Shown: positions 1 to 64,000 of the stretch, in pieces
How the letters are laid out: every line of letters starts with the position of its first letter
Position numbering within the stretch: position 1 is the stretch's first letter
Virus record (IMG/VR): IMGVR_UViG_3300046170_000502
Span: 64,001 to 128,000 of that record
DNA length: 64,000 nt
Direction: 5' to 3' (one strand)
Source: a virus
Notes under the pieces: generated by a model
Seen by the model: the letters and a program-made list of their open reading frames with translations, nothing else
What the model was told of the DNA's origin: nothing
Databases searched by the model: none
Made by a program: the position numbers and the translations under genes

Positions 1-2
1 TG

Positions 3-512
3 AAAGAACCTCTAAAAGAAAAATCATCTGCAGACACAAAATTCAACAATAAAAAAGTAAAATCTGAGTTATTTCACATCTGGAAAAAAGCCAGGGTCAT
101 GTATGATATGATTAAAGATGACCAGGAATTGGAAACTTGGCAAAAAAACAATATCCGCGAGGCTCACGATTTGTTAAACGAAACAGCTACCTACACGGAG
201 TATCAGAAAATTTTTCCAACACAAAAAGAAGATGACCCCGATGAAAACAAAAATAACTTTTTATCAAATGAAGATAAAAGGTATCCCGTCCCTGTGGATC
301 AAGAAAACGGGGATCAGTTTATAACTAGATGTATATTGGACGCTAATATGAAAAACAGATATCCTGTTCAATCTGACAGATTTCAAGCTTGCATGACTAT
401 TTTTAACGAAAAAAAACAAATTACTCATTCAAATCCTGGAGAAAAGTTTGAAGACCCTATGAAAAAAAAGGAGGATGATGATATTAATCCAGTTAAGCCT
501 CTTCTTCCTTAA
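3..512 (+). CDS. Hypothetical phage protein, probably virion-associated; 5' end at the window edge
   Basis: The frame is open from base 3 (KEPLKEK...). Bases 1-2 'TG' suggest an ATG starting one base before the window. Motifs 'MIKDDQELETWQKNNI' and 'RYPVQSDRFQACM' resemble short modules recurrent in large-phage proteins. Confidence 0.5.
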   Translation, partial: KEPLKEKSSADTKFNNKKVKSELFHIWKKARVMYDMIKDDQELETWQKNNIREAHDLLNETATYTEYQKIFPTQKEDDPDENKNNFLSNEDKRYPVPVDQENGDQFITRCILDANMKNRYPVQSDRFQACMTIFNEKKQITHSNPGEKFEDPMKKKEDDDINPVKPLLP

Positions 513-2964
513 TATCGTACTCTATATTACCTCTCAGGTATTTAAATTTAATTAAGGACCCGTCTTGAAGGGTCTTGCTCAAAATTAATCTACTTAATTC
601 GTTTTCAATACTCTTTTGAAGAATTCTTTTTATCGGCCTTGCTCCCATTTTTTCTTTTATTGCTTGTTCAGATATATGTTTAACTAAAGAAGGGGTTGCG
701 GAAAACGAAATCCCTTTTTTGTGCAATTTGCAGGCAAGTTTTTTGAGCTCTAGCTTTGTTATTTTTGAAATTTGATCTAGCTCGAAATCGTTAAACAATA
801 TTATATCATTTAACCTATTCAGGAATTCTGGTCGAAAGAATAACTTTAGTTCAGCTTTTAGTTTATCATCAGCAATACTTTTTGCGTCATAATTACCAAA
901 CCCCATGTTAGGCTTCGCTGCTTTTTCGCTACCTATGTTGCCTGTTAATATTATTATACAATTTGTAAAATCAATCTTTCTTCCAGAGTTATCTGTCAAT
1001 ACCCCTTCTTCAAGAATTTGTAATAATATATTTAAAACTTCTGGGTGAGCTTTCTCTACTTCATCAAACAATATCACACTGTAGGGATTTCTTCGAACTT
1101 TTTCGGTAAGCTCTCCACCTTCTTCATACCCGACATAACCCGGGGCTGCTCCAGTTAATCTAGTTGATGAAATCTTTTCGGAAAATTCACTCATATCTAT
1201 TTGAATCAAAGATTTTTTAGAGCCGTATATAAATTCAGCGATACATTTAGCTGTATAAGTTTTACCCACGCCACTTGCACCAACCAATAAAAAACTTCCC
1301 ACTGGCTTACCTGAATCCTGTAGGCCGGATTTTGATCGCAGTATTGATTCTGATATCTCCTCTAAAGCTTCTTCTTGTCCAACAATCTTGTTCTTTAGAT
1401 TTTTTAATAATCCAAGCATTTTTTCGGATTCTTTTTTGGATATTTCAGAAAGGGGTATTCCTGTTCTAGAAGACATTACTTCATATATATCTTTTTTAGT
1501 TACAGGTATCTTTGATTTCATGGCTTTATTTGCCCAATCGGTAATTATTTGATCGTATTCTTCTAACAAATAAATTTGCTCATCTTCGATATCTGAACGC
1601 GATACGCCTATTATTTGAAGTTTAGATTCTTTCAAAGCTAGTTGCTCTAATTGATTTTCAATATCTTTGGCCTTCTGGGGACGTTCGATGTTTTTTATCT
1701 TTACTTTTGAACCTGCTTGATCCATAATATCTATAGCTTTATCTGGAAATTGTTTATCAAGAATATATTTTGATGAAAGGTCTACAATAAGATCTAAAAC
1801 TTCTTCTGGATAACAAATTGTATGAAATGATTCATATTTCGGCCTAATTCCATCCAGAATTTGCCTAGTTTCCTGCTTGTTTGGCTCTAAAACTTTTACT
1901 GATTGAAATCTTCTGTCGAGCGCACCATCTTTTAGTATACTTTTTTTGTATTCATCTTGAGTGGTGGCGCCGATACACTTCAACTCTCCTCTCGCCAGCA
2001 AAGGCTTTAACAGATTTGCAGCATCCATGCTTCCTTCGGCACTTCCTGCCCCAACTAAGGTATGAATTTCGTCGATAAATAATATTACATCTTTATTCTT
2101 TTTAGCTTCTTCTATAATCCCTTTTAATCTTTCTTCGAATTGCCCTCTATACTTTGTTCCAGCAATTAGAGACCCTAGATCAAGGGAGAATATCATTTTA
2201 CTGATTAAGAAGTCAGAACTTTCTCCCTTTACTATCTTATGAGCCAGGCCTTCAACGATTGCAGTTTTTCCAACACCGGGTTCCCCTAGAAGAACTGGGT
2301 TGTTTTTAGTTTTTCTGCATAAAATTTCGCACACTTGATATATTTCTTCTTCTTTGCCGATGATATTATCAAATTTTCCTTGCTGTGCTAGTACGTTTAA
2401 GTTTGTTGCAAATTTTTCTAGATTTGTTAATTTTTGCTCTTTAATTTTTGGTTTTTTTGTGAATGATTTAATTCTGTCTTGTTTTGGTATTTTATGCTCT
2501 TTTGATAAGTGCAAATACTCTCTAACTTCTGCTATGATATCTTCGCCAGTAGCGTTGAATGATTGAAAATATTTTGGTATATTCGATTCTTCATATTTTA
2601 ACAAGGCGAGAAGCATGTGTTCAAGGCCCACATATTCATGGCCAAGCTTTTCGCTAATAGAAGCAGAAACCTTTAATACGAGATGAAAGTGTTCATCGTA
2701 AATAGGTTCAAACGAATCTACTTCAAAAGCTTGGTTTTCTATCGAGTCGAAGTTAAAAAGGTGATGCTCTATTTCAGATTTTAGAGCTTGTTTGTCTATC
2801 TCTAATAAAAAAAGAATTTCACATAATATTCCGGCACTCAAGTTTACCATGCCGAAAAATAGGTGATCCAGGGTGATGATTTCATTTGCGTATTTTAATG
2901 CAGCCTTTTTTGCTTCGTTAATCGCTTGTTGCGCACGTGGCGTAAAGTTAGGTTTTGGAGTCAT
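493..2964 (-). CDS. clpC: ATP-dependent Clp protease/chaperone ATPase subunit (ClpC/ClpB family)
   Basis: Clp N-domain (NFTPRAQQ...EHMLLALL) and two AAA+ modules (GEPGVGKT, GASGVGKT; Walker B FIDE and LFDE). The length of about 823 aa fits ClpC. The start may be 2970 or 2964. Confidence 0.9.
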   Translation of the reverse strand: MTPKPNFTPRAQQAINEAKKAALKYANEIITLDHLFFGMVNLSAGILCEILFLLEIDKQALKSEIEHHLFNFDSIENQAFEVDSFEPIYDEHFHLVLKVSASISEKLGHEYVGLEHMLLALLKYEESNIPKYFQSFNATGEDIIAEVREYLHLSKEHKIPKQDRIKSFTKKPKIKEQKLTNLEKFATNLNVLAQQGKFDNIIGKEEEIYQVCEILCRKTKNNPVLLGEPGVGKTAIVEGLAHKIVKGESSDFLISKMIFSLDLGSLIAGTKYRGQFEERLKGIIEEAKKNKDVILFIDEIHTLVGAGSAEGSMDAANLLKPLLARGELKCIGATTQDEYKKSILKDGALDRRFQSVKVLEPNKQETRQILDGIRPKYESFHTICYPEEVLDLIVDLSSKYILDKQFPDKAIDIMDQAGSKVKIKNIERPQKAKDIENQLEQLALKESKLQIIGVSRSDIEDEQIYLLEEYDQIITDWANKAMKSKIPVTKKDIYEVMSSRTGIPLSEISKKESEKMLGLLKNLKNKIVGQEEALEEISESILRSKSGLQDSGKPVGSFLLVGASGVGKTYTAKCIAEFIYGSKKSLIQIDMSEFSEKISSTRLTGAAPGYVGYEEGGELTEKVRRNPYSVILFDEVEKAHPEVLNILLQILEEGVLTDNSGRKIDFTNCIIILTGNIGSEKAAKPNMGFGNYDAKSIADDKLKAELKLFFRPEFLNRLNDIILFNDFELDQISKITKLELKKLACKLHKKGISFSATPSLVKHISEQAIKEKMGARPIKRILQKSIENELSRLILSKTLQDGSLIKFKYLRGNIEYDIKEEEA

Positions 2965-2974
2965 TTTCATAAAT

Positions 2975-2979
2975 TACAC
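2975..2979 (-). promoter_or_regulatory. GTGTA putative late-promoter motif upstream of clpC
   Basis: GTGTA lies 10 nt before the ATG at 2964. Confidence 0.55.
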
Positions 2980-2985
2980 TCTATT

Positions 2986-5544
2986 TTACTTTACTTCAGA
3001 CATTTTCATATATATTTTTTCATCCATAACCCTTATGGAATCCAGAAAAATAATATCCTCAGCCTTTCTTCCGTAAGCGACGACAATATTTTTCTTAGAG
3101 GGTGCTTTTTTATTTTGTTGAAAATATCTGTCATAAAAATTACCCCTTCTTGAGTTTAACAACATTGCACTGTATCTTCCGTTTTCGTCTGCGATTTGAA
3201 GTTTAATATATTTATTTCCGTTTCGAGAGGTTGCTTTTAGCGAATCTTCTATTACTCCTATAAACTTACCTTTTTCGTCCAAGTCCATTAATTCTAAGTC
3301 TGTCGAGTCCTTTAAATCTTTATACAAGTCTATGAAGCAACTTTTTAATTTCGAGCTATGACTATATCCTAGTAGTTCATTTTCAAAATACCAATTCGCA
3401 AAAGTTTCGTATTTTTTATTTTTATCATAAATTGACTTGTACAAGTCATATTTCTTCTTGAATGTCTTGAACCTTGACTCCTTCATTAGTGGTTTTCCAT
3501 CATCTCCTACCATAGACTGATTTTTTGCATCAGAAATACAGTTTAATAATTTATATTCATATTCTTCTCCAAGAAAGATAAAGTTTCTCTTTTCCCTTTC
3601 TGTTAGCAGGTTAAAAGCCTGCGCTTCGAGCGCCATAAGCGACCTATTTGAACCTTTGCTTTCTAGTGCGCCAGCTTGAATCAAAGAGGAAAGAACTCCT
3701 ATGTTAAGACCAGCCTGTTTTGCGGCCAAGAAGATGTCGTATTTTGTTGGGGTATCACTAGATCTAAAGTCCCTCAGTGATTCCAAAGATTTTTCGCTAA
3801 CCCCTTTTATGCTGTTTAAGCCAAAGCGGATGTTTTTTCCCTCTATCGAGAAGTCCATTTTTGATTTTGCTAAATCTGGAGATAGTAGCTTTATTCCGAA
3901 ATTAGCCAGCTCTTTTGACACGGAGGAAATTTCTTCCTGCGGGGCAGGCTCATATTTAGTCATCCTTAATAAAGAAAGGAAAAACTGCTGTGGGTGATTG
4001 AACTTAAGATAAGACGTCCACGCCGCTAATGTTGCATAAGCTAGTGAGTGTGATTTATTAAAAGAATAATTCGCACTGTCCTCCGCTACGCTCCATAAAA
4101 TATCTCCGACTTCCGTAGGAAGATCATTATCAATAATCTTCTGTTGAATCTTTGCTTGCCAAGCAGGCATCTGATCCACTTTTTTCTTCCCGACAATCCT
4201 CCTTAGTTGCTCCGATTCATCTAAAGTAAAACCAACTTTTACCGCCATTTGCATAAGTTGCTCTTGGTACAAAGGAATTCCTCCTGTATAGTCTAAAACG
4301 TCCCTGAAGAATTCATGAATTACTTGAGGCTCTTTTGTCTGCGAATAAGTGGCGTAATCACCCAAAAAATCTAGTGCCCCTGGCCTGCCAATAGCGATAA
4401 CCGCACTAAGCTCCTCAAGATCTTTCGGCTTAATCTTTTTGCAAACTCTGAAATTAGTGTCAGATTCGAGCTGGAATAATCCATGGGGCGAACGCAACGA
4501 CTGAAGTGGCTTGAATATACTTCCATTACTTAAGTCGAGGTCCGATATATCCTCATTAATGTTTTTACATACATCATAAATAACACTCAACGTTCTTAAT
4601 CCAAGGATATCAAACTTCACCATCAATTCTGAGACCCAATTCATATCATAGCCAGTTACTAATGCTCCGTCATTTGTTTTTTGAACGGGGCAAATATCAG
4701 TAATTTTTTGAAAAGAAATAGCTATTCCACTTGGGTGAACTCCTGTATTTTTATTTAAACCTTCAATCTTTAAGGCTATCTCAAAAACATCTGGATGTTC
4801 TGCGGCCCAATCCGCAAATTTTTCGCTTTCTACAATAGCAGTCGAGATGGGAACGACAACTCCAAACTTTTTTGGAATAGTTGAACTTACTAGATTTACG
4901 TCCTGTTCGGAAAGATCGCCTACGATTTTCCCGCATTCTTTTACGCATAATTTTCCACTCAGGGTATTTAATGTTAAAATTTTTGCAGTTCTAGAGGGGT
5001 GTTTTCTTTCGATATATTCAATAACCTCGATTCTTCTTTCGTAAGCGATATCATTATCTACATCAGCCAGAAGGCTTCCGTCGAGATAGGTTATTCCACC
5101 TTTTTCTATCTTTTTCGCTCTACTCTTAGATACAAACCTCTCAAAAAACAAATTATATTTAACAGGGTCTACATTTGTGACCCCGATTAAATAAAGAACC
5201 AGCGACCCTGCTGCAGACCCTCTACCTGGACCTGTTGGGATATCATTTTCATGGCAAAAATTAATAATGTCCCAATTCAAAAGAATATAATCAATGAAAC
5301 CTAGTTCATTTAATATTTTTAATTCTGATTTTGCACGATCAAAATAATCTTTTTTATTTTTAAATTTATCTATTCCTTTATCCTTCACCCCTTTGTGACA
5401 TAACTTACGAAGGAAGTCGTAATTAGATATAGTGTTATCTGCTTCAAGCACATCGTAATACTTTTGCTCGATTTCAATCTCAGGAAGTCTAACTCCTGGA
5501 GGGCAGCACTCTTTGTATTCTGTAAATTGATCTGTAAAACTCAT
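2986..5544 (-). CDS. dnaE: DNA polymerase III alpha subunit core (palm/fingers/HhH/OB), lacking the PHP domain
   Basis: Motifs GPGRGSAAGSLV, catalytic DVDND, KFDILGL, YQEQLM and SFNKSH, plus a C-terminal OB fold. The start at 5544 forms an ATGA overlap with the upstream exonuclease stop. Confidence 0.95.
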   Translation of the reverse strand: MSFTDQFTEYKECCPPGVRLPEIEIEQKYYDVLEADNTISNYDFLRKLCHKGVKDKGIDKFKNKKDYFDRAKSELKILNELGFIDYILLNWDIINFCHENDIPTGPGRGSAAGSLVLYLIGVTNVDPVKYNLFFERFVSKSRAKKIEKGGITYLDGSLLADVDNDIAYERRIEVIEYIERKHPSRTAKILTLNTLSGKLCVKECGKIVGDLSEQDVNLVSSTIPKKFGVVVPISTAIVESEKFADWAAEHPDVFEIALKIEGLNKNTGVHPSGIAISFQKITDICPVQKTNDGALVTGYDMNWVSELMVKFDILGLRTLSVIYDVCKNINEDISDLDLSNGSIFKPLQSLRSPHGLFQLESDTNFRVCKKIKPKDLEELSAVIAIGRPGALDFLGDYATYSQTKEPQVIHEFFRDVLDYTGGIPLYQEQLMQMAVKVGFTLDESEQLRRIVGKKKVDQMPAWQAKIQQKIIDNDLPTEVGDILWSVAEDSANYSFNKSHSLAYATLAAWTSYLKFNHPQQFFLSLLRMTKYEPAPQEEISSVSKELANFGIKLLSPDLAKSKMDFSIEGKNIRFGLNSIKGVSEKSLESLRDFRSSDTPTKYDIFLAAKQAGLNIGVLSSLIQAGALESKGSNRSLMALEAQAFNLLTEREKRNFIFLGEEYEYKLLNCISDAKNQSMVGDDGKPLMKESRFKTFKKKYDLYKSIYDKNKKYETFANWYFENELLGYSHSSKLKSCFIDLYKDLKDSTDLELMDLDEKGKFIGVIEDSLKATSRNGNKYIKLQIADENGRYSAMLLNSRRGNFYDRYFQQNKKAPSKKNIVVAYGRKAEDIIFLDSIRVMDEKIYMKMSEVK

Positions 5545-6188
5545 ATTTCTATTTCCCATAGCATTTTCTTGAAAACTTCATAATTAACCTTTATATCGTA
5601 TAATGCATCATGCAGTTTAGTTGCGTCAAAAGGAACATCAAAGTCCTTGCAACACTGCTTGAGATTGCAAGATAGACCCCGTTCAATCAAATGATTTAAT
5701 CTATATTGCCAGGCCAGGAAATTATCTTCCTTGTTTATTTTAATTCTTTTCTTTAGTGCTTTGGCCAGGCAAAGTGTGTCGACTAATTTCTCTGAATAAC
5801 TAAAGTCCGACTCAGCTTTAGGGTTAATTAGTTTTCTATGCAGGTTATGCATGTAAACATCAAATCCTAATAAATTGTGCCCAACCTTAATGTAAGTATC
5901 ATCATACAAATATTTCTCAAAATGATCTAGTGCTCCTTTTGGGTCTACTGCGTTTTTTTTGTATTTGGCCTGAGTAAATCCTGTAATTTTTGCAGCTTCT
6001 GGAGACACCTTAAGGTCGTCCCATTTTAACCAATAATCTTTTTCTTCGACAATTTTATCCCCTTCTATGACGAGGAATGCTAATTGCCATGGTTTATTTT
6101 CTCCAGAAATTAAATTAAGATTGCAGGTCTCATAATCAAAAAGTAAATATTTTTGTTTGTTTTTAAATCTAAGTAATGTTTCTTTCAT
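5541..6188 (-). CDS. DEDDh 3'-5' exonuclease (DnaQ/epsilon-like proofreader)
   Basis: Exo I FDYET, Exo II GHNLLGFD and Exo III LHDALYD motifs; lies between the PHP and dnaE core genes. Confidence 0.88.
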   Translation of the reverse strand: MKETLLRFKNKQKYLLFDYETCNLNLISGENKPWQLAFLVIEGDKIVEEKDYWLKWDDLKVSPEAAKITGFTQAKYKKNAVDPKGALDHFEKYLYDDTYIKVGHNLLGFDVYMHNLHRKLINPKAESDFSYSEKLVDTLCLAKALKKRIKINKEDNFLAWQYRLNHLIERGLSCNLKQCCKDFDVPFDATKLHDALYDIKVNYEVFKKMLWEIEI

Positions 6189-6200
6189 TTATTTATTTAT

Positions 6201-6959
6201 TTATTTATTTTCTTTCCAGCTTTCGAAACTAAATTCGCTACTACCGAAATGATCTAGGTTAGGTTTTGATAAGGTTTTATTACCGAAGCTGCGACTAGTA
6301 ATACATTTATATGTTTGTAGCGCGGATACATCATTCCTACTTTTGTAATAAATACTTTTTACGGATTCTACATTAGATTCATTCTCTTCTGCATATTTTA
6401 TAACCCTGGATCTTAATAGCAAGTCGAAGGGTAGGTTATTATTTTCTAGAAAAAATGTAGGCTTGGCAAACGAAAAATTAGGTGTGCAATTGCTGAATTT
6501 CATAGTATTATTGAATATAAACGAGTCGTAAAAAGGTATTGCTAGCGAAAGGTTCTTGTTGCTCCAGTGTTTTTTTAGTATTTTTTGATCTACCGCATTG
6601 AATGATTCAGAAAAAGCTTCGCTAGATATCGCATTAAGTAATGCGCAACCTTTTGAGTTTTTGGCGAAAATAACAATCTTATGCCTTGAACTATTAGATT
6701 CTTCTTTTGGATTAATCCTTGCATTTTCGCACATATCTAATCTCAAGCCAAAAATTAATTTTACTCCCATAGAATCCGAGACTTTTTTGGCTTGAAGGAA
6801 GCCTGTTAACGAATCTTCTACGAGAATGACTTCTTTAAGATTACTTTCTTTGACTATCGAAAAAACGCTATCAGATTTACCTTCTTTTTGTGACGAAGGA
6901 TCGTCCAGCGTTAGTATGCTTTTTCCTATTGAAAAATGACTTTTAAATAATGGTAACAT
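6201..6959 (-). CDS. Stand-alone PHP domain of DNA polymerase III alpha
   Basis: Resembles the DnaE N-terminus (LFKSHFSIGKSIL...ILVEDSLTGF...GVKLIFGLRL...IVIFAKN...YKCI). Metal-binding motifs look degenerate. Confidence 0.8.
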   Translation of the reverse strand: MLPLFKSHFSIGKSILTLDDPSSQKEGKSDSVFSIVKESNLKEVILVEDSLTGFLQAKKVSDSMGVKLIFGLRLDMCENARINPKEESNSSRHKIVIFAKNSKGCALLNAISSEAFSESFNAVDQKILKKHWSNKNLSLAIPFYDSFIFNNTMKFSNCTPNFSFAKPTFFLENNNLPFDLLLRSRVIKYAEENESNVESVKSIYYKSRNDVSALQTYKCITSRSFGNKTLSKPNLDHFGSSEFSFESWKENK

Positions 6960-6965
6960 GCGTAT

Positions 6966-6994
6966 ATTTTAGCATAAATAAATTACAATGTCAA
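6966..6994 (-). promoter_or_regulatory. Sigma70-type promoter, leaderless
   Basis: TTGACA-17 nt-TAAAAT with extended -10 TG; the ATG (6959) is 6 nt downstream. Confidence 0.8.
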
Positions 6995-7004
6995 GCGTAT
7001 AAAC

Positions 7005-7026
7005 AAAAAAGCCGCCCGAGGGCGGC
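7005..7026 (-). terminator. Rho-independent terminator after nrdB
   Basis: Minus strand reads GCCGCC-CTCG-GGCGGC followed by T6. Confidence 0.85.
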
Positions 7027-7048
7027 TGGCCATAACTAATAACCAAAA

Positions 7049-8062
7049 TCAAAAATCGTCGTCAAGCGAGCCGCTTTGTTGGTACTCCCGAACCCTTCTC
7101 TCGAAAAAGTTGCCCATTGCTTGAACATCTACAACTTCACCCAACCAAGGGAAGGGGTTTTTGTCACTCGGAAACCTATAGTCTAACCCTATAGCTTCTA
7201 GTCTCCTATTACCTATGTAATGCATATAGTCAACAAACATATCCGCATTAAGCCCTAAAATTCCTGTAGGTAAAACGTCGTGAGCATAAGCAATTTCAAG
7301 TTCTACTGCTTTTTTCATATGCTCTACAAATTCATCTTGCATTTTCTTGGTCCAAATAGAGGGCTCTTGTTCGATGATTGTATTAATAATATAAGTTCCG
7401 AAAGCTATATGTGAGCTCTCATCCCTCAATGTATACTTTATTTGGTCAGATATCCCTTGAAGTTTATTTTGCCTACCTAAGGCTAAGAGCATAGCGAACC
7501 CGCTAAAGAAAAAAGTACCTTCGCAAACAATCCAGTATGTTAAAAAATTTCTAAGTATTTCTTGTTTCCCTTCTTTTGTGTTTGCATTAAAATCTTGAGC
7601 GCTAATATCATTCGTAATCTGCATTAAGAAGTCGTCTTTAGCTTTGATACTTGGGATCGTTTCGTATGCAGCGAATACCTCTTCTATATCAAGGTCAAGG
7701 CTATCACAAATATAAACTACCGTAAGGTTGTGAAGGCTTTCTTCAAACGCTTGCCGCAGGATATACTGACGACATTCAGCATCCGTAACATAGCGAAAGG
7801 CAGATAACAAAAGATTATTACCAACCAAAGACTCAGATCCAGCAAAAAACCCAAGGCAGCGTTTAACAAGTAATTTTTCATCTTCTGTAATTTCATTATT
7901 TTTCCATTGTTTAATGTCGTTCTGCATGCTGATTTCTGTTGGCATCCAGTTATTTGCGCAACTTTTTAAAAATAAATCCCATGCGTATTTATGTTTATGT
8001 GGTAAAATTCTATTTACCCCCGCTATATCTTTAGTTAGTAATTTTCCTGTTTTATCTTCCAT
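7049..8062 (-). CDS. nrdB: Ribonucleotide reductase beta subunit (R2) with class Ic signatures
   Basis: Ferritin-like ligands FFAGSESLV, EESLH, CEG and RDESSH, with C-terminal FFERRVREY. The radical-Tyr position (H+4) is Val and the first ligand is Glu. Confidence 0.93.
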   Translation of the reverse strand: MEDKTGKLLTKDIAGVNRILPHKHKYAWDLFLKSCANNWMPTEISMQNDIKQWKNNEITEDEKLLVKRCLGFFAGSESLVGNNLLLSAFRYVTDAECRQYILRQAFEESLHNLTVVYICDSLDLDIEEVFAAYETIPSIKAKDDFLMQITNDISAQDFNANTKEGKQEILRNFLTYWIVCEGTFFFSGFAMLLALGRQNKLQGISDQIKYTLRDESSHIAFGTYIINTIIEQEPSIWTKKMQDEFVEHMKKAVELEIAYAHDVLPTGILGLNADMFVDYMHYIGNRRLEAIGLDYRFPSDKNPFPWLGEVVDVQAMGNFFERRVREYQQSGSLDDDF

Positions 8063-8068
8063 GTTTAT

Positions 8069-8097
8069 AGTATATCATTATAATATAACGAAGTCAA
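8069..8097 (-). promoter_or_regulatory. Sigma70-type promoter, leaderless
   Basis: TTGACT-17 nt-TATACT, 6 nt before the ATG at 8062. Confidence 0.8.
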
Positions 8098-8113
8098 TGT
8101 TAAAAAAGATCAG

Positions 8114-10573
8114 TTATTGACAACTTTCGCAAGTTTCTCCATTTTTCATAGCTTCAATACTGCATGCAGAGGCTTCCGTTTCGTTTTCTGAATCTCCTGT
8201 AGATTTTTCAACTTTTGATGCTGCCCTATTTCTTAAGTAATAAGTTGTTTTTAATCCAGCTTCCCAGCAAGCCATATACATATCGTTTAAATATTTTAAA
8301 GACGTTCCTTTATTGTATAAATTAAAACTTATAGCCTGATCAATCCATTTTTGCCTGACCGAATTGCATTCTATTAATTTAAACATATCTCTATCAAAAG
8401 CTGTTTTGTATTTTAATTTTATCCACTCGGGCACCTCACCATTTAATACTGATAAATCTCCATCAGCATCTTTAATTAATTTTGAGTTGTTTGGGTTCCA
8501 CAGCCCTTCTTTTTTCATATCATTTATAAAGTGTTGGTTGGTGATATAAAAATTACCGCTTTTGTTCTCATAAACAAAAAGAACAGAAAAATTAGGCTCA
8601 ATACTTTGCTCTACTCCATTAATATAACCTATCGTTGCAGTAGGAGCGATAGCCATGACATTTGAGTTTCTCATTCCAAATTCACCAACGTGAGTCCTGA
8701 TTTTTTCCCACTCATCAAAAGTTTGACCTTTGCCAGTAAGAGGCTTACCTGTAACGGACTGTTTAGGAGCTTTTTGTTTGCCCCTGTAAGCCATTAAGTT
8801 GTTGTAAGAATCAATTGGGAATACACCTTTGCTCCAGAGTGACCCTTCGTAAGTTTCGTATTGACCTCGCTCCGCAGCTAGTAATGAACTAGCATAAATT
8901 GCGTGCATAGAGTAAAACTCAAATAATTTATCATTAAACTTTGCAGCTTCGTCGCTATCTATATTTATATTAACTTTATGAAGAATATCGTGAAGAGCCA
9001 TCATGCCTAGACCAATAGGGCGATGTCTTAAATTACTGTTTTCCGCCTCTTTTGTGGGGTAAAAATTAAGATCTATAACGTTGTCTAGCGCTCTGATTGC
9101 TGTATGAATTGTTCGCTCTAATTTTACATAATCAAGATCGGTTTCATCTTCATTTATGTGGTTTAACAAGTTAACTGATCCAAGGTTACATACTGCGGTT
9201 TCTCCAATTTCTGTTTTATAACCCTTGTTGTATTTTGAAGCTTTTGTGTGAAGGGTAATTTCTGTGCATAAATTACTGCTATGTACAACCCCTTCGTGCT
9301 GGTTTGTATAGCGCATGTTACATGGGTCTTTAAATGTAGCCCATGGATGAGAAGTTTCAAACAAAACTTTTAACATTTTTTTCCATAACTCTTTTGCGGG
9401 AGTTATTCTATAGTTTTTAATTAACCCTTCCTCTGCTTGGCTACAAAGCTCATTATATTTTTCGTCGAACTCAACCCCAAAACAATCGTGTAAATCAGCT
9501 TCTGTTGGGTCAAAGAAGTACCAAACATCTTCGTTTTGTACTCTTCTCATGAATTCATCAGGAATCCAAGATGCCGTGTTCATATCGTGGCACCGTAACC
9601 TGTCGTCTCCAGTGTTTCTCCGAAGGTTTAAAAAGTCTTCAAAGTCTAAATGCCAAGGCTCTAAATACGCACAGCCTGCGCCTGGTCGTTTTCCTCCTTG
9701 ATTGACTGCAACAAGCAAGTCGTTGTAAATTTTTAACCAAGGAATTAAACCTCCAGAAATTCCATTTGTTCCCTTTATGTGAGAACCTGCAGATCTAAAT
9801 GGGGTTACATCAAAGCCAAGGCCTCCGGCATACTTGCTTTTTCTAGCTTCCTGCCAAGCTCCATCAAAAATTCCATCAATACTGTCGTCAAAAGTGTTTA
9901 AATAGCAAGAGCTTAATTGAGAATGTGTTGTTCCGCTATTAAATAAAGTCGGGGTAGAAGATGTATACAAAAACTGACTAAACATATCATAAAACTTAAT
10001 AGCCCACTCTTCTTTATTTTCTTCGTTAATTGCCAAACCCATCGCGACTCTCATCCAAAAGCATTGTGGGGCTTCCATTATTTTATCTTCATGTCTAATG
10101 AAATATCTATCGGTTAAAATTTGAATGCCTAAATATTTAAAAGATTGATCTCTCCTTATCTTTAAAGCTTCAGATAATTTATTAAGATCAAATTCAAGCA
10201 TTTTAGAGTTAAGCTTTTCTAGCTTTACTAATTTTTTTACATTTTGTATAAAGCTTTTTCTATATTGAAGCTTGAACGTGTCTGAATCGACCCCCTCTTT
10301 AAAGACTTCTTTATATACGGTATTCAAAAGCAATCTTGCAGCAACAAAGCTGTAGTTCGGTTCTTTTTCTATTTTTTCTCTAGCAGAAAGGATTAAAGCT
10401 GTATCTATTTCGCTAGTCGTTATCTTGTCGAATAGTTGGAGTTGTGCATCTAGTAAAACCTCACTGACTGAGGCGTCTTCGATTCCCTCACATGCTCGTT
10501 CTACATTTGCGTTTATTTTTTCTACCAAAAAAGGTTGGAGTCTACCGTTTCGTTTTTTTACGTTGATATTCAT
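8114..10573 (-). CDS. nrdA: Ribonucleoside-diphosphate reductase alpha subunit, class I, with N-terminal ATP cone
   Basis: VKKRNG ATP cone, STPTLFNSG, SSCY, SNLCTEI, VCNLGS, APTATI, KTTYYLR and a C-terminal CESC. Confidence 0.96.
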   Translation of the reverse strand: MNINVKKRNGRLQPFLVEKINANVERACEGIEDASVSEVLLDAQLQLFDKITTSEIDTALILSAREKIEKEPNYSFVAARLLLNTVYKEVFKEGVDSDTFKLQYRKSFIQNVKKLVKLEKLNSKMLEFDLNKLSEALKIRRDQSFKYLGIQILTDRYFIRHEDKIMEAPQCFWMRVAMGLAINEENKEEWAIKFYDMFSQFLYTSSTPTLFNSGTTHSQLSSCYLNTFDDSIDGIFDGAWQEARKSKYAGGLGFDVTPFRSAGSHIKGTNGISGGLIPWLKIYNDLLVAVNQGGKRPGAGCAYLEPWHLDFEDFLNLRRNTGDDRLRCHDMNTASWIPDEFMRRVQNEDVWYFFDPTEADLHDCFGVEFDEKYNELCSQAEEGLIKNYRITPAKELWKKMLKVLFETSHPWATFKDPCNMRYTNQHEGVVHSSNLCTEITLHTKASKYNKGYKTEIGETAVCNLGSVNLLNHINEDETDLDYVKLERTIHTAIRALDNVIDLNFYPTKEAENSNLRHRPIGLGMMALHDILHKVNINIDSDEAAKFNDKLFEFYSMHAIYASSLLAAERGQYETYEGSLWSKGVFPIDSYNNLMAYRGKQKAPKQSVTGKPLTGKGQTFDEWEKIRTHVGEFGMRNSNVMAIAPTATIGYINGVEQSIEPNFSVLFVYENKSGNFYITNQHFINDMKKEGLWNPNNSKLIKDADGDLSVLNGEVPEWIKLKYKTAFDRDMFKLIECNSVRQKWIDQAISFNLYNKGTSLKYLNDMYMACWEAGLKTTYYLRNRAASKVEKSTGDSENETEASACSIEAMKNGETCESCQ

Positions 10574-10585
10574 ATTGATGTTATT

Positions 10586-10614
10586 ATAATAGCATTTTAT
10601 TGACCAAGTGTCAA
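10586..10614 (-). promoter_or_regulatory. Sigma70-type promoter for nrdA
   Basis: TTGACA-17 nt-TATTAT with extended -10 TG; 12 nt to the ATG. Confidence 0.65.
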
Positions 10615-10677
10615 CGCAAAACCTCTTATGTCAATAACTTTTACTTAGCTCAAGAGAACTAGGTTACACCTATAATT

Positions 10678-11976
10678 TTAAGACAGTATGTCGAAAAGGG
10701 GAGTTCCTTTGTTCGCTACAGTAAAAGGTCTTCCAGATGGGGAATATTGTACATCATTCAACTTTAAACCCAATAAGTAGCCTATTGTTGCATTTAAATC
10801 CTCGGGCTTAATTGGCTTTCCCTCTTTAGGAGATCTACCTTGGTCGTCTGCCTCTCCGTAAGAAAAGCCTCCTTTAACCCCTCCTCCAGCCATAAATGCG
10901 GTAAAGCAATATGGCCAATGATCTCTTCCGTCTCTACCATTGATATTAGGAGTTCTCCCAAATTCAGAAGTTAATACGACCAAAGTTTCATTTAATAAAC
11001 CTCTCATTTCAAGGTCGATCAATAAAGCGCTCAAGGCTCCATCTATATCCGCACAATTTTCACCAACCCTATCGAAGTTATTATCATGGGTATCCCATCC
11101 ACCCCTGGTCACTTCTACATACCTCACTCCGTTTTCAACTAATCTTCTTGCGAGTAAGCACCCCTGTCCGAAATTCGAAGCGCCGTATTGTTTGTGTATA
11201 TTTTCTGGTTCTTTAGATATATCAAAAGCTTTTAAGTCTTGACTATTCATTAGCTTAATTGCGTCTTTGTATAAATCTGAATATGCTCTTATTTGTTTCT
11301 GAGGGAATTCTGTAGAGAAGTTTGTGTTCAACTTTTCTATCAAAGATATTCTTCCTTGAAAATGCTCTTTATCTAGATATCCCGCTAGTTTACTATTTGC
11401 AAGTCCTGACTTTGGGTTATTTATGGATAGTGGACCATATTTTGACTCAAGAAATCCAGCTCCCAGCCCTCCGCCACCAATTTTAATATTAGATGGAATT
11501 GTTTCGTTGATTGCTCCAGACAATTTAGATACCCAACTCCCAAAAGTGGGGTGAACTATAGTACCCCTTTTTAAGTAGCTCGTATGCATTAGGTAGCTAG
11601 CTTGCTCATGCGCTCCTTGGCTCGTTACCATTGTCTTGATTATTGATGCCTGATGCATTAATTGTGCAGTTTTAGGTAAATGCTCAGAAAGTAATATTCC
11701 GTCGGCGCTGGTAGCGATAGATTTAGTTGGCCCTTGAATATCAGGGCAATCAGGTTTAGTTCCAAAAGTATCTAAATGAGACATAGCTCCTGCCATGTTG
11801 AGATAAATCACATGCCTTGCAGAAGCTAATCTAGCCCCCACTTCAAGAGCTTGAGCATTGTTATGTATATAGGCTCCAGCCATAGGCATCAACCCAACGC
11901 CAAAACACGCCTTTGCCGCGTGTGCGATAAATTCTCTTCTTCCTAATTCATCTATATTATTAAAATTTGTTTTCAT
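10678..11976 (-). CDS. DUF1501 family protein (sulfatase/alkaline-phosphatase-like fold) with a Tat signal
   Basis: RREFI twin-arginine motif; GAMSHLDTF, FGQGCLLARRLVENGVRYVEV, GWDTH and EFGRTP..N...GRDHWP. Confidence 0.9.
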   Translation of the reverse strand: MKTNFNNIDELGRREFIAHAAKACFGVGLMPMAGAYIHNNAQALEVGARLASARHVIYLNMAGAMSHLDTFGTKPDCPDIQGPTKSIATSADGILLSEHLPKTAQLMHQASIIKTMVTSQGAHEQASYLMHTSYLKRGTIVHPTFGSWVSKLSGAINETIPSNIKIGGGGLGAGFLESKYGPLSINNPKSGLANSKLAGYLDKEHFQGRISLIEKLNTNFSTEFPQKQIRAYSDLYKDAIKLMNSQDLKAFDISKEPENIHKQYGASNFGQGCLLARRLVENGVRYVEVTRGGWDTHDNNFDRVGENCADIDGALSALLIDLEMRGLLNETLVVLTSEFGRTPNINGRDGRDHWPYCFTAFMAGGGVKGGFSYGEADDQGRSPKEGKPIKPEDLNATIGYLLGLKLNDVQYSPSGRPFTVANKGTPLFDILS

Positions 11977-11992
11977 ATATTTTTTCCTTTTA

Positions 11993-14239
11993 TTATTTTA
12001 TAAAGATGTATTCATGCGAATTTACTAAAGCCCATATTATTTCTTTATATATATCTTTTTTGTTTATTAGTGCGTCTTTGAATAATTTTAACTCTGCTAT
12101 AGAGGGTTTTCTATTTAAAATAGATTTAAAACCGACTTTTATTTTATCATCTAATGTTTTTTGTTCTTTTATTAATTTTACTATCTCTGAGTTTTTATTG
12201 TTTATAACTTTTGTTTCAATAAAACCATTAATTAAATTAAGAACTTGTGTTGTTGATGGGTCTGTATTTGAGTTTTCAATTTGTTCACGATCTGAGCCTC
12301 CAAATTCTCTAACTATATGACCTACGGGAGCTGGAGAACTTAATTCTGATGCTCGAACGGAGTTTCTATCTTTTACGAAATTATTCTTATCTTGCTGTTT
12401 TTTCTGAGAATTAAATTTTTCTACGCAAGACTTACAGCAGAACGCAAGAGTTTCTCCGTTTTCGTTTAGCGCTAATAAAGTTGGGTCAATAGCTCGACCA
12501 GGTTTGATTGGGCAGTCTATATTAATTGGGTTTCCAAATTTTTGATTGGTCTTGGGTTTTTGCGTTTTATTTATTCGAGACAATAATTCTTCAAGCAGCC
12601 CTTCTCCTGTCATGCTAGAAAACCTCTCAAAATCCTGATAGCCTGAATTTTTTGGCTGAAGTCTTCGAGAGTCTATATCCTTAAAATTCAAAGAGACTAA
12701 TGAATCCCACAGTTGCTCGCCACTCATCCTTTGCAAAATGGGGCCCTGATAGAAAAACGGAACTGCATTGAAAGATTGTTTTTCAACATTTGGTCCAGCA
12801 ATCACCCATTCAACGCCCACTGGCATAACAGTATCTTTTTCGTCTCTAGGTACAATATCTCTAGAAACAGATTGTCTTTGAAAGGTTTTTGTGTTGTAAA
12901 GTATTCTTAAGAACTCCTTTATGTCAAAATTTAATGCAACCATAACTTTTTCTAAATGAAGCTGTAATACTGGATCTGTTGCCATAGTCTCGTCAAACAT
13001 ATTATCTATTGGCTCAATTAGAGCTAACCCAAAAACCTCTTTCCATAATCTATTAACAATGACAGATGTAAATCTTGGGTTTTTTTCTGACGCCAACCAG
13101 TTTGCGTATAGCTCTCTTGAGCCAGTACCTTTGGCAAGTTCTATTTCTCGACCAAAAAGAGTTTTTCCTAAAAGGGATTCGTTTGGTTTTGCGTTGTCGT
13201 ATTGATAATCTTTAGGTAAATTGATTTTACCTGACCCTGGCTGATCTAGCCCCGCTTGCAATATATCTTGTATTGACCTTGAAGCATTTCTAACTTGAGG
13301 TACTTTTTGAGGCTCCCCAGCTTCCTCCAACCTTTTCTGTTCTTCTCTGACTAGTTTATTGAATTGGTTGAGATTGTCAACCCCTTTTCTTCTAAGATTT
13401 GTAGAACCACTGGTAAACGCAGCCATCTCATAAAATTCTTTTTGTGTCCATCTATCAAATGGATGATCGTGGCATTGCGCGCATTCTAAACTTGTGCCAA
13501 GGAAGATTCGGACGGTGTTAGCCATATTATCTAAAGGCATACCTGCATCTCTTGCAAAATAACCTACCCCTTCACTGCCTTTCTTCCATATAGGACCAGA
13601 AGAAGAGAGCATTTCTCTTACCCATTTATCATATGGTCTATTTTCAGATATAAATTGTTTGACATAATTTTTATATGGAATTCCTGATATTCTATTAGTT
13701 AATCTATCTTTTAATCTTAATATATCTGCCCAAAAGTTAAACCAATGACTATTGTATCCCTCGCTAGCTAATAAATCGTCTATGAGTTTTGTTCTTTTAT
13801 TCTTGTCTCTATTTTCGATAAAGCTATTCACTTCCTTGTAAGAAGGTGTTCTGCCTATTATTTTTAGATACGCTCTTCTAGAAAACGAAGAATCATTAAT
13901 TTCTTTATTAGGTCTTTGATTATAAGATCTTAATTTATTTTCGATTAGTTGATCTATGTACCTTGAATTTTTAATTAAATCTTGATCGGATAATGGTTTT
14001 TTAAATTTTGGTAAATTTTCGTGACCTGGGGCGAAGTTATTTTTCACATAAGCTTGATTGTCTTTTGTTAATAGTTTAAGAGGTATTCTAAAAAGTTGGA
14101 AGTCATCTTCTCTTTTGACAACAACATGCGTGCTGTTAGATTCTATTATTTCCCCTCTAATATTATTTCCATCATTAAAATATAAAACATCTCCAGAACA
14201 AAATAAAGATGATAAAATTAATAAAAATAAGTGTTTCAT
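11993..14239 (-). CDS. DUF1549/DUF1553 (PSCyt2/PSD1) exported cytochrome-c-motif protein
   Basis: Hydrophobic N-terminal signal; RRAYLKIIGRTP, CAQCHDHPFD (CxxCH), NPRFTSVIVNRLWK and WALVNSHEYIF. The ATG at 14239 is preferred over the GTG at 14275. Confidence 0.9.
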   Translation of the reverse strand: MKHLFLLILSSLFCSGDVLYFNDGNNIRGEIIESNSTHVVVKREDDFQLFRIPLKLLTKDNQAYVKNNFAPGHENLPKFKKPLSDQDLIKNSRYIDQLIENKLRSYNQRPNKEINDSSFSRRAYLKIIGRTPSYKEVNSFIENRDKNKRTKLIDDLLASEGYNSHWFNFWADILRLKDRLTNRISGIPYKNYVKQFISENRPYDKWVREMLSSSGPIWKKGSEGVGYFARDAGMPLDNMANTVRIFLGTSLECAQCHDHPFDRWTQKEFYEMAAFTSGSTNLRRKGVDNLNQFNKLVREEQKRLEEAGEPQKVPQVRNASRSIQDILQAGLDQPGSGKINLPKDYQYDNAKPNESLLGKTLFGREIELAKGTGSRELYANWLASEKNPRFTSVIVNRLWKEVFGLALIEPIDNMFDETMATDPVLQLHLEKVMVALNFDIKEFLRILYNTKTFQRQSVSRDIVPRDEKDTVMPVGVEWVIAGPNVEKQSFNAVPFFYQGPILQRMSGEQLWDSLVSLNFKDIDSRRLQPKNSGYQDFERFSSMTGEGLLEELLSRINKTQKPKTNQKFGNPINIDCPIKPGRAIDPTLLALNENGETLAFCCKSCVEKFNSQKKQQDKNNFVKDRNSVRASELSSPAPVGHIVREFGGSDREQIENSNTDPSTTQVLNLINGFIETKVINNKNSEIVKLIKEQKTLDDKIKVGFKSILNRKPSIAELKLFKDALINKKDIYKEIIWALVNSHEYIFIK

Positions 14240-14268
14240 GATAAATAGTAAATAAAAGTAAGGATATT

Positions 14269-14273
14269 TACAC
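14269..14273 (-). promoter_or_regulatory. GTGTA motif directly after a terminator, upstream of the DUF1549 gene
   Basis: TGTGTGTAAAT follows the U-tract; 29 nt to the ATG. Confidence 0.45.
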
Positions 14274-14275
14274 AC

Positions 14276-14301
14276 AAAAAAGCCGCCAAAAGGCGGCTTT
14301 T
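14276..14301 (-). terminator. Rho-independent terminator
   Basis: AGCCGCC-TTTT-GGCGGCT followed by a T-run on the minus strand. Confidence 0.85.
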
Positions 14302-14320
14302 CGTTTTGTGCAGAATTTAT

Positions 14321-14560
14321 CTACTCTTTTGGAGAATTTGGTTTTAAAAGCGCAACTAGAAGAAGTAATGTAATTACTCCCGCCAAGGATGCGCCTTGAC
14401 CAACAAATCCTGTCACGACATCCTGTAGGTTGCCGATTACGTTAATAGGAGCTCCCTCGCCAAAGACGACTTGAGCTACGACCAAAAGGCCGATGATTGA
14501 CAGAAGCACGCTTGTAACGCCTCCTGCATATGATTTAATCGTATCGATTGTATTTTTCAT
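14321..14560 (-). CDS. Small two-TM membrane protein
   Basis: Two hydrophobic helices in 79 aa. Confidence 0.7.
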   Translation of the reverse strand: MKNTIDTIKSYAGGVTSVLLSIIGLLVVAQVVFGEGAPINVIGNLQDVVTGFVGQGASLAGVITLLLLVALLKPNSPKE

Positions 14561-14573
14561 AATATTATTTTAA

Positions 14574-15227
14574 TTAGAATTGCGTTGAGATTCCCAATCC
14601 AACCACATATTCTTCACCAATAGTCTCTGAATCAACCCTAAAGAGATCTAATCCAATAGATGATTTTTCACCTAAAGATCTGGATGCCTCTAGTCCGATA
14701 GTATAGTATGTGTTATCAGTGGAGTTGGATGCATCGGTGTTACCTAATGAACCTAAAACATTTAGATCGCACACTTGCAGATCAAAACTATGTGATATAG
14801 ATAGTTCGTAGGTGTAGAGAGAGTCATCCAGCTGCCTGAATAAGCTAAAAGATGGGTTAAGTAAGGTGTCAATACCGACACCAATATGACCTTCCAATGC
14901 AGCTGATCCAGTAACATTTTCTACATGATTCAATCCAACATAAAAATCTAAAAGCGAATCCAAAAAGCTCTTAGAAACTCCTCCAGCGAGAACGTATGAA
15001 TCTACTCCTGAATTAACAGATTGGTTTGTGAATGCTCCTACAGAATAATCTAGTCCGGAAACTTTTCCACTCATGCCTAAATCTACTTGAATAGATTCTT
15101 GAGCTTGTAGTGTGCCTCGATAAAAATAATCGGAAGCGTATTTTGTTCCTAGAGAAAAACTCTCCGCAGAAGCGACGTTGATAAAAAGCCCCAAGAGGGC
15201 TGTGATAATTAATTTTGTTGTCTTCAT
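14574..15227 (-). CDS. Outer-membrane beta-barrel protein, TorF/TIGR02001-like putative porin
   Basis: Signal peptide (..VASA/E), SDYFYRG motif, alternating beta-strands and a C-terminal Phe (GISTQF). Confidence 0.7.
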   Translation of the reverse strand: MKTTKLIITALLGLFINVASAESFSLGTKYASDYFYRGTLQAQESIQVDLGMSGKVSGLDYSVGAFTNQSVNSGVDSYVLAGGVSKSFLDSLLDFYVGLNHVENVTGSAALEGHIGVGIDTLLNPSFSLFRQLDDSLYTYELSISHSFDLQVCDLNVLGSLGNTDASNSTDNTYYTIGLEASRSLGEKSSIGLDLFRVDSETIGEEYVVGLGISTQF

Positions 15228-15243
15228 AATATTAAAGAACCAT

Positions 15244-15272
15244 ATTGTATACTATATTCTAGTGAATGTCAA
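15244..15272 (-). promoter_or_regulatory. Sigma70-type promoter for the porin-like gene
   Basis: TTGACA-17 nt-TACAAT; the -35 overlaps the hsp20 stop. Confidence 0.75.
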
Positions 15273-15664
15273 GTTATTTTTATTCTTGAACTTGTTTTAT
15301 TTTTAATTTTAGGTATTTTTATATTCAATAATCCATTATTCATGGTTGCGGATACATTTTTTGAATCCATGTCGTTTTGTAGTTTGTATTTATTTTCAAA
15401 AGAACCAAATGATATTTGTTGCTGTGAATATTTTGTATCATCTTTTATTTTGTTTTCGTATGATACATGTAATATATTTTCTTTTACTTGTATATCTATA
15501 TCTTTTTTATTTAATCCTACTGCTTCAATTTGAATTAAGATATGATCTTCTTCTTTTATAATGTTGGATTTTCTTTTAGGGTTTAAATCTTCATAGTAGA
15601 TATCATCTAATAAAGAATTAAAAAATGAATCTAAAGAATTATTGTTTTTAATATAATATGACAT
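15269..15664 (-). CDS. Small heat-shock protein (Hsp20/alpha-crystallin)
   Basis: IEAVGLNKKDIDI, FGSFENKYKL and ATMNNGLLNIKIPK. The AAGGAG RBS supports the start at 15664 (MSYY). Confidence 0.92.
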   Translation of the reverse strand: MSYYIKNNNSLDSFFNSLLDDIYYEDLNPKRKSNIIKEEDHILIQIEAVGLNKKDIDIQVKENILHVSYENKIKDDTKYSQQQISFGSFENKYKLQNDMDSKNVSATMNNGLLNIKIPKIKNKTSSRIKIT

Positions 15665-15750
15665 ATTGTCTCCTTGTTTTGATTGTGGTTTATGTAGTGT
15701 GTAAATGTGTCTCAATAAAGACTGTATTATTGAATTTACAATACTATATT

Positions 15751-15767
15751 TGCTATAATCGTGCCAA
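15751..15767 (-). promoter_or_regulatory. Sigma54-like -24/-12 promoter upstream of hsp20
   Basis: TTGGCACGATTATAGCA has GG-N10-GC spacing and one mismatch to TGGCACG-N4-TTGC. Confidence 0.45.
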
Positions 15768-15798
15768 AAAAAACCCCGCCAGAATAAAGCGGGGTTTT
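15766..15798 (-). terminator. Rho-independent terminator, possibly bidirectional
   Basis: CCCCGC-9 nt-GCGGGG, with T8 on the minus strand and T4 on the plus strand. Confidence 0.8.
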
Positions 15799-15820
15799 AG
15801 GGTTTTAAATTGTTAAATTT

Positions 15821-17233
15821 TTAAGCCTTGGGCTTCTCGTGAGTATATCCCATTTTCTTCATTTTTAAATGATCTTCCATGGTTTTGGCTTTGTAACCTT
15901 TTCCTGTTTTTGGATCATACATAATATGAGGTTTGAATTCTTCTTTAGCATAATCTTTTTTCATTTTCTTAGACTGTGCTTTTTTAATAGCGTCCTTAGA
16001 TGGGTAATCCTTATCGCCGGGCTTAGTAGGTTTGTAATTTTTGCCCATTCTTTTTTTCTTTTTTTGAATATTTTCCCAAAGACCAGCCTCAGAAGTCTCA
16101 CCTTGTTTTTTTAAGATAACATCTTGCAAAGCTTTTGGTAGCTTTTTTTGTTTTTCTGTAAGGCCAGCATCAGATTTCTCATAAAGAGAAGACTTCATTT
16201 TTTTATACTGCATTTTGCAGGTGGCATATGTTTTATCTTTATCCATTCCTGATGTACTTACTAGATCTTCGTCATAAGAAGCACAATGACTCATGAAAAC
16301 TTTTTCAATTTCATCAGAAGGCGAAGCTTCAGAAATTTTATCTTCTACATTCGGCGATTCTTGTATCTCTTCGCCTTTTGTCATATTGGTGACACTTTTT
16401 TTGCTCCACATTTTACAGCTCCAATATCTAGCTTTTGTTTTTGGCCCAGGGTTCGCACAATTATGTCGAGCCCTAAAGTTTTTCCTGCGATTTGGGTCGT
16501 CGCGTTTTATTTCCATGTTAGGATCTCCGAAATTAACTTTTACCACATTACCTTTTTCATTTTTAACGTAAACAGAAAATTTCTTTGGCCCTTTCGGGGT
16601 TCTGAATGGTTTATTTAATTTTTTTCCTTTATTAGCTTCTGAGGCCCAACTCTCTTCATCGATATATTCTTCAAAGCCCAATTCATCGACATCAATAAAA
16701 ATTGTGCTCCACATCTCTTCGGTAAATTCTGGATCTTCTTGGAGTTGATAATTATGAATATCTAGTTTTGCGGCAATAAGATCTTCTTCTGTGAATAAAT
16801 TAAGTTCATTCCTAATTCCGTCATCAATTAAAACTCCTGCAGAGGCTTTAGCTACATCTTGGTCAGCTTTTCTGTAACTATCTTTTACTTTTCCTCCTCG
16901 AACCATTTTTAAAAACATATTGACCCTTGCCATCGCCCACTGACCCCTGCTTTTCCCAGGTCTATGACTAGAAGAGAAAGCTCCTGCGCCCCTGCGATAT
17001 ACCTTTTTTAATTGAGATAGAGTAACTTTTTTCTTTGATTTAGAATTATGATCTTTAACTTTAGACTTCAAAGACTCAAGCACTCTGTCAGAGAAAGTTA
17101 TTTTTCCACCTTTTTCTCCTGCGCTTCCAGGTTTATTTTTACTAGAACCTTTTTTTTGTTCAGATTTCTTTGCGGGTGTTTGAGCTGAACTCTTTGGTCC
17201 AGAGCGTTTGGCTGAATAAGATTTTTTTTCCAT
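15821..17233 (-). CDS. Lysine-rich mosaic protein with a DUF6321-like module, probably virion-associated
   Basis: KPFRTPKGPKKF...NFGDPNMEIKRDDPNRRKNFRARHNC...ARYWSC and SSHRPGKSRGQWAMARVN motifs; GTGTA motif upstream. Confidence 0.6.
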   Translation of the reverse strand: MEKKSYSAKRSGPKSSAQTPAKKSEQKKGSSKNKPGSAGEKGGKITFSDRVLESLKSKVKDHNSKSKKKVTLSQLKKVYRRGAGAFSSSHRPGKSRGQWAMARVNMFLKMVRGGKVKDSYRKADQDVAKASAGVLIDDGIRNELNLFTEEDLIAAKLDIHNYQLQEDPEFTEEMWSTIFIDVDELGFEEYIDEESWASEANKGKKLNKPFRTPKGPKKFSVYVKNEKGNVVKVNFGDPNMEIKRDDPNRRKNFRARHNCANPGPKTKARYWSCKMWSKKSVTNMTKGEEIQESPNVEDKISEASPSDEIEKVFMSHCASYDEDLVSTSGMDKDKTYATCKMQYKKMKSSLYEKSDAGLTEKQKKLPKALQDVILKKQGETSEAGLWENIQKKKKRMGKNYKPTKPGDKDYPSKDAIKKAQSKKMKKDYAKEEFKPHIMYDPKTGKGYKAKTMEDHLKMKKMGYTHEKPKA

Positions 17234-17243
17234 AGATATTAAT

Positions 17244-17248
17244 TACAC
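17244..17248 (-). promoter_or_regulatory. GTGTA putative late-promoter motif
   Basis: 10 nt before the ATG at 17233. Confidence 0.6.
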
Positions 17249-17257
17249 GAATTTTGT

Positions 17258-18295
17258 TTATTTTTGCCTTGTTAGAAGCATGTAATCACTTTGATACATT
17301 TTTTTGACAAGTCCTGCAAAGTCCGTTTTTCTCTTCCACCCCATTTCTTTTTCCGCAAGAGATGGATCTCCGCATAGTTCGTGAACTTCTGCAGGCCTGT
17401 AAAATTTAGGGTCAACTTCAAAAAATAATCTTCCGTCAGTCGTATGATACTTTTCTTCGACTTCGGTTCCAGAAGTTTCGAATTGAATGTTTGCATTGTT
17501 CAAGGATTCGTTAAGGAATTCTCTAACTGTGTGCATTTCTCCACTCCCAAGCACATAATTTTTTGGCGTTTTCTGGTTAAGCATTAGCCAAACCCCTTCC
17601 ATAAAATCCTCTGCATCACTCCAATCTCTTTGGGCCTCTATATTTCCAAGCTTTAATATGGGTAATTTTTGACCTTTCTCTATAGCAATTTTAATTCTAG
17701 CAATTGTGTGAGTTATTTTTCGAGTTACAAAATCAAGACCCCTTCGACTGCCTTCGTGATTAAACAGCCAACCTTGGATGGCGTATATTTTATAGGACTC
17801 TCTGTATACGCGAACAATATGTCTTGCCCCGCATTTTGCGGCACCATAAGGCGATTGAGGTCGAAGTGGGTGCTCTTCATTTTGAGGTGAATAAATGACA
17901 TCCCCAAACTCTTCACTTGATCCGGCATTGTAAAATCTACATTGCGGCGCGAATCGACGAATAGATTCAAGAATGTGGAGCACAGCATTAGCATCTGTGT
18001 CCCATGTTTGAATCGGATAATTCCAACTGCCTGCAACAAAAGATTGCGCTGCGAAATTTATAAAGTAGTCTGGCTGAATATCCAATATTATATCACGCAT
18101 GCTATGCGCATCATTCAAATCCATATCAATTAGATGAAATCGCGACTCATTTTCTAGATGCAAAATGTTTTCGTGATTTTTAACACTCAACCTTCTTACT
18201 GAGCCATATATTTCATGGCTAGTATTTTTTAATAGATAATCAACCATATGACTTCCGTCTTGGCCGGTGACTCCTGTTACTATTATTTTTTTCAT
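17258..18295 (-). CDS. gmd: GDP-mannose 4,6-dehydratase
   Basis: TGVTGQDG, AAQSFV, SSEEFG, YGAAK, FNHE, FVTRKI, RDW and RPAEV motifs. Confidence 0.95.
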   Translation of the reverse strand: MKKIIVTGVTGQDGSHMVDYLLKNTSHEIYGSVRRLSVKNHENILHLENESRFHLIDMDLNDAHSMRDIILDIQPDYFINFAAQSFVAGSWNYPIQTWDTDANAVLHILESIRRFAPQCRFYNAGSSEEFGDVIYSPQNEEHPLRPQSPYGAAKCGARHIVRVYRESYKIYAIQGWLFNHEGSRRGLDFVTRKITHTIARIKIAIEKGQKLPILKLGNIEAQRDWSDAEDFMEGVWLMLNQKTPKNYVLGSGEMHTVREFLNESLNNANIQFETSGTEVEEKYHTTDGRLFFEVDPKFYRPAEVHELCGDPSLAEKEMGWKRKTDFAGLVKKMYQSDYMLLTRQK

Positions 18296-18313
18296 TTTAA
18301 ATTATATATTTAG

Positions 18314-18937
18314 TTAAAGTTTTTTATAAACATCATCTATATGTAGTTTTTGTATCTTTTCGTATCCCAAAGATTCCAGAAATTTAGTAATACTTGTTTT
18401 GTTGTAGTTGTTCTCAATCAATAAAACGTCGATAGACACTTTGTCAAAATCAATTCCATGAATGATTTGTTCTTCCGATCCTTCTGTGTCAATGGAGCAA
18501 AAGTCGATTTTACTTATATTATGTTTCTCTAGCAAGCTTTGTAGGGTTGTAGTTTTTACTTTAATAACCTCAGAACCATTGTTGCGAGGGTTTTGTATTT
18601 CAAATTTTATTCTCTGTTGATGAATAGGATCATACTTGTCGACCAAACCGCTTAAACCCTTGCCGTAGCCAGAAATATCAAGAAAGTCACATTCTCCATC
18701 TCTATCTGATACAGCTACATTTTCGCAGATACAATTTCTGTTTTTTTCCAACAACTTATATCTCATTGGGCTTGCTTCAATACATAATCCTGTCCAACCT
18801 AATTCCTCAAAAAGTTTTGTGTTGCTTTTATCGACACCATCATCGGCGCCAATTTCTACAAATACCCCATTTTCTTTATCAGAAAAAATATTTTCAAATA
18901 ACCATGTATCTTGATTGTATTGACTGTATGTTTTCAT
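18314..18937 (-). CDS. FkbM family methyltransferase
   Basis: YSQYNQD, FVEIGADDG, SNT and SIDTEGSE. The start at 18937 makes an ATGA overlap. Confidence 0.88.
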   Translation of the reverse strand: MKTYSQYNQDTWLFENIFSDKENGVFVEIGADDGVDKSNTKLFEELGWTGLCIEASPMRYKLLEKNRNCICENVAVSDRDGECDFLDISGYGKGLSGLVDKYDPIHQQRIKFEIQNPRNNGSEVIKVKTTTLQSLLEKHNISKIDFCSIDTEGSEEQIIHGIDFDKVSIDVLLIENNYNKTSITKFLESLGYEKIQKLHIDDVYKKL

Positions 18938-19725
18938 GATAATATATTGTGTATCGTTGACCAAATATTATATTTGTTTAATATCAAATTTCTAGCTTCT
19001 TGCATAGCTTTAATTTCTTGATTGGAAATAGGTTTACCTGCAATTTCCATAATTTGATCGGGTTGATCAAGATTGATTGATCGATACGACCCCTCTGGGA
19101 AGAATTGGTCAATGTTCGGACATCCCCAATATAAGGGCATGCACCATGATAGTATTGAATCTGTTATTTTTTCTGTGAAGTAGTTTTCTTGCGAGCAATT
19201 TTCAATACAAATAGACATGGAGTACTGGGAAAAAGCATTCCACCTTTGTTCGGAAGTTACAGATTTACCTGTGAAGATATTACCAAAATAATCAACATGA
19301 TCTGCAAAATTAGCAATGATTGATTTAATGAATAATGTTCTATGTAGGTGTTTGCTGCTTGAAACTGCACTTATGTGTTTATATTTTTTTGTATAACTTT
19401 CTGTTTCGAGTAAGCTATACGAGCTAGGTGTTCTTGTGCAGACATGATATTTGTCTACTGAGGAGTAGTCAAAATTACTGAAGAAAGATGTCGGAGCATT
19501 CCAAGGTTTTATAATATTAGGCTCGCGGCGAAAATGTACTGAATTTGCGCGACTAATTGACGGTATATCAAGGCAAACAATGTAGTCTGATAGTTGTATA
19601 TCTTGCGCACCAATAATATTTTTCCATACGCCTGAATTATTAGGTGTTAATTGAGAATATTGATTTAATAAGACTTGCGGTTTATCCCCCCAAGAAGATA
19701 TAAATCCTACTCGCGTGTCAGTCAT
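18934..19725 (-). CDS. Glycosyltransferase family 10 (alpha-1,3-fucosyltransferase-like)
   Basis: YSMSICIENCSQENYFTEKITD...PLYWGCPNI is the GT10 nucleotide-sugar motif. Confidence 0.8.
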   Translation of the reverse strand: MTDTRVGFISSWGDKPQVLLNQYSQLTPNNSGVWKNIIGAQDIQLSDYIVCLDIPSISRANSVHFRREPNIIKPWNAPTSFFSNFDYSSVDKYHVCTRTPSSYSLLETESYTKKYKHISAVSSSKHLHRTLFIKSIIANFADHVDYFGNIFTGKSVTSEQRWNAFSQYSMSICIENCSQENYFTEKITDSILSWCMPLYWGCPNIDQFFPEGSYRSINLDQPDQIMEIAGKPISNQEIKAMQEARNLILNKYNIWSTIHNILS

Positions 19726-21694
19726 TACTGATAGAACCGATCAATCGAACGTCTTCAATATCTTTTGGCTCATTGCGTTTTTGTTTTAGTTTTTTAATAA
19801 TTTCTAATGAAGCAAATTTAATATCATTGAAGCAAAAATGATTAAAGTTATTGTATAAGATGTCATGTTTGTGTGTTGGGTAGAAAGATAATTCTTGTTC
19901 GTGAGAATTTATCGAATTAATTCCTTGTATGATGTGCGATGAATTTTGATGTATATAGTCTAGGTCTCTTGCGTTTCTTAATCCAAACAATTGTAATACT
20001 GCGCTACCTGTGACACAAAAATTTTCAGATAGCAAATTTGCCTCCTTGAGTATTTTTCTATAAGTTATCAATAGCTTCCAGAAGTCGCTAGAAAGATCGA
20101 TTGTTGCATGATTCATAAAATGAATACAATTGTTGTTAAAGGCAGCTCTAACAGCTCTAACAGTTTGTTCGTGCGTATCATTTATGTGGACCGAAGGTTT
20201 CCCAATTTTGTAAAGATCTCTGATTTGACTTTTTAAAGCATTAGCTAAATCTATATCTGCACACTCAATTAAATATGCTTTTACCGTAGATTTACCCAAA
20301 CACTTTTGGGTTTGATGTTTTATACCTGCCAATGGGTCTTGTTGTGTAGAAATCCAAGGTTCGCCAAAATACATTTGACTAATATAGTTATGCAAGCCGT
20401 TTTCATTTAATGGTAGATTTTTTTCATAAACTACAGGAACGGATTGTTTGATTATTCGATCCACTGCGCTTGCTTGATCTGAGCTTTCATTTCTGGCAGG
20501 ATATAATGTTAAAAGTTTGCAGTTAGGTTTAATATACGCATATTCTGTTGCAATTACATCAAGATACTTTTCTGTAAGTTTTGCAGATTTAAAATAATAG
20601 CTACTACAGTTTTTCTGCCCAGCTTGAGGTTCATTTGTAGTGATCACCGAAGGAACTCTGTTATGAAAAATCGAAGCGGATATTCTGTGCGAGCCATTCA
20701 AAAGATTGCCTGCGCTATCAACTGGAACAGGAAATTGTTCGTCAAAGCCGTTTGTTTTTATTGAATCTAGCACGTTATTAAAGTCTTGCTTGTATTTATC
20801 GTAACTATTTTTTTCTGGCTGATCATATTCAATAAATTTATTACTTGTAAAAGATCTTAGATGTTCTTTATAGACATCTTCTGCAAAATTACTTTGGATA
20901 TTGAATTCTCTATATTTCGCATACAACAATTTGGCGATAATGTCAAATCTTAATGGAGTTAGATACTGTGCTGCAATGTTGATTGGGTGATATGGTTTTT
21001 TGCTTCTCGCAAAGTTTGCGCATTTATTTTGCTCTGCAGCAGAAACCTTATGATCATTTATTGGATTGCCTTCGTTATATATGTAATTGATTTGCGGAGT
21101 AAATTTAATATGTTTGTGGGTTGCCATTTCAACCATAGGAAACATAAAAAAAGTATCACCTCCGCGTTTAGCATACCATCCAGTCTCATCAAAAAGATCT
21201 TGTTGTGCAATTTTCCTCCATAAAAAAACTCTCCAAGATCGTAAAGCGCATAAGCCGAAATGCGAAGTTCGCGGGCTTGTTTCTGGGGTTATAGCTTTTG
21301 CAAATCCAGCTCGACCATCACTATACTGGAATTGTCCGTATGTTAACCAGGTGTCGGGGTTTTTATATTCTTTAGATATTCTTTCGAATACTAAATTATC
21401 TGGCAGCCAATCATCCCCATCTACTTGAATCGCGATATCATCGTCAGAAACTCTGTCAGATCTCAAAATTTGATCATAGTTGCCTGGTTGGTATAATTTT
21501 TTTGTATTATTTACAATGATAAATCTCCCATCTTTTTTCGAAATTTCTTCCGCTGCTTGTAATGTGCCGTCGGTTGATAAATCATTAAGAATATAACACT
21601 CGAAGTTTTTGAATGTTTGATCTTGGATAGAGTGAAGACATTTTTGTATCCATGTCTCGCAATTGTATGCAGTTGTCAGTACTATGATTTTCAT
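19718..21694 (-). CDS. GT2 glycosyltransferase fused to a capsule-locus-like C-terminal region
   Basis: N-terminal TTAYNCE...NDLSTDGT...VDGDDW. The C-terminal ~410 aa begins LTPLRFDIIAK and contains NGSHRISA. Confidence 0.75.
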   Translation of the reverse strand: MKIIVLTTAYNCETWIQKCLHSIQDQTFKNFECYILNDLSTDGTLQAAEEISKKDGRFIIVNNTKKLYQPGNYDQILRSDRVSDDDIAIQVDGDDWLPDNLVFERISKEYKNPDTWLTYGQFQYSDGRAGFAKAITPETSPRTSHFGLCALRSWRVFLWRKIAQQDLFDETGWYAKRGGDTFFMFPMVEMATHKHIKFTPQINYIYNEGNPINDHKVSAAEQNKCANFARSKKPYHPINIAAQYLTPLRFDIIAKLLYAKYREFNIQSNFAEDVYKEHLRSFTSNKFIEYDQPEKNSYDKYKQDFNNVLDSIKTNGFDEQFPVPVDSAGNLLNGSHRISASIFHNRVPSVITTNEPQAGQKNCSSYYFKSAKLTEKYLDVIATEYAYIKPNCKLLTLYPARNESSDQASAVDRIIKQSVPVVYEKNLPLNENGLHNYISQMYFGEPWISTQQDPLAGIKHQTQKCLGKSTVKAYLIECADIDLANALKSQIRDLYKIGKPSVHINDTHEQTVRAVRAAFNNNCIHFMNHATIDLSSDFWKLLITYRKILKEANLLSENFCVTGSAVLQLFGLRNARDLDYIHQNSSHIIQGINSINSHEQELSFYPTHKHDILYNNFNHFCFNDIKFASLEIIKKLKQKRNEPKDIEDVRLIGSISND

Positions 21695-22545
21695 TATAAT
21701 TGATTAATTTTATCCCAAAAAATTTGCGGAGCATTCATACAGTTGTGTGCGAATTTTTCTTTCCCAAGGCGTTGATACTCTTGTAGAGACCCTATTTTGG
21801 ATTCGTCACCCCGAAACTCTTTCACTCCACACAAAATTGCTTCGGCAACCATTCTACAAAATGGCTCATTGACAATTGGGCTGTGAAATATTGTTCTCGA
21901 TTTTTGATATACATCCGCAGTTGATGCATGGTCTATGCGCCCATTGTATTTTATGTTTGAGTGAGGCTCAATTAGGTTTTCAAAATCAAAAGATGACCAT
22001 CCAAAGATATCTACTTTTCTGTTGCAATTCTCTTTTGCGAATTTTATTAAATTATGCAAGCCTTTTAATTCGTGTATAAATCCACAATATACGACATCAT
22101 ATATTTTGTCTTGAGGTTGTGTTTTAAATATGTCCGTGTCGATTGGGTCGGGTACAATTTCTATATTCGGAAAAATGTCTCCATACATCGAGCGAAAAAA
22201 TGAAACATGAAATTCAGACAGAAAGAAATTAATTTTAGTTGATGCAAAGAGTTGCTTGCGTAAATTTACCCCAAGGTAAAGGCACGAGTCATGCTCTAGT
22301 CTGACATGCCTCGGGTGTTTAAGTATGAAGTCTAATTTGTCTGGAGTTTTATTGTAGATGATTTCTAGGTTCGAGCTAACAATCAAGTCGTATGAACACA
22401 AGAAGTCTGTATATGGGCTATCAAAATTGTGGAGTACAATTTCGTGACCTAGATCTTTGCCTTTTTTTATTATAGCGTCGTTGCTAACCTGGGCTCCCCC
22501 GCCATTATGCTCCAAGTTAAAGTCGCTAATAAATAATACTTTCAC
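21694..22545 (-). CDS. GT-B (GT4-like) glycosyltransferase
   Basis: YCGFIHELKG and EPFCRMVAEAILCG. Confidence 0.75.
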   Translation of the reverse strand: MKVLFISDFNLEHNGGGAQVSNDAIIKKGKDLGHEIVLHNFDSPYTDFLCSYDLIVSSNLEIIYNKTPDKLDFILKHPRHVRLEHDSCLYLGVNLRKQLFASTKINFFLSEFHVSFFRSMYGDIFPNIEIVPDPIDTDIFKTQPQDKIYDVVYCGFIHELKGLHNLIKFAKENCNRKVDIFGWSSFDFENLIEPHSNIKYNGRIDHASTADVYQKSRTIFHSPIVNEPFCRMVAEAILCGVKEFRGDESKIGSLQEYQRLGKEKFAHNCMNAPQIFWDKINQL

Positions 22546-22952
22546 TTAAGTTTTAGTATAATTTTTTTCGCCTCTTTTGTCATTGGCGTTGGTAGAGAGT
22601 TTTTATCAAGCCTAAAAAACCCCCACTCTTCATGTTCAATCGCGTCGACAGCTTTAGTGTCTGGAAAAATTAAATCCTCTATCTTCATGGAGTATGCTGC
22701 AAAAAAATTACAACCACTTATTTTAAAGTCTCCCAAGAAATTAACTTGACCGTTGGGCTTAACTCCCGTTTCTTCGTAAAACTCTCTAATGGCCGCGTCC
22801 TTAGGCTCTTCTCCAATTTCAATCATCCCGCAGGGCATTGACCAATTACCGGGAAGGTTAAGGCACTTCGACGACCTTTTCCCAAGCAAAACAAGATTTC
22901 CGAGTTGAGCTACTAACCCTGCTGCTGTATATTTCTTAGTCGAGGAAATCAT
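22542..22952 (-). CDS. Nudix hydrolase
   Basis: Nudix box GMIEIGEEPKDAAIREFYEETG. Confidence 0.9.
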   Translation of the reverse strand: MISSTKKYTAAGLVAQLGNLVLLGKRSSKCLNLPGNWSMPCGMIEIGEEPKDAAIREFYEETGVKPNGQVNFLGDFKISGCNFFAAYSMKIEDLIFPDTKAVDAIEHEEWGFFRLDKNSLPTPMTKEAKKIILKLK

Positions 22953-24012
22953 CTAAAACTTTTTTATTTTGCCAGTGGGGACAACCTTCATATTTCATTT
23001 TAAAAACTTTAGTTCCATCTTCAATAATTAATTCATCTTTATTTTCTGGGAATGCAGTTTTTTTTACGTTTCCTGCTTGGTCTATTAGGGCGTAATATTC
23101 TCTAGGCTTTCTGAATGGGCAGATGAATGCCTTGATTGGATCTCCATTTTTATCAAGAACAGGTTGACCTCTAGATATTTTATAACCATCTTTTCCGCAT
23201 GCTAAAGGCCCTCCAAACGTCCCATCTTTTGGGTAGTCTTGGTTCGCTGCAAGATTACTCCTTGCGGAATCTTCACTAAAATTGTCGAGGTAATTCTGAA
23301 ATTGAGTTAATTGATACTCAAAACCATCAAGCTCTTTTGCGCTTATTTTGTCCATTTTAATGAAACCTTTGCCTGTGTTACCTAATAGGTCGCGATCTAG
23401 ATCAAATCTTAAAAACAAAAACTCAGACCTAGGTTCCGTTTCCGGCATCAAATGCTTAACGGCTAGACTGTAGATTAAGTTTTGCAAATTGTCTGTGATT
23501 TCTTTCCCTTTAAATACTGACTTGCTACTCTTGAAGTCTCGAATAATCACAGAATTATCTTTATAAACGAAAAGTTTATCGATGTAACCCCTAATAGCAT
23601 ACCTTATTCCATTCTCTGGCTTGTTTATTTCCAGATCAAAAAATCTTTCAGATTCCGCTAGGACAGGACTTTCTTCAGAGTCCCCAAAAAAATCACATCT
23701 TAATCCATTTACGATCATTTCATCTATTAGGTCAAGGTTTTCTTGGTTATTAACATTTAATTCAATAGCTTCCTGTTTTACTTGCTTAGCTACAACGCTC
23801 GTATTCCATATAGTGCCCTCTTTGATTATTTTATTAAATTCTCTTTTATGTTTGTCTCCCAAAAGTTCAAATACATTGTGACATATTGTTCCCCTACTCG
23901 ATCCATCATTACCAGAATCAGGCAGTTTTAGTTTGTAATTGCACCAATAGGTCCAACTGCATGTTTGCGCAGTTTTTATTCTACTTGCGGAAAGTTTTGT
24001 TATTTCACTCAT
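22936..24012 (-). CDS. PD-(D/E)XK nuclease (RecB/AddB-like exonuclease)
   Basis: LSASRI..CSW, GTICH, GYID and DFKS motifs. Confidence 0.82.
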   Translation of the reverse strand: MSEITKLSASRIKTAQTCSWTYWCNYKLKLPDSGNDGSSRGTICHNVFELLGDKHKREFNKIIKEGTIWNTSVVAKQVKQEAIELNVNNQENLDLIDEMIVNGLRCDFFGDSEESPVLAESERFFDLEINKPENGIRYAIRGYIDKLFVYKDNSVIIRDFKSSKSVFKGKEITDNLQNLIYSLAVKHLMPETEPRSEFLFLRFDLDRDLLGNTGKGFIKMDKISAKELDGFEYQLTQFQNYLDNFSEDSARSNLAANQDYPKDGTFGGPLACGKDGYKISRGQPVLDKNGDPIKAFICPFRKPREYYALIDQAGNVKKTAFPENKDELIIEDGTKVFKMKYEGCPHWQNKKVLDDFLD

Positions 24013-25042
24013 TATTTATTATTTTTTTATTTTTTAAAAGAGACTTCGGTAAAGATTTACTTATTTCGTTTACCTTATCTATTATAAAATTTTGTTGATT
24101 TTTTGTATTGAGATTTTTTAATTTTTTATTCCAATTTTTAAAGTCGGATGAAGTCATGTCTCCAAAATCTTTTTTTGTCGGAAGGCAGATGGAGATCTTA
24201 TCTGGGTTGTAATAATTTAAAAGCTTGAGGTAATTTTTTATACTAGCATTTAACCCTCTATTTTCAGGAGAATTTTGGTCGTTATTTAAGGATATTATTA
24301 TTCTTTTCACATTCAAGGATAAAGTTGCGCAAATCAATTTTGTGGATATATCAAGGCCAAATGTAACTAGGACATTCTTGTACCCATATTGATTTAAGTT
24401 TAGGAGGTCTCCAATACTTTCTACGAAGATAATTTCTCCAGAATCTTCTATAGATTTTTTAAATTCTTCGTTTACATATAAGGGATAAACCCAATTCTTT
24501 TTTCTGCCTATATGCTTCCATTTCGGTCTATTTCCGTAAGACGCCATATCTCTACCGGAGAAGCCATATATTTGATTATATTGATTGTAAATTGGGAAAA
24601 TAAATCTACTATTTAATTTTCCACTTGTGGCGTATCCACCTTTAAGTGATTGAAGTATTTCTGAGTCAATACCTTTATCATTATAGAATTTATAATGAGG
24701 TAGTAGTTTTTTAAGGCAATCTTCTGGGTATATTTCTTCCATTTCTATTTTTTCTGAATAGTTAACTTTGTTATAATTTAATCCCAAATCTTCTTCTTCA
24801 AGGAATTTCGACAATTGATTGGGGTCGTTGGTTCCTAGTGTAATTTCTACAAGCCTTTTTAAGGGAGAGAATGGGCTGTTTTCTACATGATCTTTCCAGA
24901 CCCCTGTATTTTTGTATATTTGTATTGCTGTTTTGTTATCGCCATTCCTGAATACAGCATTAGTTTGCCAATACGAACCTCTATCTTGCAGTTTGTATCC
25001 AAGATTAAGTAAGCAATCTTTGATTTTTTCTTGAGATATCAT
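24005..25042 (-). CDS. DNA primase (TOPRIM)
   Basis: FPIYNQ..GFSGR, KWKH, VESIGD and NNDQ; translationally coupled to dnaB. Confidence 0.82.
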   Translation of the reverse strand: MISQEKIKDCLLNLGYKLQDRGSYWQTNAVFRNGDNKTAIQIYKNTGVWKDHVENSPFSPLKRLVEITLGTNDPNQLSKFLEEEDLGLNYNKVNYSEKIEMEEIYPEDCLKKLLPHYKFYNDKGIDSEILQSLKGGYATSGKLNSRFIFPIYNQYNQIYGFSGRDMASYGNRPKWKHIGRKKNWVYPLYVNEEFKKSIEDSGEIIFVESIGDLLNLNQYGYKNVLVTFGLDISTKLICATLSLNVKRIIISLNNDQNSPENRGLNASIKNYLKLLNYYNPDKISICLPTKKDFGDMTSSDFKNWNKKLKNLNTKNQQNFIIDKVNEISKSLPKSLLKNKKIINNE

Positions 25043-26553
25043 ATATTCGGCAACTCTTCCATAAAGCCTTGAACCGCTTCAACCCCTTCTGACTCCATGT
25101 GGGATACACAATCTTGAAGGTCACCCCTCTCTTCTATGTTAAAGTTCTCCATATGTAGGTTTATGTAATTTTTTCTTTTTGTTCCATCTGGCATTTCGAT
25201 TGGCTGAAGGGCTCTATGAACGTTTTCGCCGAGCCATCTGTATTTCAAGCATATGAATTTGTGGGTCCCAAAACCTTCCGCCTCAGACTGAATTTCATCC
25301 ATTGTCTTTTGCCTAAGCAAAAAAAGATGAGAGCAAAACTGGGTTATTTGATCGGATAAAGAGACTATGCTTTCATCGTCAACCACGTTGTCCGAGTTCC
25401 TGTTATTTGTAATCCCCAACCTGTTACTCTGGACGCTCGTTAGCATTGATACTACAGGGCCTTCATTAAAGCACAACTCTTTTTGAATGAGCTGCTTAAA
25501 CTTATCAACCATTCTTCCGACCGTCTCCCATGAACTCACCCCATTTTGTCTTTCGTAACTAGTTTTAATATAATCAAAACTAAATATCATTTCTTTTCCT
25601 CTACCTATTTCGGAAAAGTAGAACCTTCTAATTATATTTAGCATGCTGTCAACCGAGTGTCCGGCTACATTATAGTAGTAGAATTTAAAATTTTTTATTT
25701 TCTTCCACGTTTCCCTAACTTTATTTATTACTTCTTCCCCTGCCTGCCTCCATCTTCCGGTTTCTAGTAAATTCATAGGCACCCCAGATAAAGCTGAGCA
25801 TTGGCGTATAATCAATTCCTCTTTGCTCATTTCTCCGTTGTCGAAGTGTAGGATTGGAACATTATTGTTTCTTGCTGATACTTTAGTACAAAAGTCCATA
25901 CAGAATTGTGTTTTACCAACTCCTGCGCGAGCTACAACAACCGTTATGTTGCCAGGCCTTAAAAGAGATCCATATAATTCATTAACTCTCTGATGAGGAC
26001 CCATTAGACCAAATTGGGTTATTGGGTTATTTCCTCTTTCTTCAATAAAATCTTCCATTTCATCGAATAAATTTTCGGGTTGATTTGAGCCTATTTCGTA
26101 TAAATTAATTTTATCGTTATATATTTTATCCGCCTCGCTAACTATATCGTCAAATGATGCGCCAGAGGAGATAGATTTCATATTTTTGGCAACATCAATT
26201 GATGCGTCATGTATTTCTCTTCTTACAGTAATTTTTTTTAGTTCCTTGGCGGCTTTGATTACTCCGTCTTTTGAGATTTGCCTCATAGATAAAGCTTTGA
26301 TGTAATCCGATATATTTATATTATCCTCAAAGGAAATATTTAATGACTGAACTCTTTGAGATAATAAAACTTCATCTAAAATTTCTGAAGATTCTAAAGA
26401 CTGCCTTAGGACGCAATAAATTGTTTTATTTACTATGGAGTTTTTGTCAAAAAAGTCTTTGTCTTCTATGAATGCTGCAATTAATGGATATGTCTCAGGG
26501 AACTTTATTAATCCAGCTATTAAGTGTTGTTCTAATTCGTAGGAATATATCAT
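25039..26553 (-). CDS. dnaB: DnaB-like replicative helicase
   Basis: ARAGVGKT Walker A, FDNGEM, FDYIK and QSNR motifs. Confidence 0.9.
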   Translation of the reverse strand: MIYSYELEQHLIAGLIKFPETYPLIAAFIEDKDFFDKNSIVNKTIYCVLRQSLESSEILDEVLLSQRVQSLNISFEDNINISDYIKALSMRQISKDGVIKAAKELKKITVRREIHDASIDVAKNMKSISSGASFDDIVSEADKIYNDKINLYEIGSNQPENLFDEMEDFIEERGNNPITQFGLMGPHQRVNELYGSLLRPGNITVVVARAGVGKTQFCMDFCTKVSARNNNVPILHFDNGEMSKEELIIRQCSALSGVPMNLLETGRWRQAGEEVINKVRETWKKIKNFKFYYYNVAGHSVDSMLNIIRRFYFSEIGRGKEMIFSFDYIKTSYERQNGVSSWETVGRMVDKFKQLIQKELCFNEGPVVSMLTSVQSNRLGITNNRNSDNVVDDESIVSLSDQITQFCSHLFLLRQKTMDEIQSEAEGFGTHKFICLKYRWLGENVHRALQPIEMPDGTKRKNYINLHMENFNIEERGDLQDCVSHMESEGVEAVQGFMEELPNI

Positions 26554-26559
26554 TATTCC

Positions 26560-26588
26560 ATAATATCATAAACAACCTTTAAAGTCAA
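26560..26588 (-). promoter_or_regulatory. Sigma70-type promoter, leaderless, for dnaB
   Basis: TTGACT-17 nt-TATTAT with extended TG, 6 nt before the ATG. Confidence 0.8.
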
Positions 26589-26866
26589 GGGTTTTCTTCG
26601 TCGCCTAAGTCTTTGGGGAAATTTAGTTCTATCTCTTGCGCGGAGAGCTGCTCAATGTACTGCGTCAGGGATTGACGTAACCCTAGTTCTATGATCGCAG
26701 AATTAGTTTTTGTTATAATCGACGGTATTCCATCTTGGTTGACATAAGACAATATGAAACCGCTATCCCCTTGTCCTGATCCAGTCAACTCAAAGAGTTG
26801 GGATATAATGCTCTCTGGGAGAGAGAATTTAGATAAGTTTTCTGGATCAATAAAATCTTCGCTCAT
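26585..26866 (-). CDS. Hypothetical acidic protein
   Basis: 93-aa ORF preceded by a GTGTA motif. Confidence 0.65.
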   Translation of the reverse strand: MSEDFIDPENLSKFSLPESIISQLFELTGSGQGDSGFILSYVNQDGIPSIITKTNSAIIELGLRQSLTQYIEQLSAQEIELNFPKDLGDEENP

Positions 26867-26875
26867 AATATATTA

Positions 26876-26880
26876 TACAC
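26876..26880 (-). promoter_or_regulatory. GTGTA putative late-promoter motif
   Basis: 9 nt before the ATG at 26866. Confidence 0.6.
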
Positions 26881-26883
26881 CAA

Positions 26884-27294
26884 TTAAAGATTAACACCAA
26901 AAGTTTTAAATATTTCTTCATCAAGCTCGCTTTCTTTATACACCTCTACCAAGTGGATGCCGTTGAGTTCGCAAAATCTAAGTTTATCAGAGTCTCTTCT
27001 GAGTTGATTTATATAGTTAATTTTATTGCCTCCATGAAAAAATGGTACATACCTCGTGTGTTGTTGCCCTTGAACTTCTATCGCTATTTTTTTATTAGCA
27101 TTATAAAAATCAAGAGATAGCTTGGTCCCTGCAATAGGAAACTCTTCAAAGACTATATGCTTAATCCAATATTTTTTTAAAAACTGCTTCGTATTAAACT
27201 GTATTTTACTCCTACTCTTGCCGTCCCAGTCTATTAAGAATTTTTTAGACTTTTTTACTGTTCTTTCTGCTCCGGTTAAGGTTTTAAAGCGCAT
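26884..27294 (-). CDS. Vsr/DUF559-like endonuclease
   Basis: EEF...LDFY...IAIEVQGQQH...D..K..FC motif. Confidence 0.7.
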   Translation of the reverse strand: MRFKTLTGAERTVKKSKKFLIDWDGKSRSKIQFNTKQFLKKYWIKHIVFEEFPIAGTKLSLDFYNANKKIAIEVQGQQHTRYVPFFHGGNKINYINQLRRDSDKLRFCELNGIHLVEVYKESELDEEIFKTFGVNL

Positions 27295-28390
27295 TAGTTA
27301 ATTTTTTAAAATCCTCATAAAGGAAGCTAGACAGCTCTTCATTATCTTCCAGGAAATCTATAACTCTTTGCTCTCCTTGAAACTTTTCATTTATCTCTAG
27401 ACCTTTTTCTTTTAATTCTTTTATTAAATCTTCTGAAACAGATATCCATGCTCCCTTTTTTTGTATTAAGTTGAATAAATAAAGCATGTCTATAATTTCC
27501 CTGGCCCTCCAGATGGATTTACCACATTTTTGTCCGTACTTTATTGGGTACCTCACAGTTGAGCCAGTTCTTTCGTTAACGCTTTTTCTGAATTTTATCT
27601 TACAATAATGCCCTATAGGCTCACCTTTGGCTTCTAGAGTGGTGGCAGTAGGATTTTTAAACATCATATCAGAAGTGTATCTTTCTTGAAACTCAAGAAT
27701 GAAGTTTGCGTAATGCTTTACGGCATTACCTCCAGCTTCCTTTGTTTTTGGCCCACCTCTTGAGGCGTAAGGGTTTGTTGCCACTTCAACTCTAACTTGG
27801 CTTGTTAGTATCATTGTGTGACCCATTTTTGTTATCGGTAAGACCATTTTCTTTAAAAAAACAGAAGTTATTAGCGCTCCCCCTGCAACTTGCTCGGATT
27901 CCGCAAAAGGTTTGTCTATATCACCAATTCGACATAAAGCATCGACGCTATCGATGATAAACATGTATTTCTTGTCGTCTTCATTATTGAACACAAGTTC
28001 CCTGATCAGCTCAAAAACTTTTTCAAAGATATTACAATCGAAGACGAAGAATTTTTCAGGGTTAGTGTCAATTCCGGACCTCTCTATCATTTCTGGACTA
28101 AATCTTCCTTCGCTTTTAATGTAGATTATCATTCCGTTTTTATGAAAATGTTTTTGAAAGTTTCTTGCGAAGGCCATTGCACAACTCGTCTTTCCTCCTT
28201 CGTTTATGCCCGTAAACCTATGGGCGCCACTGGGTAGACCTCCTCCTAGCGCTATGTCTAAATTTAGGCTCCCGCTAGAGATTTTATAATCTTCGCTATC
28301 ATGAAAATTGTAATGATATTTTTTATTATCTTTATCCTCGAGGAATTTTGTAATCTGATCTGTTGTTTTTATTTCTTTTATTTTAGTCAT
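27284..28390 (-). CDS. recA: RecA/UvsX-like recombinase
   Basis: SGSLNLDIALGGG, GINEGGKTS P-loop, EGR, IDSVDAL and GGNAVKH. Confidence 0.9.
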   Translation of the reverse strand: MTKIKEIKTTDQITKFLEDKDNKKYHYNFHDSEDYKISSGSLNLDIALGGGLPSGAHRFTGINEGGKTSCAMAFARNFQKHFHKNGMIIYIKSEGRFSPEMIERSGIDTNPEKFFVFDCNIFEKVFELIRELVFNNEDDKKYMFIIDSVDALCRIGDIDKPFAESEQVAGGALITSVFLKKMVLPITKMGHTMILTSQVRVEVATNPYASRGGPKTKEAGGNAVKHYANFILEFQERYTSDMMFKNPTATTLEAKGEPIGHYCKIKFRKSVNERTGSTVRYPIKYGQKCGKSIWRAREIIDMLYLFNLIQKKGAWISVSEDLIKELKEKGLEINEKFQGEQRVIDFLEDNEELSSFLYEDFKKLTNAL

Positions 28391-28715
28391 CTATAAATTG
28401 TCGTATTGTTTTTGCCTTTTTCGATAAGATCTTATCTCTACCGGTTTTTTCCTTCAGAATAATTTCTTGTTTTTCGGGTATTTTGTAATTGAATTCTCTA
28501 TACTTTCTTCTAAGAATAAACAAACCTTTTTCGGATCTTATAACCGCTAAAGATGGAACTTTGCGTATTCTAACTTTCTCCCAGAAGCCTAAATTAGGAA
28601 AAATTTCAATAAGAGAATTTAAAAGCTTCATTTCTCGAGCCCAGAAAAATCTTTTTTCTTTTTTTGGCTCAACTACTAATCTTTTAATTAAGTTTTTCTT
28701 ATTTATTTTCTTCAC
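28383..28715 (-). CDS. Hypothetical basic protein (GTG start)
   Basis: 110-aa ORF directly behind a consensus promoter. Confidence 0.65.
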   Translation of the reverse strand: MKKINKKNLIKRLVVEPKKEKRFFWAREMKLLNSLIEIFPNLGFWEKVRIRKVPSLAVIRSEKGLFILRRKYREFNYKIPEKQEIILKEKTGRDKILSKKAKTIRQFIDD

Positions 28716-28721
28716 CCAGAT

Positions 28722-28750
28722 ATTTTAGGGTAAAACAGGAGCAAAGTCAA
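28722..28750 (-). promoter_or_regulatory. Sigma70-type promoter, leaderless, for the recA unit
   Basis: TTGACT-17 nt-TAAAAT, 6 nt before the GTG at 28715. Confidence 0.8.
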
Positions 28751-30717
28751 GCAATAAATTTGTAATCCGGTGCAAATGTTCTATATTTAGAGTTATCCAT
28801 CCTTTGATCGATAATTTTTTTTATTTTTAAAATGTAGGTGTTTTGCATCGCTTCGGGGTTTAAGTCTGAGTGGTTTGACTCAAGTTCTCCGCTTATCTTT
28901 GCAAACAGATCAATCTGTTCTCGGGTATAGTCTTCTAGCTTTGTATACTGGTGAAAGCCTTTAGTTTTGCAAGGTATTTTTAATATAAATGTATTTGATC
29001 CAGTTTTTTCTATTTTTATTAGAAATATTTTTTTATTTTTTAATTCTATATTTTCTTCCAGTAGTTGATTCTTTTGGTCTATGAGTTGGGATATTTTATT
29101 TTTAAGGGCTGGATTCGGATCAGGTTCTTGGCGGTTTTTTAACCTTTTGTTTTCAGACTCTATTTCTGAGATCTGGTCTTTTATAGATCTAAACCTGTTT
29201 GTGTTCGCTAGCATTTCAGACTTTATTGACTCTATTATATTTTTGCTTTTTTCATGTTTTTGGAAAACTTCTTTTATTTCACCAGCGCTCTTAATCGCTT
29301 CTTCCGCCCTATTTAGAATGTTTAGTTTTTCAGCTTTAATATATTCTATATCTTTTTTGATATTAAGCTTTTGATCTTCGAGGGACTTGATTTCTGATAA
29401 AATTTCAGAAGTATCTTCTTTTTCTAAAATTTCTTTTTCAGATTTTAACTTCAATTTTCTTAATACCTCTTTATTTTCTGATATCTTTTCTTTGTATTTT
29501 TTGATTTGATCTTCTTGCAGTTCTATTATCTCATTCTCTTGTTTGATATCTTTTTTTCTCTCCTCAATATCAGACTCTTCTTGGTTTAGTATTTTTTTTG
29601 TTATTTCTAATTCCGACTGTTTCTTGATGGCTTCTTTTTCACTGATGGTAAATTTTGGAAATCGCCTTGATAAACTAATGTGCGCAGCCAAAACTAAAAG
29701 AATTGCAAGTGGGTCAAAAACAAAAATTAATATTATTATTACTATTCTAACAGCTTTTCCTACGTCGAATTGCATTCCTGTGAAATCAGATATGAGCTCG
29801 GCCACATATTTTATTGGACCAACTTCCGCTTCAAGCTGCCTTGCTCCGTCGTTATGATTAAACTTTTCTTGTTCTAGTTCGTCGATTTCATCTAAGGTCT
29901 TACTTATGTTTTCGTTATAAACTTGAACTTTCGACTCAGAATCTCCAGGCCTCTCAAATCCTATAGATTGATATTCTTGCACCCTTTCTCTTATTTTTGA
30001 TATAAGGTCTGAGGTCTCTTCTCTGTGTTTCGATATTCTTAAGTCTGCCGCATTAATTTTAGATGTCAAGCTTTCTCTTTCAAGTTTTTGTTCTAGAATT
30101 TTTGCTTCTAAATCTTTTTTCTTGCTTGAGAATAGTCCGCCTGATTTATTTTTTATCTTATCTAAATCTTCATTTAATTGAGATAGTCTATTATTTAGCG
30201 ATGCGATAATTTTGTTGTCAATCTCTATATCTTTTTCTAATTGAGATGAAAGTTGTTCTATTTTTTCTTGCTCAATCTTTATGTTTTCTGCGGTTTTGTC
30301 TCCTAGATTTTCGGAGCTCGCCTCTTTTTTTTGAATTAATTCTTTTTGCCTTTTTATATATTCGTTTTTTCTTTCTATTTTATTTTCAATTTGAGCAACT
30401 AGCGCTTTTGATTTTTCCGCGGTTTGCTCATGTTCAATATGAGATTTTGATAAAAATCCAAAAATACCCATGCTTGTTATGCCCATTAGTACTAATATTG
30501 CTGAGAATAAATAGAATTTAATTAATCTTGGGGCAGATTTCCAGTTCCTGTGGAGCCATATCGAGGCTATTATTTTACCCACTTCTAGCACAGAGCCCAT
30601 AGCTATTACTGCGTACATAGAACCCGGGAATATTGTGGCAAGTCCGATTATGCTAAAATAGGCGGCTATTAATGAAATACTTAAAGCCGAAATCAATGTT
30701 GTTATTGCAAAAATCAT
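28747..30717 (-). CDS. Membrane-anchored long coiled-coil protein
   Basis: Three N-terminal TM helices, a coiled coil, EVGPIKYVA followed by a TM segment (FVFDPLAILLVLAA), then a second coiled coil. Confidence 0.7.
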   Translation of the reverse strand: MIFAITTLISALSISLIAAYFSIIGLATIFPGSMYAVIAMGSVLEVGKIIASIWLHRNWKSAPRLIKFYLFSAILVLMGITSMGIFGFLSKSHIEHEQTAEKSKALVAQIENKIERKNEYIKRQKELIQKKEASSENLGDKTAENIKIEQEKIEQLSSQLEKDIEIDNKIIASLNNRLSQLNEDLDKIKNKSGGLFSSKKKDLEAKILEQKLERESLTSKINAADLRISKHREETSDLISKIRERVQEYQSIGFERPGDSESKVQVYNENISKTLDEIDELEQEKFNHNDGARQLEAEVGPIKYVAELISDFTGMQFDVGKAVRIVIIILIFVFDPLAILLVLAAHISLSRRFPKFTISEKEAIKKQSELEITKKILNQEESDIEERKKDIKQENEIIELQEDQIKKYKEKISENKEVLRKLKLKSEKEILEKEDTSEILSEIKSLEDQKLNIKKDIEYIKAEKLNILNRAEEAIKSAGEIKEVFQKHEKSKNIIESIKSEMLANTNRFRSIKDQISEIESENKRLKNRQEPDPNPALKNKISQLIDQKNQLLEENIELKNKKIFLIKIEKTGSNTFILKIPCKTKGFHQYTKLEDYTREQIDLFAKISGELESNHSDLNPEAMQNTYILKIKKIIDQRMDNSKYRTFAPDYKFIA

Positions 30718-30768
30718 ATTTAAAGGTGTTGAATGTTAATTTTAGGTATTAATTTAAGATTACACCTA

Positions 30769-30945
30769 TTAGTCAAAATATTCTGATAATTTTACAGTTA
30801 TAGTTTGTCCATTCTGTAGGCTTATTACAGCAAATACAGCTCCATCGTGCGCCCCCCCAATTTCTTCGTATTGGTTTAGTATTTCCCCAATCATTTCGCC
30901 GTGATTTGTGTGAACTATACATATTTTTTTCTTTTCATCTGACAT
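30769..30945 (-). CDS. Small hypothetical protein
   Basis: Start reassigned to MSDEKK (30945), 9 nt after a GTGTA motif. Confidence 0.55.
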   Translation of the reverse strand: MSDEKKKICIVHTNHGEMIGEILNQYEEIGGAHDGAVFAVISLQNGQTITVKLSEYFD

Positions 30946-30954
30946 ACAAAAGTA

Positions 30955-30959
30955 TACAC
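30955..30959 (-). promoter_or_regulatory. GTGTA putative late-promoter motif
   Basis: 9 nt before the ATG at 30945. Confidence 0.55.
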
Positions 30960-30988
30960 TACTCAGTTTTTCCAAAAAGCCCAAAGTT

Positions 30989-31023
30989 GACTTTAGACTT
31001 TTATTAGACTTTACTTTGACTTT
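30989..31023. repeat. Four GACTTT direct repeats between divergent promoters
   Basis: GACTTT at 30989, 30996, 31007 and 31018. Confidence 0.7.
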
Positions 31024-31024
31024 T

Positions 31025-31029
31025 GTGTA
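31025..31029 (+). promoter_or_regulatory. GTGTA putative late-promoter motif upstream of the portal gene
   Basis: 9 nt before the ATG at 31039. Confidence 0.65.
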
Positions 31030-31038
31030 CCATAATAG

Positions 31039-33027
31039 ATGAGTAAAAGAAAATACGTAAAACGCTCGAACTATTGGGATAAGTTTAATAAAGCCAATTC
31101 AAAAGATATTAGCGATTTTATAAAATCACAAGAAGTTGCTCCCAGTTCTCATGGAGAGCCTTACTACGCTGAGTCTAAGGCTAGTTATAATAGAAGTTCT
31201 TCTAAGTCAGAAGAATTTGTGTCTAGGAGGAATTCTACTCATAAAGCTGATAAGAAATTTAGGTTTTCTCACATATCCGGAGGTATGCTTCCATATAATT
31301 ATGGATCGGATGGAGTTAATGTTAGGGATTCTATAGAGTTGTGCCAAAAGGCTTATGCGAATATATCTGTATTTAGGAATGCTATTGACGTGATGTCAGA
31401 GTTTGCTAATTCTAATATTTATCTAGAAGGTGGGACTCAAAAGTCTAGAGATTTTATATACAAGTGGTTTGATAAAATTAAATTATGGAATTTGAAAGAC
31501 CAATACTTTAGGGAATATTACAGAAGTGGAAATATATTTTTATACAGAGTTGATGGAAAATTCTCGCAAACAGATTTTGATAGGCTTACGAAAGTATACG
31601 GCTCAAGTTTAGCTTTAAAGTCGGGTAACTTACCATTGAGATATATTTTGCTAAATCCTTATGATGTTGTAGCTAGCAAAGGCTCCTCTTTTGAGACTAG
31701 TCTTTATGAGAAAATTCTTTCAGAATATGATATAGAGAGATTAAGAAACCCAAAAACAGATTATGATATACAGGTATTTGAGTCTTTAGATGACCAAACT
31801 AAAGAAAAAATCAAAACAGGAAAATTTAACTCCGATGGAATAAGGATTAAACTTGACCCAGGCTTATTGGTATACTCATTTTACAAGAAGCAAGATTATG
31901 AACCTTTTGCGATTCCGTTCGGCTACCCCGTTCTGGATGACATTAATTTCAAGCTTGAATTGAAGCAGATCGATCAAGCTATATGCAGGACAATAGAGAA
32001 CGTCATATTATTAATAACAATGGGCGCGGAACCAGATAAGGGCGGAATTAACCCTAGGAATATGGAGGCAATGCAGAGTTTATTTAAAAACGAAAGTGTT
32101 GGTAGGGTCTTAGTTAGCGACTACACCACCAAAGCTTCTTTTGTAATTCCCGATATCAGCAAGGTTGTTGGCCCGAGTAAATACGAGGTTATTAATAACG
32201 ATATAAAGGAGGGTTTACAGAATGTTATAGTTGGCGATGAAAGGTATAGCAATACGCAAGTTAAGGCTAAAATTTTCCTAGAAAGACTAGAGGAATCTCG
32301 AAACGCTTTTATTTACGATTTCCTTCAACCTCAAGTTAAGATGGTTTGCCAGAATTTAGGATTCAGGAAGTACCCAAAAGTTAAATTTGAACAGACTGAT
32401 ATAAAGGACGAGGTTCAACTACAGAGAGTTGCTACCAGACTTATGGAGTTAGGTATACTGACCCCAGGACAAGGTATGGATGTTCTAGAAAAAGGTCATT
32501 ATCCTAAGCCCGAAGAAATGAAGCAAGCTCAAGAGGATTATATCAATGAGAGGAAGTCTGGTATGTATAACCCCATTGTTGGTGGCGTTCCAATGGTTTC
32601 CAGCGAAGAAGTTCGGGGTGGCGAAGAGGGGAGCGAGATTAAAAAAGAAGTGGGTAGACCAACAGGTTCTTCAGGTATACCTCAAGAGTCAAATAGTTCT
32701 GAGTTAAATTTATTTTCTAGAGAGAATTTACAGAATATTATTTACTCAACAGAGTCTTTAAGGCAGAGTGGTTATTCAGAGATGAGGAATAAATTGAAGA
32801 AAAAAAGGCTTAAAAGGGCAGAGAAGAATATGATAGATGAGTTGTGTCAGTCGGTTATTATATCCGAGCCCAGGGAGGATTGGGAAGAAAAGCTTTTTGC
32901 GTGCATAAGAGATCCAGATCATATAGAGTCACTTAACTCAAAAAGCGAGATTAGGGAGTTGTCTGCTCAGCATGAGTTAGATTTGTACTCAGCAGCGCTT
33001 TTGTATTATAGTAAGAAGGGGGATTAA
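31039..33027 (+). CDS. Probable portal protein
   Basis: 662 aa; 'CQKAYANISVFRNAIDVMSEF', 'REYYRSGNIFLY', 'PFGYPVLDDI' and the helical organisation are typical of large-phage portals. It heads the structural unit. Confidence 0.6.
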   Translation: MSKRKYVKRSNYWDKFNKANSKDISDFIKSQEVAPSSHGEPYYAESKASYNRSSSKSEEFVSRRNSTHKADKKFRFSHISGGMLPYNYGSDGVNVRDSIELCQKAYANISVFRNAIDVMSEFANSNIYLEGGTQKSRDFIYKWFDKIKLWNLKDQYFREYYRSGNIFLYRVDGKFSQTDFDRLTKVYGSSLALKSGNLPLRYILLNPYDVVASKGSSFETSLYEKILSEYDIERLRNPKTDYDIQVFESLDDQTKEKIKTGKFNSDGIRIKLDPGLLVYSFYKKQDYEPFAIPFGYPVLDDINFKLELKQIDQAICRTIENVILLITMGAEPDKGGINPRNMEAMQSLFKNESVGRVLVSDYTTKASFVIPDISKVVGPSKYEVINNDIKEGLQNVIVGDERYSNTQVKAKIFLERLEESRNAFIYDFLQPQVKMVCQNLGFRKYPKVKFEQTDIKDEVQLQRVATRLMELGILTPGQGMDVLEKGHYPKPEEMKQAQEDYINERKSGMYNPIVGGVPMVSSEEVRGGEEGSEIKKEVGRPTGSSGIPQESNSSELNLFSRENLQNIIYSTESLRQSGYSEMRNKLKKKRLKRAEKNMIDELCQSVIISEPREDWEEKLFACIRDPDHIESLNSKSEIRELSAQHELDLYSAALLYYSKKGD

Positions 33028-33030
33028 GGG

Positions 33031-33510
33031 GTGGGAGCTTTCGAAACTTTCGTAAATGCTAATTTAGGCATCAGGAAGCCTTTAATTAGTGACTCCGGAC
33101 CACCTTCTGGTAGCGCTAAGGCGGCAGGGGTTGTAGGTTCTCATTATATAGACATAGATACTAATGATATATATGAAAAGACAGGAGAGAATAATACTCA
33201 AGACTGGGCTAAAGTTAGGAAGTTAGGACAAAGTTTAAACGATGCCATACAGGCCCAGAGAACTTTCTCAACTTCGTTAATCATACCAACTGGAGTAGAC
33301 ACTTTATCTTATGATTATTCTAATATAGGCGACTCTTCCAGTTATTCGAGTCCGCCGCAGGTAATGGTTGGCATGAGAGTGAACGAAGAGTCAGACTTCT
33401 TTTATATTCATTCCACATTTAATGTATCCTCAACTGGTTTTAATGTGGCATTTTCTGATAAAATTTTAGAAACAGGTAACTATTTAGATATTTCCATTCA
33501 TAAAGATTAA
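33031..33510 (+). CDS. Hypothetical virion protein with a fibre-associated beta-module
   Basis: GTG start; the C-terminal IPTGVDT...STGFNVAFSD module resembles modules in the fibre genes. Confidence 0.55.
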   Translation: MGAFETFVNANLGIRKPLISDSGPPSGSAKAAGVVGSHYIDIDTNDIYEKTGENNTQDWAKVRKLGQSLNDAIQAQRTFSTSLIIPTGVDTLSYDYSNIGDSSSYSSPPQVMVGMRVNEESDFFYIHSTFNVSSTGFNVAFSDKILETGNYLDISIHKD

Positions 33511-33515
33511 TATTT

Positions 33516-33520
33516 GTGTA
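33516..33520 (+). promoter_or_regulatory. GTGTA putative late-promoter motif
   Basis: 11 nt before the ATG at 33532. Confidence 0.55.
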
Positions 33521-33531
33521 AAGTAGCTTAT

Positions 33532-34608
33532 ATGAATATTGTCTTAACCGCTTCATTTAAGAATGGGATTTTTTGCAATGGACTGCAACAGAATATCGTA
33601 TTCTTAGCTGAATTACTAAAAAAACTCGGGCATAACCCAATGATTTGCGTAGATCATGGTATTGATGAATGTATTGACCCCCCTTCAGGTATACTTATAC
33701 TTGAGAAAATGGAAATCTTGGAATACTCTAATGATCTAGATTTCATTCTTCAATGCGGGTGGAGCTTAGATAGCGAGATTATTGATTACATAAAAAGCAG
33801 AAAGCCTGCATGTAGGAATGTTCACGTTTTGTACGGAAACTCTTTACTAGCGGACGTAGAAAGGTGCTCCTGGGATACTCATGTAGCAATCGCTCCATAT
33901 CTAGTTGACCAGGTTTGGATCTCCCCTCATTATGGGTTTTCTTTTAATTATTTTAAGGCGTATTATAAAACAGAAAATGTTTTTGAATTGCCGTATATAT
34001 GGTCTCCTAAATATTTAAATATACACGAGAAGGCTTGGAACAATCAAGGCTTTTCGTGCTTTTATGAGCCGGGCAGCGAGAAGAATATAGCAATTCTTGA
34101 GCCCAATTTAAATATAACCAAGCACTGCCTTCCTTCGATCATGATTGCGGATAAAACTTTTAGAGATTTTGGTGATTGCATTGATATGGTTAGCGTTTAC
34201 TGTTCTACTAAATTAATGAATAAAAAATATTTCAAAACATTAATGTGGAATCTTGATATAACGAAGGCTGGCAAAATAGAGTTCGCACAAAGGTCTAAAA
34301 TTAGTAAAATTTTCGCAAGAGATTGCAATGTTGTTGTTTCGCATCAATTGTTGAACGCCTTAAATTATACATATTTAGAATCTTTGTATTTAGGTATACC
34401 TTTGGTTCATAATTCAGAATTTATAAAAGATGCTGGATATTATTATTCAGATTATGATATAAATGGTGGCTCTAAGGCATTGCATAATGCATTAAGTAAT
34501 CACGATTATAACTTAGAGGAGTATAGAACTAAATCAGAGAAAATTTTAACTAAGTATTCTCCCGAAAACTTATCCGTAATAGATAGGTACAAAAAGCTTT
34601 TATCGTGA
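33532..34608 (+). CDS. DUF2827-family protein (putative GT-B glycosyltransferase), paralog 1
   Basis: NGLQQNIVFL, PYIWSP, EPNLNITKHCLP and NALNYTYLESLYLGIPLVHNS. Confidence 0.7.
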   Translation: MNIVLTASFKNGIFCNGLQQNIVFLAELLKKLGHNPMICVDHGIDECIDPPSGILILEKMEILEYSNDLDFILQCGWSLDSEIIDYIKSRKPACRNVHVLYGNSLLADVERCSWDTHVAIAPYLVDQVWISPHYGFSFNYFKAYYKTENVFELPYIWSPKYLNIHEKAWNNQGFSCFYEPGSEKNIAILEPNLNITKHCLPSIMIADKTFRDFGDCIDMVSVYCSTKLMNKKYFKTLMWNLDITKAGKIEFAQRSKISKIFARDCNVVVSHQLLNALNYTYLESLYLGIPLVHNSEFIKDAGYYYSDYDINGGSKALHNALSNHDYNLEEYRTKSEKILTKYSPENLSVIDRYKKLLS

Positions 34609-35705
34609 AAATAGGTATAACTTTAGATATGTCCATATCTTTCTGGGCAAATGGGATGCAGCAAAATATTGTTTTTCTCTATAGTGTGTTAGAGAGGGCT
34701 GGATTCTCCTGTTTTTACATAACCAATAAGCAACCTTCTTCTGCGCTAAATAAGAGGCATAAAGGGTTATTGCTTGATGATGTGATGAGGGATGATAGCG
34801 AAAGTTTTGATGTTCTACTTATCGCTGGATTTAATTTGCTTCCAGATATGTATGAGCGGTTGAAATCTAGGAATTCTGGTATGAAAATTATATTTGTGCA
34901 TTTTGGGAATAAACTGATGGATGATATCCATTACGCAATATCTTTCCCCGAGACAAGAAAGGAACCTATAGCAAAAACAAAATATATCGATGCTGTATGG
35001 GTATACCCTCATCACAATTTTTCTAAAAGCTATTTATCTTCTTACTACGAAATAGACAATATCGTTGAGGTCCCTTATATATGGGATTCATTCTTTTTGG
35101 AGGATAAGGTTAAGGTGATAAAATCGAAGGGATTTAATCCATTTTTTCAAAAAAAAGACCAATACTCAGCTTGCGTTTTCGAGCCAAATATATCTCACAT
35201 TAAGAATTGCATAATTCCCATTAATATATGCGAGACTTTTGATAAACTCTTTCCCGGTGAACTTAAATCTGTGAATATATTTTCGTGCGAGCATTTAAGG
35301 AAGAGGCCCTTTTTTAATAAATTAATGAAGAATATGAGGATTGTAAATAAGGATAATTTTTGTTTTTTTAATAATAAATGGGGATTCGCTGATGCTGTTA
35401 GTAAGTTTGGAGAAATAATAATAACACATCAATCTTATAGCGAGTTGAATTATTTATATTTCGAATCATTATATTTAGGTTTACCGCTAGTTCACAATTC
35501 TTCTATGATACAAGAGTATGGATATTATTATCCTGAATTTGAGGTTGATTTTGGGGCAAAACAGTTAAAGGTTATTTTAGAAAGTCACGAAAAATGCATA
35601 GATAAATATAAAGAAGATTCCAAGAAGCTTTTCAAGGAATATAGTCCGTACAATCAATTAATTATAGATAAATATAGATTTTCAATTAATGACTTATTTA
35701 AATAA
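34605..35705 (+). CDS. DUF2827-family protein, paralog 2
   Basis: FWANGMQQNIVFL, PYIWDS, FEPNISHIKN and ELNYLYFESLYLGLPLVHNS; GTGA overlap with paralog 1. Confidence 0.7.
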   Translation: MKIGITLDMSISFWANGMQQNIVFLYSVLERAGFSCFYITNKQPSSALNKRHKGLLLDDVMRDDSESFDVLLIAGFNLLPDMYERLKSRNSGMKIIFVHFGNKLMDDIHYAISFPETRKEPIAKTKYIDAVWVYPHHNFSKSYLSSYYEIDNIVEVPYIWDSFFLEDKVKVIKSKGFNPFFQKKDQYSACVFEPNISHIKNCIIPINICETFDKLFPGELKSVNIFSCEHLRKRPFFNKLMKNMRIVNKDNFCFFNNKWGFADAVSKFGEIIITHQSYSELNYLYFESLYLGLPLVHNSSMIQEYGYYYPEFEVDFGAKQLKVILESHEKCIDKYKEDSKKLFKEYSPYNQLIIDKYRFSINDLFK

Positions 35706-36423
35706 AATATCAAAGTGTTTTTATATAAATTTAAGACGAAGACCCGATAGGTTATCTCACATAAATCAATCTTTGACTTTTTTAGCCGAAAGGTTTAATG
35801 CTGTAGACTCAGAAGAGATTACGGTAACCGAGGAGGTTAGGGAGCTATTTCCAGAAACCTTTAAGAAAAGGAGTAAGGCTGAAATTTGCTGCGCAATAAG
35901 TCACTACAGGCTATGGAGGAAGTTGATTCAGGATAAAGATTCTAGAAATTACTTGATCATGGAGGATGATACTTGTTTTAAGGTGAAGGAATTTAATAAA
36001 ATATGGAATGAGGTTTTTTCGAAGAAAATGCCGCTTGATTATTCTTTGATTTTTCTAGGGGGTTGTCAACCTTGGAATGAGCCTCATTACAAGGAGGTGT
36101 TAAGGCCTTATAATTCTTTTTATAATAGGGTTAAGGAGAATGATTATTTTTCCAAAGGGGATAATTTTTGGCACATGAATGCAAATTCATACATCATAAG
36201 CAAGCAGGCTGCTAGTTTGTTGTGTCAATGGGTTGAGCAGAATGGTATGGACTGCGGTGTGGATCATTTTATGATTAAATTCTTTAATGGAAATAAAATT
36301 TTTAAAGCACCTCAATCGATATACCATTTAAATCCTCTTGTTACCTACCAGATTCACGAAGAGGGGGGCTGCACTGAGATCGATAGTAATTCTGATATTA
36401 GAAGTAGTCGAGTAACTTTTTAA
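35689..36423 (+). CDS. Glycosyltransferase family 25
   Basis: INLRRRPDR, EICCAISH, IMEDD and NSYIISKQAA. Confidence 0.85.
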   Translation: MTYLNKISKCFYINLRRRPDRLSHINQSLTFLAERFNAVDSEEITVTEEVRELFPETFKKRSKAEICCAISHYRLWRKLIQDKDSRNYLIMEDDTCFKVKEFNKIWNEVFSKKMPLDYSLIFLGGCQPWNEPHYKEVLRPYNSFYNRVKENDYFSKGDNFWHMNANSYIISKQAASLLCQWVEQNGMDCGVDHFMIKFFNGNKIFKAPQSIYHLNPLVTYQIHEEGGCTEIDSNSDIRSSRVTF

Positions 36424-36432
36424 TATTCAATA

Positions 36433-39357
36433 ATGAGCGCAGATAAAGTACCAAAACAAGGGGCTGATGGACTGGCGGATATCAAGGGGCTATTGAGACC
36501 TAGGAGGACCAAGCTCACAAAAAAAAGATACGGTGGGCATAATGATGGTGGTTATGTTTTGATTGAGGAAGTTTTTAATCAAGCGGAAGTTGTTTATTCT
36601 TACGGCATAGATGATTCGGAGGATTCGGATTGTTTTGATTTAGCGTGTTCTGATTTGAATAAAAAAGTGTTCATGTTCGATGGCACAATTAATAATTACG
36701 AAACAAAGCGGGCGAATATGTTTTTTAAGAAAGAAAACGTTACTGAAGATAATTTCGAATCACACCTACTCTTGCAAAATAATATCGAGAAAGATAATAT
36801 GATCCTTAAGATGGACATAGAGGGCTGCGAATATCCTGTTATAGAGAAAAATATTAATTTAATTTCTAAATGCTTTAGCATGGTTTGCGTGGAATTTCAT
36901 GGATTAAATAACCCAGAATTTTATAGATATAAAGATAAGGGGTTCGTAATAAGGTTATTGCTTGAGAATTTTGATATTTTCCATATGCACGCAAATAACT
37001 GGGTCGAAAGAAAACATTTGATTCCAAATGTTATTGAGATATCTTTTGTAAGGAAGGGTTTTTGCTTAGAAGAGCTAGATGGCCCTTACCCAGTCAAGGG
37101 GTTAGATTTTCCTAATTGCGTCGGTAGAGAAGATTATAAACTAGATTGGTGGATCGAGTCTCAGTTTGATTTTCCAAATATAAAGGACATAAAACCTGCG
37201 CAAATCACAAAAAAAATACACTTATCCTGGAGGGATAAAAATGTATTAAACGGAGACTATCAATTAATTAATAAGGGGGCAAGGAAATTGCAATTATTGA
37301 ATCCTGACTGGGATGTGGTTGTATATGATGACGAAGACATTAACGGGCTACTTAGGGACACTATAGGAAAAGAAAACTGGGACTTAATTAAGGATAAGAA
37401 GATTACCGAAAAAACAGATCTCTGGAGGTTAATAAAAACTTACAAGGAGGGTGGAATGTATATTGATATTGATCGATATATAGATACTCCAATATCTGAA
37501 ATTATGAATACAAGCACTTCAATGGTTTTACCAACTTTTCAGGATGTTGATTTTTCACAAGACTTTATATTGACTTGCCCCAAGAACCCTATAATTGGTA
37601 GAGCTATAGTTAATAATTTAAATTATAGAAAGAAGGGTAAGTCTTTGTTTTTTATGGCCGTACAGTCTTATATGCATTCTGTTAGTGAAGTTTTAACTGG
37701 AAGTAAGATTGACAGAGGGGATAATGAGGAGTACTTCAATAAAGTTAGAAGTGGGATCCAAAACTGCGAATATCTCGAGACCTACAAGGAGACTGGCCCA
37801 AGCGATCATATATTATATAGAAACTTGAATAATAATTTTGATATGAATATATTTGAGAAAGATAAGGCTGATTTTTATAACGAAGAAAATGTTGTTCATT
37901 GGAATGCTGATACTAGAAAAAAACACGAATCGATTAAATTGCAATCTAGTCTTGAGTATGATATCAAGAAATATTATTCTAATTTAGGCGAGAATTTTAT
38001 TTTTGAAGGAGGAGATAATTCTGTTGAGAATGAAGAACAATCTAAAAGATTAATTAAATTATGCGAAGAATATAATTGCAAAAATATTATGGAAATCGGA
38101 TTTAATGCAGGTCATTCTGCGGATTTGTTTTTAAGTATGAATAATGATATTAAATTAACTAGCTTTGATATTGGCGTTCATAAGTATGTTGATTATGGTA
38201 AGAAGTTTATAGATAATAAATATCCAGGCAGACATAACTTAATATTGGGTGATAGCGCAAGAACAGTAAAGGAATTTTATAAAGAAAATCCAGGTATTAA
38301 ATTTGATTTAATTTTTATTGATGGAGATCATAGTGAAATCGGAGCAATTTCAGATTTATTTAATTGCCAAAAATTAGCTGACAATAAAACGGTAGTTGTT
38401 ATGGATGACACACGCAATAATCATCCAATGCATTCTTGGAATATTAATGTGAATCGCGCTTGGAGAAAATGTATCTCAGCTGGAATGATAGATGTTATAG
38501 ATTCCGAGGATTATGATAAATCTGATTCTTGCCCAAGGGGCCAGAGCTGGGGAAATTATATTATAGAGAAAGATGAAAATCTGTTGGTTGCCGTTGAGCA
38601 ATTTAAAAAAATGAAGTATCATTGGGGAGATTTGGTTGACGATGATAGCTTGAAGTTTATTAGCGATCAACTAGAGCAGCCCCAGTTAAGTAATAGGAGT
38701 TTTGATTGTTATTATCCTGGAGGTAAAATTGCAGTGGTTAGTTTATATACTGATGAAATAGCTGACTTCGCACACTACTCAGAAAAAAATATTCGACAAT
38801 ATTGCAAAAAACACAATTATACTTTTTATGTTTATCGTGATAAAATAGAAAAGAATTCTAGCCCAAATTGGTCAAAAGCAGGTTCGATATTGAATCATAT
38901 CAGTGATCATGAATATATTGTATGGATTGATTCTGATGCATTGATATTTGATAAAAATAAAAAATTTGAAACTATTATAGGTAAGTGCGCTAAAAATAAA
39001 TATATAATTGCATGCGAGGATATTGGTAAGAATTCAATGCTAAATTCGGGTGTTTTGATATTCAAGTCAGATAGTTATACTGAAAATTTAATAAAAAAAT
39101 GGAGAGACTTTGATGGCAATAAATCATCTCTTTACGCAAGCGGTGGGGATCAAGAAATTTTATGCAGAATCTTAAAGGCTAGTGATGGTTTTGGTTTTAA
39201 TAGGAAGGTGTTTCCTATGAGTGAATTTAATACAGATCCACGAATGATTGATGATGAAACTTTTATTGTTCATTTTATGGCATACCCTTCTCATTTGAAA
39301 AAAATTTTTATAAGGTATTTTGTTTCCAAAACAATTGATGACAGTGTATTAAGTTAA
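36433..39357 (+). CDS. Four-domain glycan-modifying enzyme: FkbM-like MTase + GT32-like + class I SAM MTase + GT34-like
   Basis: YSYGI/LKMDIEGCEY; GGMYIDID; MEIGFNAGHS/DLIFIDGDH; WSKAG...WIDSDALI...LNSGV...DQE. Confidence 0.75.
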   Translation: MSADKVPKQGADGLADIKGLLRPRRTKLTKKRYGGHNDGGYVLIEEVFNQAEVVYSYGIDDSEDSDCFDLACSDLNKKVFMFDGTINNYETKRANMFFKKENVTEDNFESHLLLQNNIEKDNMILKMDIEGCEYPVIEKNINLISKCFSMVCVEFHGLNNPEFYRYKDKGFVIRLLLENFDIFHMHANNWVERKHLIPNVIEISFVRKGFCLEELDGPYPVKGLDFPNCVGREDYKLDWWIESQFDFPNIKDIKPAQITKKIHLSWRDKNVLNGDYQLINKGARKLQLLNPDWDVVVYDDEDINGLLRDTIGKENWDLIKDKKITEKTDLWRLIKTYKEGGMYIDIDRYIDTPISEIMNTSTSMVLPTFQDVDFSQDFILTCPKNPIIGRAIVNNLNYRKKGKSLFFMAVQSYMHSVSEVLTGSKIDRGDNEEYFNKVRSGIQNCEYLETYKETGPSDHILYRNLNNNFDMNIFEKDKADFYNEENVVHWNADTRKKHESIKLQSSLEYDIKKYYSNLGENFIFEGGDNSVENEEQSKRLIKLCEEYNCKNIMEIGFNAGHSADLFLSMNNDIKLTSFDIGVHKYVDYGKKFIDNKYPGRHNLILGDSARTVKEFYKENPGIKFDLIFIDGDHSEIGAISDLFNCQKLADNKTVVVMDDTRNNHPMHSWNINVNRAWRKCISAGMIDVIDSEDYDKSDSCPRGQSWGNYIIEKDENLLVAVEQFKKMKYHWGDLVDDDSLKFISDQLEQPQLSNRSFDCYYPGGKIAVVSLYTDEIADFAHYSEKNIRQYCKKHNYTFYVYRDKIEKNSSPNWSKAGSILNHISDHEYIVWIDSDALIFDKNKKFETIIGKCAKNKYIIACEDIGKNSMLNSGVLIFKSDSYTENLIKKWRDFDGNKSSLYASGGDQEILCRILKASDGFGFNRKVFPMSEFNTDPRMIDDETFIVHFMAYPSHLKKIFIRYFVSKTIDDSVLS
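39344..39348 (+). promoter_or_regulatory. GTGTA motif upstream of the fibre cluster
   Basis: 10 nt before an ATG at 39359 (short uORF) and 47 nt before the fibre ATG. Confidence 0.45.
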
Positions 39358-39395
39358 TATGAGAAGCTTCCAGACAAAAAACAAAGGTTAATATT

Positions 39396-42300
39396 ATGGC
39401 AAAAAATAAAGTATATTTAATAAAAAGTGGAGAAAACTCTTTTGTAGAAGAAACTGAGGGTGTTTTAGGTATTAGCGGTGGGAAGTTTGGTTTCGGGACA
39501 ACTAGCCCAGAGGCCGATGTACATATCAGCGGAAATACTCAAATAGATGGAGATCTCTCAGTTAAGGGAAATTTCTCAACAGTTAATCAAACAACCGTAC
39601 AAATTGACGATAAGAATATTGAATTGGGGTTTGTCGATTCGCCAACCAATTTAACTGCAGACGGTGGAGGCATCACTCTAAAAGGAGCTACCGATAAGAC
39701 TATAATTTGGCAAAATTCAAACTCGGCTTGGAATTTCAGCGATAGCATACATATTGATTCAGAGAAAAGTATTTCAACAAAAGAAATAAAAGGTGTGAAT
39801 TTCTCAGGATTAAACTTGTTGGATGAAAGTGGTAGTGGAGTTTTTATAAAAAGCGGAAGAATTGGGGTTTTGAATGATTCCCCAGCTTATGATTTAGATG
39901 TCTCTGGAAGTGGTAATTTTTCCGAAGGTCTTTATGTAGATGGAAATGCTGTTGTTACCGGTGAGGCTGGGAAGTGGAGAGACGGGGTGAGCGCTGGAGA
40001 TATCACTTATACAGGAGGTAAAGTTGGTATAAGTAATGATTCCCCAGCTTATGATTTAGATGTCTCTGGAAGTGGTAATTTTTCCGCAGGTCTTTATGTA
40101 GATGGAAATGCTGTTGTTACCGGTGAGGCTGGAAAGTGGAGAAGTAATAGTAATATTGGCGAAATAATTTATACAGGAGGTAACGTTGGTATAAGTAATG
40201 ATTCCCCAGCTTATGATTTAGATGTCTCTGGAAGTGGTAATTTTTCCGCAGGTCTTTATGTAGATGGAAATGCTGTTGTTACTGGTGAGGGTGGAAAGTG
40301 GAGAGACGGAGTGAGCGCTGGAGATATCACTTATACAGGAGGTAACGTTGGTATAAGTAATGATTCCCCAGCTTATGATTTAGATGTCTCTGGAAGTGCT
40401 AATTTTTCCGCAGGTCTTTATGTAGATGGAAATGCTGTTGTTACTGGTGAGGGTGGAAAGTGGAGAGACGGAGTGAGCGCTGGAGATATCACTTATACAG
40501 GAGGTAACGTTGGCATCGGAACAGATAACCCAATTAGAGATTTTTACGTAGATGGAGACGCTCGTATCGATGGGGATCTAGAGGTTAACTCTCAATTTAA
40601 AGTCGGTCAATATGGGGCCATTGGAGATTCGCAACCTATCGCTCACGGAGATATCATGAAGTGGGATTCCACAAATTCAAAATGGTCAGTAGGTTCAAAT
40701 ATTCCTGGTGGACTAGTAACGGGAGAGGTTCCCTTAGGGTTTATTCAAGCTTTGCCTAGCGGCAGTTCAATTTACTCAATATCATTTGTTGAAGAATACG
40801 GAGCTATACCAAGTATTTCTACAGATTTACAGATAGAAGGAGAGGGAGGTATTATTCCTTATGTATTATCAGGAGTTTCCGAAAGTGGTTATAATTTAGT
40901 TTTTTCGAGGGAAATCCCTAATAATAATTATAGAGTTCATACGACATTTGGTGGCAGGCCAGTTTACTGGAATACGGGATCCAGCGCCAGCGTTAATTAT
41001 GAGGATGGGGATGTAAATATACTTCGGGATTTAACTGTTAGTGGTAATTTAACTGTGGATGGCACTCAGTTGATCGTTAATACTGAAACAATCAAACTTG
41101 AAGATCATAACATTGAAATCGCTTCAAACGCTACTTATGATTCGATTTCCGACGCTGGAATTTCTTGGGGGACGGATCCACTTGGGGGCGTTTCCCCTGT
41201 TTCTTTAACCTATACTTATGGACAAGGTTTTTCTTTCGGTGGCGGTAGTGTAGGTATTGGTACTACGAATCCTTCATCTAGATTAACAGTAAATCCTGGT
41301 AGTGTTACTAATGCTGGAACTTGGTCAGATTCTGCTTTAGCGATAACTAATCCAACAAATATTGGCTCTTATTCCCAAATTTCTTTTGGTTATACTGTCG
41401 GAACAATAAATGCAGCTGCTTATTTGGGGTTCGTGTCTACGAATCAAGGCTCTAATGGTTATGGAGATCTAGTATTTGGCACTCGCTCCGTAAATACAGA
41501 CACTGCGCCTACTGAGAGAATGCGCATAAATTCTAACGGCAACGTAGGTATTGGTACTACGAATCCTGATGCTCCACTTACCATATCAAGAACGCATACC
41601 AATGGTTCACCTGGTATAGATAATTTTATTACCTTAGATGCCACCGAAAAGTCGGGCCAAAATTTAGAGGCTGGTGATGGGGTGGGTATACTCTTTAAAG
41701 TTCCTGTCGAGTCACAATCAAGTAGTGTCGGAGCAAGAATCGCAGCTGTTCGTGAGGGCGGAACTGAGAATGCTACAAGCACAGAGTTAGTATTTCAAGT
41801 TTCTCAACAAGATGAAACACTTGATGAAGCAATGCGCATTGATCGCGACGGCAACGTAGGTATTGGTACTACGAATCCTGAGAGCGTGCTACAGGTTCAA
41901 GGGAAACAAGAATACGCTAATTCAGCAAGTGATTTAGCCACGTCTGTTACAAAAAGTGCTTTGCGAGTTCGCGGAAGTAATAACTCGAGTGACTCTCTCT
42001 GGATGGGAGTTGAGAATGTAAACGCGAATCCATATATACAAGGCTCAAATGGAAGCGGTAGTAATGCAAAAAATATTTCAATTAATCCGTTTGGCGGCAA
42101 CGTAGGTATTGGTACTACGAATCCTGGTGCTAAATTAGATATATCAAGTTCATCTACAAATATTGATATTTTAAGCACTGATGGTGATTTTGTAAATATT
42201 AGAAACCAAAATTCTACAACCAACAACTTCTCTTCAATAGGGTTTTTTGATAGTAGTAATGAATTAACGAGTAGGATTGCTTCTATTAGAGGAACTTCCA

Positions 42301-43373
42301 ACGGGCGTGGTTCTCTAGCGTTTATAAACGGACAAACATCGGATGGTTTAAAGGTAGAAATGATGCGTATCACCTCCGACGGCAACGTAGGTATTGGTAC
42401 TACGAGTCCTGGTGCGAAGTTGGATATAGCTGTTTCCTCAGGTGACGCCGCCTTATTAGTAAGAAATGCTACACAAACATTAAGGTTTGATCAAAATAGT
42501 ATAAGAACAAGCACTAGTAATGATTTAGGTATATTTACTAGTGGAAATTCAGGTCAAATATATTTAAAACAAAGTAATGGTAATGTAGGTATTGGTACTA
42601 CGAATCCTAGTGCGAAACTAACTCTCCCAGCAAGCGAATCTATTTCGTTTGATGACAGTTCTGGAAATAGTAAATGCGAAATTAATTCAGGTGCAGCAGG
42701 AACTCTACAACTACAAGGAGATTTGGACTTAAGATTTAAAACAACTGTTGAAGCAATGCGTATCAACTCCAACGGCAACGTAGGTATTGGTACTACGAAT
42801 CCTAGTGCGGGTCGGTTAGATGTGTGGCAAACAGAGAGTACCTCGGATTCGTGTATTAAAACTGTAAGACCTGGGACTGCAGAGAGAACACATTTAGCTT
42901 TTTATAACGCTAACGGTATTGTCGGCACTATAGAGGCAGGTGGTACTACTACATCATACAATACTAGCTCAGACTACAGATTAAAAGAAAATGTTGTCGA
43001 AGTTGATAATGCAATAGAAAGAGTTAATAAGCTTAAACCTTGTAGGTTTAATTTTATAGCAGATCCAGAAAAAATTGTTGATGGATTCTTGGCTCATGAA
43101 GTTCAAGAAGTTGTACCAGAAGCTATTTCCGGAGAAAAGGATGCCGTTAGAGAAGAAGAGTGCGAAATTGCGCCAGCAGAATTAGATGATGATGGTAATG
43201 TTGTTACTGAAGCCGAAATGGGAACGAAAGAAGTGCCTGAATATCAAGGTATAGACCAAAGTAAACTTGTACCTCTTTTGACCAAAGCAATCCAAGAACA
43301 ACAGAAACTAATTGAATCTCAACAATCAAAAATCAACGACTTGGTATCTCGCGTTGAATATCTAGAATCTTAA
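39396..43373 (+). CDS. Tail fibre/spike protein 1 with a C-terminal S74 intramolecular chaperone
   Basis: TTVQIDDKNIELG fibre motif, repeated GNVGIGTTNP, SSDYRLKENV cleavage motif, GFLAHEV and a terminal coiled coil. Confidence 0.88.
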   Translation: MAKNKVYLIKSGENSFVEETEGVLGISGGKFGFGTTSPEADVHISGNTQIDGDLSVKGNFSTVNQTTVQIDDKNIELGFVDSPTNLTADGGGITLKGATDKTIIWQNSNSAWNFSDSIHIDSEKSISTKEIKGVNFSGLNLLDESGSGVFIKSGRIGVLNDSPAYDLDVSGSGNFSEGLYVDGNAVVTGEAGKWRDGVSAGDITYTGGKVGISNDSPAYDLDVSGSGNFSAGLYVDGNAVVTGEAGKWRSNSNIGEIIYTGGNVGISNDSPAYDLDVSGSGNFSAGLYVDGNAVVTGEGGKWRDGVSAGDITYTGGNVGISNDSPAYDLDVSGSANFSAGLYVDGNAVVTGEGGKWRDGVSAGDITYTGGNVGIGTDNPIRDFYVDGDARIDGDLEVNSQFKVGQYGAIGDSQPIAHGDIMKWDSTNSKWSVGSNIPGGLVTGEVPLGFIQALPSGSSIYSISFVEEYGAIPSISTDLQIEGEGGIIPYVLSGVSESGYNLVFSREIPNNNYRVHTTFGGRPVYWNTGSSASVNYEDGDVNILRDLTVSGNLTVDGTQLIVNTETIKLEDHNIEIASNATYDSISDAGISWGTDPLGGVSPVSLTYTYGQGFSFGGGSVGIGTTNPSSRLTVNPGSVTNAGTWSDSALAITNPTNIGSYSQISFGYTVGTINAAAYLGFVSTNQGSNGYGDLVFGTRSVNTDTAPTERMRINSNGNVGIGTTNPDAPLTISRTHTNGSPGIDNFITLDATEKSGQNLEAGDGVGILFKVPVESQSSSVGARIAAVREGGTENATSTELVFQVSQQDETLDEAMRIDRDGNVGIGTTNPESVLQVQGKQEYANSASDLATSVTKSALRVRGSNNSSDSLWMGVENVNANPYIQGSNGSGSNAKNISINPFGGNVGIGTTNPGAKLDISSSSTNIDILSTDGDFVNIRNQNSTTNNFSSIGFFDSSNELTSRIASIRGTSNGRGSLAFINGQTSDGLKVEMMRITSDGNVGIGTTSPGAKLDIAVSSGDAALLVRNATQTLRFDQNSIRTSTSNDLGIFTSGNSGQIYLKQSNGNVGIGTTNPSAKLTLPASESISFDDSSGNSKCEINSGAAGTLQLQGDLDLRFKTTVEAMRINSNGNVGIGTTNPSAGRLDVWQTESTSDSCIKTVRPGTAERTHLAFYNANGIVGTIEAGGTTTSYNTSSDYRLKENVVEVDNAIERVNKLKPCRFNFIADPEKIVDGFLAHEVQEVVPEAISGEKDAVREEECEIAPAELDDDGNVVTEAEMGTKEVPEYQGIDQSKLVPLLTKAIQEQQKLIESQQSKINDLVSRVEYLES
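39873..40512 (+). repeat. Four tandem 162-bp (54-aa) coding repeats
   Basis: AATGATTCCCCAGCTTATG starts at 39873, 40035, 40197 and 40359. Confidence 0.92.
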
Positions 43374-43386
43374 TAGAAAGAATAAA

Positions 43387-45408
43387 ATGAAAGACCTAAA
43401 CTCCGAGAACGCATTTTTTGAAAATGTTTCAACCGATAATTTAAATTTCAATAGTGTAAATAACGACACTCCTCAATCAGTTAATGATGTTCTCGCTTGG
43501 AACGGATCAAGTTGGGAAGTTAAGGCCGCCTCAGACCTTGGTGTCGGAGGAGGGGGTGGAGGAGGCTCTACGCCTTCTTCTTTTGTGTCGAATATTCCAG
43601 CTGGAGTTGAGAGTCATGCAATAACATATGGGCCTTTCAGCTCCACTCCAAAAATAGCTTCAAGTTTGGAAATAAATGGGGATGGAGAAATTATTCCATA
43701 TACTATGTCTGGAGTTTCAGCGACGGGATATCACGCAATATTTTCTGACGCAACTCCAAATGCAAACTATAATATTCATACCGTTTTCGGAGGGGAATCC
43801 GCAGGATCTAGTGGGGGAGGCCTAAGCTACAACGAAGTTGTTGTAACTGTATCAGGTGCAAAGTTTTATATCGACGGAACTCAACAGTTACAACTTTCGC
43901 TTCAAAGGGGGCTTTCTTACAGATTTGACCAAAGCGATAGTACTAATTCTGGGCACCCTATCAAATTTAGCACTCTTAGTGACGGAACGCATAATACACC
44001 TGCAGGTAGTGAGTATACTGCCGGAATAGTTTATTCTGGTACTCCAGGCTCTGCTGGAGCTTATACAGAAGTAACTTTAAGCCAGAGTTCTCCTAACTTG
44101 TATTATTACTGCGAAAATCATCCTGGAATGGGGGGCAGTGCCCTTGGCGAAATAATTCTTAAGGCTAATGGCAACGTAGGTATTGGTACTACGAATCCTG
44201 CTGGTACATTAGAATTAAATAGCAGCAGTACTGATACTAACTTTTATATGGGCGGTACTCCAAGTGCTGGCTCAAGAGAGGCTTGGAGGTTTCAAGCTGA
44301 AGGAGATATTTTACATATAGGTCAATCTAAAAGTAGTTATGCTAAATATATGACTTTTTTCGGTAGTAAGGTAGGTATTGGTGCTACGAATCCTTCTCAC
44401 GATTTAACTCTTGGATCAGGAACTTCCGCTGGAACTGCTTCAACAAGGTTAAAAATATACAGAGGCGCAGATGATCCAGGACAAAATCTTGAAATGGGGT
44501 ATGATCATATCACCGTTACGCGAGATGCAAATACATTAGCAAATCCACAATCGACTTTTTCAATCAAACAAAAAGGTAGTGATGGTGAAAGAACAGCAAT
44601 ACATATCAACACCAACGGCAATGTAGGTATTGGTACTGTGAATCCTGGAAATATTTTAAATATCTATGATAGTGCAGCAGGTTCCGCGGGAACATCTGCT
44701 AGCCCTGATTGGTCTGACTCATTATTCCTTCAAAGAAATATTCCAAGCAATTATCAAGGAACAAGAATATTATTTGCGCATGGTAAGGCATCTATCGGTG
44801 GATTTAGGGAAGATAATACTGAGGACGGTGCGCATCATTTGGCATTTTACACGGGTGGAAATATTAGCGGGATTAACGAAGCAATGCGTATTACAAACAC
44901 TGGCGACGTATTGGTGGGGGCGACGAGTATAAATTCAGGATTAGGTGGAGTAGCTCAGTTTGAAGCTTCAAATCCAACCAATGGCGGTATAATTATTAAT
45001 ACTCAGAACTCTAATTTGAATAATTATTGCCGCTTGATGTTTACCGTAGCTAATACTGTAGGTAATGAAGGTTTAATCCGATATAACAGTAACGATTACC
45101 ACATGTCTTTTTGGACTAAAGCTCAAGAAAGAGTCCGTATCAAACAAGATGGCAACGTAGGTATTGGTACTACGAGTCCTAATACATCATTTCATGTAAG
45201 TTCTCAAGTAGGTAATGGTGATGGTACAGTGTTTGTAGAAAATACCTTGGCAACTTATGGAATGGGGTTAAAGGTCAAGGGCGGTGGAAATGTTGACAAT
45301 GAAAGGTTTGCATTAAAAGTTCAAAATGCTGCTGGGGATGATATTCTTTTCGCTCAATCAAAAACAGGCAATGTCGGCATTGGTACTACGGATCCTAGGT
45401 TCATATAA
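43387..45408 (+). CDS. Tail fibre protein 2 (N-terminal part; stops just before its S74 domain)
   Basis: GNVGIGTTNP repeats and a YYYCENHPGMG domain; ends ..DPRFI* where paralog 3 continues ..DTSSYKLHVNG. Confidence 0.82.
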   Translation: MKDLNSENAFFENVSTDNLNFNSVNNDTPQSVNDVLAWNGSSWEVKAASDLGVGGGGGGGSTPSSFVSNIPAGVESHAITYGPFSSTPKIASSLEINGDGEIIPYTMSGVSATGYHAIFSDATPNANYNIHTVFGGESAGSSGGGLSYNEVVVTVSGAKFYIDGTQQLQLSLQRGLSYRFDQSDSTNSGHPIKFSTLSDGTHNTPAGSEYTAGIVYSGTPGSAGAYTEVTLSQSSPNLYYYCENHPGMGGSALGEIILKANGNVGIGTTNPAGTLELNSSSTDTNFYMGGTPSAGSREAWRFQAEGDILHIGQSKSSYAKYMTFFGSKVGIGATNPSHDLTLGSGTSAGTASTRLKIYRGADDPGQNLEMGYDHITVTRDANTLANPQSTFSIKQKGSDGERTAIHINTNGNVGIGTVNPGNILNIYDSAAGSAGTSASPDWSDSLFLQRNIPSNYQGTRILFAHGKASIGGFREDNTEDGAHHLAFYTGGNISGINEAMRITNTGDVLVGATSINSGLGGVAQFEASNPTNGGIIINTQNSNLNNYCRLMFTVANTVGNEGLIRYNSNDYHMSFWTKAQERVRIKQDGNVGIGTTSPNTSFHVSSQVGNGDGTVFVENTLATYGMGLKVKGGGNVDNERFALKVQNAAGDDILFAQSKTGNVGIGTTDPRFI

Positions 45409-45850
45409 ATTATATGTAAATGGTAGTGTTTTTGCCAGTTCATATTACCCTACTTCTGACGACCGCGTCAAACACAACGAACAACCTATCGTTGGCGCAC
45501 TTGAAACACTCTCTAAAATTACACCCAAGAAGTACATCAAAACAACCGAAATGTACGATGTCGATCATGACTTTAAACTTGATTCTGACGGCAATCCGAT
45601 TGATGAGAATGGTGAATCAGTTGAACATCGCATCGAAGCAGGTGTAATCGCGCAACAAGTATTAACCGTTGATGAATTAGCATTTGCGGTTACCCCAGAA
45701 GGTGTAGACGAAGATGAAAATGCTACCAGACCACACGGCCTCGATTACAATAGTTTATTTACTTATGCAATCGCCGCAATTCAAGAACAACAGAAACTAA
45801 TCGAAGACTTGAGGGGCGAAGTAGAGGTTTTAAAAAAACAAATAAATTAA
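45400..45850 (+). pseudogene. Out-of-frame S74 chaperone portion of fibre 2 (+1 frameshift)
   Basis: Removing one G at 45398-45399 gives DPSSYKLYVNGSVFASSYYPTSDDRVKHN..., collinear with fibre 3. Confidence 0.75.
45414..45777 (+). repeat. 364-bp direct repeat, copy 1 (S74 coding)
   Basis: Appears identical to 47547-47910; translations in two frames are identical. Confidence 0.88.
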
Positions 45851-45856
45851 AAACAA

Positions 45857-47974
45857 ATGAAAGATTTTAAAACAAAAAACGGGTTCTTCACAGGTAATGT
45901 AGGGGTTGGTACTACGAGTCCAATATCACCATTAACAGTACAGGGCCAAAACGACACTACATTCGATAATATTGGTAATGTAACTTTTCTCGGAACAGAC
46001 GCTTACAATTCAAATGCTGGTGCTGGTATTATTTTTGGAGGTAGATACAATTCAGGCAATGATGTAACCACCTTTGGTCAAATATCGAGTATAAAAGAAA
46101 ACAATACCGATGGAGACTATAAAGCAACTTTAACCTTTGGAACTCGTGACGGTTCGACTTCAACAATGGAAAAAATGCGCATCAACTCCAGCGGCAACGT
46201 AGGTATTGGTACTACGAATCCTACATCTCCAAACTCAGTTAATAAATGTTTACACATATATGATGCTGACCATTGTTCACTTGCCCTGAGTGACGCAACT
46301 AATACTTGGGAAATTGTTTCAAATAGCGCTTTTACAATTAGAGAAGGTGTGGATACTAGGCTTAGCATAGACACATCTGGCAACGTAGGTATTGGTACTA
46401 CGAATCCTGTAAGTAAATTTGAAATTTATGGAACTGGAGACTTACTTAGATTATATTCTACTAATGCTGGAGCTGGTGGAGCTCAAATAGATTTAATCCA
46501 TGATTCAAGTTCTCCAGCAGATAATGATTCTGCTGGTTTAATTAATTTTCTAGGTAGAGATGCAGATTCCAATTTAACAACTTGGGCCTCAGTGAGAGGA
46601 ATTGTTAGAGATTTAAATAGTAAGGGCGGAGATATTACTTTCCTTAATAGATTAGGCAGTAATTTTGAAGAAAATATGCGTATCACCTCCAGCGGCAACG
46701 TAGGTATTGGTACTACGAATCCTGGTGCAACTCTCCATGTTAAGGCAAGTGATGATTCTACGAATGCATTGGCTTTCTGGGTAGTAAATAAGGCTCACAA
46801 TAATTCAATTATTTCTGCATATGAAAATGGTGATGTGTCACTTGGTACATTGACCTACAAAGATACATCAGGCAACGTAGGTATTGGTACTACGAGTCCT
46901 ATTGCTAGATTAAATATAGCAAATACAATAGCAGATTCTAATGTTTTCACTATATCGAGGGCGGAAAATGCTACTGTCTCCTTGTTGAGTATTTTTCAAG
47001 ATAGTAGTTGGGATATAGGGGGAGGTCAAGGAAGCGGCATCGCTCACATTAATACAAATAATAGAAATTTAGCAATAACGACATCCAGTGACCAAAGTCT
47101 TGATGGGGGAATATTTATTAACGAATCTGGCAACGTAGGTATTGGTACTACGAGTCCTGGTGCTAGATTAGACATATTAGGCCCCAACTCTACAGGTACT
47201 TTCTTTTCGGCGATGAATGCAGGCGCAGGTGGTACCGAGTTTAAAAGAGTTAATTCGAACTCTTATCCCTACAATCACTTCCTTTTTTACAATGGCCGCG
47301 TAGGTATTGGTACTACGAATCCTGGTTACAACCTTGATGTGCAACAATCTGATGGTAGTTGGGCTTCAAGAATATACAATACTGGTTCCAGTGGTGATGC
47401 CGCAGGTTTGCTTGTTAGGACAGATGCTACTGCTAGCGATAACGCATCAGCTTTCGGTATTTTTACCGATGGTGCATATAAGTTTCTTGTAAAAAGCACC
47501 GGCAACGTAGGTATTAGTACTACGGATACTAGCTCTTATAAATTACATGTAAATGGTAGTGTTTTTGCCAGTTCATATTACCCTACTTCTGACGACCGCG
47601 TCAAACACAACGAACAACCTATCGTTGGCGCACTTGAAACACTCTCTAAAATTACACCCAAGAAGTACATCAAAACAACCGAAATGTACGATGTCGATCA
47701 TGACTTTAAACTTGATTCTGACGGCAATCCGATTGATGAGAATGGTGAATCAGTTGAACATCGCATCGAAGCAGGTGTAATCGCGCAACAAGTATTAACC
47801 GTTGATGAATTAGCATTTGCGGTTACCCCAGAAGGTGTAGACGAAGATGAAAATGCTACCAGACCACACGGCCTCGATTACAATAGTTTATTTACTTATG
47901 CAATCGCCGCGATCCAAGAACAACAGAAACTAATCGAAGATCTTAAAGCTCGAATCGAAACTTTAGAATCTTAG
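45857..47974 (+). CDS. Tail fibre protein 3 with a C-terminal S74 chaperone
   Basis: Eight GxVG(I/V)(G/S)TT repeats and TSDDRVKHN. Confidence 0.88.
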   Translation: MKDFKTKNGFFTGNVGVGTTSPISPLTVQGQNDTTFDNIGNVTFLGTDAYNSNAGAGIIFGGRYNSGNDVTTFGQISSIKENNTDGDYKATLTFGTRDGSTSTMEKMRINSSGNVGIGTTNPTSPNSVNKCLHIYDADHCSLALSDATNTWEIVSNSAFTIREGVDTRLSIDTSGNVGIGTTNPVSKFEIYGTGDLLRLYSTNAGAGGAQIDLIHDSSSPADNDSAGLINFLGRDADSNLTTWASVRGIVRDLNSKGGDITFLNRLGSNFEENMRITSSGNVGIGTTNPGATLHVKASDDSTNALAFWVVNKAHNNSIISAYENGDVSLGTLTYKDTSGNVGIGTTSPIARLNIANTIADSNVFTISRAENATVSLLSIFQDSSWDIGGGQGSGIAHINTNNRNLAITTSSDQSLDGGIFINESGNVGIGTTSPGARLDILGPNSTGTFFSAMNAGAGGTEFKRVNSNSYPYNHFLFYNGRVGIGTTNPGYNLDVQQSDGSWASRIYNTGSSGDAAGLLVRTDATASDNASAFGIFTDGAYKFLVKSTGNVGISTTDTSSYKLHVNGSVFASSYYPTSDDRVKHNEQPIVGALETLSKITPKKYIKTTEMYDVDHDFKLDSDGNPIDENGESVEHRIEAGVIAQQVLTVDELAFAVTPEGVDEDENATRPHGLDYNSLFTYAIAAIQEQQKLIEDLKARIETLES
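47547..47910 (+). repeat. 364-bp direct repeat, copy 2
   Basis: Matches 45414-45777. Confidence 0.88.
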
Positions 47975-49191
47975 AAGTCGCTTAATGCAACTCTTTTCCA
48001 TAAGTCGCCACTCACGCAAATATACATATAATCATTATCATATGTAATTTCTCCTTTTGATCCTATTGAATTACTATTTTCTGGAGTATTATAATTTTGA
48101 AAATTTAATTTATTAAAACTTCCTGATACATTTGATATTGTATTATTTTCTGGCTTATAAAAACTATATAAGTCTCCACTAGTGGTAGTTAAATTATTTT
48201 CGAGCTTTGTTATTTTGTCTCCAGCTTTCCATTTTTTTTCAGTAGAGTCCCATTGTATAGAATTATTTTCTTGACTTGGGTTTACTCCCCCTATTGATCC
48301 AGAGATATTTATTCCTGAAGCATTAATTCCAGAGGGAAAAGTTATTTCGCCCTGCTCTGTAGAAGAAATACTTGTGTTTCCAATGTATAACGAATTGTTA
48401 GATAGGTATAAATGCCTTATTTTATATTCCGCAGAGCCAATATCATATGTTGAGTTTGTATCTGGTATAATGTGTGCGTCCAGGTTGCCATCGAGGTAGT
48501 TGGCTACATCTGTGTCGCTGTAAGTTGTTAAGTTTGCGCTTAAATTTTGCACGAATCCTGAGATTTGACTTATATCCCCTGTGGCGAGATCAACTTTTCC
48601 TGAGATTGTATTAAATCGTGAGTCATCAGAAACCTCTTCGTTGATAAGAACCTGAATGGCCCCTGAGATTTGACTTATATCCCCTGTGGCGAGATCAACT
48701 TTTCCTGAGATTGTATTAAATCGTGAGTCATCAGAAACCTCTTCGTTGATAAGAACCTGAATGGCCCCTGAGATTTGACTTATATCCCCTGTGGCGAGAT
48801 CAACTTTTCCTGAGATTGTATTAAATCGTGAGTCATCAGAAACCTCTTCGTTGATAAGAACCTGAATGGCCCCTGAGATTTGACTTATATCCCCTGTGGC
48901 GAGATCAACTTTTCCTGAGATTGTATTAAATCGTGAGTCATCAGAAACCTCTTCGTTGATAAGAACCTGAATGGCCCCTGAGATTTGACTTATATCCCCT
49001 GTGGCGAGATCAACTTTTCCTGACAGTGAGTTTATTTCTGACGAGTAGTTGATGCCCCCTTGAGTAATGTTAGTTACATAGCTTTCTGTAGCGACTGGTT
49101 GCCCACTTATCGTTATTTGCCCGGTTATTGAAACCTCGTTAGCTTCTAAGGAGTTAAAGATACCACTATCTGTTTTGAAAATCGCTGACAT
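47971..49191 (-). CDS. Fibre/stalk-like virion protein with 35-aa repeats
   Basis: SGKVDLATGDISQISGAIQVLINEEVSDDSRFNTI repeats; HIIPDTNSTYDIGSAEYKIRHLYLS; C-terminal GEITYDNDYMYICVSGDLWKRVALS fibre-tip-like motif. Confidence 0.7.
   Translation of the reverse strand: MSAIFKTDSGIFNSLEANEVSITGQITISGQPVATESYVTNITQGGINYSSEINSLSGKVDLATGDISQISGAIQVLINEEVSDDSRFNTISGKVDLATGDISQISGAIQVLINEEVSDDSRFNTISGKVDLATGDISQISGAIQVLINEEVSDDSRFNTISGKVDLATGDISQISGAIQVLINEEVSDDSRFNTISGKVDLATGDISQISGFVQNLSANLTTYSDTDVANYLDGNLDAHIIPDTNSTYDIGSAEYKIRHLYLSNNSLYIGNTSISSTEQGEITFPSGINASGINISGSIGGVNPSQENNSIQWDSTEKKWKAGDKITKLENNLTTTSGDLYSFYKPENNTISNVSGSFNKLNFQNYNTPENSNSIGSKGEITYDNDYMYICVSGDLWKRVALSDF
48557..49023 (-). repeat. 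About 4.4 tandem 105-bp perfect repeats
   Basis: TGACTTATATCCCC recurs at 48566, 48671, 48776, 48881 and 48986. Confidence 0.92.
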
Positions 49192-49200
49192 ATATTTATA

Positions 49201-49205
49201 TACAC
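49201..49205 (-). promoter_or_regulatory. GTGTA putative late-promoter motif
   Basis: 9 nt before the ATG at 49191. Confidence 0.65.
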
Positions 49206-49308
49206 TTGTTTATTTTTTTATTAAAAAAAAATCTTGTAAAAAATCGCAGAATCCCTGTGTAGGACTGCGGTTTAGCTTAAAATGCAATTTCCCAAAAATA
49301 GACAATCA

Positions 49309-49313
49309 ATGTA
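49309..49313 (+). promoter_or_regulatory. ATGTA variant of the late-promoter motif
   Basis: 9 nt before the ATG at 49323. Confidence 0.4.
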
Positions 49314-49322
49314 TATATTTAT

Positions 49323-51083
49323 ATGGCAAAAATATTCAGAACAGAAGAATTGTCATTTAATAGCGATAATATTCGCATTAAATCGAGTGCAGAAGGAGCG
49401 TTTGAAATTACAAATGCTGGCGGAAGCACATTAATGAGTAGGGCAACTATCGAGAGTGATGTTTCCAGTCTACAGGCTGTAGATACCCAGAATCTCGGTA
49501 ACCTACAAACAGATCTTTCGAGCTTGAGTGCTCGAAATGATATTGAGGAAAACTCAACAGACACAGAGGTTTCTAGCTTAGCAGCTAAAGACTCTGATCT
49601 CGATACAGATATCTCTAGCCTTGTTGCTAAGGATAGCGGAGTCGATACAGATATCTCTAGTCTTCATGCTCAGCGCGTTTCTGACGAAGATGCTAACGAT
49701 TCAGAAATCTCTAGTCTTCAAGCTCAACGCGAAAGCGATGAGAGTACTAAGAACACAGAAGTTTCCAGTCTTCAAGCTCAGCGCGAAAGCGATGAGAGTA
49801 CTAAGGACACAGAAGTTTCCAGTCTTCAAGCTCAACGCGAAAGCGATGAGAGCACTAAAGATACAGAGGTTTCTAGCTTAACAGCTAAAGACGCTGATCT
49901 CGATACAGATATCTCTAGCCTTGTTGCTAAGGATAGCGGAGTCGATACAGACATCTCTAGTCTTCATGCTCAGCGCGTTTCTGACGAAGATACTAACGAT
50001 TCAGAAATCTCTAGTCTTCAAGCTCAACGCGAAAGCGATGAGAGTACTAAGGACACAGAAGTTTCCAGTCTTCAAGCTCAGCGCGAAAGCGATGAGAGTA
50101 CTAAGGACACAGAAGTTTCCAGTCTTCAAGCTCAGCGCGAAAGTGATGAGAGCACTAAAGATACAGAGGTTTCTAGCTTAACAGCTAAAGACGCTGATCT
50201 CGATACAGATATCTCTAGCCTTGTTGCTAAGGATAGCGGAGTCGATACAGACATCTCTAGTCTTCATGCTCAGCGCGTTTCTGACGAAGATACTAACGAT
50301 TCAGAAATCTCTAGTCTTCAAGCTCAACGTGAAAGCGATGAGAGTACTAAGGACACAGAAGTTTCCAGTCTTCAAGCTCAGCGCGAAAGTGATGAGAGCA
50401 CTAAAGATACAGAGGTTTCTAGCTTAACAGCTAAAGACGCTGATCTCGATACAGATATCTCTAGCCTTGTTGCTAAGGATAGCGGAGTCGATACAGACAT
50501 CTCTAGTCTTCATGCTCAGCGCGTTTCTGACGAAGATACTAACGATTCAGAAATCTCTAGTCTTCAAGCTCAGCGCGAAAGCGATGAGAGTACTAAGGAC
50601 ACAGAAGTTTCCAGTCTTCAAGCTCAGCGCGAAAGTGATGAGAGCACTAAAGATACAGAAGTTTCCAGTCTTCAAGCTCAGCGCGAAAGCGATGAGAGTA
50701 CTAAGGACACAGAAGTTTCCAGTCTTCAAGCTCAACGCGAAAGCGATGAGAGCACTAAAGATACAGAGGTTTCTAGCTTAACAGCTAAAGACACTGATCT
50801 CGATACAGATATCTCTAGTTTAGCAGTTGTTGCTTCTGAGAATGATGTAAGAGTTATCACAGTATCTCTTAATGAAGGAGACACCTCTAAGGCAGTAACA
50901 TTCCCAAGCGCATTCCCGAATGGATCGGATGTTTCTGCTATCGGAATGATTAAAGCCGGAACTAATGACGCTATCGTTGCATGTCAACTTAGCGAAATTA
51001 GCGTAACTTCTGCAACATTCCAGTTCTCTGATGATATTCCAGCTGGTGGGGCATACTCATTGGTTGTAATGGCTTCTGCGTAA
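49323..51083 (+). CDS. Acidic Ser-rich coiled-coil stalk protein (14/18-aa repeats) with a C-terminal beta-module
   Basis: SSLQAQRESDESTKDTEV and SSLxAKDxxxDTDI repeats; C-terminal LNEGDTSKAVTFPSAF..FQFSDDIP. Confidence 0.7.
   Translation: MAKIFRTEELSFNSDNIRIKSSAEGAFEITNAGGSTLMSRATIESDVSSLQAVDTQNLGNLQTDLSSLSARNDIEENSTDTEVSSLAAKDSDLDTDISSLVAKDSGVDTDISSLHAQRVSDEDANDSEISSLQAQRESDESTKNTEVSSLQAQRESDESTKDTEVSSLQAQRESDESTKDTEVSSLTAKDADLDTDISSLVAKDSGVDTDISSLHAQRVSDEDTNDSEISSLQAQRESDESTKDTEVSSLQAQRESDESTKDTEVSSLQAQRESDESTKDTEVSSLTAKDADLDTDISSLVAKDSGVDTDISSLHAQRVSDEDTNDSEISSLQAQRESDESTKDTEVSSLQAQRESDESTKDTEVSSLTAKDADLDTDISSLVAKDSGVDTDISSLHAQRVSDEDTNDSEISSLQAQRESDESTKDTEVSSLQAQRESDESTKDTEVSSLQAQRESDESTKDTEVSSLQAQRESDESTKDTEVSSLTAKDTDLDTDISSLAVVASENDVRVITVSLNEGDTSKAVTFPSAFPNGSDVSAIGMIKAGTNDAIVACQLSEISVTSATFQFSDDIPAGGAYSLVVMASA
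49560..50820 (+). repeat. Hierarchical 42/54-bp coding VNTR
   Basis: The higher-order unit A14-B14-C18-(D18)n has n=3,3,2,4; periods include 300 and 246 bp. Confidence 0.92.
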
Positions 51084-51106
51084 TCGAGCAAGATTTATTT
51101 ATCTTG

Positions 51107-51132
51107 GGCGACCCTTCGGGGTCGCCTTTTTT
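51107..51132 (+). terminator. Rho-independent terminator with a cUUCGg loop
   Basis: GGCGACCC-TTCG-GGGTCGCC-T6. Confidence 0.92.
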
Positions 51133-51137
51133 GTGTA
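51133..51137 (+). promoter_or_regulatory. GTGTA putative late-promoter motif abutting the terminator
   Basis: 9 nt before the ATG at 51147. Confidence 0.65.
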
Positions 51138-51146
51138 TTTATATAT

Positions 51147-51755
51147 ATGCGAGAAAATAAAGGTGAAGTTTCTAAGAGTGTAAATGAAGAAAAATCAAAA
51201 CATATAATTGATAAGAAATTTTCAAAATTAAGGCACAAAGCTCTTTATATAGATTTAGAATATCAAGAAGTCTCGGATATTTTTAAGCAGGCTCAAAAGA
51301 ATTTTATATCATCAATGTTTCAATATTGCTCTGAAAGAAAAATAAGGCCGCCTCTAGATGACCCTGGAGGTGGAGATAAAAAAAAGAATTCAAAAAATAA
51401 AGACGAAGGTATAAAAGATTTATATAGAGAAATAGTTAAGATGACCCACCCTGATAAAACAGCAAATTTATCAGAAGAAGAAATCGAATCTAGGACCGAA
51501 CTTTACAATGAAGCCGTTAAGGGAAAGCAGGAGGGTGATTTTTGGACTATATTTAAAACTGCATTAGAATTAGATATACCAATTAATAATATATCTTTTG
51601 AGTATATAGAAAGGATAGAAAAAACGATATTTAAATTAGAGGGTAAAATAAATAAAATAAAAGATGATTTGATGTATAAGTGGTATTTTGCGGAAGAAGA
51701 TGTTCAACTAGATATCTTTGATAAAATAACTGCTAATCAAGAAAAATACGAATAA
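51147..51755 (+). CDS. J-domain-like (HPD) protein
   Basis: IKDLYREIVKMTHPDK...ELYNEA. Confidence 0.65.
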   Translation: MRENKGEVSKSVNEEKSKHIIDKKFSKLRHKALYIDLEYQEVSDIFKQAQKNFISSMFQYCSERKIRPPLDDPGGGDKKKNSKNKDEGIKDLYREIVKMTHPDKTANLSEEEIESRTELYNEAVKGKQEGDFWTIFKTALELDIPINNISFEYIERIEKTIFKLEGKINKIKDDLMYKWYFAEEDVQLDIFDKITANQEKYE

Positions 51756-51771
51756 TTTTATATAATATATT

Positions 51772-51963
51772 ATGAAAGTTGAATTTTACAACGTAAAGAA
51801 AAAAACAAAAGTTCAGGTAGACAGAGATAGGGTTAGTAAGCATGCGTACGAGAAAGCTTCCAAGATGGGTTCTTTAGTTATAAGATACGCTCTTAAGGCT
51901 GTCGATGAGGATGGCACCAAGCTTAGTAAGTTTTGCAGCAAAGCCGATTACGATAGTATTTAA
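51772..51963 (+). CDS. Small basic protein, possibly nucleic-acid binding
   Basis: 63 aa and Lys-rich; KVEFYNVKKK...RYALKA.DEDGTKL. Confidence 0.55.
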   Translation: MKVEFYNVKKKTKVQVDRDRVSKHAYEKASKMGSLVIRYALKAVDEDGTKLSKFCSKADYDSI

Positions 51964-54549
51964 CTATTCGGATATCACGAATGTGGCTGGATTTGACGTG
52001 GAGCTATTTGCAGCTCTATTTAATTTATCTAAATTAAAGACGTAATCTGCGTTGGGGTTAACTAATCCATTTTGGTCGCAAACTGTAAATTTATTGTTAA
52101 CGTCAAAAGAATTGTTTAATTGTGTTCCGTTGGCGTATGACTGGTATGTGTATGACGTACCTCCGTTAGGAGCCGTACCCCCTTCTGATACATTCTCAAA
52201 CGTAATATTACTTGGGTTTATTGAGGTGGTACCTATTGGTGCTAAACCTGCGCCCAAACTATTTGGTGAGGCTATAACAGTTCTTGAGGTAAAACCTTCG
52301 AGAGTGTATGTGGGGTTGCTTGATATTGAAGTAGTTTCTATATTTGCTAAATTAAAAGCTGACACCTGCCAATCAAACGTTCCTTTTGAGTCTGCATCGG
52401 ATACCGTTAAGGTGTAAGCATTACTAGTTTTTCCAGAACCAGAAGCTGTTTGAGTGAGCTGGGAGGGGTTTATTTGGGAAGCGTCTACATTTAGTGTTGG
52501 TGAATTCAGCATTAGTTGACTTGTTGTTAAATTGAAATTATCACTGGTTGGAGATGTTGATGTTTTTATCTTTAAAGCTAGGTTATTTATATTTATTGTC
52601 AAAGGCGTGTTTGCTATATTTACAGTTTTATAAGATTCTAGGACTGCGCCGTTCGAGTCTCTGGTAGCTGTTATTCTTAGATTGCTTTGGCCGCCATCTC
52701 CATCTACATTATATCCTCCAGAAAGGTAATCCACGCTTTTATTTGTTTCAAATAAGGATGGGTTACTTATTGTTATTTGATTGTTTGGTGATGTGTAGCT
52801 TATTAGGTCATGATTTATTACTATATTTTCTACGCTAGCTGATTCCGTAGACTTTATAGCTTGTTGGTTGGCTGGGTACGTTACTGGGCCAAAGCTTATA
52901 GATGGAACTGTAGAGTTATGAATTTCCGCTTTATCAGCCGTTTCAACTGGATCACTAATCGTTCCAAAATTGTTTATAGCCTTAAAGGTTGCACTTTGGT
53001 TCCCGTCTCTAGCTGAAGAGCCAAGCGGCCCAAATACATCAATTGGTACTGAGAATTCGAAGTTACCATTAGGTAGTGAGCTTTTCGAATAGTTTGAAGA
53101 AAATGAGGATTGACTTCCATCGCTAACTCCTAGGTTTTCGACCGATATAGATATATCATTTATAGAAACTCCGTTTCCGTTTATTTCTATTTTTGAATTA
53201 ACTACATCTCCAGCCTTAATTTGAGATGAACCTATAATATGAGGTGCGGAGGAAGAACTTGCTAGTGAATCTAATTGTGTTGAAACTATTACTGGGCCAT
53301 TGGCGATTTTAACTTTTACTTTTTTTGTGTCAGTGGCTCCATTACCGGTTCTTACTGCGTAAATTTCTATGTTATCATTATTGTTATATATCCCGTTGAC
53401 ATAATCGACAGTTTTCGTTGCCTCAAAATCAATTTGATTTATCATTGATATCTGTGGGTCTAATATTTCATAACTAACGAAATCTATTCCGTCTACCCAG
53501 TTGGATATTGAGTTTGAGAAGGTGGTTGATTCTCCTTCCCTTAAGCCATCTGACCTGCCGTTGTAAGATGATGGGTCTGATGCGGAGATTGTCGGATAAA
53601 CTTGATCTAAGTCTCTGGTTCCACTATTATGACCAAAGTCAGAAGACTCTTTTAGGTCTCCTGTGCTACCAAATGAATCTACCGCTTGAACCGCTACAGA
53701 TAAGGAGCCCTGTCTGTTCGAAATATCAACTGGTATTGTAGCTCTATATAAACCATCTACGCTTTGTAATGAATAGTTTGCATAATTCACTTCTTCAGCC
53801 AAGCCAAAATCATGAACTTTAATTAAATCGACATCATTTCTATCAAAATCTACATAAATATTGATAGAGTCCCCTTGTTTTAAATGGCTTGAACCTAAGG
53901 TCTCCCCGGGTTTGGCTGTTGCATTTTGAATTTCATCTATTAATACGTTAACTGGAGTTGGCCCTCCTCCTAACTCTAATAGGGGTAATACGGAGGTTCT
54001 CCCGTTAGCTGAGCCAGTTATCCCTGTTAGACCTTCTGCGTTTAAGTTGTCGATGAAGCCCATAAATCTTCTAGTATCTGTACCTAGCTGAGATATGTTA
54101 GATTCGGGTATTTTTTGACCATTGATATAAGCTTCGCCCATGTACGTTTCATTTGGTCCGTCCCATTTGAAATAAACCTTTAGGTCTTCTGCTGTAGCTA
54201 CAGTAACTCCGGATAGAAAAGTGTTTGGATCTGGGGTGTTATAGAATGTTTTTTGAGTAACTCCGATATTATCTTCGATATCCGAGAAAAAGCAAAACTC
54301 AGATGCCCCAGATTGGATTTGTGATACTGATGTTCCTAATCTCGAGACATCGACCCCGTCAAGAGTTAAACCGCTTACGAAATTACCACTAATAAATTCA
54401 ACACTATCAGAAGTTCTCACATTCTGATTCATTGAGAATTCTACGTCTCCAATATATAAATTATCAAAAACACCCGTAGCCCAAGCCTTGTTTACTCTAC
54501 CTACGCTACCTTCTCCGCTATTTCGTGGTACTAAATTTCTGGTTGCCAT
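51964..54549 (-). CDS. Large Ser/Thr/Asn-rich virion structural protein (beta-sandwich repeats)
   Basis: The N-terminus ATRNLVPRNSGEGSVG..W is typical of phage fibre/baseplate attachments; beta-rich; GTGTA motif upstream. Confidence 0.6.
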   Translation of the reverse strand: MATRNLVPRNSGEGSVGRVNKAWATGVFDNLYIGDVEFSMNQNVRTSDSVEFISGNFVSGLTLDGVDVSRLGTSVSQIQSGASEFCFFSDIEDNIGVTQKTFYNTPDPNTFLSGVTVATAEDLKVYFKWDGPNETYMGEAYINGQKIPESNISQLGTDTRRFMGFIDNLNAEGLTGITGSANGRTSVLPLLELGGGPTPVNVLIDEIQNATAKPGETLGSSHLKQGDSINIYVDFDRNDVDLIKVHDFGLAEEVNYANYSLQSVDGLYRATIPVDISNRQGSLSVAVQAVDSFGSTGDLKESSDFGHNSGTRDLDQVYPTISASDPSSYNGRSDGLREGESTTFSNSISNWVDGIDFVSYEILDPQISMINQIDFEATKTVDYVNGIYNNNDNIEIYAVRTGNGATDTKKVKVKIANGPVIVSTQLDSLASSSSAPHIIGSSQIKAGDVVNSKIEINGNGVSINDISISVENLGVSDGSQSSFSSNYSKSSLPNGNFEFSVPIDVFGPLGSSARDGNQSATFKAINNFGTISDPVETADKAEIHNSTVPSISFGPVTYPANQQAIKSTESASVENIVINHDLISYTSPNNQITISNPSLFETNKSVDYLSGGYNVDGDGGQSNLRITATRDSNGAVLESYKTVNIANTPLTININNLALKIKTSTSPTSDNFNLTTSQLMLNSPTLNVDASQINPSQLTQTASGSGKTSNAYTLTVSDADSKGTFDWQVSAFNLANIETTSISSNPTYTLEGFTSRTVIASPNSLGAGLAPIGTTSINPSNITFENVSEGGTAPNGGTSYTYQSYANGTQLNNSFDVNNKFTVCDQNGLVNPNADYVFNLDKLNRAANSSTSNPATFVISE

Positions 54550-54558
54550 TATGTTTAT

Positions 54559-54563
54559 TACAC
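54559..54563 (-). promoter_or_regulatory. GTGTA putative late-promoter motif
   Basis: 9 nt before the ATG at 54549. Confidence 0.65.
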
Positions 54564-54572
54564 TTTATATTT

Positions 54573-54977
54573 CTAAATTGATATATCATCCGTAAATGCC
54601 TCTGGGCCTGTATTATATCTCCAATGATTAGATCTTAGTTCTAGATCATTCTCATTCCTTAGTATCCACATTGTGTCTGATATGTGCTTAGCGTTTGAGG
54701 GTGTCAAGTCTCCATTTTCATCTTCCTCAAAAGCTTCACTTAATGTATATCTAGATTCGGCAAAATTGTTTTCTATGTTTTGTAAAAAAGAAAGGTCTCC
54801 TGTTAGATATTCTATAAAGTTTAGGCCGCTAACAAATAAACCGGAAGTCGCTTGTACTTGAGCAACTTCAAGTTTTCCATCATCTAGTTTTAATTGGGGT
54901 TGTAGGGGGTTTTGTCCTATTATATAATTATTTGGACCTACTCTTTTGAGGGGTTTTTGAACTTCGAAGAATTGCAT
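54573..54977 (-). CDS. Hypothetical protein, probably structural
   Basis: 134-aa ORF within the late unit. Confidence 0.55.
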   Translation of the reverse strand: MQFFEVQKPLKRVGPNNYIIGQNPLQPQLKLDDGKLEVAQVQATSGLFVSGLNFIEYLTGDLSFLQNIENNFAESRYTLSEAFEEDENGDLTPSNAKHISDTMWILRNENDLELRSNHWRYNTGPEAFTDDISI

Positions 54978-54982
54978 AATAT

Positions 54983-55927
54983 TTAATAAATTACGTCGGA
55001 GGTTCCGGTCTCTTTGTATGTAACTGTATACTTAACGGTATATCCTGATATTGTGTGCGGTCTCTTTACGAAAACTTTTTTAGCTTCATCGCTGTTAATT
55101 TGAACTGATGTATCTGGGTATAAATACATTATGTTATTATTTTCTGGATCATCTGTTCTATTTATATCGTAGGTCTCATCTATAGTGTGAAATTGTATAG
55201 GGTACGGAGATTCATTAAATATCAACACACTTTCTGCTAGGCCCATATCATATAATTCCGAAAAATCTTTAAGTTCGTAGGAGTTTATGGGGCTAGCTTT
55301 ATCGTTTTCCTGACGTAATCCATAAGCAGTATCCGTATGAAATACACCTTCAGAATGCTGCGGTCTAGAGGGGTCTGTATCCTCTGCGTGGATGAAATAA
55401 TTTGGATGCCCTGTCTCCGGTGTGCTTGGGTTGGTTCTCGCATTTGAGAAATGAGTATTATAGATATCATCCATAACGAATCTATCAATACCATAAGTAT
55501 CCCCAGAGTACGCGCCATGTCTATCGCTATCAGGTATGTTCTCTAGTAAAATGAAGTCCTCTTCAATTTTTTGATTAACCGTCTTCGTTAGCAATTTCCA
55601 TTCCTGGGTGTCTATTCTGTCGATATTTACTATCGCTCCGGTTTGACTTGCAATGCCAGAAGAAATTTCGGAAAGTAATCCTGATACCACATCCCCACCT
55701 AAGCCAACATTAATGGAACCTGATAGGCCTGATATTAGGTCTGACAGGTTCCCTATGTCTACGCTACCACTAGCTAAACCTAGATTTCCACCACCACCAC
55801 CACCAGCTGGTTCCCACCTACTTTCTCCGCTATTCCAGTTGTAACTAAAGACTGGCTGGGGAGACAGGTGGTCTAATTTTGTAATATCCGTATATAACGG
55901 ATTGTTTTTGAATCCTGAATTCGACAT
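54983..55927 (-). CDS. Hypothetical protein, probably structural
   Basis: 314 aa with a Gly linker; GTGTA motif upstream. Confidence 0.55.
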   Translation of the reverse strand: MSNSGFKNNPLYTDITKLDHLSPQPVFSYNWNSGESRWEPAGGGGGGNLGLASGSVDIGNLSDLISGLSGSINVGLGGDVVSGLLSEISSGIASQTGAIVNIDRIDTQEWKLLTKTVNQKIEEDFILLENIPDSDRHGAYSGDTYGIDRFVMDDIYNTHFSNARTNPSTPETGHPNYFIHAEDTDPSRPQHSEGVFHTDTAYGLRQENDKASPINSYELKDFSELYDMGLAESVLIFNESPYPIQFHTIDETYDINRTDDPENNNIMYLYPDTSVQINSDEAKKVFVKRPHTISGYTVKYTVTYKETGTSDVIY

Positions 55928-55939
55928 TTCAGGAGTTAT

Positions 55940-55944
55940 TACAC
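55940..55944 (-). promoter_or_regulatory. GTGTA putative late-promoter motif
   Basis: 12 nt before the ATG at 55927. Confidence 0.5.
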
Positions 55945-55950
55945 TTTTTT

Positions 55951-56295
55951 TTAGCCCCTATCTAGAGGATGCTTTAAACCTCTTCTTTTTTTACTATATT
56001 CCTTGAAGTATTTCTTCCTTAAGGGGTCGTAGCCAAGCTTATCCTCTCTTTTCTGGCTCATTTCCTTACTTTGGTCTATTATATCTCCGTATGTACCTTT
56101 TTGGTTTCCTGTTTTACTTATAAAACTATTATTGTCAAAAGGGTCTACCTTTGAATCTATATTTGCTTGCGGACTATGAAAAACCCTTTTCCATTGGACC
56201 CCTTTTTCGTCTACGTAAATATGTTCTTCATTCATGGTTTGAATGATATCTATAGTTTTTTCTGTCTCAGGGTGCTCGTATGTATACAAAGGCAT
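55951..56295 (-). CDS. FmdB-like ribbon protein (Cys-less variant)
   Basis: MPLYTYEHPET mirrors the FmdB MPxYEYxC start. Confidence 0.5.
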   Translation of the reverse strand: MPLYTYEHPETEKTIDIIQTMNEEHIYVDEKGVQWKRVFHSPQANIDSKVDPFDNNSFISKTGNQKGTYGDIIDQSKEMSQKREDKLGYDPLRKKYFKEYSKKRRGLKHPLDRG

Positions 56296-57350
56296 TATTC
56301 TAATATTTTTTCTAATGTATTTTTATATGTAAATTTTTCTTTCAATTTTATTCCTTCTTTATTATCTATCTTACATAGTTTTTCAGCTTTTTCCATAGCT
56401 GATATTAAATCATTTTCATTAAATGTATATATACTACCTTGATTGAAGTTAGATCCTTCATGAAAAAAAATGTTATCATAAACTTTTTCCTCGCCATTAG
56501 GCTCAACGAGTATGCAGTTTTCTTTGTTAGCCCAATCTTTATGGGAGGTGGAGTTTAAAACTATACTCCACTTTCCTAGACAGGTTGCGTTAAAAGAAGG
56601 GAGGTTCCAACCTTCGGCTCCGCTCATACCTCCTAAGTCGATATCTATTGAGTTTATAAAGTCATTAACTTGGCTGTTATGAGGCAGGAAAGGTAGGAAA
56701 TTAATATTCCCATATCTAGCGCCTCCTAGAAGATTGTTGATAAGGGATTCCATTTGCTCTTTCTTGAAAAAGGGGTTATTAATGCAACAGGTTAGTTGGT
56801 AGTTGTAATTATTTCCGTATTTCTTAATCCAGGTTTTTATTATTTTTTCAGTATGCTTTCTTTTTTCGAATTTACCCATTAAGCCGAAATGGATCTTATC
56901 GGGCATGTAGGATTTGTTTGTCTTATGAAAGTAGTTATCAAAGCCCAAAGGGGCGAAACTTGATCCTCTGAAACTGGATTGAGCATAGGAACTGCTAAAT
57001 ACAACTTTGTCTTGCATTTTAGCCAGGTTTATTTCGCTTTCAGTTGGTTGATTTAATTCGTAGAAGGTATAAAGAATTTGCTTTGAGGATATCCTATTTT
57101 CACAGCCGTTCAAGTGCCACATTTGGAGTGTTGTCGAATTTCTTTCTATTTTTTTATATCTATCATCTATAGATTCTTTAATCCATGATAAGAAGTCTTT
57201 ATCCTTATTATCGAAAGAGCTTAAATCAACTTTTCCTATAGGGAAGAAAGCTAGATCTAAATCTAATTTATACATTTCTTTTAGTAGGTTGATCGAAACA
57301 TTACCGAATGATAATGAATTTATTGGGCCTTTGTATATTATATTTTTCAT
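56295..57350 (-). CDS. GT-B (GT4-like) glycosyltransferase
   Basis: GKFEKRKH and GAEGWNLPSFNA. Confidence 0.78.
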   Translation of the reverse strand: MKNIIYKGPINSLSFGNVSINLLKEMYKLDLDLAFFPIGKVDLSSFDNKDKDFLSWIKESIDDRYKKIERNSTTLQMWHLNGCENRISSKQILYTFYELNQPTESEINLAKMQDKVVFSSSYAQSSFRGSSFAPLGFDNYFHKTNKSYMPDKIHFGLMGKFEKRKHTEKIIKTWIKKYGNNYNYQLTCCINNPFFKKEQMESLINNLLGGARYGNINFLPFLPHNSQVNDFINSIDIDLGGMSGAEGWNLPSFNATCLGKWSIVLNSTSHKDWANKENCILVEPNGEEKVYDNIFFHEGSNFNQGSIYTFNENDLISAMEKAEKLCKIDNKEGIKLKEKFTYKNTLEKILE

Positions 57351-57352
57351 AT

Positions 57353-57736
57353 TTAGAATGGTATGTCCGCGAACTCGTCTTCTTGGATTATTTTATCGGC
57401 CACTTCTTCGGCTTTTGTTTGTTGTTTATCCTCTTTGTGTTTATCTAAAAATGTAACTATATCCCCAACACAGTATATTTTATTCCTCTTTTCTCCGGAT
57501 TGAGATGTCCATGATGATTGTTGTAGTCTACCCTCTATTAAAACTTTTCTACCTTTCGATAGAAATCTATTGCAATTTTCTGCAACTTTGTTCCATGTTT
57601 CGATATCCATAAAGACCGTCGAGCCACTAACTATATTTGTGATACCTATGGAGAATTCACATACATTTTTGCCACTTTTTGTTTTTTTGAATATTGGGTC
57701 TTTGGTCAAGTACCCTAATCCTATAAATTTATTCAA
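57353..57736 (-). CDS. ssb: Single-stranded DNA-binding protein
   Basis: NKFIGLGYLTKDP, DIETWNKVAE, KGRKVLIEGRL and the acidic tail EFADIPF; TTG start. Confidence 0.92.
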   Translation of the reverse strand: MNKFIGLGYLTKDPIFKKTKSGKNVCEFSIGITNIVSGSTVFMDIETWNKVAENCNRFLSKGRKVLIEGRLQQSSWTSQSGEKRNKIYCVGDIVTFLDKHKEDKQQTKAEEVADKIIQEDEFADIPF

Positions 57737-57737
57737 G

Positions 57738-58340
57738 TTATGATCCTCCTTCTATTTCTTCGTTTAACTCGTCTTGTATGTAATTTACCACTGAGTTATG
57801 TATGTTTATACAACCTTGTATACTAAGGTTCATCTTTGATCCGATATCTTTCCATGGCATAACTTTATTCCTCTGTCCTATAATATACCTCATGTTGAAT
57901 ATTTTTTCAACCCTTTTATCTGGGTGCTTCGAGATTAATGACAGAACCTTGTTAAATAGATCCCTCTTTATATTTGATTCTATTGAGTTTTCGTGAGGAT
58001 CGTTATTTTCTGGCATGTTTTCTATATTTTCTGCATGAAATGCTGGCCTACGCTTATTCTTGTTGTAGCTATTGAGGCACATCCACTTGGTTTCATTTCC
58101 GAGATAAGTGCTGAATTTCGCACCTTTAGTTTTGTCGAATTTTAATGCTGCGCTGTAGATTTTATATTCTTTATCTTTTATCAATTCACCATAGTTTGCG
58201 AATTGATTATCAGGGCTAGAGTAGCTATTGACCATATCTAGGTATATGCCACTGTGCCTGTCTATTAACATAGATAAGCTTTTTTCAGTATTAACATCTG
58301 CTTGAATGTTTTCTATTAAGTTCTCGTCTGATATTTCCAT
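57738..58340 (-). CDS. Phage sigma-70-family sigma factor
   Basis: Region 2-like KFDKTKGAKFSTY; region 4 HTH MPWKDIGSKMNLSIQGCINIH. Confidence 0.78.
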   Translation of the reverse strand: MEISDENLIENIQADVNTEKSLSMLIDRHSGIYLDMVNSYSSPDNQFANYGELIKDKEYKIYSAALKFDKTKGAKFSTYLGNETKWMCLNSYNKNKRRPAFHAENIENMPENNDPHENSIESNIKRDLFNKVLSLISKHPDKRVEKIFNMRYIIGQRNKVMPWKDIGSKMNLSIQGCINIHNSVVNYIQDELNEEIEGGS

Positions 58341-58891
58341 TAGTTTATAATTGTTTTTAAAATTTCTCTAACCGCCGATTCTTGGTTTTTGCGGATGTTA
58401 TCCCTAAAGTCCTCCCATGTGATTTTATGTCTTGATTTTGCGCGCAGAATCGGATCATTTTTTGTCTCGTCTTCGTTAGGTGGAGAGATTCCTTTTCTTG
58501 TTATATGTATTGACTCACCCCCTATATCATGAACCCAGTTTATCTCATTCGGGAACCTAACGTCAGTTATAAAAACTAACTTTCCTGATTTTACTTCGCT
58601 TTTTACGCTATCGTTGATTTTATCAATCCAGCAATTTTCATCAAGCTTTCTTCTTATATGAGTTCCGTAGGTCACCAAGAAAGGTCTAATTAAAGCTTTC
58701 TCTTCTGAGTTTTCGGTAAACGCTGAAATATTTACATTCCTAATTAGAAAAGGGTCACATTCATGTTTTAAGCAGTCAGCGAAGGCGTACCTTTTGTGCT
58801 TTATGCCCATTTGCTTAAGCATAGGTTTTGATATTTCATAAAACGAATCTTTTCCGCTTCTTGCTAATCCAGATATTCCTACAACTTTCAT
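58340..58891 (-). CDS. Deoxynucleoside monophosphate kinase (T4 gp1-like)
   Basis: GLARSGKDS, FADCLK and ITDVRFPNE. Confidence 0.85.
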   Translation of the reverse strand: MKVVGISGLARSGKDSFYEISKPMLKQMGIKHKRYAFADCLKHECDPFLIRNVNISAFTENSEEKALIRPFLVTYGTHIRRKLDENCWIDKINDSVKSEVKSGKLVFITDVRFPNEINWVHDIGGESIHITRKGISPPNEDETKNDPILRAKSRHKITWEDFRDNIRKNQESAVREILKTIIN

Positions 58892-58892
58892 G

Positions 58893-59189
58893 CTATGCTC
58901 CGAAGATGTATCTCACATCGTTGGACAACTCGTAGAGTCCCGCGTTGGCTAACATCATTGATACTGAATGATAGGATATTAGTTCATCGTATTCTTCTTC
59001 CATCGCATCTGGTTTTAACTCATGAGATATCATAACGGATGATAACTCTAAGCTTTTCCCCTTGCGAAGTAACATTTCTTTGAGCGCCTCGGTGCAGGCC
59101 TCTTGCTCGTCGTAGGCTTCAATTATGACCGACCAACTAGAACATCTTATCATAAAGTATTTATTTTCACTTAGGTCTATAAATTTCAT
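58893..59189 (-). CDS. Hypothetical protein
   Basis: Start reassigned to MKFID (59189), 7 nt after a consensus promoter. Confidence 0.6.
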   Translation of the reverse strand: MKFIDLSENKYFMIRCSSWSVIIEAYDEQEACTEALKEMLLRKGKSLELSSVMISHELKPDAMEEEYDELISYHSVSMMLANAGLYELSNDVRYIFGA

Positions 59190-59196
59190 TGTTACT

Positions 59197-59225
59197 ACTT
59201 TACCACATAAAAGATTATTTGTCAA
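59197..59225 (-). promoter_or_regulatory. Sigma70-type promoter, near-leaderless
   Basis: TTGACA-17 nt-TAAAGT with extended TG. Confidence 0.7.
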
Positions 59226-59285
59226 TATTTTTATATATTATATATATTATTTTAAAATATATCATTATTCCTATACTATTAACAT

Positions 59286-59325
59286 CGTTCAATTTTTTGA
59301 ATGTCCCACGTTCATTTTTTTGAAT
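59286..59325. repeat. Two 17-bp direct repeats, each containing TTCA-N6-TGAA
   Basis: CGTTCAATTTTTTGAAT (59286) and CGTTCATTTTTTTGAAT (59309), period 23 bp. Confidence 0.8.
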
Positions 59326-59330
59326 TTAAC

Positions 59331-59359
59331 TTGACTAAAAAACATTTTTACTGTATGAT
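59331..59359 (+). promoter_or_regulatory. Sigma70-type promoter, near-leaderless
   Basis: TTGACT-17 nt-TATGAT with extended TG, 8 nt before the ATG at 59368. Confidence 0.75.
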
Positions 59360-59367
59360 AATTGCAT

Positions 59368-59679
59368 ATGAAGAAATTTATACAAGTTCCAGTAGAAATT
59401 CAAAACGACGTAATAGATGGTAAACTAATAGGAAACGACTTATTAATTTATAACTACCTAGTAATTAAAGCTGGACACGGAAAGCCGATTTACTATTCAA
59501 ACGAGAAGATAGGGGAAGACTTAGGTGGAATGTCCTACGGGAAGATATCTGCAAGCTTAAATAGACTAATGAAAGCTAAACATATAAAAAGAAGAAAAAC
59601 TTGCAATAAAACAGAAACACAGCTAAGGACAGTAATAAGGGATTCTAATAACATTTTAATAAGAGGGCAGAAGAAATGA
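59368..59679 (+). CDS. Winged-helix DNA-binding protein (replication-initiator N-terminal-like)
   Basis: DLLIYNYL...YYSNEKIGEDLGGMSYGKISASLNRLMKAKHIKR. Confidence 0.6.
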   Translation: MKKFIQVPVEIQNDVIDGKLIGNDLLIYNYLVIKAGHGKPIYYSNEKIGEDLGGMSYGKISASLNRLMKAKHIKRRKTCNKTETQLRTVIRDSNNILIRGQKK

Positions 59680-60389
59680 AAACAGCTTTATGTTTTAGTG
59701 GTAAATTAGGCAAATGGGAGCTAACTAAAAAATCAATTCTTGAAAAAATAATAAAGCCCTTAAAACCTGATATATTTCTTAGTACATGGAAAAATGAAAA
59801 TTTTAAAGAATTTATCAGCTTCTATAAACCCAAAAAAATAGAAATATTAAATTTCGAAGACTGTAAAAAAGATATTTTCGGAAAAAACTGCAACCAGAAA
59901 CTAGGCTTAAGACCTATGTGTTATGGCATGTCCAGGAGCTTCAGCCTAATCTCAAGAAAATATAAGGATTACGATCTAATAATTAGATTAAGACCGGACC
60001 TAGAGATCATCGATTCACTTAAGAGGCATGAGATAAAAACCAATAAATACATAAAACTACCATTTTACGAAAGCCATTCGATATACAATCATGAAAAAGA
60101 GCTATCTAAGGGCATGTCATTTAGTTTCGTTTTTGAAAAATCAATATTACCCAATCAAATCAATGACCAGATAGCTTTGGGCCCACCTCAATTAATGAAG
60201 CAGTACATGAATTGCTTTAATTTAATCGACCACGCAGTGGAGTTCCTAAAGAATAACGGCTACCCAAGTTACATGTCAGAGGTTCCAGAGAGTGTATTAA
60301 CTATGTGCTTAAAGCTTAACAACATTCATTACGCAAGGTTGTCGGGCACTTCTGACTTCGGTAACCTAAAGGTAAAACTAACTAAATGA
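59676..60389 (+). CDS. Putative glycosyltransferase/polysaccharide-locus protein
   Basis: KTALCFSG..., YDLIIRLRPDL, NDQIALG and PES motifs are typical of capsule-locus proteins. Confidence 0.55.
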   Translation: MKTALCFSGKLGKWELTKKSILEKIIKPLKPDIFLSTWKNENFKEFISFYKPKKIEILNFEDCKKDIFGKNCNQKLGLRPMCYGMSRSFSLISRKYKDYDLIIRLRPDLEIIDSLKRHEIKTNKYIKLPFYESHSIYNHEKELSKGMSFSFVFEKSILPNQINDQIALGPPQLMKQYMNCFNLIDHAVEFLKNNGYPSYMSEVPESVLTMCLKLNNIHYARLSGTSDFGNLKVKLTK

Positions 60390-61762
60390 TTAAGCTTATA
60401 ATATTCGACCTGGATGGTGTTTTAGTTGAATCAAGAAACCTTCACTACATTTGCCTAAATAAAGCCTTGGAAGAAATTGACCCAAGCTTTTCAATAAACA
60501 AAGAAGAGCATCTCTGCAAATACGACGCTCTAACCACAACACAAAAACTCAATAAACTAACAAAAGAAAAAGGTCTCCCCAGAAACCTCCACGATAAAGT
60601 CTGGAGGATCAAGCAAGAAAAAACAATTGATCAAATCAATTCTTACGACAAGGATCAAAGGATAATATCTATCTTAAAAAAACTAAAACAAAAGGGTTAT
60701 AAGTTAGCGTGCGCAACAAACTCTATCAGGGAAACTTCTAAATTAATTTTAATTAAAAAAGGTTTCTTCGACTATATAGATTTACTATATTCTAACGAGG
60801 ACGTAAACAACCCAAAGCCTAGCGCAGAGGTCTATATGAGGTGTATGATAAAGCTCGGCGTAAACCCTGACGAGTCAATCATAATTGAAGATTCGCACAT
60901 AGGCCGTAAGGCGGCAATCAGGAGTGGAGCTCACTTATGCGCAGTAAAGGATTCGAGTGACTTGACTTTTGATAAAATTAATAATACTATAGTTGATGCA
61001 GATAAAAAAACGCAAATTTCACCAAAATGGCAAGGAGGTAAAATGAATGTTCTGATACCGATGGCAGGTGCCGGTTCAAGGTTTGAGCGGGCAGGGTATA
61101 CCTTTCCGAAGCCTCTTATAGATATAAACGGTAAACCTATGATACAAAGGGTTGTCGAGAATTTAAATATTGACGCAAGGCATATATTTATAGTTCAAAA
61201 GCACCACTATGAAAAATATTCATTAAAACATACATTGAATCTAATATCACCGAATTGCGAGATAGTTCAAGTGGAAGGAGTAACCGAAGGGGCAGCCTGC
61301 ACGACACTACTAGCAAAAAAGTTTATAAACAATGAAGAACCCTTAGTGCTAGCAAACTCTGATCAATACGTAGACTGGGACAGTAATCAATTCATGTATT
61401 CATGCATGGCTGACAACATAGACGGATCGATACTAACCTTCAATTCAACTCACCCAAAGTGGAGTTACGCCAAGTTAAATAACGAGGGGCTCGTCATTGA
61501 AGTCGCAGAGAAAAAACCGATTAGTAATAATGCTACAGTAGGAATATACTTCTGGAAGAGGGGCCTAGATTACGTACGTTGCGCGGAATCTATGATAGAA
61601 AAAGATATAAGAGTTAATAATGAATTCTACGTTTGCCCTACTTACAATGAGGCATTACTTATTGGAGGGAGAATAAAAACTTTCCATATTGAAAAAATGT
61701 GGGGACTCGGAACCCCAGAAGATCTTGAGGCATTTCTTAAGCATGATCCTTGTAGCTCATAG
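60386..61762 (+). CDS. HAD phosphatase fused to a sugar-phosphate nucleotidyltransferase
   Basis: DLDGVL, KPS and EDS (HAD); IPMAGAGSRF..PKPLI, EGAACT, NSDQ, EKKPIS and EFYV (NTP transferase). Confidence 0.88.
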   Translation: MIKLIIFDLDGVLVESRNLHYICLNKALEEIDPSFSINKEEHLCKYDALTTTQKLNKLTKEKGLPRNLHDKVWRIKQEKTIDQINSYDKDQRIISILKKLKQKGYKLACATNSIRETSKLILIKKGFFDYIDLLYSNEDVNNPKPSAEVYMRCMIKLGVNPDESIIIEDSHIGRKAAIRSGAHLCAVKDSSDLTFDKINNTIVDADKKTQISPKWQGGKMNVLIPMAGAGSRFERAGYTFPKPLIDINGKPMIQRVVENLNIDARHIFIVQKHHYEKYSLKHTLNLISPNCEIVQVEGVTEGAACTTLLAKKFINNEEPLVLANSDQYVDWDSNQFMYSCMADNIDGSILTFNSTHPKWSYAKLNNEGLVIEVAEKKPISNNATVGIYFWKRGLDYVRCAESMIEKDIRVNNEFYVCPTYNEALLIGGRIKTFHIEKMWGLGTPEDLEAFLKHDPCSS

Positions 61763-62165
61763 GGGAAATATCAACGGGCCAAACCCGGAAAAAGAAAACT
61801 CAATAGAGTATATAGAAAGTGCAATCAAGCAAGGTTTTGATGTCGAAATAGACCTATGGGCCAAAGAGAAGCTTTGGCTGGGTCACGACAAGCCCCAGTA
61901 TGAGTGCCCAACAGAATTTCTAATAAAAAACAGCAACAAACTCTGGATTCATTGTAAAAATCTAGAAGCTATGGATATACTCGCCGAATTTAGAACATTG
62001 AACTTCTTCTGGCACGAGTCTGATGATTTCACATTAACTTCGAAAAAATTCATATGGACATATCCGGGCAAAATGGTTTGCAATAAAAGCGTACTAGTAG
62101 TAGAGGATGCTAGGCAATACTCGGGGCAGATATGTTTTGGATTATGCTCTGATTATTTAAGGTGA
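61743..62165 (+). CDS. Glycerophosphodiester phosphodiesterase-like protein
   Basis: AHRGN...EN, EIDLW, LGHD and WIHCKN; start at MILVAHRG. Confidence 0.75.
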   Translation: MILVAHRGNINGPNPEKENSIEYIESAIKQGFDVEIDLWAKEKLWLGHDKPQYECPTEFLIKNSNKLWIHCKNLEAMDILAEFRTLNFFWHESDDFTLTSKKFIWTYPGKMVCNKSVLVVEDARQYSGQICFGLCSDYLR

Positions 62166-63043
62166 AATACTGGAACCCGCACAACCTAAAAGATGAATAC
62201 GGAAATCCAGTTGATTACGTACCCAATTTTACAAATCTCCAACTAACACTCCAAAATAACCTTCTAAAAAAATTTGAAGAGCTTGAAAATAAAATATCAA
62301 TAATCATCCAAGGTCCACTAAATAAAAGGTCAATTAATACGATACCTCGTTATTTAAATTGCGGCGAAGTTGTACTAAGCTACTGGGATCAGGACGACAA
62401 AAAACTTCTAGAAAAGGTAAGCGGAAAAGTGAAATTAGTTGAAAATAAAATAAAAGACGTATCCCCCTTTCTATTTAAAACAAGAAATAAAAATCCATTC
62501 GCATACCAATACTTCACCACATTAAATGGATTAAAGTCCGCGAGCTCAAATCTAGCAATTAAAACTAGATCCGACGAATCATACCCCGACTTAAATCCTT
62601 TCATAAAAAATATGAAAGATAATATGAATTTCAAAAATAAAGATGGATCTTACAATTGGTTTAAGTTAACATGTTGTAATATATATTTCAGAAAAGATAA
62701 AGAATTTAAATTCCACCCATCAGATCACCTTATAGGCGGAAATAGATCTAGATTAATAAATACATTCGAAAAATGTTTACACAAATGTAAATTCGGCCAA
62801 ACTAAATACACAACACCAGAACAGCTAATAGGAACAAGCGCCATTGAGACCTATTTTGACCCACTGTTGAAGAAAAACGATATAGCTAACCCAACAATTT
62901 CATCAAGCCTAATGAAGAAGCATTTCTCAATAGTTAGGATAAAAGATCTACCAAAATGCACTTGGACATCGAGCTACAGGCAATACCACGAACTAAAAGG
63001 GGAAGAGGACTGGTGTCACAGTATTAACGAAATAGATAGTTGA
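62162..63043 (+). CDS. WavE-like LPS/polysaccharide synthesis protein
   Basis: ISIIIQGP, VLSYW, QYFTTLNGL, IKTRSDE and FHPSDHLIGG. Confidence 0.6.
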   Translation: MKYWNPHNLKDEYGNPVDYVPNFTNLQLTLQNNLLKKFEELENKISIIIQGPLNKRSINTIPRYLNCGEVVLSYWDQDDKKLLEKVSGKVKLVENKIKDVSPFLFKTRNKNPFAYQYFTTLNGLKSASSNLAIKTRSDESYPDLNPFIKNMKDNMNFKNKDGSYNWFKLTCCNIYFRKDKEFKFHPSDHLIGGNRSRLINTFEKCLHKCKFGQTKYTTPEQLIGTSAIETYFDPLLKKNDIANPTISSSLMKKHFSIVRIKDLPKCTWTSSYRQYHELKGEEDWCHSINEIDS

Positions 63044-63088
63044 GAAAATTGTAAAAACTCATAATATCATTATATTATTTAAACTATT

Positions 63089-63661
63089 ATGAGCATATCA
63101 CTATACAAACCAAACAGCAAAAACGCGGGTTGCGCGTTTAAATTTTCAATCGGTCAAAACAAAAAAAAAGAACCAACTCTTTACGTTAGCGCGATCCAGC
63201 AGTATAGCTGGGATGATACTAAAAAAATCGGAAGCTTCTCCGGTAATGGGGACGATCCAGATAAAAAAATTAGCTTAAAGTTTTCAGAATTCGAGGTGGG
63301 AGGTATGATTAGTTCCTTCAAAAATAGGAATGAGTATTCATCATTTCACTCTTACGACACAAACAAAACCTCAATAAAATATACCCCCTGGGATAAAAAA
63401 TCAAAAGTAAAGAGGGGGGACAAAGAAGAGTGGATAACCCTACCAGCATTCGGTATCACTTTTGTTAGAAATGGAAATCAAACATTCAGAATACCGCTTG
63501 AGCCGGGTGAGGTGGAGAACCTAATTACCTTCTTTAAATTCTTTTTAAGTACCTTGTACTCATATAGAAGGGAACAGGAAGCGATCTCTCTTGAAGAATA
63601 CAGGTCAAAAAACAACACAACTCAAGGCTCTAATAATCAAGAAGATGATGCCCCTTTTTAA
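63089..63661 (+). CDS. Hypothetical protein, possibly Whirly/PC4-like ssDNA-binding
   Basis: Duplicated beta-beta-beta-beta-alpha pattern (..KFSEFEVGGMI / ..PLEPGEVENLI) and an acidic DDAPF tail. Confidence 0.45.
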   Translation: MSISLYKPNSKNAGCAFKFSIGQNKKKEPTLYVSAIQQYSWDDTKKIGSFSGNGDDPDKKISLKFSEFEVGGMISSFKNRNEYSSFHSYDTNKTSIKYTPWDKKSKVKRGDKEEWITLPAFGITFVRNGNQTFRIPLEPGEVENLITFFKFFLSTLYSYRREQEAISLEEYRSKNNTTQGSNNQEDDAPF

Positions 63662-64000
63662 TGAAAAAGAAAAAGGTATTAATCCACAGCAACCACTGTA
63701 AGGCTCTTACTGGTTTTGGTAAGCATACTAAAAATATACTTATATACTTACAGAAAACAGGTAAGTACGAATTAGTTGAACTCTCGAATGGGGTAAAACA
63801 GGGTGACCCTTCACTTAAAAAACTCCCATGGACTTGCGAGGGCTCTCTACCAAATGATCCAAATTTACTAAAAAAGTTAAATAAAGATCCTAAGTTAGCG
63901 AGGAATGTGAGCTACGGCTCCGAAATGGTTGATAAAATAATAGAACGAGAAAAACCTGATGTCTATATAGGGATAGAGGATATTTGGGCTTTTTCGGGAT
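63661..64000 (+). CDS. GT-B glycosyltransferase N-terminal domain (truncated by the window end)
   Basis: Open frame MKKKKVLIHSNHCKALTGFGKHTKNI...EKPDVYIGIEDIW; TAATG overlap with the previous stop. Confidence 0.65.
   Translation, partial: MKKKKVLIHSNHCKALTGFGKHTKNILIYLQKTGKYELVELSNGVKQGDPSLKKLPWTCEGSLPNDPNLLKKLNKDPKLARNVSYGSEMVDKIIEREKPDVYIGIEDIWAFSG

Follow-up and report, generated by a model that had tools for sequence, protein, structure and literature searches.

The type of ribonucleotide reductase (RNR) that a phage encodes sets the metal and oxygen needs of its DNA synthesis, and the small subunit gene at 7049-8062 of the window (the whole 64,000-nucleotide stretch of viral DNA analysed here) raises the question of how an RNR would hold its oxidant when a valine occupies the position of the radical tyrosine. 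The minus-strand ORF is intact and, according to the ORF list and its translation, encodes an NrdB of 337 aa, which matches the Pfam family Ribonuc_red_sm (PF00268) from end to end (2.1e-76). The original prediction had assigned this protein to class Ic on the basis of two strings, EESLHNLTVVYIC and FFAGSESLVGNN, both of which are found in the translation. The gene and the residues that bear on the question are as follows, with the equivalents in Chlamydia trachomatis (Ct) R2 and the basis of each entry in brackets.

7049..8062, minus strand: nrdB, class I RNR small (beta) subunit of the Val/Ile, 'Ic-like' type, 337 aa (PF00268, PDB match, AlphaFold2 model)
7946..7948, minus strand: Trp39 (= Ct Trp51), electron-transfer tryptophan (invariant column)
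7832..7834, minus strand: Glu77, codon GAG, first metal ligand (Ct Glu89; Asp in class Ia) (alignment, codon check)
7730..7741, minus strand: E108-x-x-H111 metal-binding motif of helix C, His111 at 7730-7732 (invariant alignment columns, codons checked)
7727..7729, minus strand: Asn112 (His111+1), specific to the Val/Ile clade, elsewhere Thr or Ser (clade comparison)
7718..7720, minus strand: Val115, codon GTA, radical-Tyr position (= Ct Phe127), His111+4 (1SYY alignment, codon check)
7523..7525, minus strand: Cys180 (Glu181-1), specific to the Val/Ile clade, elsewhere Met, Phe or Leu (clade comparison)
7520..7522, minus strand: Glu181, bridging metal ligand (Ct Glu193) (alignment, codon check)
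7508-7510, minus strand: Phe185 (= Ct Phe197, described in PMC4118035) (alignment, codon check)
7430..7435, minus strand: Tyr210 (= Ct Tyr222) followed by Thr211 (Glu215-4; Ile elsewhere) (alignment, clade comparison, codon check)
7409..7420, minus strand: E215-x-x-H218 metal-binding motif of helix F (invariant alignment columns, codons checked)
7082..7084, minus strand: Tyr327 (= Ct Tyr338), C-terminal inter-subunit radical-transfer tyrosine, in a tail that ends DDF (alignment, codon check)

Using phmmer against all PDB chains, we found that the class Ic R2 of C. trachomatis gives the top matches (1SYY, 2ANI and 4D8F, E 2.9e-112), followed by 6Y2N (2.3e-106), after which the values drop to 7e-36 and, for E. 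coli R2, to about 1e-14. The alignment of NrdB with 1SYY is ungapped across the ligand helices at 51% identity. All six metal ligands are kept, as confirmed at the codons, in the NrdB/Ct pairs Glu77/Glu89, Glu108/Glu120, His111/His123, Glu181/Glu193, Glu215/Glu227 and His218/His230, and the further pairs are Val115/Phe127, Trp39/Trp51, Tyr210/Tyr222, Phe185/Phe197, Tyr327/Tyr338 and Tyr117/Tyr129. As originally predicted, the first ligand is Glu instead of Asp (GAG at 7832-7834, on Ct Glu89) and the residue four after His111 is Val (GTA at 7718-7720, on Ct Phe127); both sequence hallmarks of class Ic, the Glu ligand and a Tyr site occupied by a redox-inert residue, are present. Following the numbering of that prediction, we take the Val115 position to be that of E. 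coli Tyr122.

The comparison of structures gives the same picture. In 2ANI, the F127Y mutant, the Tyr falls in the Val115 column. An AlphaFold2 model of NrdB, made with a 36-sequence alignment as input (pLDDT 87.7, pTM 0.86), was superposed best by Foldseek on the C. trachomatis Mn/Fe NrdB 4M1I, with a TM score of 0.89, an rmsd of 1.3 Å and 51% identity. Neither this superposition nor the 1SYY alignment places a Tyr at the radical site, the nearest being Tyr117, two residues past Val115 and equal to Ct Tyr129, and the closeness of both fits rules out a misalignment that hides one. None of the solved structures among the PDB matches from phmmer and Foldseek carries Val or Ile at the radical site. 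The identity to Ct R2c (51%) is barely above that to Asp/Tyr class Ia NrdBz proteins (48-50%); class Ia (NrdBza) was rejected as an assignment because it needs an Asp first ligand and a radical Tyr, where NrdB has Glu77 and Val115.

To see how general the signature is, relatives were collected from two sources. The scan of IMG/VR returned 193 close relatives from Tara and JGI marine sources, and residues were counted in the best 80 of these, which are 90-98% identical and many of which lie on 180-206 kb contigs. The first ligand is Glu in 80/80, and the Tyr site is Val in 74 and Ile in six. Because all 80 keep Glu together with Val or Ile, the signature is not a matter of chance or of a sequencing error, and with the ORF intact a pseudogene was rejected as well. 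The scan of GTDB, with a five-sequence alignment as query, yielded 80 species-representative loci, in which the two sites covary without exception: Asp/Tyr in 52, Glu/Phe in 20 and Glu/Val-or-Ile in eight, so that Asp is always accompanied by Tyr, and Glu always by Phe, Val or Ile. The same pairing is seen across 150 representatives of 50%-identity clusters. Judged from these alignments, the Glu + Val/Ile signature is kept by selection.

Such conservation bears on a reading in which the centre is diiron, weakly active or helped by a host factor, and Val is a tolerated loss of the radical tyrosine. Fe/Fe centres do assemble in Ct R2c in vitro, but only the mixed cofactor makes that enzyme highly active (PMC4118035). 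Furthermore, the strict Glu + Val/Ile pattern across hundreds of viral sequences, and its occurrence as the sole RNR in cellular MAGs, argues for an efficient enzyme, and we regard a diiron centre as improbable.

By its gene content, the window is DNA of a large uncultured marine phage. It encodes a tail sheath, tail-fibre proteins with Peptidase_S74 chaperone domains, a UvsX-like recombinase, a DnaB-like helicase and a C-family polymerase; a bacterial origin was rejected in view of the tail sheath, the tail fibres, the recombinase and the 193 IMG/VR relatives. One relative, IMGVR_UViG_3300033273_000833 (203,067 bp, CheckV-complete), carries one NrdB and one NrdA, and a search of this complete genome found neither NrdD nor NrdI nor glutaredoxin. 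Classes Ie and Ib, which pair an NrdF-type beta with an NrdI activase, were rejected, since all carboxylates are present in NrdB (Ie lacks three of them) and no NrdI was found in the complete relative. The gene order differs between the two phages: nrdA, nrdB and the DUF1501 gene lie at 28.5, 45.7 and 107 kb in the relative and are contiguous in the window (6000-12000), and nrdA adjoins nrdB in only about two thirds of the relatives' loci (n = 80). The DUF1501 gene of the window stands with a PSCyt2/PSD1 (DUF1549/DUF1553) gene beside nrdAB (10678-14275, minus strand), a pair typical of Planctomycetes and Verrucomicrobia; it occurs near nrdAB in more than 30 of the 80 IMG/VR relatives, with order and orientation changing from one to another.

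In the window, nrdB starts 52 bases downstream of the gene for the large subunit.

8114..10573, minus strand: nrdA, class I RNR large (alpha) subunit, NrdAz-like, 819 aa, one ATP-cone (PF03477, PF00317, PF02867)

Pfam assigns to this protein one ATP-cone, the all-alpha domain and the barrel domain, and its best PDB match is the P. aeruginosa NrdA 5IM3 (1.2e-237). It has the motif NLCTE at 434, two adjacent tyrosines (YY) at 778-779 and CESCQ at its C-terminus. We propose that NrdB would serve as the functional beta subunit of an aerobic class I RNR that the phage itself encodes, paired with the adjacent nrdA product. Tyr-less R2 homologues that are not catalytic RNR subunits are known in two kinds, beta-prime partners and R2lox-type oxidases (PMC3824934), but it is very improbable that NrdB belongs to either. 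It keeps the six ligands and the C-terminal Tyr327, a Tyr that R2lox lacks (PMC3824934), and R2lox structures match it at only about 1e-9 to 1e-8 (phmmer, PDB). R2lox is further marked by a ligand channel and by having no coupling to nrdA. In addition, nrdB lies directly downstream of nrdA and is the sole R2 in the complete relative genome.

The residue at the radical position of NrdB is aliphatic and not oxidisable, and the rest of the transfer route is kept, comprising Trp39, Tyr210 and Tyr327 in beta and the YY pair and catalytic Cys motif in alpha. In Ct R2c, Tyr222 and Trp51 form the electron relay for cofactor assembly (PMC4118035). The reading that we favour, as reasonably likely, is that a metal-centred oxidant, probably Mn(IV)/Fe(III), replaces the tyrosyl radical; the choice of Mn(IV)/Fe(III) is made because it is the cofactor of the nearest characterised enzyme, C. 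trachomatis R2c. The oxidising equivalent would be stored on the dimetal centre, with Mn most probably in site 1 as in C. trachomatis, and on binding of alpha the oxidant would pass to Tyr327, then to the alpha YY pair and finally to the catalytic cysteine. For R2c, a site-1 Mn(IV) oxidant and a reduced susceptibility to radical scavengers such as NO have been described, together with the idea of an adaptation to iron limitation (PMC4118035, PMC8463856). A Mn/Fe cofactor would require half the iron and present no scavengeable tyrosyl radical, and this would suit a phage with a genome of about 200 kb in the iron-poor ocean. If the enzyme is indeed Mn/Fe or iron-free, it would represent a widespread viral route to replicating large genomes in such waters, and the sequence definition of class Ic would widen beyond Phe and Leu.

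Metal specificity is not readable from sequence (PMC4118035). For the surroundings of the centre, 12 distinct Val/Ile lineages were set against 34 Glu/Phe-or-Leu and 79 Asp/Tyr sequences. Asn112, Cys180 and Thr211 are among the residues that are fixed in the Val/Ile clade and seldom occur outside it, and the C-terminal DDF end is also common to the clade. At positions 77/112/115/180/211, the best 80 IMG/VR relatives all read E-N-V/I-C-T; the Glu/Phe enzymes read E-S/T-F-M/F/L-I and the Asp/Tyr enzymes D-T-Y-M/F-I. In E. coli R2, Tyr122 is shielded by three hydrophobic residues, Phe208, Phe212 and Ile234, and by ligand register Thr211 presumably corresponds to Ile234. We infer that the changes extend beyond the Tyr itself and have reshaped the radical pocket as a whole. 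No description of the Asn112/Cys180/Thr211 and DDF signature was found in the literature consulted. Several metagenomic Val-type R2 proteins, among them P0123, P0128 and P0147 (about 650 aa), break off between RDE and C, and an intein therefore appears to sit directly after the ligand Glu215, inside the ExxH motif.

The clade-specific Cys180 lies beside the ligand Glu181, and Tyr117 and Tyr210 are conserved, which might suggest that the oxidant is stored on one of these three side chains and not on the metals. However, Tyr117 and Tyr210 are equally kept in Ct R2c (Tyr129 and Tyr222) and in Asp/Tyr enzymes, where they are not radical sites, and Cys180 is replaced by Thr in two Val-type lineages. 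We know of no precedent for a stable thiyl radical in R2, and storage on a side chain is quite improbable.

Since the clade combines Asn112, Cys180 and Thr211 with a long stem in the tree, its metal choice could differ from that of C. trachomatis, and NrdB may be a Tyr-less R2 of a new subclass with another metal-centred oxidant, e.g. Mn2(IV,III) as in class Id, or some other combination. Class Id is a precedent for a Mn-only metal-centred oxidant (PMC6754362), and a recent preprint keeps the 'Ic-like' group apart from Ic (PMC12918982). We nevertheless consider such an oxidant unlikely, as class Id, a group of NrdBi homologues, is distant (6CWO gives a partial match at 4e-9, against 2.9e-112 for Ct R2c) and retains a Tyr near its Mn2 site, lost in NrdB, and a conserved Lys pointing at the metals (PMC6754362, PMC8463856). 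The primary ligand set of NrdB, moreover, is identical to that of Ct R2c. The residue four after Glu77 is a conserved Gly81, and we take the metal-facing Lys of class Id to stand in this register, Glu+4 in the F. johnsoniae numbering. Mn(IV)/Fe(III) stays the preferred assignment.

The origin of the clade was addressed with a maximum-likelihood tree of 45 rows and 329 columns, from which both trait columns were omitted (LG+C20+F+G4, ultrafast bootstrap and SH-aLRT); C. trachomatis and E. coli R2 are not among the rows. The Val/Ile sequences fall together in a single clade with 100/100 support, its stem measuring 0.72 changes per site, and within it a subclade of Alphaproteobacteria and Deinococcota MAGs is sister to the subclade that holds the phages. 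The clade first joins a metagenomic Glu/Leu lineage (95/86), at a point where the program warns of long branches meeting, next the Glu/Phe enzymes of Planctomycetota and Ca. Kuenenia (85/72), and then the Asp/Tyr enzymes of Planctomycetia and Omnitrophota (100/100). A second Glu/Phe group (Bradyrhizobium, Pelagibacterium and others) is placed elsewhere. Forcing all Tyr-less sequences into one clade, a group named after seeing the tree, costs 50.9 log-likelihood units and is rejected (AU p 0.007). On the tree and the AU test, the Ic sequence signature is thus not monophyletic inside NrdBz, in agreement with earlier work cited in a passage of PMC3824934.

The same tree gives moderate support to a PVC-related origin of the Val/Ile clade, with the proviso that C. 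trachomatis itself is not in it. The original prediction of a PVC-lineage origin holds to the extent that the clade falls in a 100/100 group with Planctomycetota and Omnitrophota MAG enzymes; it does not extend to the nearest cellular relatives, which are Alphaproteobacteria and Deinococcota MAGs at 57-61% identity to the window NrdB. Two of the MAG loci have cellular-type neighbours by Pfam, YceI in one (L087) and carbonic anhydrase with a SulP permease in the other (L089), and in both MAGs, which are possibly incomplete, no RNR other than the Glu/Ile NrdAB was found. The clade also takes in a second phage group that looks unrelated to the first; it lies on JGI metagenome contigs of 34-53 kb (L164-L166) and has a Glu/Ile R2 at 55% identity. 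As placed by tree and alignment, the Val/Ile clade is a separate long-stem lineage with second-sphere changes of its own and no plain copy of the Chlamydia enzyme. With low confidence, we put forward the broader view that this clade is a biochemically distinct class I subclass, in which Val/Ile115, Asn112, Cys180 and Thr211 would adjust an oxidant centred on the metals that departs from the Mn(IV)/Fe(III) of C. trachomatis in its metals, in the way it is assembled or in its redox gating. On this view, the clade would have passed from a cellular ancestor of PVC-related descent to the abundant marine phages of 200 kb as a low-iron adaptation.

Further observations were made on these loci. Two GTDB contigs encode the NrdB of the window phage, JAYQMT010000004.1 (210,818 bp, filed under Cellvibrionales) at 93% identity and NZCP01000046.1 (filed under Candidatus Woesebacteria) at 89%; both are probably mis-binned phage contigs, the former about the length of a whole genome. 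The second phage group carries an intein-loaded NrdA (1570 aa) and terminase (1592 aa), and also ThyA, two DHFR genes, an RNA ligase and an AEP primase.

The lineage would represent a distinct Val/Ile type inside the NrdAz/NrdBz radiation, corresponding to a marine viral clade already named. A bioRxiv preprint of February 2026 (PMC12918982) reported 'a novel RNR clade' of 269 alpha sequences in GOV 2.0, named 'subclass Ic-like', in which alpha is nearest to NrdAz and beta has Ile or Val in place of the Tyr. It accounts for about 1.4% of the RNR-carrying GOV 2.0 populations with a peak near 60 degrees S, is anti-correlated with modelled iron, has a distribution that fits no single-metal pattern, and all its members are biochemically uncharacterised (PMC12918982). 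The window shares all three traits, the NrdAz-nearest alpha, the Val/Ile beta and the occurrence on marine viral contigs, and has no demonstrable difference from this clade. The sequence observation is therefore already in the literature, and the Val/Ile lineage is common in ocean viruses. What our analysis adds to the preprint is the Glu first ligand, the Asn112/Cys180/Thr211 signature, the cellular carriers, the second phage group and a beta-subunit tree. The preprint accepts only Phe or Leu at the class Ic Tyr site (PMC12918982); passages elsewhere are broader, one in PMC3824934 crediting Hogbom 2010 with documenting Leu, Ile and Val in R2c and one in PMC6370689 giving 'Phe, Leu or Val' as the NrdBzc criterion after Lundin 2009. 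Val as a hydrophobic replacement in class Ic, as originally proposed, agrees with both. As a well-defined and easily expressed protein, the Val/Ile NrdB offers a target for RNR biochemists.

Four known groups of R2 resemble the window protein in part. The class Ic R2 of C. trachomatis (1SYY, 4D8F and 4M1I) and the 6Y2N R2 have the Glu ligand, no Tyr, the identical ligand set and the equivalents Trp51, Tyr222, Phe197 and Tyr338. Compared with Ct R2c, NrdB has Val for Phe at the radical site and Asn, Cys and Thr for Thr, Met and Ile at 112, 180 and 211, a tail ending DDF, a partner alpha with one ATP-cone and a place in a separate long-stem clade. The NrdB of Planctomycetota and Ca. Kuenenia (GTDB loci L092-L106) belongs to the same 100/100 tree group and is likewise Glu-type and Tyr-less at 47-50% identity, but has Phe at the site and Ile at 211 and is cellular. 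The class Ia NrdBz enzymes (P. aeruginosa type; Nitrosomonas and Burkholderiales; P. putida jumbo phages) belong to the same NrdAz/NrdBz radiation at 42-50% identity, whereas their Asp and Tyr are the hallmarks of a diiron-tyrosyl enzyme. Finally, the R2 of the Cyano SP clade (P-SSP7), reported in 2019, is also phage-encoded and without a radical Tyr, but is set apart by its description in PMC6370689, having another ligand pattern and branching away from NrdBz.

Such a Tyr-less RNR had been predicted to be unusual among phages, and this is true of cultured phages only. No close cultured-phage DNA relatives were found by megablast, and the nearest cultured-phage NrdB proteins by tblastn against INPHARED are Asp/Tyr types at 42-45% identity, from P. 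putida jumbo phages with vB_PpuM- names. The sole Glu/Phe case among the top INPHARED matches is that of the Aquificae Joseph's Coat Spring virus (BK013346.1, 2944-3855), at 32% identity. In marine viromes, by contrast, the type is represented by the 193 IMG/VR relatives and the 269 GOV 2.0 sequences.

In the hot-spring virus, the 3 kb to each side of the R2 gene contain no annotated nrdA. Another INPHARED record, CAKLQH020000007.1 ('Acinetobacter phage MD-2021a'), has LysR, PhzF-family and HcpC-like genes around nrdAB, and its NrdB is of the Asp/Tyr type and carries a long extension at the N-terminus; the record resembles bacterial chromosome. In the window itself, the C-family DNA polymerase (2986-6959, minus strand) is split over three genes, which encode a weak stand-alone PHP domain of 252 aa, a DEDD exonuclease of 215 aa and a PHP-less Pol III alpha core of 857 aa, and a full-length ClpB/ClpC-like double-AAA+ unfoldase of 825 aa is encoded at 493-2970 (minus strand).

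What the first reader, a model, noticed from the sequence alone, without database searches (positions are those of the whole stretch)
10678..14239. PVC-type DUF1549/DUF1553 cytochrome-motif gene plus Tat-exported DUF1501 gene carried intact by a phage
Seen: two adjacent full-length genes with intact motifs (CxxCH at 13469-13483; RREF Tat signal; GWDTH and GRDHWP). They form their own unit after a terminator, with a GTGTA motif and phage-like AT-rich codons, next to nrdAB. Known: this pair is greatly expanded in Planctomycetes and Verrucomicrobia and has no established function; DUF1501 is sulfatase/alkaline-phosphatase-like. Inference: a candidate new auxiliary metabolic system, a periplasmic redox/hydrolase complex expressed during infection, perhaps for scavenging sulfated or phosphorylated substrates. 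It is also the strongest host clue in the window.
Basis: partly seen in the sequence, partly recalled or inferred. Interest (0 to 1): 0.85.

Follow-up and report, generated by a model that had tools for sequence, protein, structure and literature searches.

The report
Phage-borne Opitutales DUF1501 enzyme pair
A large uncultured phage carries two intact exported genes of unknown function (a haem-motif helper and a phosphatase/sulfatase-fold enzyme) taken from Opitutales (Verrucomicrobia) bacteria; its relatives have captured such genes repeatedly, which names the likely host and gives a small handle on a large orphan gene family.

Summary
Window 11993-14239(-) encodes a Sec-exported PSCyt2/PSD1 (DUF1549/DUF1553) protein with an invariant CAQCH. 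Window 10678-11976(-) encodes a Tat-exported DUF1501 protein. Both lie between phage genes.

It is not a chimera: 46 IMG/VR contigs of up to 214 kb carry DUF1501 at 60-100% identity in the same replication module, and dN/dS is 0.02-0.10.

The closest cellular copies (64-78% identity) are one conserved operon of Opitutales, which also has a third gene, a PSCyt1 cytochrome c, that the phages lack. Phage copies are not one clade (AU p 4e-24). At least five exchanges with cells are needed, and one is recent (93% aa, host-like GC). Sister phages hold other paralog pairs in the same slot.

DUF1501 has an alkaline-phosphatase-superfamily fold (Z 20 to NPP/PafA, Z 17-19 to sulfatases) but no formylglycine motif. 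A co-fold supports a complex (ipSAE 0.85, best control 0.00).

Substrate, haem binding and expression remain untested. No paper in the searched library reports this in phages. The scan had already found the same thing on other DNA (at least 79 genomes).

Verdict: a real, host-derived auxiliary gene pair and a good host clue. Its function is unknown and its interest is moderate.

The parts
14278..14301 (-). Hairpin + T-run terminator that ends the upstream 217-aa/79-aa unit and precedes the pair
   Evidence: Read directly; found by the scan (10-bp stem, 6 GC pairs). The stem is a palindrome, so it reads as a terminator on the minus strand.
11993..14239 (-). PSCyt2/PSD1 (DUF1549/DUF1553) gene, 748 aa, Sec-type signal peptide
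   Evidence: Pfam PF07583 E 3e-43 and PF07587 E 1.4e-24. AF2 model pLDDT 86.3. 30 of 46 related phage loci carry it directly upstream of DUF1501.
14036..14191 (-). N-terminal small beta domain (residues about 17-68), SHD1-like
   Evidence: Best structural match of the model: Sla1 homology domain 1, Z 7.1, rmsd 2.7, 61 aligned. Weak, so fold level only.
13469..13483 (-). CAQCH motif (C253, C256, H257 of the 748-aa protein)
   Evidence: Coordinates. C, A, C, H and P260 are invariant in 45 phage and cellular sequences.
12425..12514 (-). YHS/TRASH-like Cys cluster (CP-x24-CC-x2-C), a variable insert
   Evidence: Opitutales orthologs have two such modules or a PSCyt1 insert at this point, and clade-B phages have none. 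There is a weak Pfam YHS hit in the Opitutales form (E 2.9e-5, below cut-off).
12002..12034 (-). C-terminal W-x-L-x-N-x-x-x-F-x-F motif (W736 to F746), the predicted docking site for DUF1501
   Evidence: Nearly invariant columns. The equivalent residues 702-712 of the L022 protein give the lowest-error contacts in the co-fold.
10678..11976 (-). DUF1501 gene, 432 aa, Tat signal, alkaline-phosphatase-superfamily fold
   Evidence: Pfam PF07394 E 2e-107. AF2 pLDDT 87.7. VIA-align Z 20.4 to ENPP6, 20.0 to PafA, 17-19 to sulfatases. dN/dS 0.02 against L001.
11929..11940 (-). Twin-arginine motif RREF
   Evidence: R13 and R14 are invariant in 54 sequences. Residues 1-47 have low pLDDT, as expected of a signal peptide.
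11248..11496 (-). Helical cap of DUF1501 (residues 161-243), the predicted interface with PSD1
   Evidence: Interface list, including the nearly invariant R209. Its conservation relative to the rest of the protein is about the same in phages that lack the partner gene as in those that have it.
10912..11100 (-). Candidate metal/active-site motifs: GWDTH (11086-11100), SEFGR (10954-10968), GRDHWP (10912-10929)
   Evidence: D295, E338, F339, G340, R341, R351 and H353 are invariant; H297 and D352 are nearly so. hhalign against 15 Opitutales sulfatases places SEFGR on the sulfatase S-D-N-G metal-ligand turn (prob 94.8%, E 4.9e-8).
10586..10614 (-). Strong sigma-70-like promoter of nrdA, the downstream boundary of the unit
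   Evidence: TTGACA-17-TATTAT with TG, 11 of 12 matches.

Best explanation
This is a host-derived auxiliary gene pair of a roughly 180-210 kb uncultured myovirus lineage that most likely infects Opitutales (Verrucomicrobiota).

The phage copied the first two genes of a conserved three-gene Opitutales operon (PSCyt2/PSD1, DUF1501, PSCyt1 cytochrome c) into its replication and nucleotide-metabolism module.

Proposed mechanism, in order:
1. During infection both proteins are exported. PSCyt2/PSD1 goes by Sec. DUF1501 goes folded, probably metal-loaded, by Tat.
2. The helical cap of DUF1501 docks on the conserved C-terminus of PSD1.
3. The complex supplements or replaces the host's own copy of one specific periplasmic activity.
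4. The catalytic part is DUF1501, a non-canonical alkaline-phosphatase-superfamily metalloenzyme. My best guess for the chemistry is hydrolysis of a phospho-ester (less likely a sulfo-ester) on an extracytoplasmic substrate, feeding phosphorus or another nutrient to phage DNA synthesis.

Shown here: gene identity, phage context, selection, origin from Opitutales, repeated capture, fold.

Supported by a model only: the complex and its interface.

Inferred: export, timing, chemistry, and the benefit to the phage.
For: Identity and intactness.

Phage context. No close isolated relative exists.

Not a chimera:
- 46 IMG/VR loci carry DUF1501 at 60-100% identity in the same module. 30 have PSCyt2/PSD1 directly upstream, 15 lack it, and 1 is cut by the contig end.
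- The window's own PSCyt2/PSD1 protein is seen on contigs of up to 177 kb.

Selection: dN/dS is 0.02 for DUF1501 and 0.07-0.10 for PSCyt2/PSD1.

Origin:
- 10 of 201 sampled genomes of the order hold an ortholog at 64-78% identity, and all other GTDB hits are at 49% or less.
- Those loci have no phage genes, GC of 39-59%, and a conserved operon in which a PSCyt1 cytochrome gene follows DUF1501 in 9 of 9 loci.
- NCBI names for close hits are 'Opitutales bacterium' and 'Opitutia bacterium'.

Repeated capture:
- The careful tree puts the window's clade (27 phages) as sister to genomes G142/G160 (99/95), and a second clade with G001/G081/G192.
- The AU test rejects a single phage clade (delta lnL 182, p 4e-24).
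- The PSCyt2/PSD1 tree is congruent.
- The wider tree needs 7 changes of label, and at least 5 are forced by well-supported branches.
- Phage L218's copy is 93% aa and 81% nt identical to G176, with host-like GC (46% against 37% for the locus). The window's copy is at 40% GC and 78% identity, so the captures differ in age and the direction is host to phage.
- Backbone-identical phages (NrdB 91-96% identical) carry other paralog pairs in the same slot.

Fold.

Complex: ipSAE 0.85, 0.85 and 0.86 against a best control of 0.00. That mark was reached by 58 of 80 solved complexes and 2 of 110 mismatched pairs. The runs agree in at least 64% of contacts, and the partner's pLDDT is 85. Neither protein has a solved relative by sequence, so the pass is unlikely to come from memory.
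Against: - No direct evidence of expression, export, metal or haem content, or any enzymatic activity.
- The co-fold was run on the pair of a sister phage (L022) because the window's pair exceeds the size limit. It used my own alignments, so the calibration holds only roughly.
- The chemistry is weakly constrained. Structural matches to phosphodiesterases (Z 19-20) and sulfatases (Z 17-19) are effectively tied.
- The Asp pair at the end of strand 1 of sulfatases has no counterpart, and no Ser/Thr/Cys nucleophile could be placed with confidence.
- Dozens of paralogs per host genome (27 matches in G001) argue against a single simple role such as phosphate scavenging.
- The host assignment rests on gene phylogeny alone. 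No CRISPR spacer, tRNA or physical link was available.
Confidence: 0.78

Rival explanations
1. A redox complex. The invariant CxxCH of PSCyt2 binds haem c. The phage complex plugs into the host's PSCyt1 cytochrome (the third operon gene that the phage lacks). DUF1501 then carries out an electron-coupled reaction rather than simple hydrolysis.
For: CAQCH is invariant in 45 sequences. In all nine Opitutales loci a genuine PSCyt1 cytochrome c gene follows DUF1501, and a multihaem/TPR gene lies divergently beside it in five. Tat export is typical of cofactor-bearing enzymes (established knowledge). Kamneva et al. 2012 proposed electron transport for the module (PMC3542564).
Against: No cytochrome fold was found for the region around the motif. 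The best hit to the main body of the model is Z 6.3, in the range of chance. The alkaline-phosphatase superfamily is hydrolytic or transferase by established knowledge. Many phages keep DUF1501 alone. No redox cofactor motif was seen in DUF1501.
Confidence: 0.2
2. A sulfatase-type activity on sulfated algal polysaccharides, extending the host's large sulfatase repertoire during infection.
For: The hosts are sulfatase-rich: 21, 106 and 117 PF00884 matches in three Opitutales genomes. A sulfatase gene lies a few genes downstream in the cellular operon. The C-terminal half is demonstrably homologous to S1 sulfatases (hhalign prob 94.8%; hmmsearch against PDB).
Against: There is no C/S-x-P-x-R formylglycine signature anywhere in the protein. 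There is no Pfam Sulfatase hit at E 0.01 or better. The sulfatase metal-ligand Asp-Asn/His is Glu-Phe here. The two Asp residues at the end of strand 1 align to Met-x in a low-confidence global alignment.
Confidence: 0.12
3. Not metabolic. The exported pair remodels the cell envelope, for example by removing or transferring a phospho-group on a surface glycan, for superinfection exclusion or receptor destruction.
For: The neighbours in the phage are other exported or envelope and glycan genes: a 217-aa ORF, a 79-aa membrane protein, Gmd and glycosyltransferases. Alkaline-phosphatase-superfamily members LtaS, EptA, MCR-1 and PbgA act on envelope lipids and polymers and match at Z about 16. Cassette swapping between related phages resembles host-range or exclusion loci.
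Against: The phage copies stay very close to one vertically inherited host operon (up to 93% aa) under strong purifying selection. This suggests the host's own biochemical function is retained. The matches to envelope transferases are weaker than those to NPPs and sulfatases, and those transferases have membrane anchors that this protein lacks.
Confidence: 0.12
4. Assembly or binning artefact: a host fragment joined to phage DNA.
For: None found. It is raised only because the genes are typical of cellular genomes.
Against: The same junctions recur in dozens of independent assemblies. GC3 equals that of the phage neighbours. The phage copies form their own clades. The cellular orthologs sit in quite different, phage-free contexts.
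Confidence: 0.01

Closest known systems
The 'DUF1501 + PSCyt1/PSCyt2/PSD1' conserved genetic module of Planctomycetes, Verrucomicrobia and Lentisphaerae (Kamneva et al. 2012, PMC3542564; He et al. 2017, PMC5615132)
   Same: Same two Pfam architectures, same gene order and strand, Tat motif on DUF1501, signal peptide and CxxCH on the partner. The function is unknown in both cases.
   Different: Here it is encoded by a phage as a single copy, reduced to two genes: the PSCyt1 cytochrome of the cellular operon is missing. The partner protein is shortened (748 aa against 835-890 aa), with one or none of the YHS-like or PSCyt1 inserts.
Phage auxiliary metabolic genes for nutrient acquisition (for example cyanophage pstS and phoA; from my own knowledge, not checked here)
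   Same: A host-derived gene for a periplasmic nutrient-processing protein, kept under purifying selection among phage replication genes.
   Different: The biochemical function is unknown. It is a two-subunit module. It has been captured repeatedly, and different paralogs are swapped in one slot. The hosts are Verrucomicrobia rather than cyanobacteria.
Nucleotide pyrophosphatase/phosphodiesterases and PafA-type phosphatases (ENPP6 5ege, PafA 5too, Xac NPP 7mw8)
   Same: Best structural matches of the DUF1501 model (Z 19.4-20.4, rmsd 3.0-4.3, 243-272 residues aligned).
   Different: Only 11-15% identity. The window protein has no Pfam Phosphodiest hit at E 0.01 or better. No Thr nucleophile could be aligned with confidence (hhalign to Opitutales PF01663 proteins gave prob 9%).
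Type I (S1) formylglycine sulfatases
   Same: Superfamily fold (Z 17-19) and a demonstrably homologous C-terminal half.
   Different: No C/S-x-P-x-R motif. Glu-Phe replaces the Asp-Asn/His metal ligands.

Membership tests
Pfam DUF1501 (PF07394) | Full-length match above the gathering score | tested here: met
   360.1 bits against a cut-off of 27, profile 1-389 of 390.
Pfam DUF1501 (PF07394) | N-terminal twin-arginine signal, usual in the family | tested here: met
   GRREFI, then a hydrophobic stretch and AQA. R13 and R14 are invariant in 54 sequences. Actual export was not tested.
PSCyt2 (PF07583) + PSD1 (PF07587) | Both domains above the gathering score in one protein, with the CxxCH motif | tested here: met
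   148.6 bits against 29.8, and 87.3 bits against 28.5. CAQCH is invariant.
PVC DUF1501/PSCyt/PSD module (Kamneva 2012) | The PSCyt2/PSD1 gene lies immediately upstream of DUF1501 on the same strand | tested here: met
   There is a 16-nt spacer in the window. The same order is seen in most of the 80 cellular loci and in 30 phage loci.
Opitutales three-gene operon (PSCyt2/PSD1, DUF1501, PSCyt1 cytochrome) | Third gene with PSCyt1 cytochrome c domains downstream of DUF1501 | tested here: not met
   Present in 9 of 9 cellular loci. There is no homolog in the window or in the 46 phage loci. In the window, nrdA with its own promoter follows instead.
Alkaline phosphatase superfamily | Core alpha/beta fold | tested here: met
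   VIA-align Z 15-20 to NPPs, PafA, sulfatases, AP, LtaS and EptA over residues about 50-432. Foldseek prob 1.00.
Type I (S1) sulfatase | C/S-x-P-x-R formylglycine motif at the nucleophile position | tested here: not met
   A regex search found no match in the protein. By spacing to the conserved Thr (T132), the slot holds the invariant H123; this is an inference from a low-confidence alignment.
Type I (S1) sulfatase | Asp-Asn/His metal ligands after the central strand; Pfam PF00884 match | tested here: not met
   These align to E338-F339. There is no PF00884 hit at E 0.01 or better.
NPP / PafA phosphodiesterase-phosphatase | Thr nucleophile and a two-metal site (Asp, Asp/His, Asp-His, His) | tested here: inconclusive
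   These are the best structural matches. D295/H297 and D352/H353 are conserved. However, no reliable residue-level alignment of the N-terminal half could be made, and model coordinates could not be inspected.
c-type cytochrome | CxxCH with covalently bound haem in a cytochrome fold | tested here: inconclusive
   The motif is present and invariant. No cytochrome fold was matched around it, but the 748-residue model was searched whole. Haem attachment is not testable with these tools.
Phage auxiliary (host-derived) gene | Phage genes on both sides, cellular homologs, purifying selection | tested here: met
Phage auxiliary (host-derived) gene | Expressed during infection | not tested

The most novel reading that the evidence does not exclude
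DUF1501 is a non-canonical alkaline-phosphatase-superfamily enzyme with an invariant histidine in the nucleophile slot. It works only when docked on a PSD1 scaffold and is wired to c-type cytochromes. This would be a redox-coupled periplasmic enzyme class that is still undescribed. It would matter enough to Verrucomicrobia that one phage lineage has captured its catalytic subunit at least five times and swaps paralogs to match hosts or substrates.
Probability: 0.15. Interest if true: 0.8.

Novelty: new member of a known kind. Interest (0 to 1): 0.52.

Why it matters
- The DUF1501 / PSCyt / PSD module is among the most expanded gene families of Planctomycetes and Verrucomicrobia, with dozens of copies per genome. 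It has had no known function since it was described in 2004-2012.
- A phage that keeps a single, trimmed, strongly selected copy points to the minimal working unit: DUF1501, with or without the PSCyt2/PSD1 scaffold. It also singles out one orthogroup as physiologically limiting.
- The phage version gives small, paralog-free constructs for biochemistry.
- The predicted interface (DUF1501 cap against the PSD1 C-terminal motif) is a directly testable hypothesis for the whole family.
- The gene trees also assign an abundant group of uncultured phages of about 200 kb to Opitutales hosts, for which very few phages are known.

Tried and rejected
The contexts of the metagenome hits labelled 'Verrucomicrobiota bacterium' therefore could not be read. 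I used GTDB genomes instead.
- No whole genome is held for the window.
- No DNA or protein match to DUF1501 in 50,697 GenBank phage records.
- Sequence searches of the PDB gave nothing meaningful for either protein. The aspartate carbamoyltransferase hits are chance (E above 0.05).
- The fold search of the whole PSCyt2/PSD1 model found no known fold for the main helical body (best Z 6-7).
- hhalign of DUF1501 against four Opitutales PF01663 proteins gave prob 9% and was rejected as a basis for mapping the nucleophile.
- The global hhalign to sulfatases has low confidence in the N-terminal half and is used only as a hint.
- The GTGTA motif as a phage promoter is rejected: it is not enriched.
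- A lipoprotein reading of the PSCyt2/PSD1 signal peptide is rejected: the Cys is not conserved among relatives.
The pair of sister phage L022 was used instead.


Full report
**What is there.**
On the minus strand, 11993-14239 encodes a 748-aa protein with PSCyt2 (DUF1549) and PSD1 (DUF1553) domains. Sixteen bases downstream, 10678-11976 encodes a 432-aa DUF1501 protein.

The longer GTG frame overlaps a hairpin plus T-run terminator (14278-14301) that closes the upstream 217-aa/79-aa unit.

- The first protein begins with a Sec-type signal peptide.
- The second begins with GRREFI, a hydrophobic stretch and AQA, a classic Tat signal whose two arginines are invariant in 54 relatives.
- The 'GTGTA' motif is not enriched in the window, and I found no recognisable promoter for the pair.

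**Context.**
The window is phage throughout. It holds nrdAB, a split DnaE-type polymerase with a DEDDh exonuclease, a ClpB-like ATPase, Hsp20, a Gmd/glycosyltransferase run, tail sheath and tail fibres. No isolated phage is close, and none of 50,697 GenBank phage records encodes a DUF1501 protein.

IMG/VR, in contrast, holds 46 loci with DUF1501 at 60-100% identity, on contigs of up to 214 kb and always within the same replication module.

- 30 loci have PSCyt2/PSD1 directly upstream.
- 15 have DUF1501 alone.
- 1 is cut by the contig end.

GC3 of the two genes equals that of the neighbouring phage genes. dN/dS is 0.02 for DUF1501 and 0.07-0.10 for PSCyt2/PSD1 wherever dS is not saturated. A chimeric insert is excluded.

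**Origin.**
A scan of one genome per GTDB species found a single close hit: 73% identity, in an 'Opitutia bacterium' MAG. Its flanks are cellular (multihaem/TPR protein, GYF/DUF975 membrane protein; GC 44%). Identity then drops to 49% or less in other Verrucomicrobiota and Planctomycetota.

Searching 201 genomes of that MAG's order found ten with an ortholog at 64-78% identity.

- Their loci hold no phage genes and have GC of 39-59%.
- They share a conserved arrangement: PSCyt2/PSD1, DUF1501, then a PSCyt1 cytochrome c gene in 9 of 9 loci. A divergent multihaem/TPR gene sits on one side and a PAS/RHH gene, a class-V aminotransferase and a sulfatase on the other.
- NCBI names of close metagenome hits read 'Opitutales bacterium'.
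- None of the cellular neighbours has a homolog in the window or in the phage loci.

The phage therefore took only the first two genes, or only DUF1501. These genomes carry 21-117 sulfatase matches and, in the one counted, 27 DUF1501 matches. They are typical polysaccharide-degrading Verrucomicrobia.

**Repeated capture.**
In a careful ML tree rooted on the paralogs at 53% identity or less, the phage copies are not one clade.

- The window's clade (27 phages) is sister to genomes G142/G160 (99/95).
- A second clade (10 phages) nests with G001/G081/G192.
- A third clade (9 phages, DUF1501 only) branches deeper.
- The Opitutales sequences form the backbone.
- The AU test rejects a single phage clade (delta lnL 182, p 4e-24).
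- The PSCyt2/PSD1 tree gives the same two associations, so the pair moved as a unit.

A profile scan of IMG/VR found 526 stretches encoding DUF1501 relatives. Among the best 80:

- Three more phages nest with genomes G123/G176.
- A phage-only clade of 15 sits at 49-53% identity.
- Another clade of 7 sits at about 40% identity.

The phage label needs 7 changes on this wider tree, and at least 5 are forced by well-supported branches.

Several members of the 49-53% clade have a backbone nearly identical to the window's clade (NrdB 91-96% identical) and carry their different paralog pair in the same slot beside nrdAB. This is cassette replacement.

The ages of capture differ:

| Phage copy | Nearest cell copy | aa identity | nt identity | Gene GC | Phage locus GC |
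|---|---|---|---|---|---|
| L218 | G176 | 93% | 81% | 46% (cell gene also 46%) | 37% |
| L022 | G001 / G081 | 87-88% | 74-75% | 43% | 37% |
| Window | G142 / G160 | 78% | 68-69% | 40% | 36% (whole window) |

This gradient, together with the conserved cellular synteny, argues for transfer from host to phage.

**Proteins.**
*DUF1501.* The model is confident (pLDDT 87.7) and belongs to the alkaline-phosphatase superfamily.

- Z 20.4 to ENPP6, 20.0 to PafA, 19.8 to ENPP7, 19.4 to a bacterial NPP.
- Z 17-19 to many S1 sulfatases, and about 16 to LtaS, EptA and PbgA.
- These are effectively tied, so the fold does not choose a chemistry.
- Profile comparison with 15 Opitutales sulfatases shows true homology of the C-terminal half only (prob 94.8%, E 4.9e-8). 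It places SEFGR on the sulfatase S-D-N-G metal-ligand turn, so invariant E338 takes the Asp position and F339 the Asn/His position.
- There is no C/S-x-P-x-R motif.
- Invariant or nearly invariant polar residues are D69, T70, H123, T132, D295, H297, D312, D321, E338, R341, R351, D352 and H353.
- By spacing to T132, which a low-confidence global alignment puts on the Thr of the sulfatase L-T-G turn, the nucleophile slot would hold H123. This is an inference, not a result.

*PSCyt2/PSD1.* This model is also confident (pLDDT 86.3).

- Apart from an N-terminal SHD1-like beta domain (Z 7.1), it matches no solved fold.
- CAQCH is invariant.
- The Opitutales orthologs are 835-890 aa. At one insertion point they carry either two YHS/TRASH-like Cys modules or a PSCyt1 domain. 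The window's protein keeps one module, and clade-B phages keep none.

**Complex.**
The window's pair exceeds the size limit, so I co-folded the pair of sister phage L022: DUF1501 residues 54-428 and PSCyt2/PSD1 residues 90-714, each with an alignment.

- The score was 0.85, 0.85 and 0.86 against a best control of 0.00.
- That mark was reached by 58 of 80 solved complexes and 2 of 110 mismatched pairs.
- The runs share at least 64% of contacts, and the partner's pLDDT is 85.
- The model supports binding; it does not show it.
- The interface joins the helical cap of DUF1501 (residues 161-243, including nearly invariant R209) to the extreme C-terminus of PSD1. It uses the nearly invariant W, L, N, F, F motif plus invariant Q629 and N635 (L022 numbering; Q665 and N671 in the window's 748-aa protein).
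- Neither protein has a solved relative by sequence, so a pass from memory is unlikely.
- In phages that lack the partner gene, the interface residues are as conserved relative to the rest of the protein as in phages that have it. This is consistent with those enzymes docking on the host's PSCyt2/PSD1.

**Interpretation.**
The shown facts fit a host-derived auxiliary gene pair. It would be exported to the periplasm during infection, and its catalytic subunit, DUF1501, is what the phages need.

My preferred chemistry is hydrolysis of a phospho-ester that feeds phage DNA synthesis. The reasons are the best structural neighbours, the absence of the sulfatase signature, Tat export as in PhoD/PhoX-type phosphatases (established knowledge), and the position next to nrdAB. 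I put this at only about 35-40%.

The rivals are:
- a cytochrome-linked redox reaction;
- a sulfo-esterase without formylglycine;
- envelope remodelling for exclusion.

**Literature and earlier notes.**
The module is described as a PVC-specific system of unknown function (PMC3542564, PMC5615132). Full-text searches found no paper that reports it in phages.

The scan itself has reported the same phage-borne pair on other DNA (125 notes in at least 79 genomes). Those notes reached the same general reading. I read them after forming mine and re-derived the points I use.

- the explicit AU-tested polyphyly;
- the gradient of capture ages;
- the three-gene cellular operon with the missing PSCyt1 gene;
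- the residue-level interface.

Noticed in passing
L001, L004, L006 and others against window 7049-10573: The nrdA-nrdB cassette lies on the opposite strand relative to DUF1501 in most clade-A relatives. In the window, L002 and L043 it is on the same strand, so the cassette is inverted between close relatives. In clade B the cassette sits upstream of the pair instead.
   Followed up: partly
L003:9556-9942 (-): In the L003-type relatives, a 128-aa ORF with a signal-peptide-like start lies on the opposite strand in the roughly 420-bp gap between PSCyt2/PSD1 and DUF1501. The window has only a 16-nt spacer.
   Followed up: no
L142-L150 (Opitutales genomes): The cellular orthologs form a conserved operon of PSCyt2/PSD1, DUF1501 and a PSCyt1 cytochrome c (570-700 aa). 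A divergent multihaem/TPR protein and a GYF/DUF975 membrane protein lie upstream. A PAS/RHH protein, a class-V aminotransferase and a sulfatase lie downstream.
   Followed up: yes
Alignment A3, columns about 880-1045: At one insertion point, the Opitutales PSCyt2/PSD1 orthologs carry either two YHS/TRASH-like Cys modules or a PSCyt1 (CxxCH) domain. Phage copies keep one module or none. This looks like domain swapping at a fixed site.
   Followed up: partly
L234/L243 (2805 and 4001), L256 (4001 and 5236), L257 (1 and 4001): Some related viral contigs carry two different DUF1501 genes close together.
   Followed up: no
L032:11348-12154 (-), L035:12106-12915 (-): In the DUF1501-only phage clade, the gene next to DUF1501 on the opposite strand encodes a P-loop kinase with weak APS-kinase and cytidylyltransferase-like matches (possibly NadR-like).
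   Followed up: no
G001:C61:2708-3094: The Opitutia MAG holds a second fragment, at a contig end, that is 71% identical to residues 303-431 of the phage DUF1501. It could be a second ortholog or a phage fragment binned with the MAG.
   Followed up: no
window 14321-15227 (-): The 217-aa and 79-aa ORFs upstream of the pair have no Pfam or PHROG match. They travel with the pair's region in nearly all related phages, though they are not always adjacent to it.
   Followed up: partly
window 2986-6959 (-): The DnaE-type polymerase is split into three genes (an N-terminal piece, a DEDDh exonuclease and the polymerase core). The same order is kept in all related loci.
   Followed up: no

Follow-up and report, generated by a model that had tools for sequence, protein, structure and literature searches.

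Three fibre genes of an uncultured marine giant phage raise the question of why a short coding repeat should be held to a single DNA spelling in copy after copy, and what follows from this for the genes that carry it. The genes lie on the plus strand of the window, which is the whole stretch of DNA analysed here (64 kb). The first, g1 (39396-43373; an open reading frame with a translation of 1325 aa), is ordered as an N-terminal tandem repeat of four 162-nt units, seven modules bounded by the junction repeat and a C-terminal S74 chaperone. The body of g2 (43387-45408, 673 aa) is terminated in its frame by an apparent one-base insertion at about 45397-45400. Its continuation in another frame (45326-45850, plus strand) encodes the S74 chaperone domain and can be aligned with the C terminus of g3. 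The third gene, g3 (45857-47974, 705 aa), has eight junction copies, seven modules and a C-terminal S74 chaperone. PF13884 (Peptidase_S74) was found above its curated cutoff in g1 (E = 4e-10), g3 (2.5e-5) and the shifted g2 tail (1.3e-6), and the S-D-x-x-x-K motif of S74 reads SDYRLK in g1 and SDDRVK in both g3 and the g2 tail. This domain was the sole Pfam match in the fibre genes, in which no homology to gp37/gp38 was found. A 364-nt stretch of the S74 region in the g2 tail (45414-45777, beginning 18 nt past the last g2 junction) is 100% identical to 47547-47910 in g3, both on the plus strand.

The junction repeat is the 30-mer GGCAACGTAGGTATTGGTACTACGARTCCT, of which the window holds 12 exact copies and 17 copies with at most three mismatches. 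All of these matches are on the plus strand, in frame, between 41244 and 47530 and inside the three fibre genes, where shuffles predict none; the remainder of the window has no match within three mismatches. At the peptide level, GxVGIGTxxP occurs in 19 in-frame copies, which together with the variants at 44365 and 47501 makes 21 in the window. A previous, sequence-only reading of this DNA had described about 20 copies in three genes, 12 of them exact, and its count holds; the array that it placed from 41250 onward is real, but the first copy is at 41244. In g1, the copies lie at 41244-41273 (three mismatches), 41538-41567, 41850-41879, 42096-42125 and 42381-42410 (all exact, the last in an AGT form), 42579-42608 (two mismatches) and 42774-42803 (exact). 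Those of g2 are at 44170-44199 (exact), 44365-44394 (degenerate, SKVGIGATNP), 44617-44646 (three mismatches), 45151-45180 (exact, AGT form) and 45367-45396 (four mismatches, with the apparent frameshift directly after). The g3 array opens with a diverged copy at 45893-45922 (GNVGVGTTSP), continues with exact copies at 46193-46222, 46379-46408, 46694-46723, 46871-46900 and 47129-47158 (the latter two in the AGT form), and closes with 47294-47323 (two mismatches, GRVGIGTTNP) and 47501-47530 (three mismatches, GNVGISTTDT). Within genes, junctions are spaced 165-534 nt from start to start. Mean mismatches were 2.2 in the first repeats of arrays, 2.0 in the last and 1.4 in internal ones, which is a modest trend only.

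Identity among the copies ends precisely at the edges of the 30-mer at the DNA level. The M-R-I residues immediately upstream are conserved, but their codons are mixed (CGC/CGT; ATA/ATT/ATC). Likewise, a GNVGIGTDNP copy at the end of the tandem-repeat stalk of g1 (40503-40532, plus strand) encodes this peptide core with different codons (GGTAACGTTGGCATCGGAACA...), as the sequence-only reading had noted near 40502. That reading had also pointed out that identity extends to synonymous positions, including the disfavoured codons GGC, AAC and ACG, and a codon null confirmed this. Usage in the null was 0.18 for GGC, 0.34 for AAC and 0.09 for ACG, the rarest Thr codon, and the probability that one copy spells the consensus was 2.8e-6. 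Twelve of the 13 GNVGIGTT(N/S)P copies are spelled alike, whereas the largest class of like spellings under the null was 2 (20,000 simulations). As an internal control, each of the 10 repeat codons has 1.0-1.7 effective codons, compared with 4.0 and normal usage for a Leu at codon +14 that is equally conserved (80% of copies). A natural negative control is provided by contig L044, in which no two of 20 copies of the same motif are alike in spelling (mean pairwise nucleotide identity, 0.73). Contigs L003 to L005 also build the same motif with free codons, while the 20 copies of L043, a distant relative of 203 kb, follow the core spelling of the window (mean pairwise nucleotide identity, 0.87). 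The 30-mer spelling is kept between phages at 25-40% protein identity. Codon bias, which had been named as a possible cause of the identity, is excluded by the null, the Leu control and L044: codon usage cannot explain the uniform spelling of the junctions.

The modules between the junctions have unequal lengths of 45-168 aa (135-504 nt) and a common frame that runs from a capping loop to MRIxS. Their interiors are unrelated by BLAST, as proposed earlier: only 1 of 136 module pairs in the window matched at a blastp E value of ≤1e-3, and no pair showed similarity at the nucleotide level. No module is duplicated within the window, in which the 364-nt S74 duplicate is the sole documented intragenomic exchange. 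A search of 185,579 prokaryote species genomes returned no matches to the 30-mer and thus no clue to a host or prophage. Megablast comparison of the fibre region with 50,697 phage records gave no match, protein identity to the nearest cultured phages (cyanophages, pelagiphages and roseophages) is 24-30%, and the sheath protein is about 32% identical to that of phiKZ-like phages; there is therefore no cultured close relative for comparison. The 30-mer was, however, found in 35 related marine contigs, its carriers comprising 11 IMG/VR stretches and 25 marine metagenome contigs.

Backbone identity between these relatives and the window is 66-72% (about 68%), whereas single shared modules are 91-100% identical and occur in different genes and in a different order. 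For example, the g3 module whose left edge is the junction at 46193 (WIN_m14) is identical to a module of L002 at 156 of 156 positions, and another module interior is identical to its counterpart in L006 at 255 of 255. In g1, the junctions at 41850 and 42381 form the left and right edges of a 564-nt block with 97.5% identity to L006, the junction at 42579 is the left edge of a module common to L007 (94.6%) and L028 (98.7%), and the junction at 42774 is the left edge of a 546-nt block 96.3% identical to L002. Single genes of L006, L007, L029 and L032 combine modules of g1, g2 and g3. The set of 36 contigs contains 312 repeat copies and 261 modules, with 107 inter-contig module pairs of at least 90% identity, and of the 53 shared families of modules, 37 are found beside at least two different neighbours. 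In L043, two successive genes carry the same pair of modules in opposite orders, A-B and B-A (98.5-98.8% identity). Module order is thus not constant among relatives, although a constant order was one of the outcomes by which the sequence-only reading could have been refuted, and modules recur at other positions and in other phages, up to 100% identical.

The breakpoints of this mosaic fall in the repeat and do not avoid it. Among the module pairs of the 36 contigs, the neighbours across a junction were non-homologous in 99 cases and kept in 64. At the 99 broken junctions, identity was 0.95 in the module and 0.90-0.95 in the repeat, and dropped to 0.36 over the 6 nt immediately past its edge. 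BLAST segments of at least 90% identity covered whole modules in 106 cases and stopped within one in 14, and 28 of 48 segment ends lay within 5 nt of a repeat edge (expected, 1.7; maximum in 10,000 trials, 8). The repeats flanking shared modules were no cleaner than those flanking unshared ones (p = 0.48), so that the idea of repeat integrity governing mobility gains no support. Permuted orders and breakpoints in the repeat support the earlier proposal of crossover points for in-frame module exchange, and the 30-mer is very probably an in-frame recombination seam at which relatives swap, move and reorder fibre modules.

The spelling could instead have been selected for a function of the DNA or RNA that has nothing to do with recombination, for example a structure or a pause in translation at every module boundary, with exchange merely making use of it. 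Fixation of the rarest Thr codon and of the other disfavoured codons (GGC/AAC/ACG) in all copies would be expected under such a function, as would preservation between phages at only 25-40% protein identity. However, a pause requires rare codons and not an exact 30-nt string, L044 and L003 to L005 make the same motif with free codons, and the breakpoints show that the sequence is actually used for exchange; we regard this explanation as quite unlikely. A small hairpin (CGTAG...CTACG) can be drawn within the 30-mer, but it is weak and was rejected as an explanation (-3.2 kcal/mol; z = -1.4), as 20 of 200 shuffles fold equally well.

Nearly all of the relatives are short-read metagenome contigs, and the mosaic might then be an artefact of assemblers having jumped between co-occurring related phages at the 30-mer, in which case the permuted orders would not be real. 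Several contigs stop inside the fibre array (G001, G003), and L042 is a circularly permuted 2.2-kb contig that arose by looping through the 364-nt duplicate. Replication in two independent samples was seen for just 18 of the 189 junction types, and in no module family were two competing junctions both replicated. With so few replicated junctions in short-read contigs, some of the mosaics could be assembly chimeras. Metagenome assemblers commonly finish with k-mers longer than 30 bp, however, so an identity of this length falls below them. Furthermore, the shared modules differ in age (87% to 100%) on backbones of about 68%, two switches would be needed for each shared block, and 18 junction types were seen again in independent samples. 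L042 independently confirms the order of the window over eight junctions, and the A-B/B-A permutation is found within one 203-kb contig. Chimeras, too, would need the same modules in different co-occurring phages. It is very unlikely that assembly accounts for the mosaic.

The position of the seam in the protein suggests how exchange could be tolerated. In Bdellovibrio MAT fibres, two capping loops bound one beta-helix segment (Caulton et al. 2024, PMC10769870). A capping-loop motif of this type, V-G-x-x-x-x-P-x-x-x-L, which marks beta-helix segment edges, occurs in 21 copies in the window. The g3 protein matches PDB 8OND (Bd2133, E = 4e-6) and 8OJN (E = 2.5e-4), with its junction motifs aligned to RVGVGTTAPTSALH and FGINTAAPAYNIH, the two capping loops as defined in that paper, and motif copies of the window align to both capping loops of 8OJN as well as to 8OND. 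An AlphaFold2 monomer of g3 built from a 42-sequence alignment was beta-rich and of low confidence (pLDDT 59, pTM 0.27); because this model is poor, the fold assigned to the modules rests on the sequence matches to solved structures. These matches indicate that the modules are beta-helix shaft segments, and the earlier proposal of binding modules gains no support.

On this basis, the products of g1, g2 and g3 would be trimeric tail fibres with a beta-helix fold, of the S74-chaperone or MAT type, in which one module (45-168 aa) corresponds to one beta-helix segment and GNVGIGTT(N/S)P opens the capping loop that closes each segment. If so, the motif would be required at every module boundary. 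By holding the motif to one DNA spelling, the clade would maintain about 20 same-frame patches of 30-bp homology per genome, separated by interiors without homology. Homologous recombination between two such patches, whether they share a gene, belong to paralogous genes or come from two co-infecting relatives, would yield an in-frame gene in which whole modules are replaced, inserted, deleted or reordered, and the fold may tolerate this because each module is self-contained. Exchange presumably proceeds by general homologous recombination with phage or host enzymes. A RecA/Rad51-family recombinase encoded in the window (27284-28390, minus strand; PF00154, E = 1.2e-17) is a candidate catalyst. 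The uniform spelling is probably maintained through repeated copying of the consensus by crossover and gene conversion, and also because lineages that keep it would remain compatible with a shared module pool.

A more far-reaching view, which we consider unlikely, sees the 30-mer as a "standard connector" that the whole clade actively maintains, its spelling kept fixed by a dedicated sequence-specific function, for instance a nuclease or recombination mediator acting on it, together with second-order selection for evolvability. If true, any module of the clade would fit in frame into any fibre gene, and host range would be varied by a programmed combinatorial system and not as a passive side effect of homologous recombination. 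Programmed cassette shuffling driven by a dedicated nuclease, nickase or recombinase acting on the 30-mer, as in antigenic variation, appears highly improbable. The sequence is indeed extremely invariant, clade-wide and sharp-edged, and the window encodes a PD-(D/E)XK nuclease in addition to the RecA-like protein. However, the fibre genes have no link to any candidate enzyme, no copy is inverted in the way that would point to an invertase, all junction copies of the window lie in the three expressed genes and leave no silent cassette store there, and ordinary homologous recombination on 30-bp identities suffices. That one module was recently duplicated in tandem and the interiors of its copies then diverged very fast, leaving the junctions as a remnant yet to diverge, has next to no probability, since the shared frame of the modules, while consistent with ancient paralogues, is accompanied by interiors that are unequal in length and unrelated by BLAST, yet 95-100% identical in other phages (and thus not diverging fast), and by conserved flanking residues already randomised at synonymous sites.

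Host range is the main limit on phage infection, and fibres are the fastest-evolving part of a phage. Read as a recombination seam, the locus would offer an unusually clear view of fibre rebuilding across a clade of abundant uncultured marine giant phages, with a DNA-identical, frame-preserving joint that coincides with a structurally defined loop and a module pool that spans genomes about 68% identical. It would tie the MAT capping loop, known from solved structures, to a point of genetic exchange, and could account for metagenome assemblies breaking at fibre regions. A natural design rule for chimeric laboratory phage fibres would be to cut at the capping loop and retain the joint.

The CRISPR-like layout suggested by the sequence-only reading is superficial, the sole likeness being an identical repeat of about 30 bp that alternates with unique sequence. 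CRISPR arrays are non-coding and have near-uniform spacers of about 26-72 nt, whereas the repeats of the window are coding, in frame and inside ORFs of 673-1325 aa, their "spacers" are protein modules of 135-504 nt, and these match homologous fibre modules of relatives rather than foreign invaders. A Pfam or PHROGs scan of 27 window ORFs found no cas genes, and no leader was seen. None of the three repeat families in 39000-48200 (the junction repeat, the 162-nt tandem units and the S74 duplicate) is of the TR/VR type, the pair with adenine-specific differences that, along with a reverse transcriptase, characterises a diversity-generating retroelement. Cassette-based antigenic variation is closer, in that short identical repeats frame variable coding cassettes and guide the recombination of surface proteins. 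The vlsE cassettes of Borrelia are flanked by 17-bp direct repeats, trypanosome VSG genes are associated with 70-bp repeats, and silent archives are copied into one expression site within a single genome. In contrast, every junction copy in the 64-kb window lies inside the three fibre ORFs, so that no silent archive is present there, and the archive would be the pool of related phages.

Among solved structures, the nearest are the MAT fibres Bd3182, Bd2133 and Bd1334 (PMC10769870; PDB 8OND, 8OJN and 8OML), with which the window fibres share sequence matches to the solved chains, a C-terminal S74 chaperone and a recurrent capping-loop motif at the bounds of beta-helix segments, to which the junction peptide aligns. 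MAT fibres differ in being cellular, carry a signal peptide as well as a conserved anchor at the N terminus, and are described as mosaic chiefly in the tip domains (PMC10769870). In that paper, recombination appears in the methods only, and neither DNA uniformity of the loop motif nor recombination at it is reported; literature searches with the motif string found no paper. In the gp37 "His boxes" and gp38 glycine-rich motifs of T-even phages, short conserved motifs likewise alternate with variable segments, hypervariable in these phages, in host-recognition proteins (Tetart et al. 1996, 1998; Trojet et al. 2011, PMC3157838). Natural chimeras with exchange points in or beside the conserved motifs, a mark of this type of recombination, are found among the relatives of the window. 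The protein families are unrelated, and the resemblance is one of mechanism and not of descent. Moreover, the window junction is an exact 30-nt string with about 20 copies per genome in three paralogous genes, shared by a clade at about 68% backbone identity; the units are whole structural modules of 45-168 aa rather than loops of 10-30 aa, and they are permuted both in order and in gene of residence. Overall, the principle is already known, having been proposed for T-even phages, and what is new here is its regularity, its scale and the quantitative evidence for the breakpoints.

A pattern search of the 64-kb window returned 17 matches to the 30-mer at ≤3 mismatches, 12 of them exact, and none in shuffled sequence. 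All fall in the + strand interval 41244-47530, the rest of the window being free of matches at this threshold, and all sit inside three consecutive + strand ORFs encoding fibre proteins: g1 (39396-43373, 1325 aa), g2 (43387-45408, 673 aa) and g3 (45857-47974, 705 aa). A protein-level scan recovered 19 in-frame GxVGIGTxxP copies, or 21 with SKVGIGATNP (44365, + strand, in g2) and GNVGISTTDT (47501, + strand, in g3). These counts agree with the sequence-only reading, which had noted about 20 near-identical repeats across three fibre genes; as it also remarked, the copy at 40503 uses other codons, its peptide GNVGIGTDNP having a quite different spelling. The DNA on either side of the copies diverges at once, and every module boundary carries frame-preserving 30-bp identity.

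Codon usage in the 38 other ORFs of the window gives a chance of 2.8e-6 per GNVGIGTTNP copy for the consensus spelling, which includes the minority codons GGC (usage, 0.18), AAC (0.34) and ACG (0.09). Twelve of the 13 GNVGIGTT[NS]P copies share one spelling, whereas none of 20,000 simulations gave an identical class larger than 2. In the 311 copies pooled from 36 contigs, each of the ten repeat codons uses 1.0 to 1.7 effective codons; a control Leu four residues downstream, conserved in 80% of copies, uses 4.0 at ordinary frequencies. Likewise, L044, a cellular-looking contig (37% G+C), encodes this peptide motif 20 times without repeating a spelling (mean pairwise nucleotide identity, 0.73). 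The codon null, the Leu control and the free spellings of L044 together show that the peptide does not force the DNA spelling, and the earlier claim that protein-level selection alone cannot explain the repeat identity therefore stands. A qualification is that some copies also show skewed codon use at the preceding MRIxS residues (TCC, 0.74 versus 0.08; ATC, 0.55 versus 0.19), which extends their homology patch to ~48 nt.

A protein-based search identified two related viral contigs with the same 30-mer many times over, and exact-pattern scans located it in 11 IMG/VR stretches and 25 marine metagenome contigs, but in 0 of 185,579 prokaryotic species genomes. The backbones of relatives are 66 to 72% (maximum, 77%) identical to that of the window, while single fibre modules reach 87 to 100%, and such copies, identical or nearly so, occur in the other phages and gene positions where the sequence-only reading had proposed to look for identical ones. 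Examples are window blocks 41847-42410 (97.5% in L006), 42579-42802 (94.6% in L007), 42579-42805 (98.7% in L028), 42771-43316 (96.3% in L002), 46167-46419 (95.3% in L002; interior, 156/156), 46692-46903 (95.6 to 95.8% in L006 and L009) and 46871-47172 (95.4% in L001). Module order is not kept among relatives: L006 has a g2-type module, then a g3-type module, then g1-type modules, L032 interleaves g1 and g2 modules, and L029 joins g3 module 46871-47129 directly to g2 module 45151-45367, with an alignment overlap of exactly the repeat. The 203-kb distant relative that includes L043 carries two modules in opposite order in successive fibre genes, first A-B and then B-A (98.5 to 98.8% identity), and a third module is duplicated inside one gene. 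These alignments indicate that module exchange among paralogous genes and among genomes is far more recent than the divergence of the backbone.

The pooled comparison comprised 36 contigs, 312 repeat copies and 261 modules, with 107 intercontig module pairs at ≥90% identity. Shared modules had homologous neighbours at 64 junctions and non-homologous ones at 99. Across these 99 broken junctions, identity without gaps was 0.95 to 0.96 over the final 30 nt of the module and 0.89 to 0.95 within the repeat, fell to 0.36 to 0.38 in the first 6 nt beyond it and then stayed at the random level of ~0.30. High-identity HSPs between module interiors ran end to end in 106 cases and stopped within a module in 14. 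Independently of how modules were delimited, 28 of the window's 48 BLAST segment ends lay ≤5 nt from a repeat outer edge; random placement predicts 1.7 (maximum, 8 in 10,000 trials). Among 53 module families present in at least two contigs, 37 had at least two different neighbours on one side. The identity profile and the segment ends indicate that exchange joints map into the 30-bp identity, as had been anticipated, and support the core of the earlier proposal, in-frame recombination joints for module exchange; we consider it probable that the 30-mer serves as such a joint. Repeats flanking modules shared between contigs were no cleaner than those of unshared modules.

Chimeric assembly at the repeat could also account for individual mosaics, and the relatives are metagenome contigs. 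Among 189 junction types, no module family showed two alternative junctions each replicated in independent samples, although 18 of the types did recur in independent samples. Final k-mers in metagenome assembly are usually longer than the 30-bp identity, and a chimera would need two switches per shared block. As the shared blocks also differ in age, and L042, a separate 2.2-kb contig, reproduces the order seen in the window over eight junctions, chimeric assembly is regarded as a minor contributor beside genuine module exchange. The relatives' contigs L006 (103.6 kb) and L016 (115.2 kb) stop inside their own fibre arrays, which is consistent with assembly broken by repeats or by population heterogeneity.

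The Peptidase_S74 (S74) chaperone of g2 (45414-45777) is duplicated exactly over 364 nt in g3 (47547-47910), starting 18 nt after the last junction. This duplicate is a further and larger trace of exchange within the genome, and evidence that the paralogous fibres recently underwent gene conversion or duplication. The JGI contig L042 (1-2198), 99% identical to the window, is a circular permutation (46665-47940, then 45781-46725) whose ends overlap at junction 46694, forming a cycle through the duplicate; the cycle may reflect a loop made in assembly, a tandem duplication or an excised circle. Directly after the last g2 junction (45391-45408), 1 to 4 nt from the recombination joint, one extra G (at about 45399) shifts the frame; the g2 fibre body stops at 45408 and the chaperone goes on in another frame (ORF 45326-45850). 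Sequencing error, a dead allele and a recoding site are all possible readings of this extra base.

Module exchange would proceed by ordinary homologous recombination. About 30 identical bp is roughly the minimum for efficient use by RecA-type systems; the RecA-family protein (gene at 27284-28390) and the PD-(D/E)XK nuclease encoded in the window are candidates only, and the attribution to the phage RecA that the sequence-only reading had offered as a possibility is not supported. The uniform spelling may persist by being copied in each crossover or conversion tract, and a lineage losing the 30-mer would leave the shared module pool. Because L043 keeps the same spelling with a fibre only ~25% identical to g3, while the more distant phages L003 to L005 and L044 have other or free junction spellings, the fixed spelling fits better as a clade-specific compatibility standard than as a universal sequence function. 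A hairpin role for the 30-mer failed on testing.

An S74 intramolecular chaperone is found at the C terminus of g1, g3 and the out-of-frame g2 tail, and the fibre family is very large: no fewer than 1869 homologues score E ≤ 1e-10, almost none of them named. g3 matches solved Bdellovibrio MAT fibre chains 8OND (Bd2133; E, 4e-6), 8OJN (E, 2.5e-4) and 8OML, two successive junction motifs lying opposite RVGVGTTAPTSALH and FGINTAAPAYNIH in 8OJN. Caulton et al. (2024; PMC10769870) define these two stretches as the capping loops on either side of one β-helix segment. Read in this light, the alignment indicates that the 30-mer encodes the start of the loop closing each β-helix segment, one module being one such segment; an AlphaFold2 model of g3 (pLDDT, 59) was of too low confidence to inform this reading. 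Module interiors in the window (45 to 168 aa) are mutually unrelated, with 1 of 136 pairs at blastp E ≤ 1e-3 and none matching at the DNA level. Another, length-variable repeat type occupies the N-terminal stalk of g1 (39873-40628), where four tandem 162-nt (54-aa) units are 72 to 97% identical to the reference copy. In L044 (1-11150), the giant fibre genes with 20 freely spelled GNVGIGTTxP motifs lie alongside cupredoxin-domain genes, with ligase, GatC and GatA as neighbours.

In gene content the window resembles a large myovirus, with a tail sheath gene distantly related to phiKZ-type sheaths, ribonucleotide reductase, DNA polymerase III alpha, a ClpB-like ATPase, a RecA-family protein and a glycosylation block; no close cultured phage relative was found in fibre-region and protein comparisons. 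The DNA polymerase III alpha and ClpB-like ATPase genes adjoin each other in the window (493-5559, − strand) and in the distant 203-kb relative (L043, 1-2896), and this conserved pair marks the giant-phage clade. At 11993-14275 (− strand), the phage encodes a protein that combines PSCyt2 and PSD1 domains (DUF1549/DUF1553), as is typical of Planctomycetes-type bacteria; the gene may be auxiliary or may hint at the host. The fibre genes are immediately preceded by one for a 974-aa protein of alternating methyltransferase and glycosyltransferase domains (36433-39357, + strand), which, with a GDP-mannose 4,6-dehydratase gene (17258-18295), hints at glycosylated virion proteins. A gene near the fibres (49323-51083, + strand) consists of many short near-identical repeat units, with dozens of BLAST matches to repeat genes of this kind in L001 and L002.

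Among known systems, a diversity-generating retroelement was rejected because no repeat family in 39000-48200 is of the template/variable type, a silent-cassette system because all 30-mer copies in the window lie inside g1 to g3, and a CRISPR array, whose layout the sequence-only reading had invoked, because the copies are in frame within these ORFs. The window fibres belong to the structural class of S74/MAT-type β-helix fibres, in whose literature DNA-level uniformity of the capping-loop motif is not described; the junction motif string was likewise not found in a literature search. In T-even phages, recombination at conserved motifs of gp37/gp38 swaps adhesin segments (Tetart 1996, 1998; Trojet 2011, PMC3157838), which is the same working principle but without homology to the window locus. 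The swapping principle is thus already known, and the locus is a very regular form of fibre-gene plasticity.
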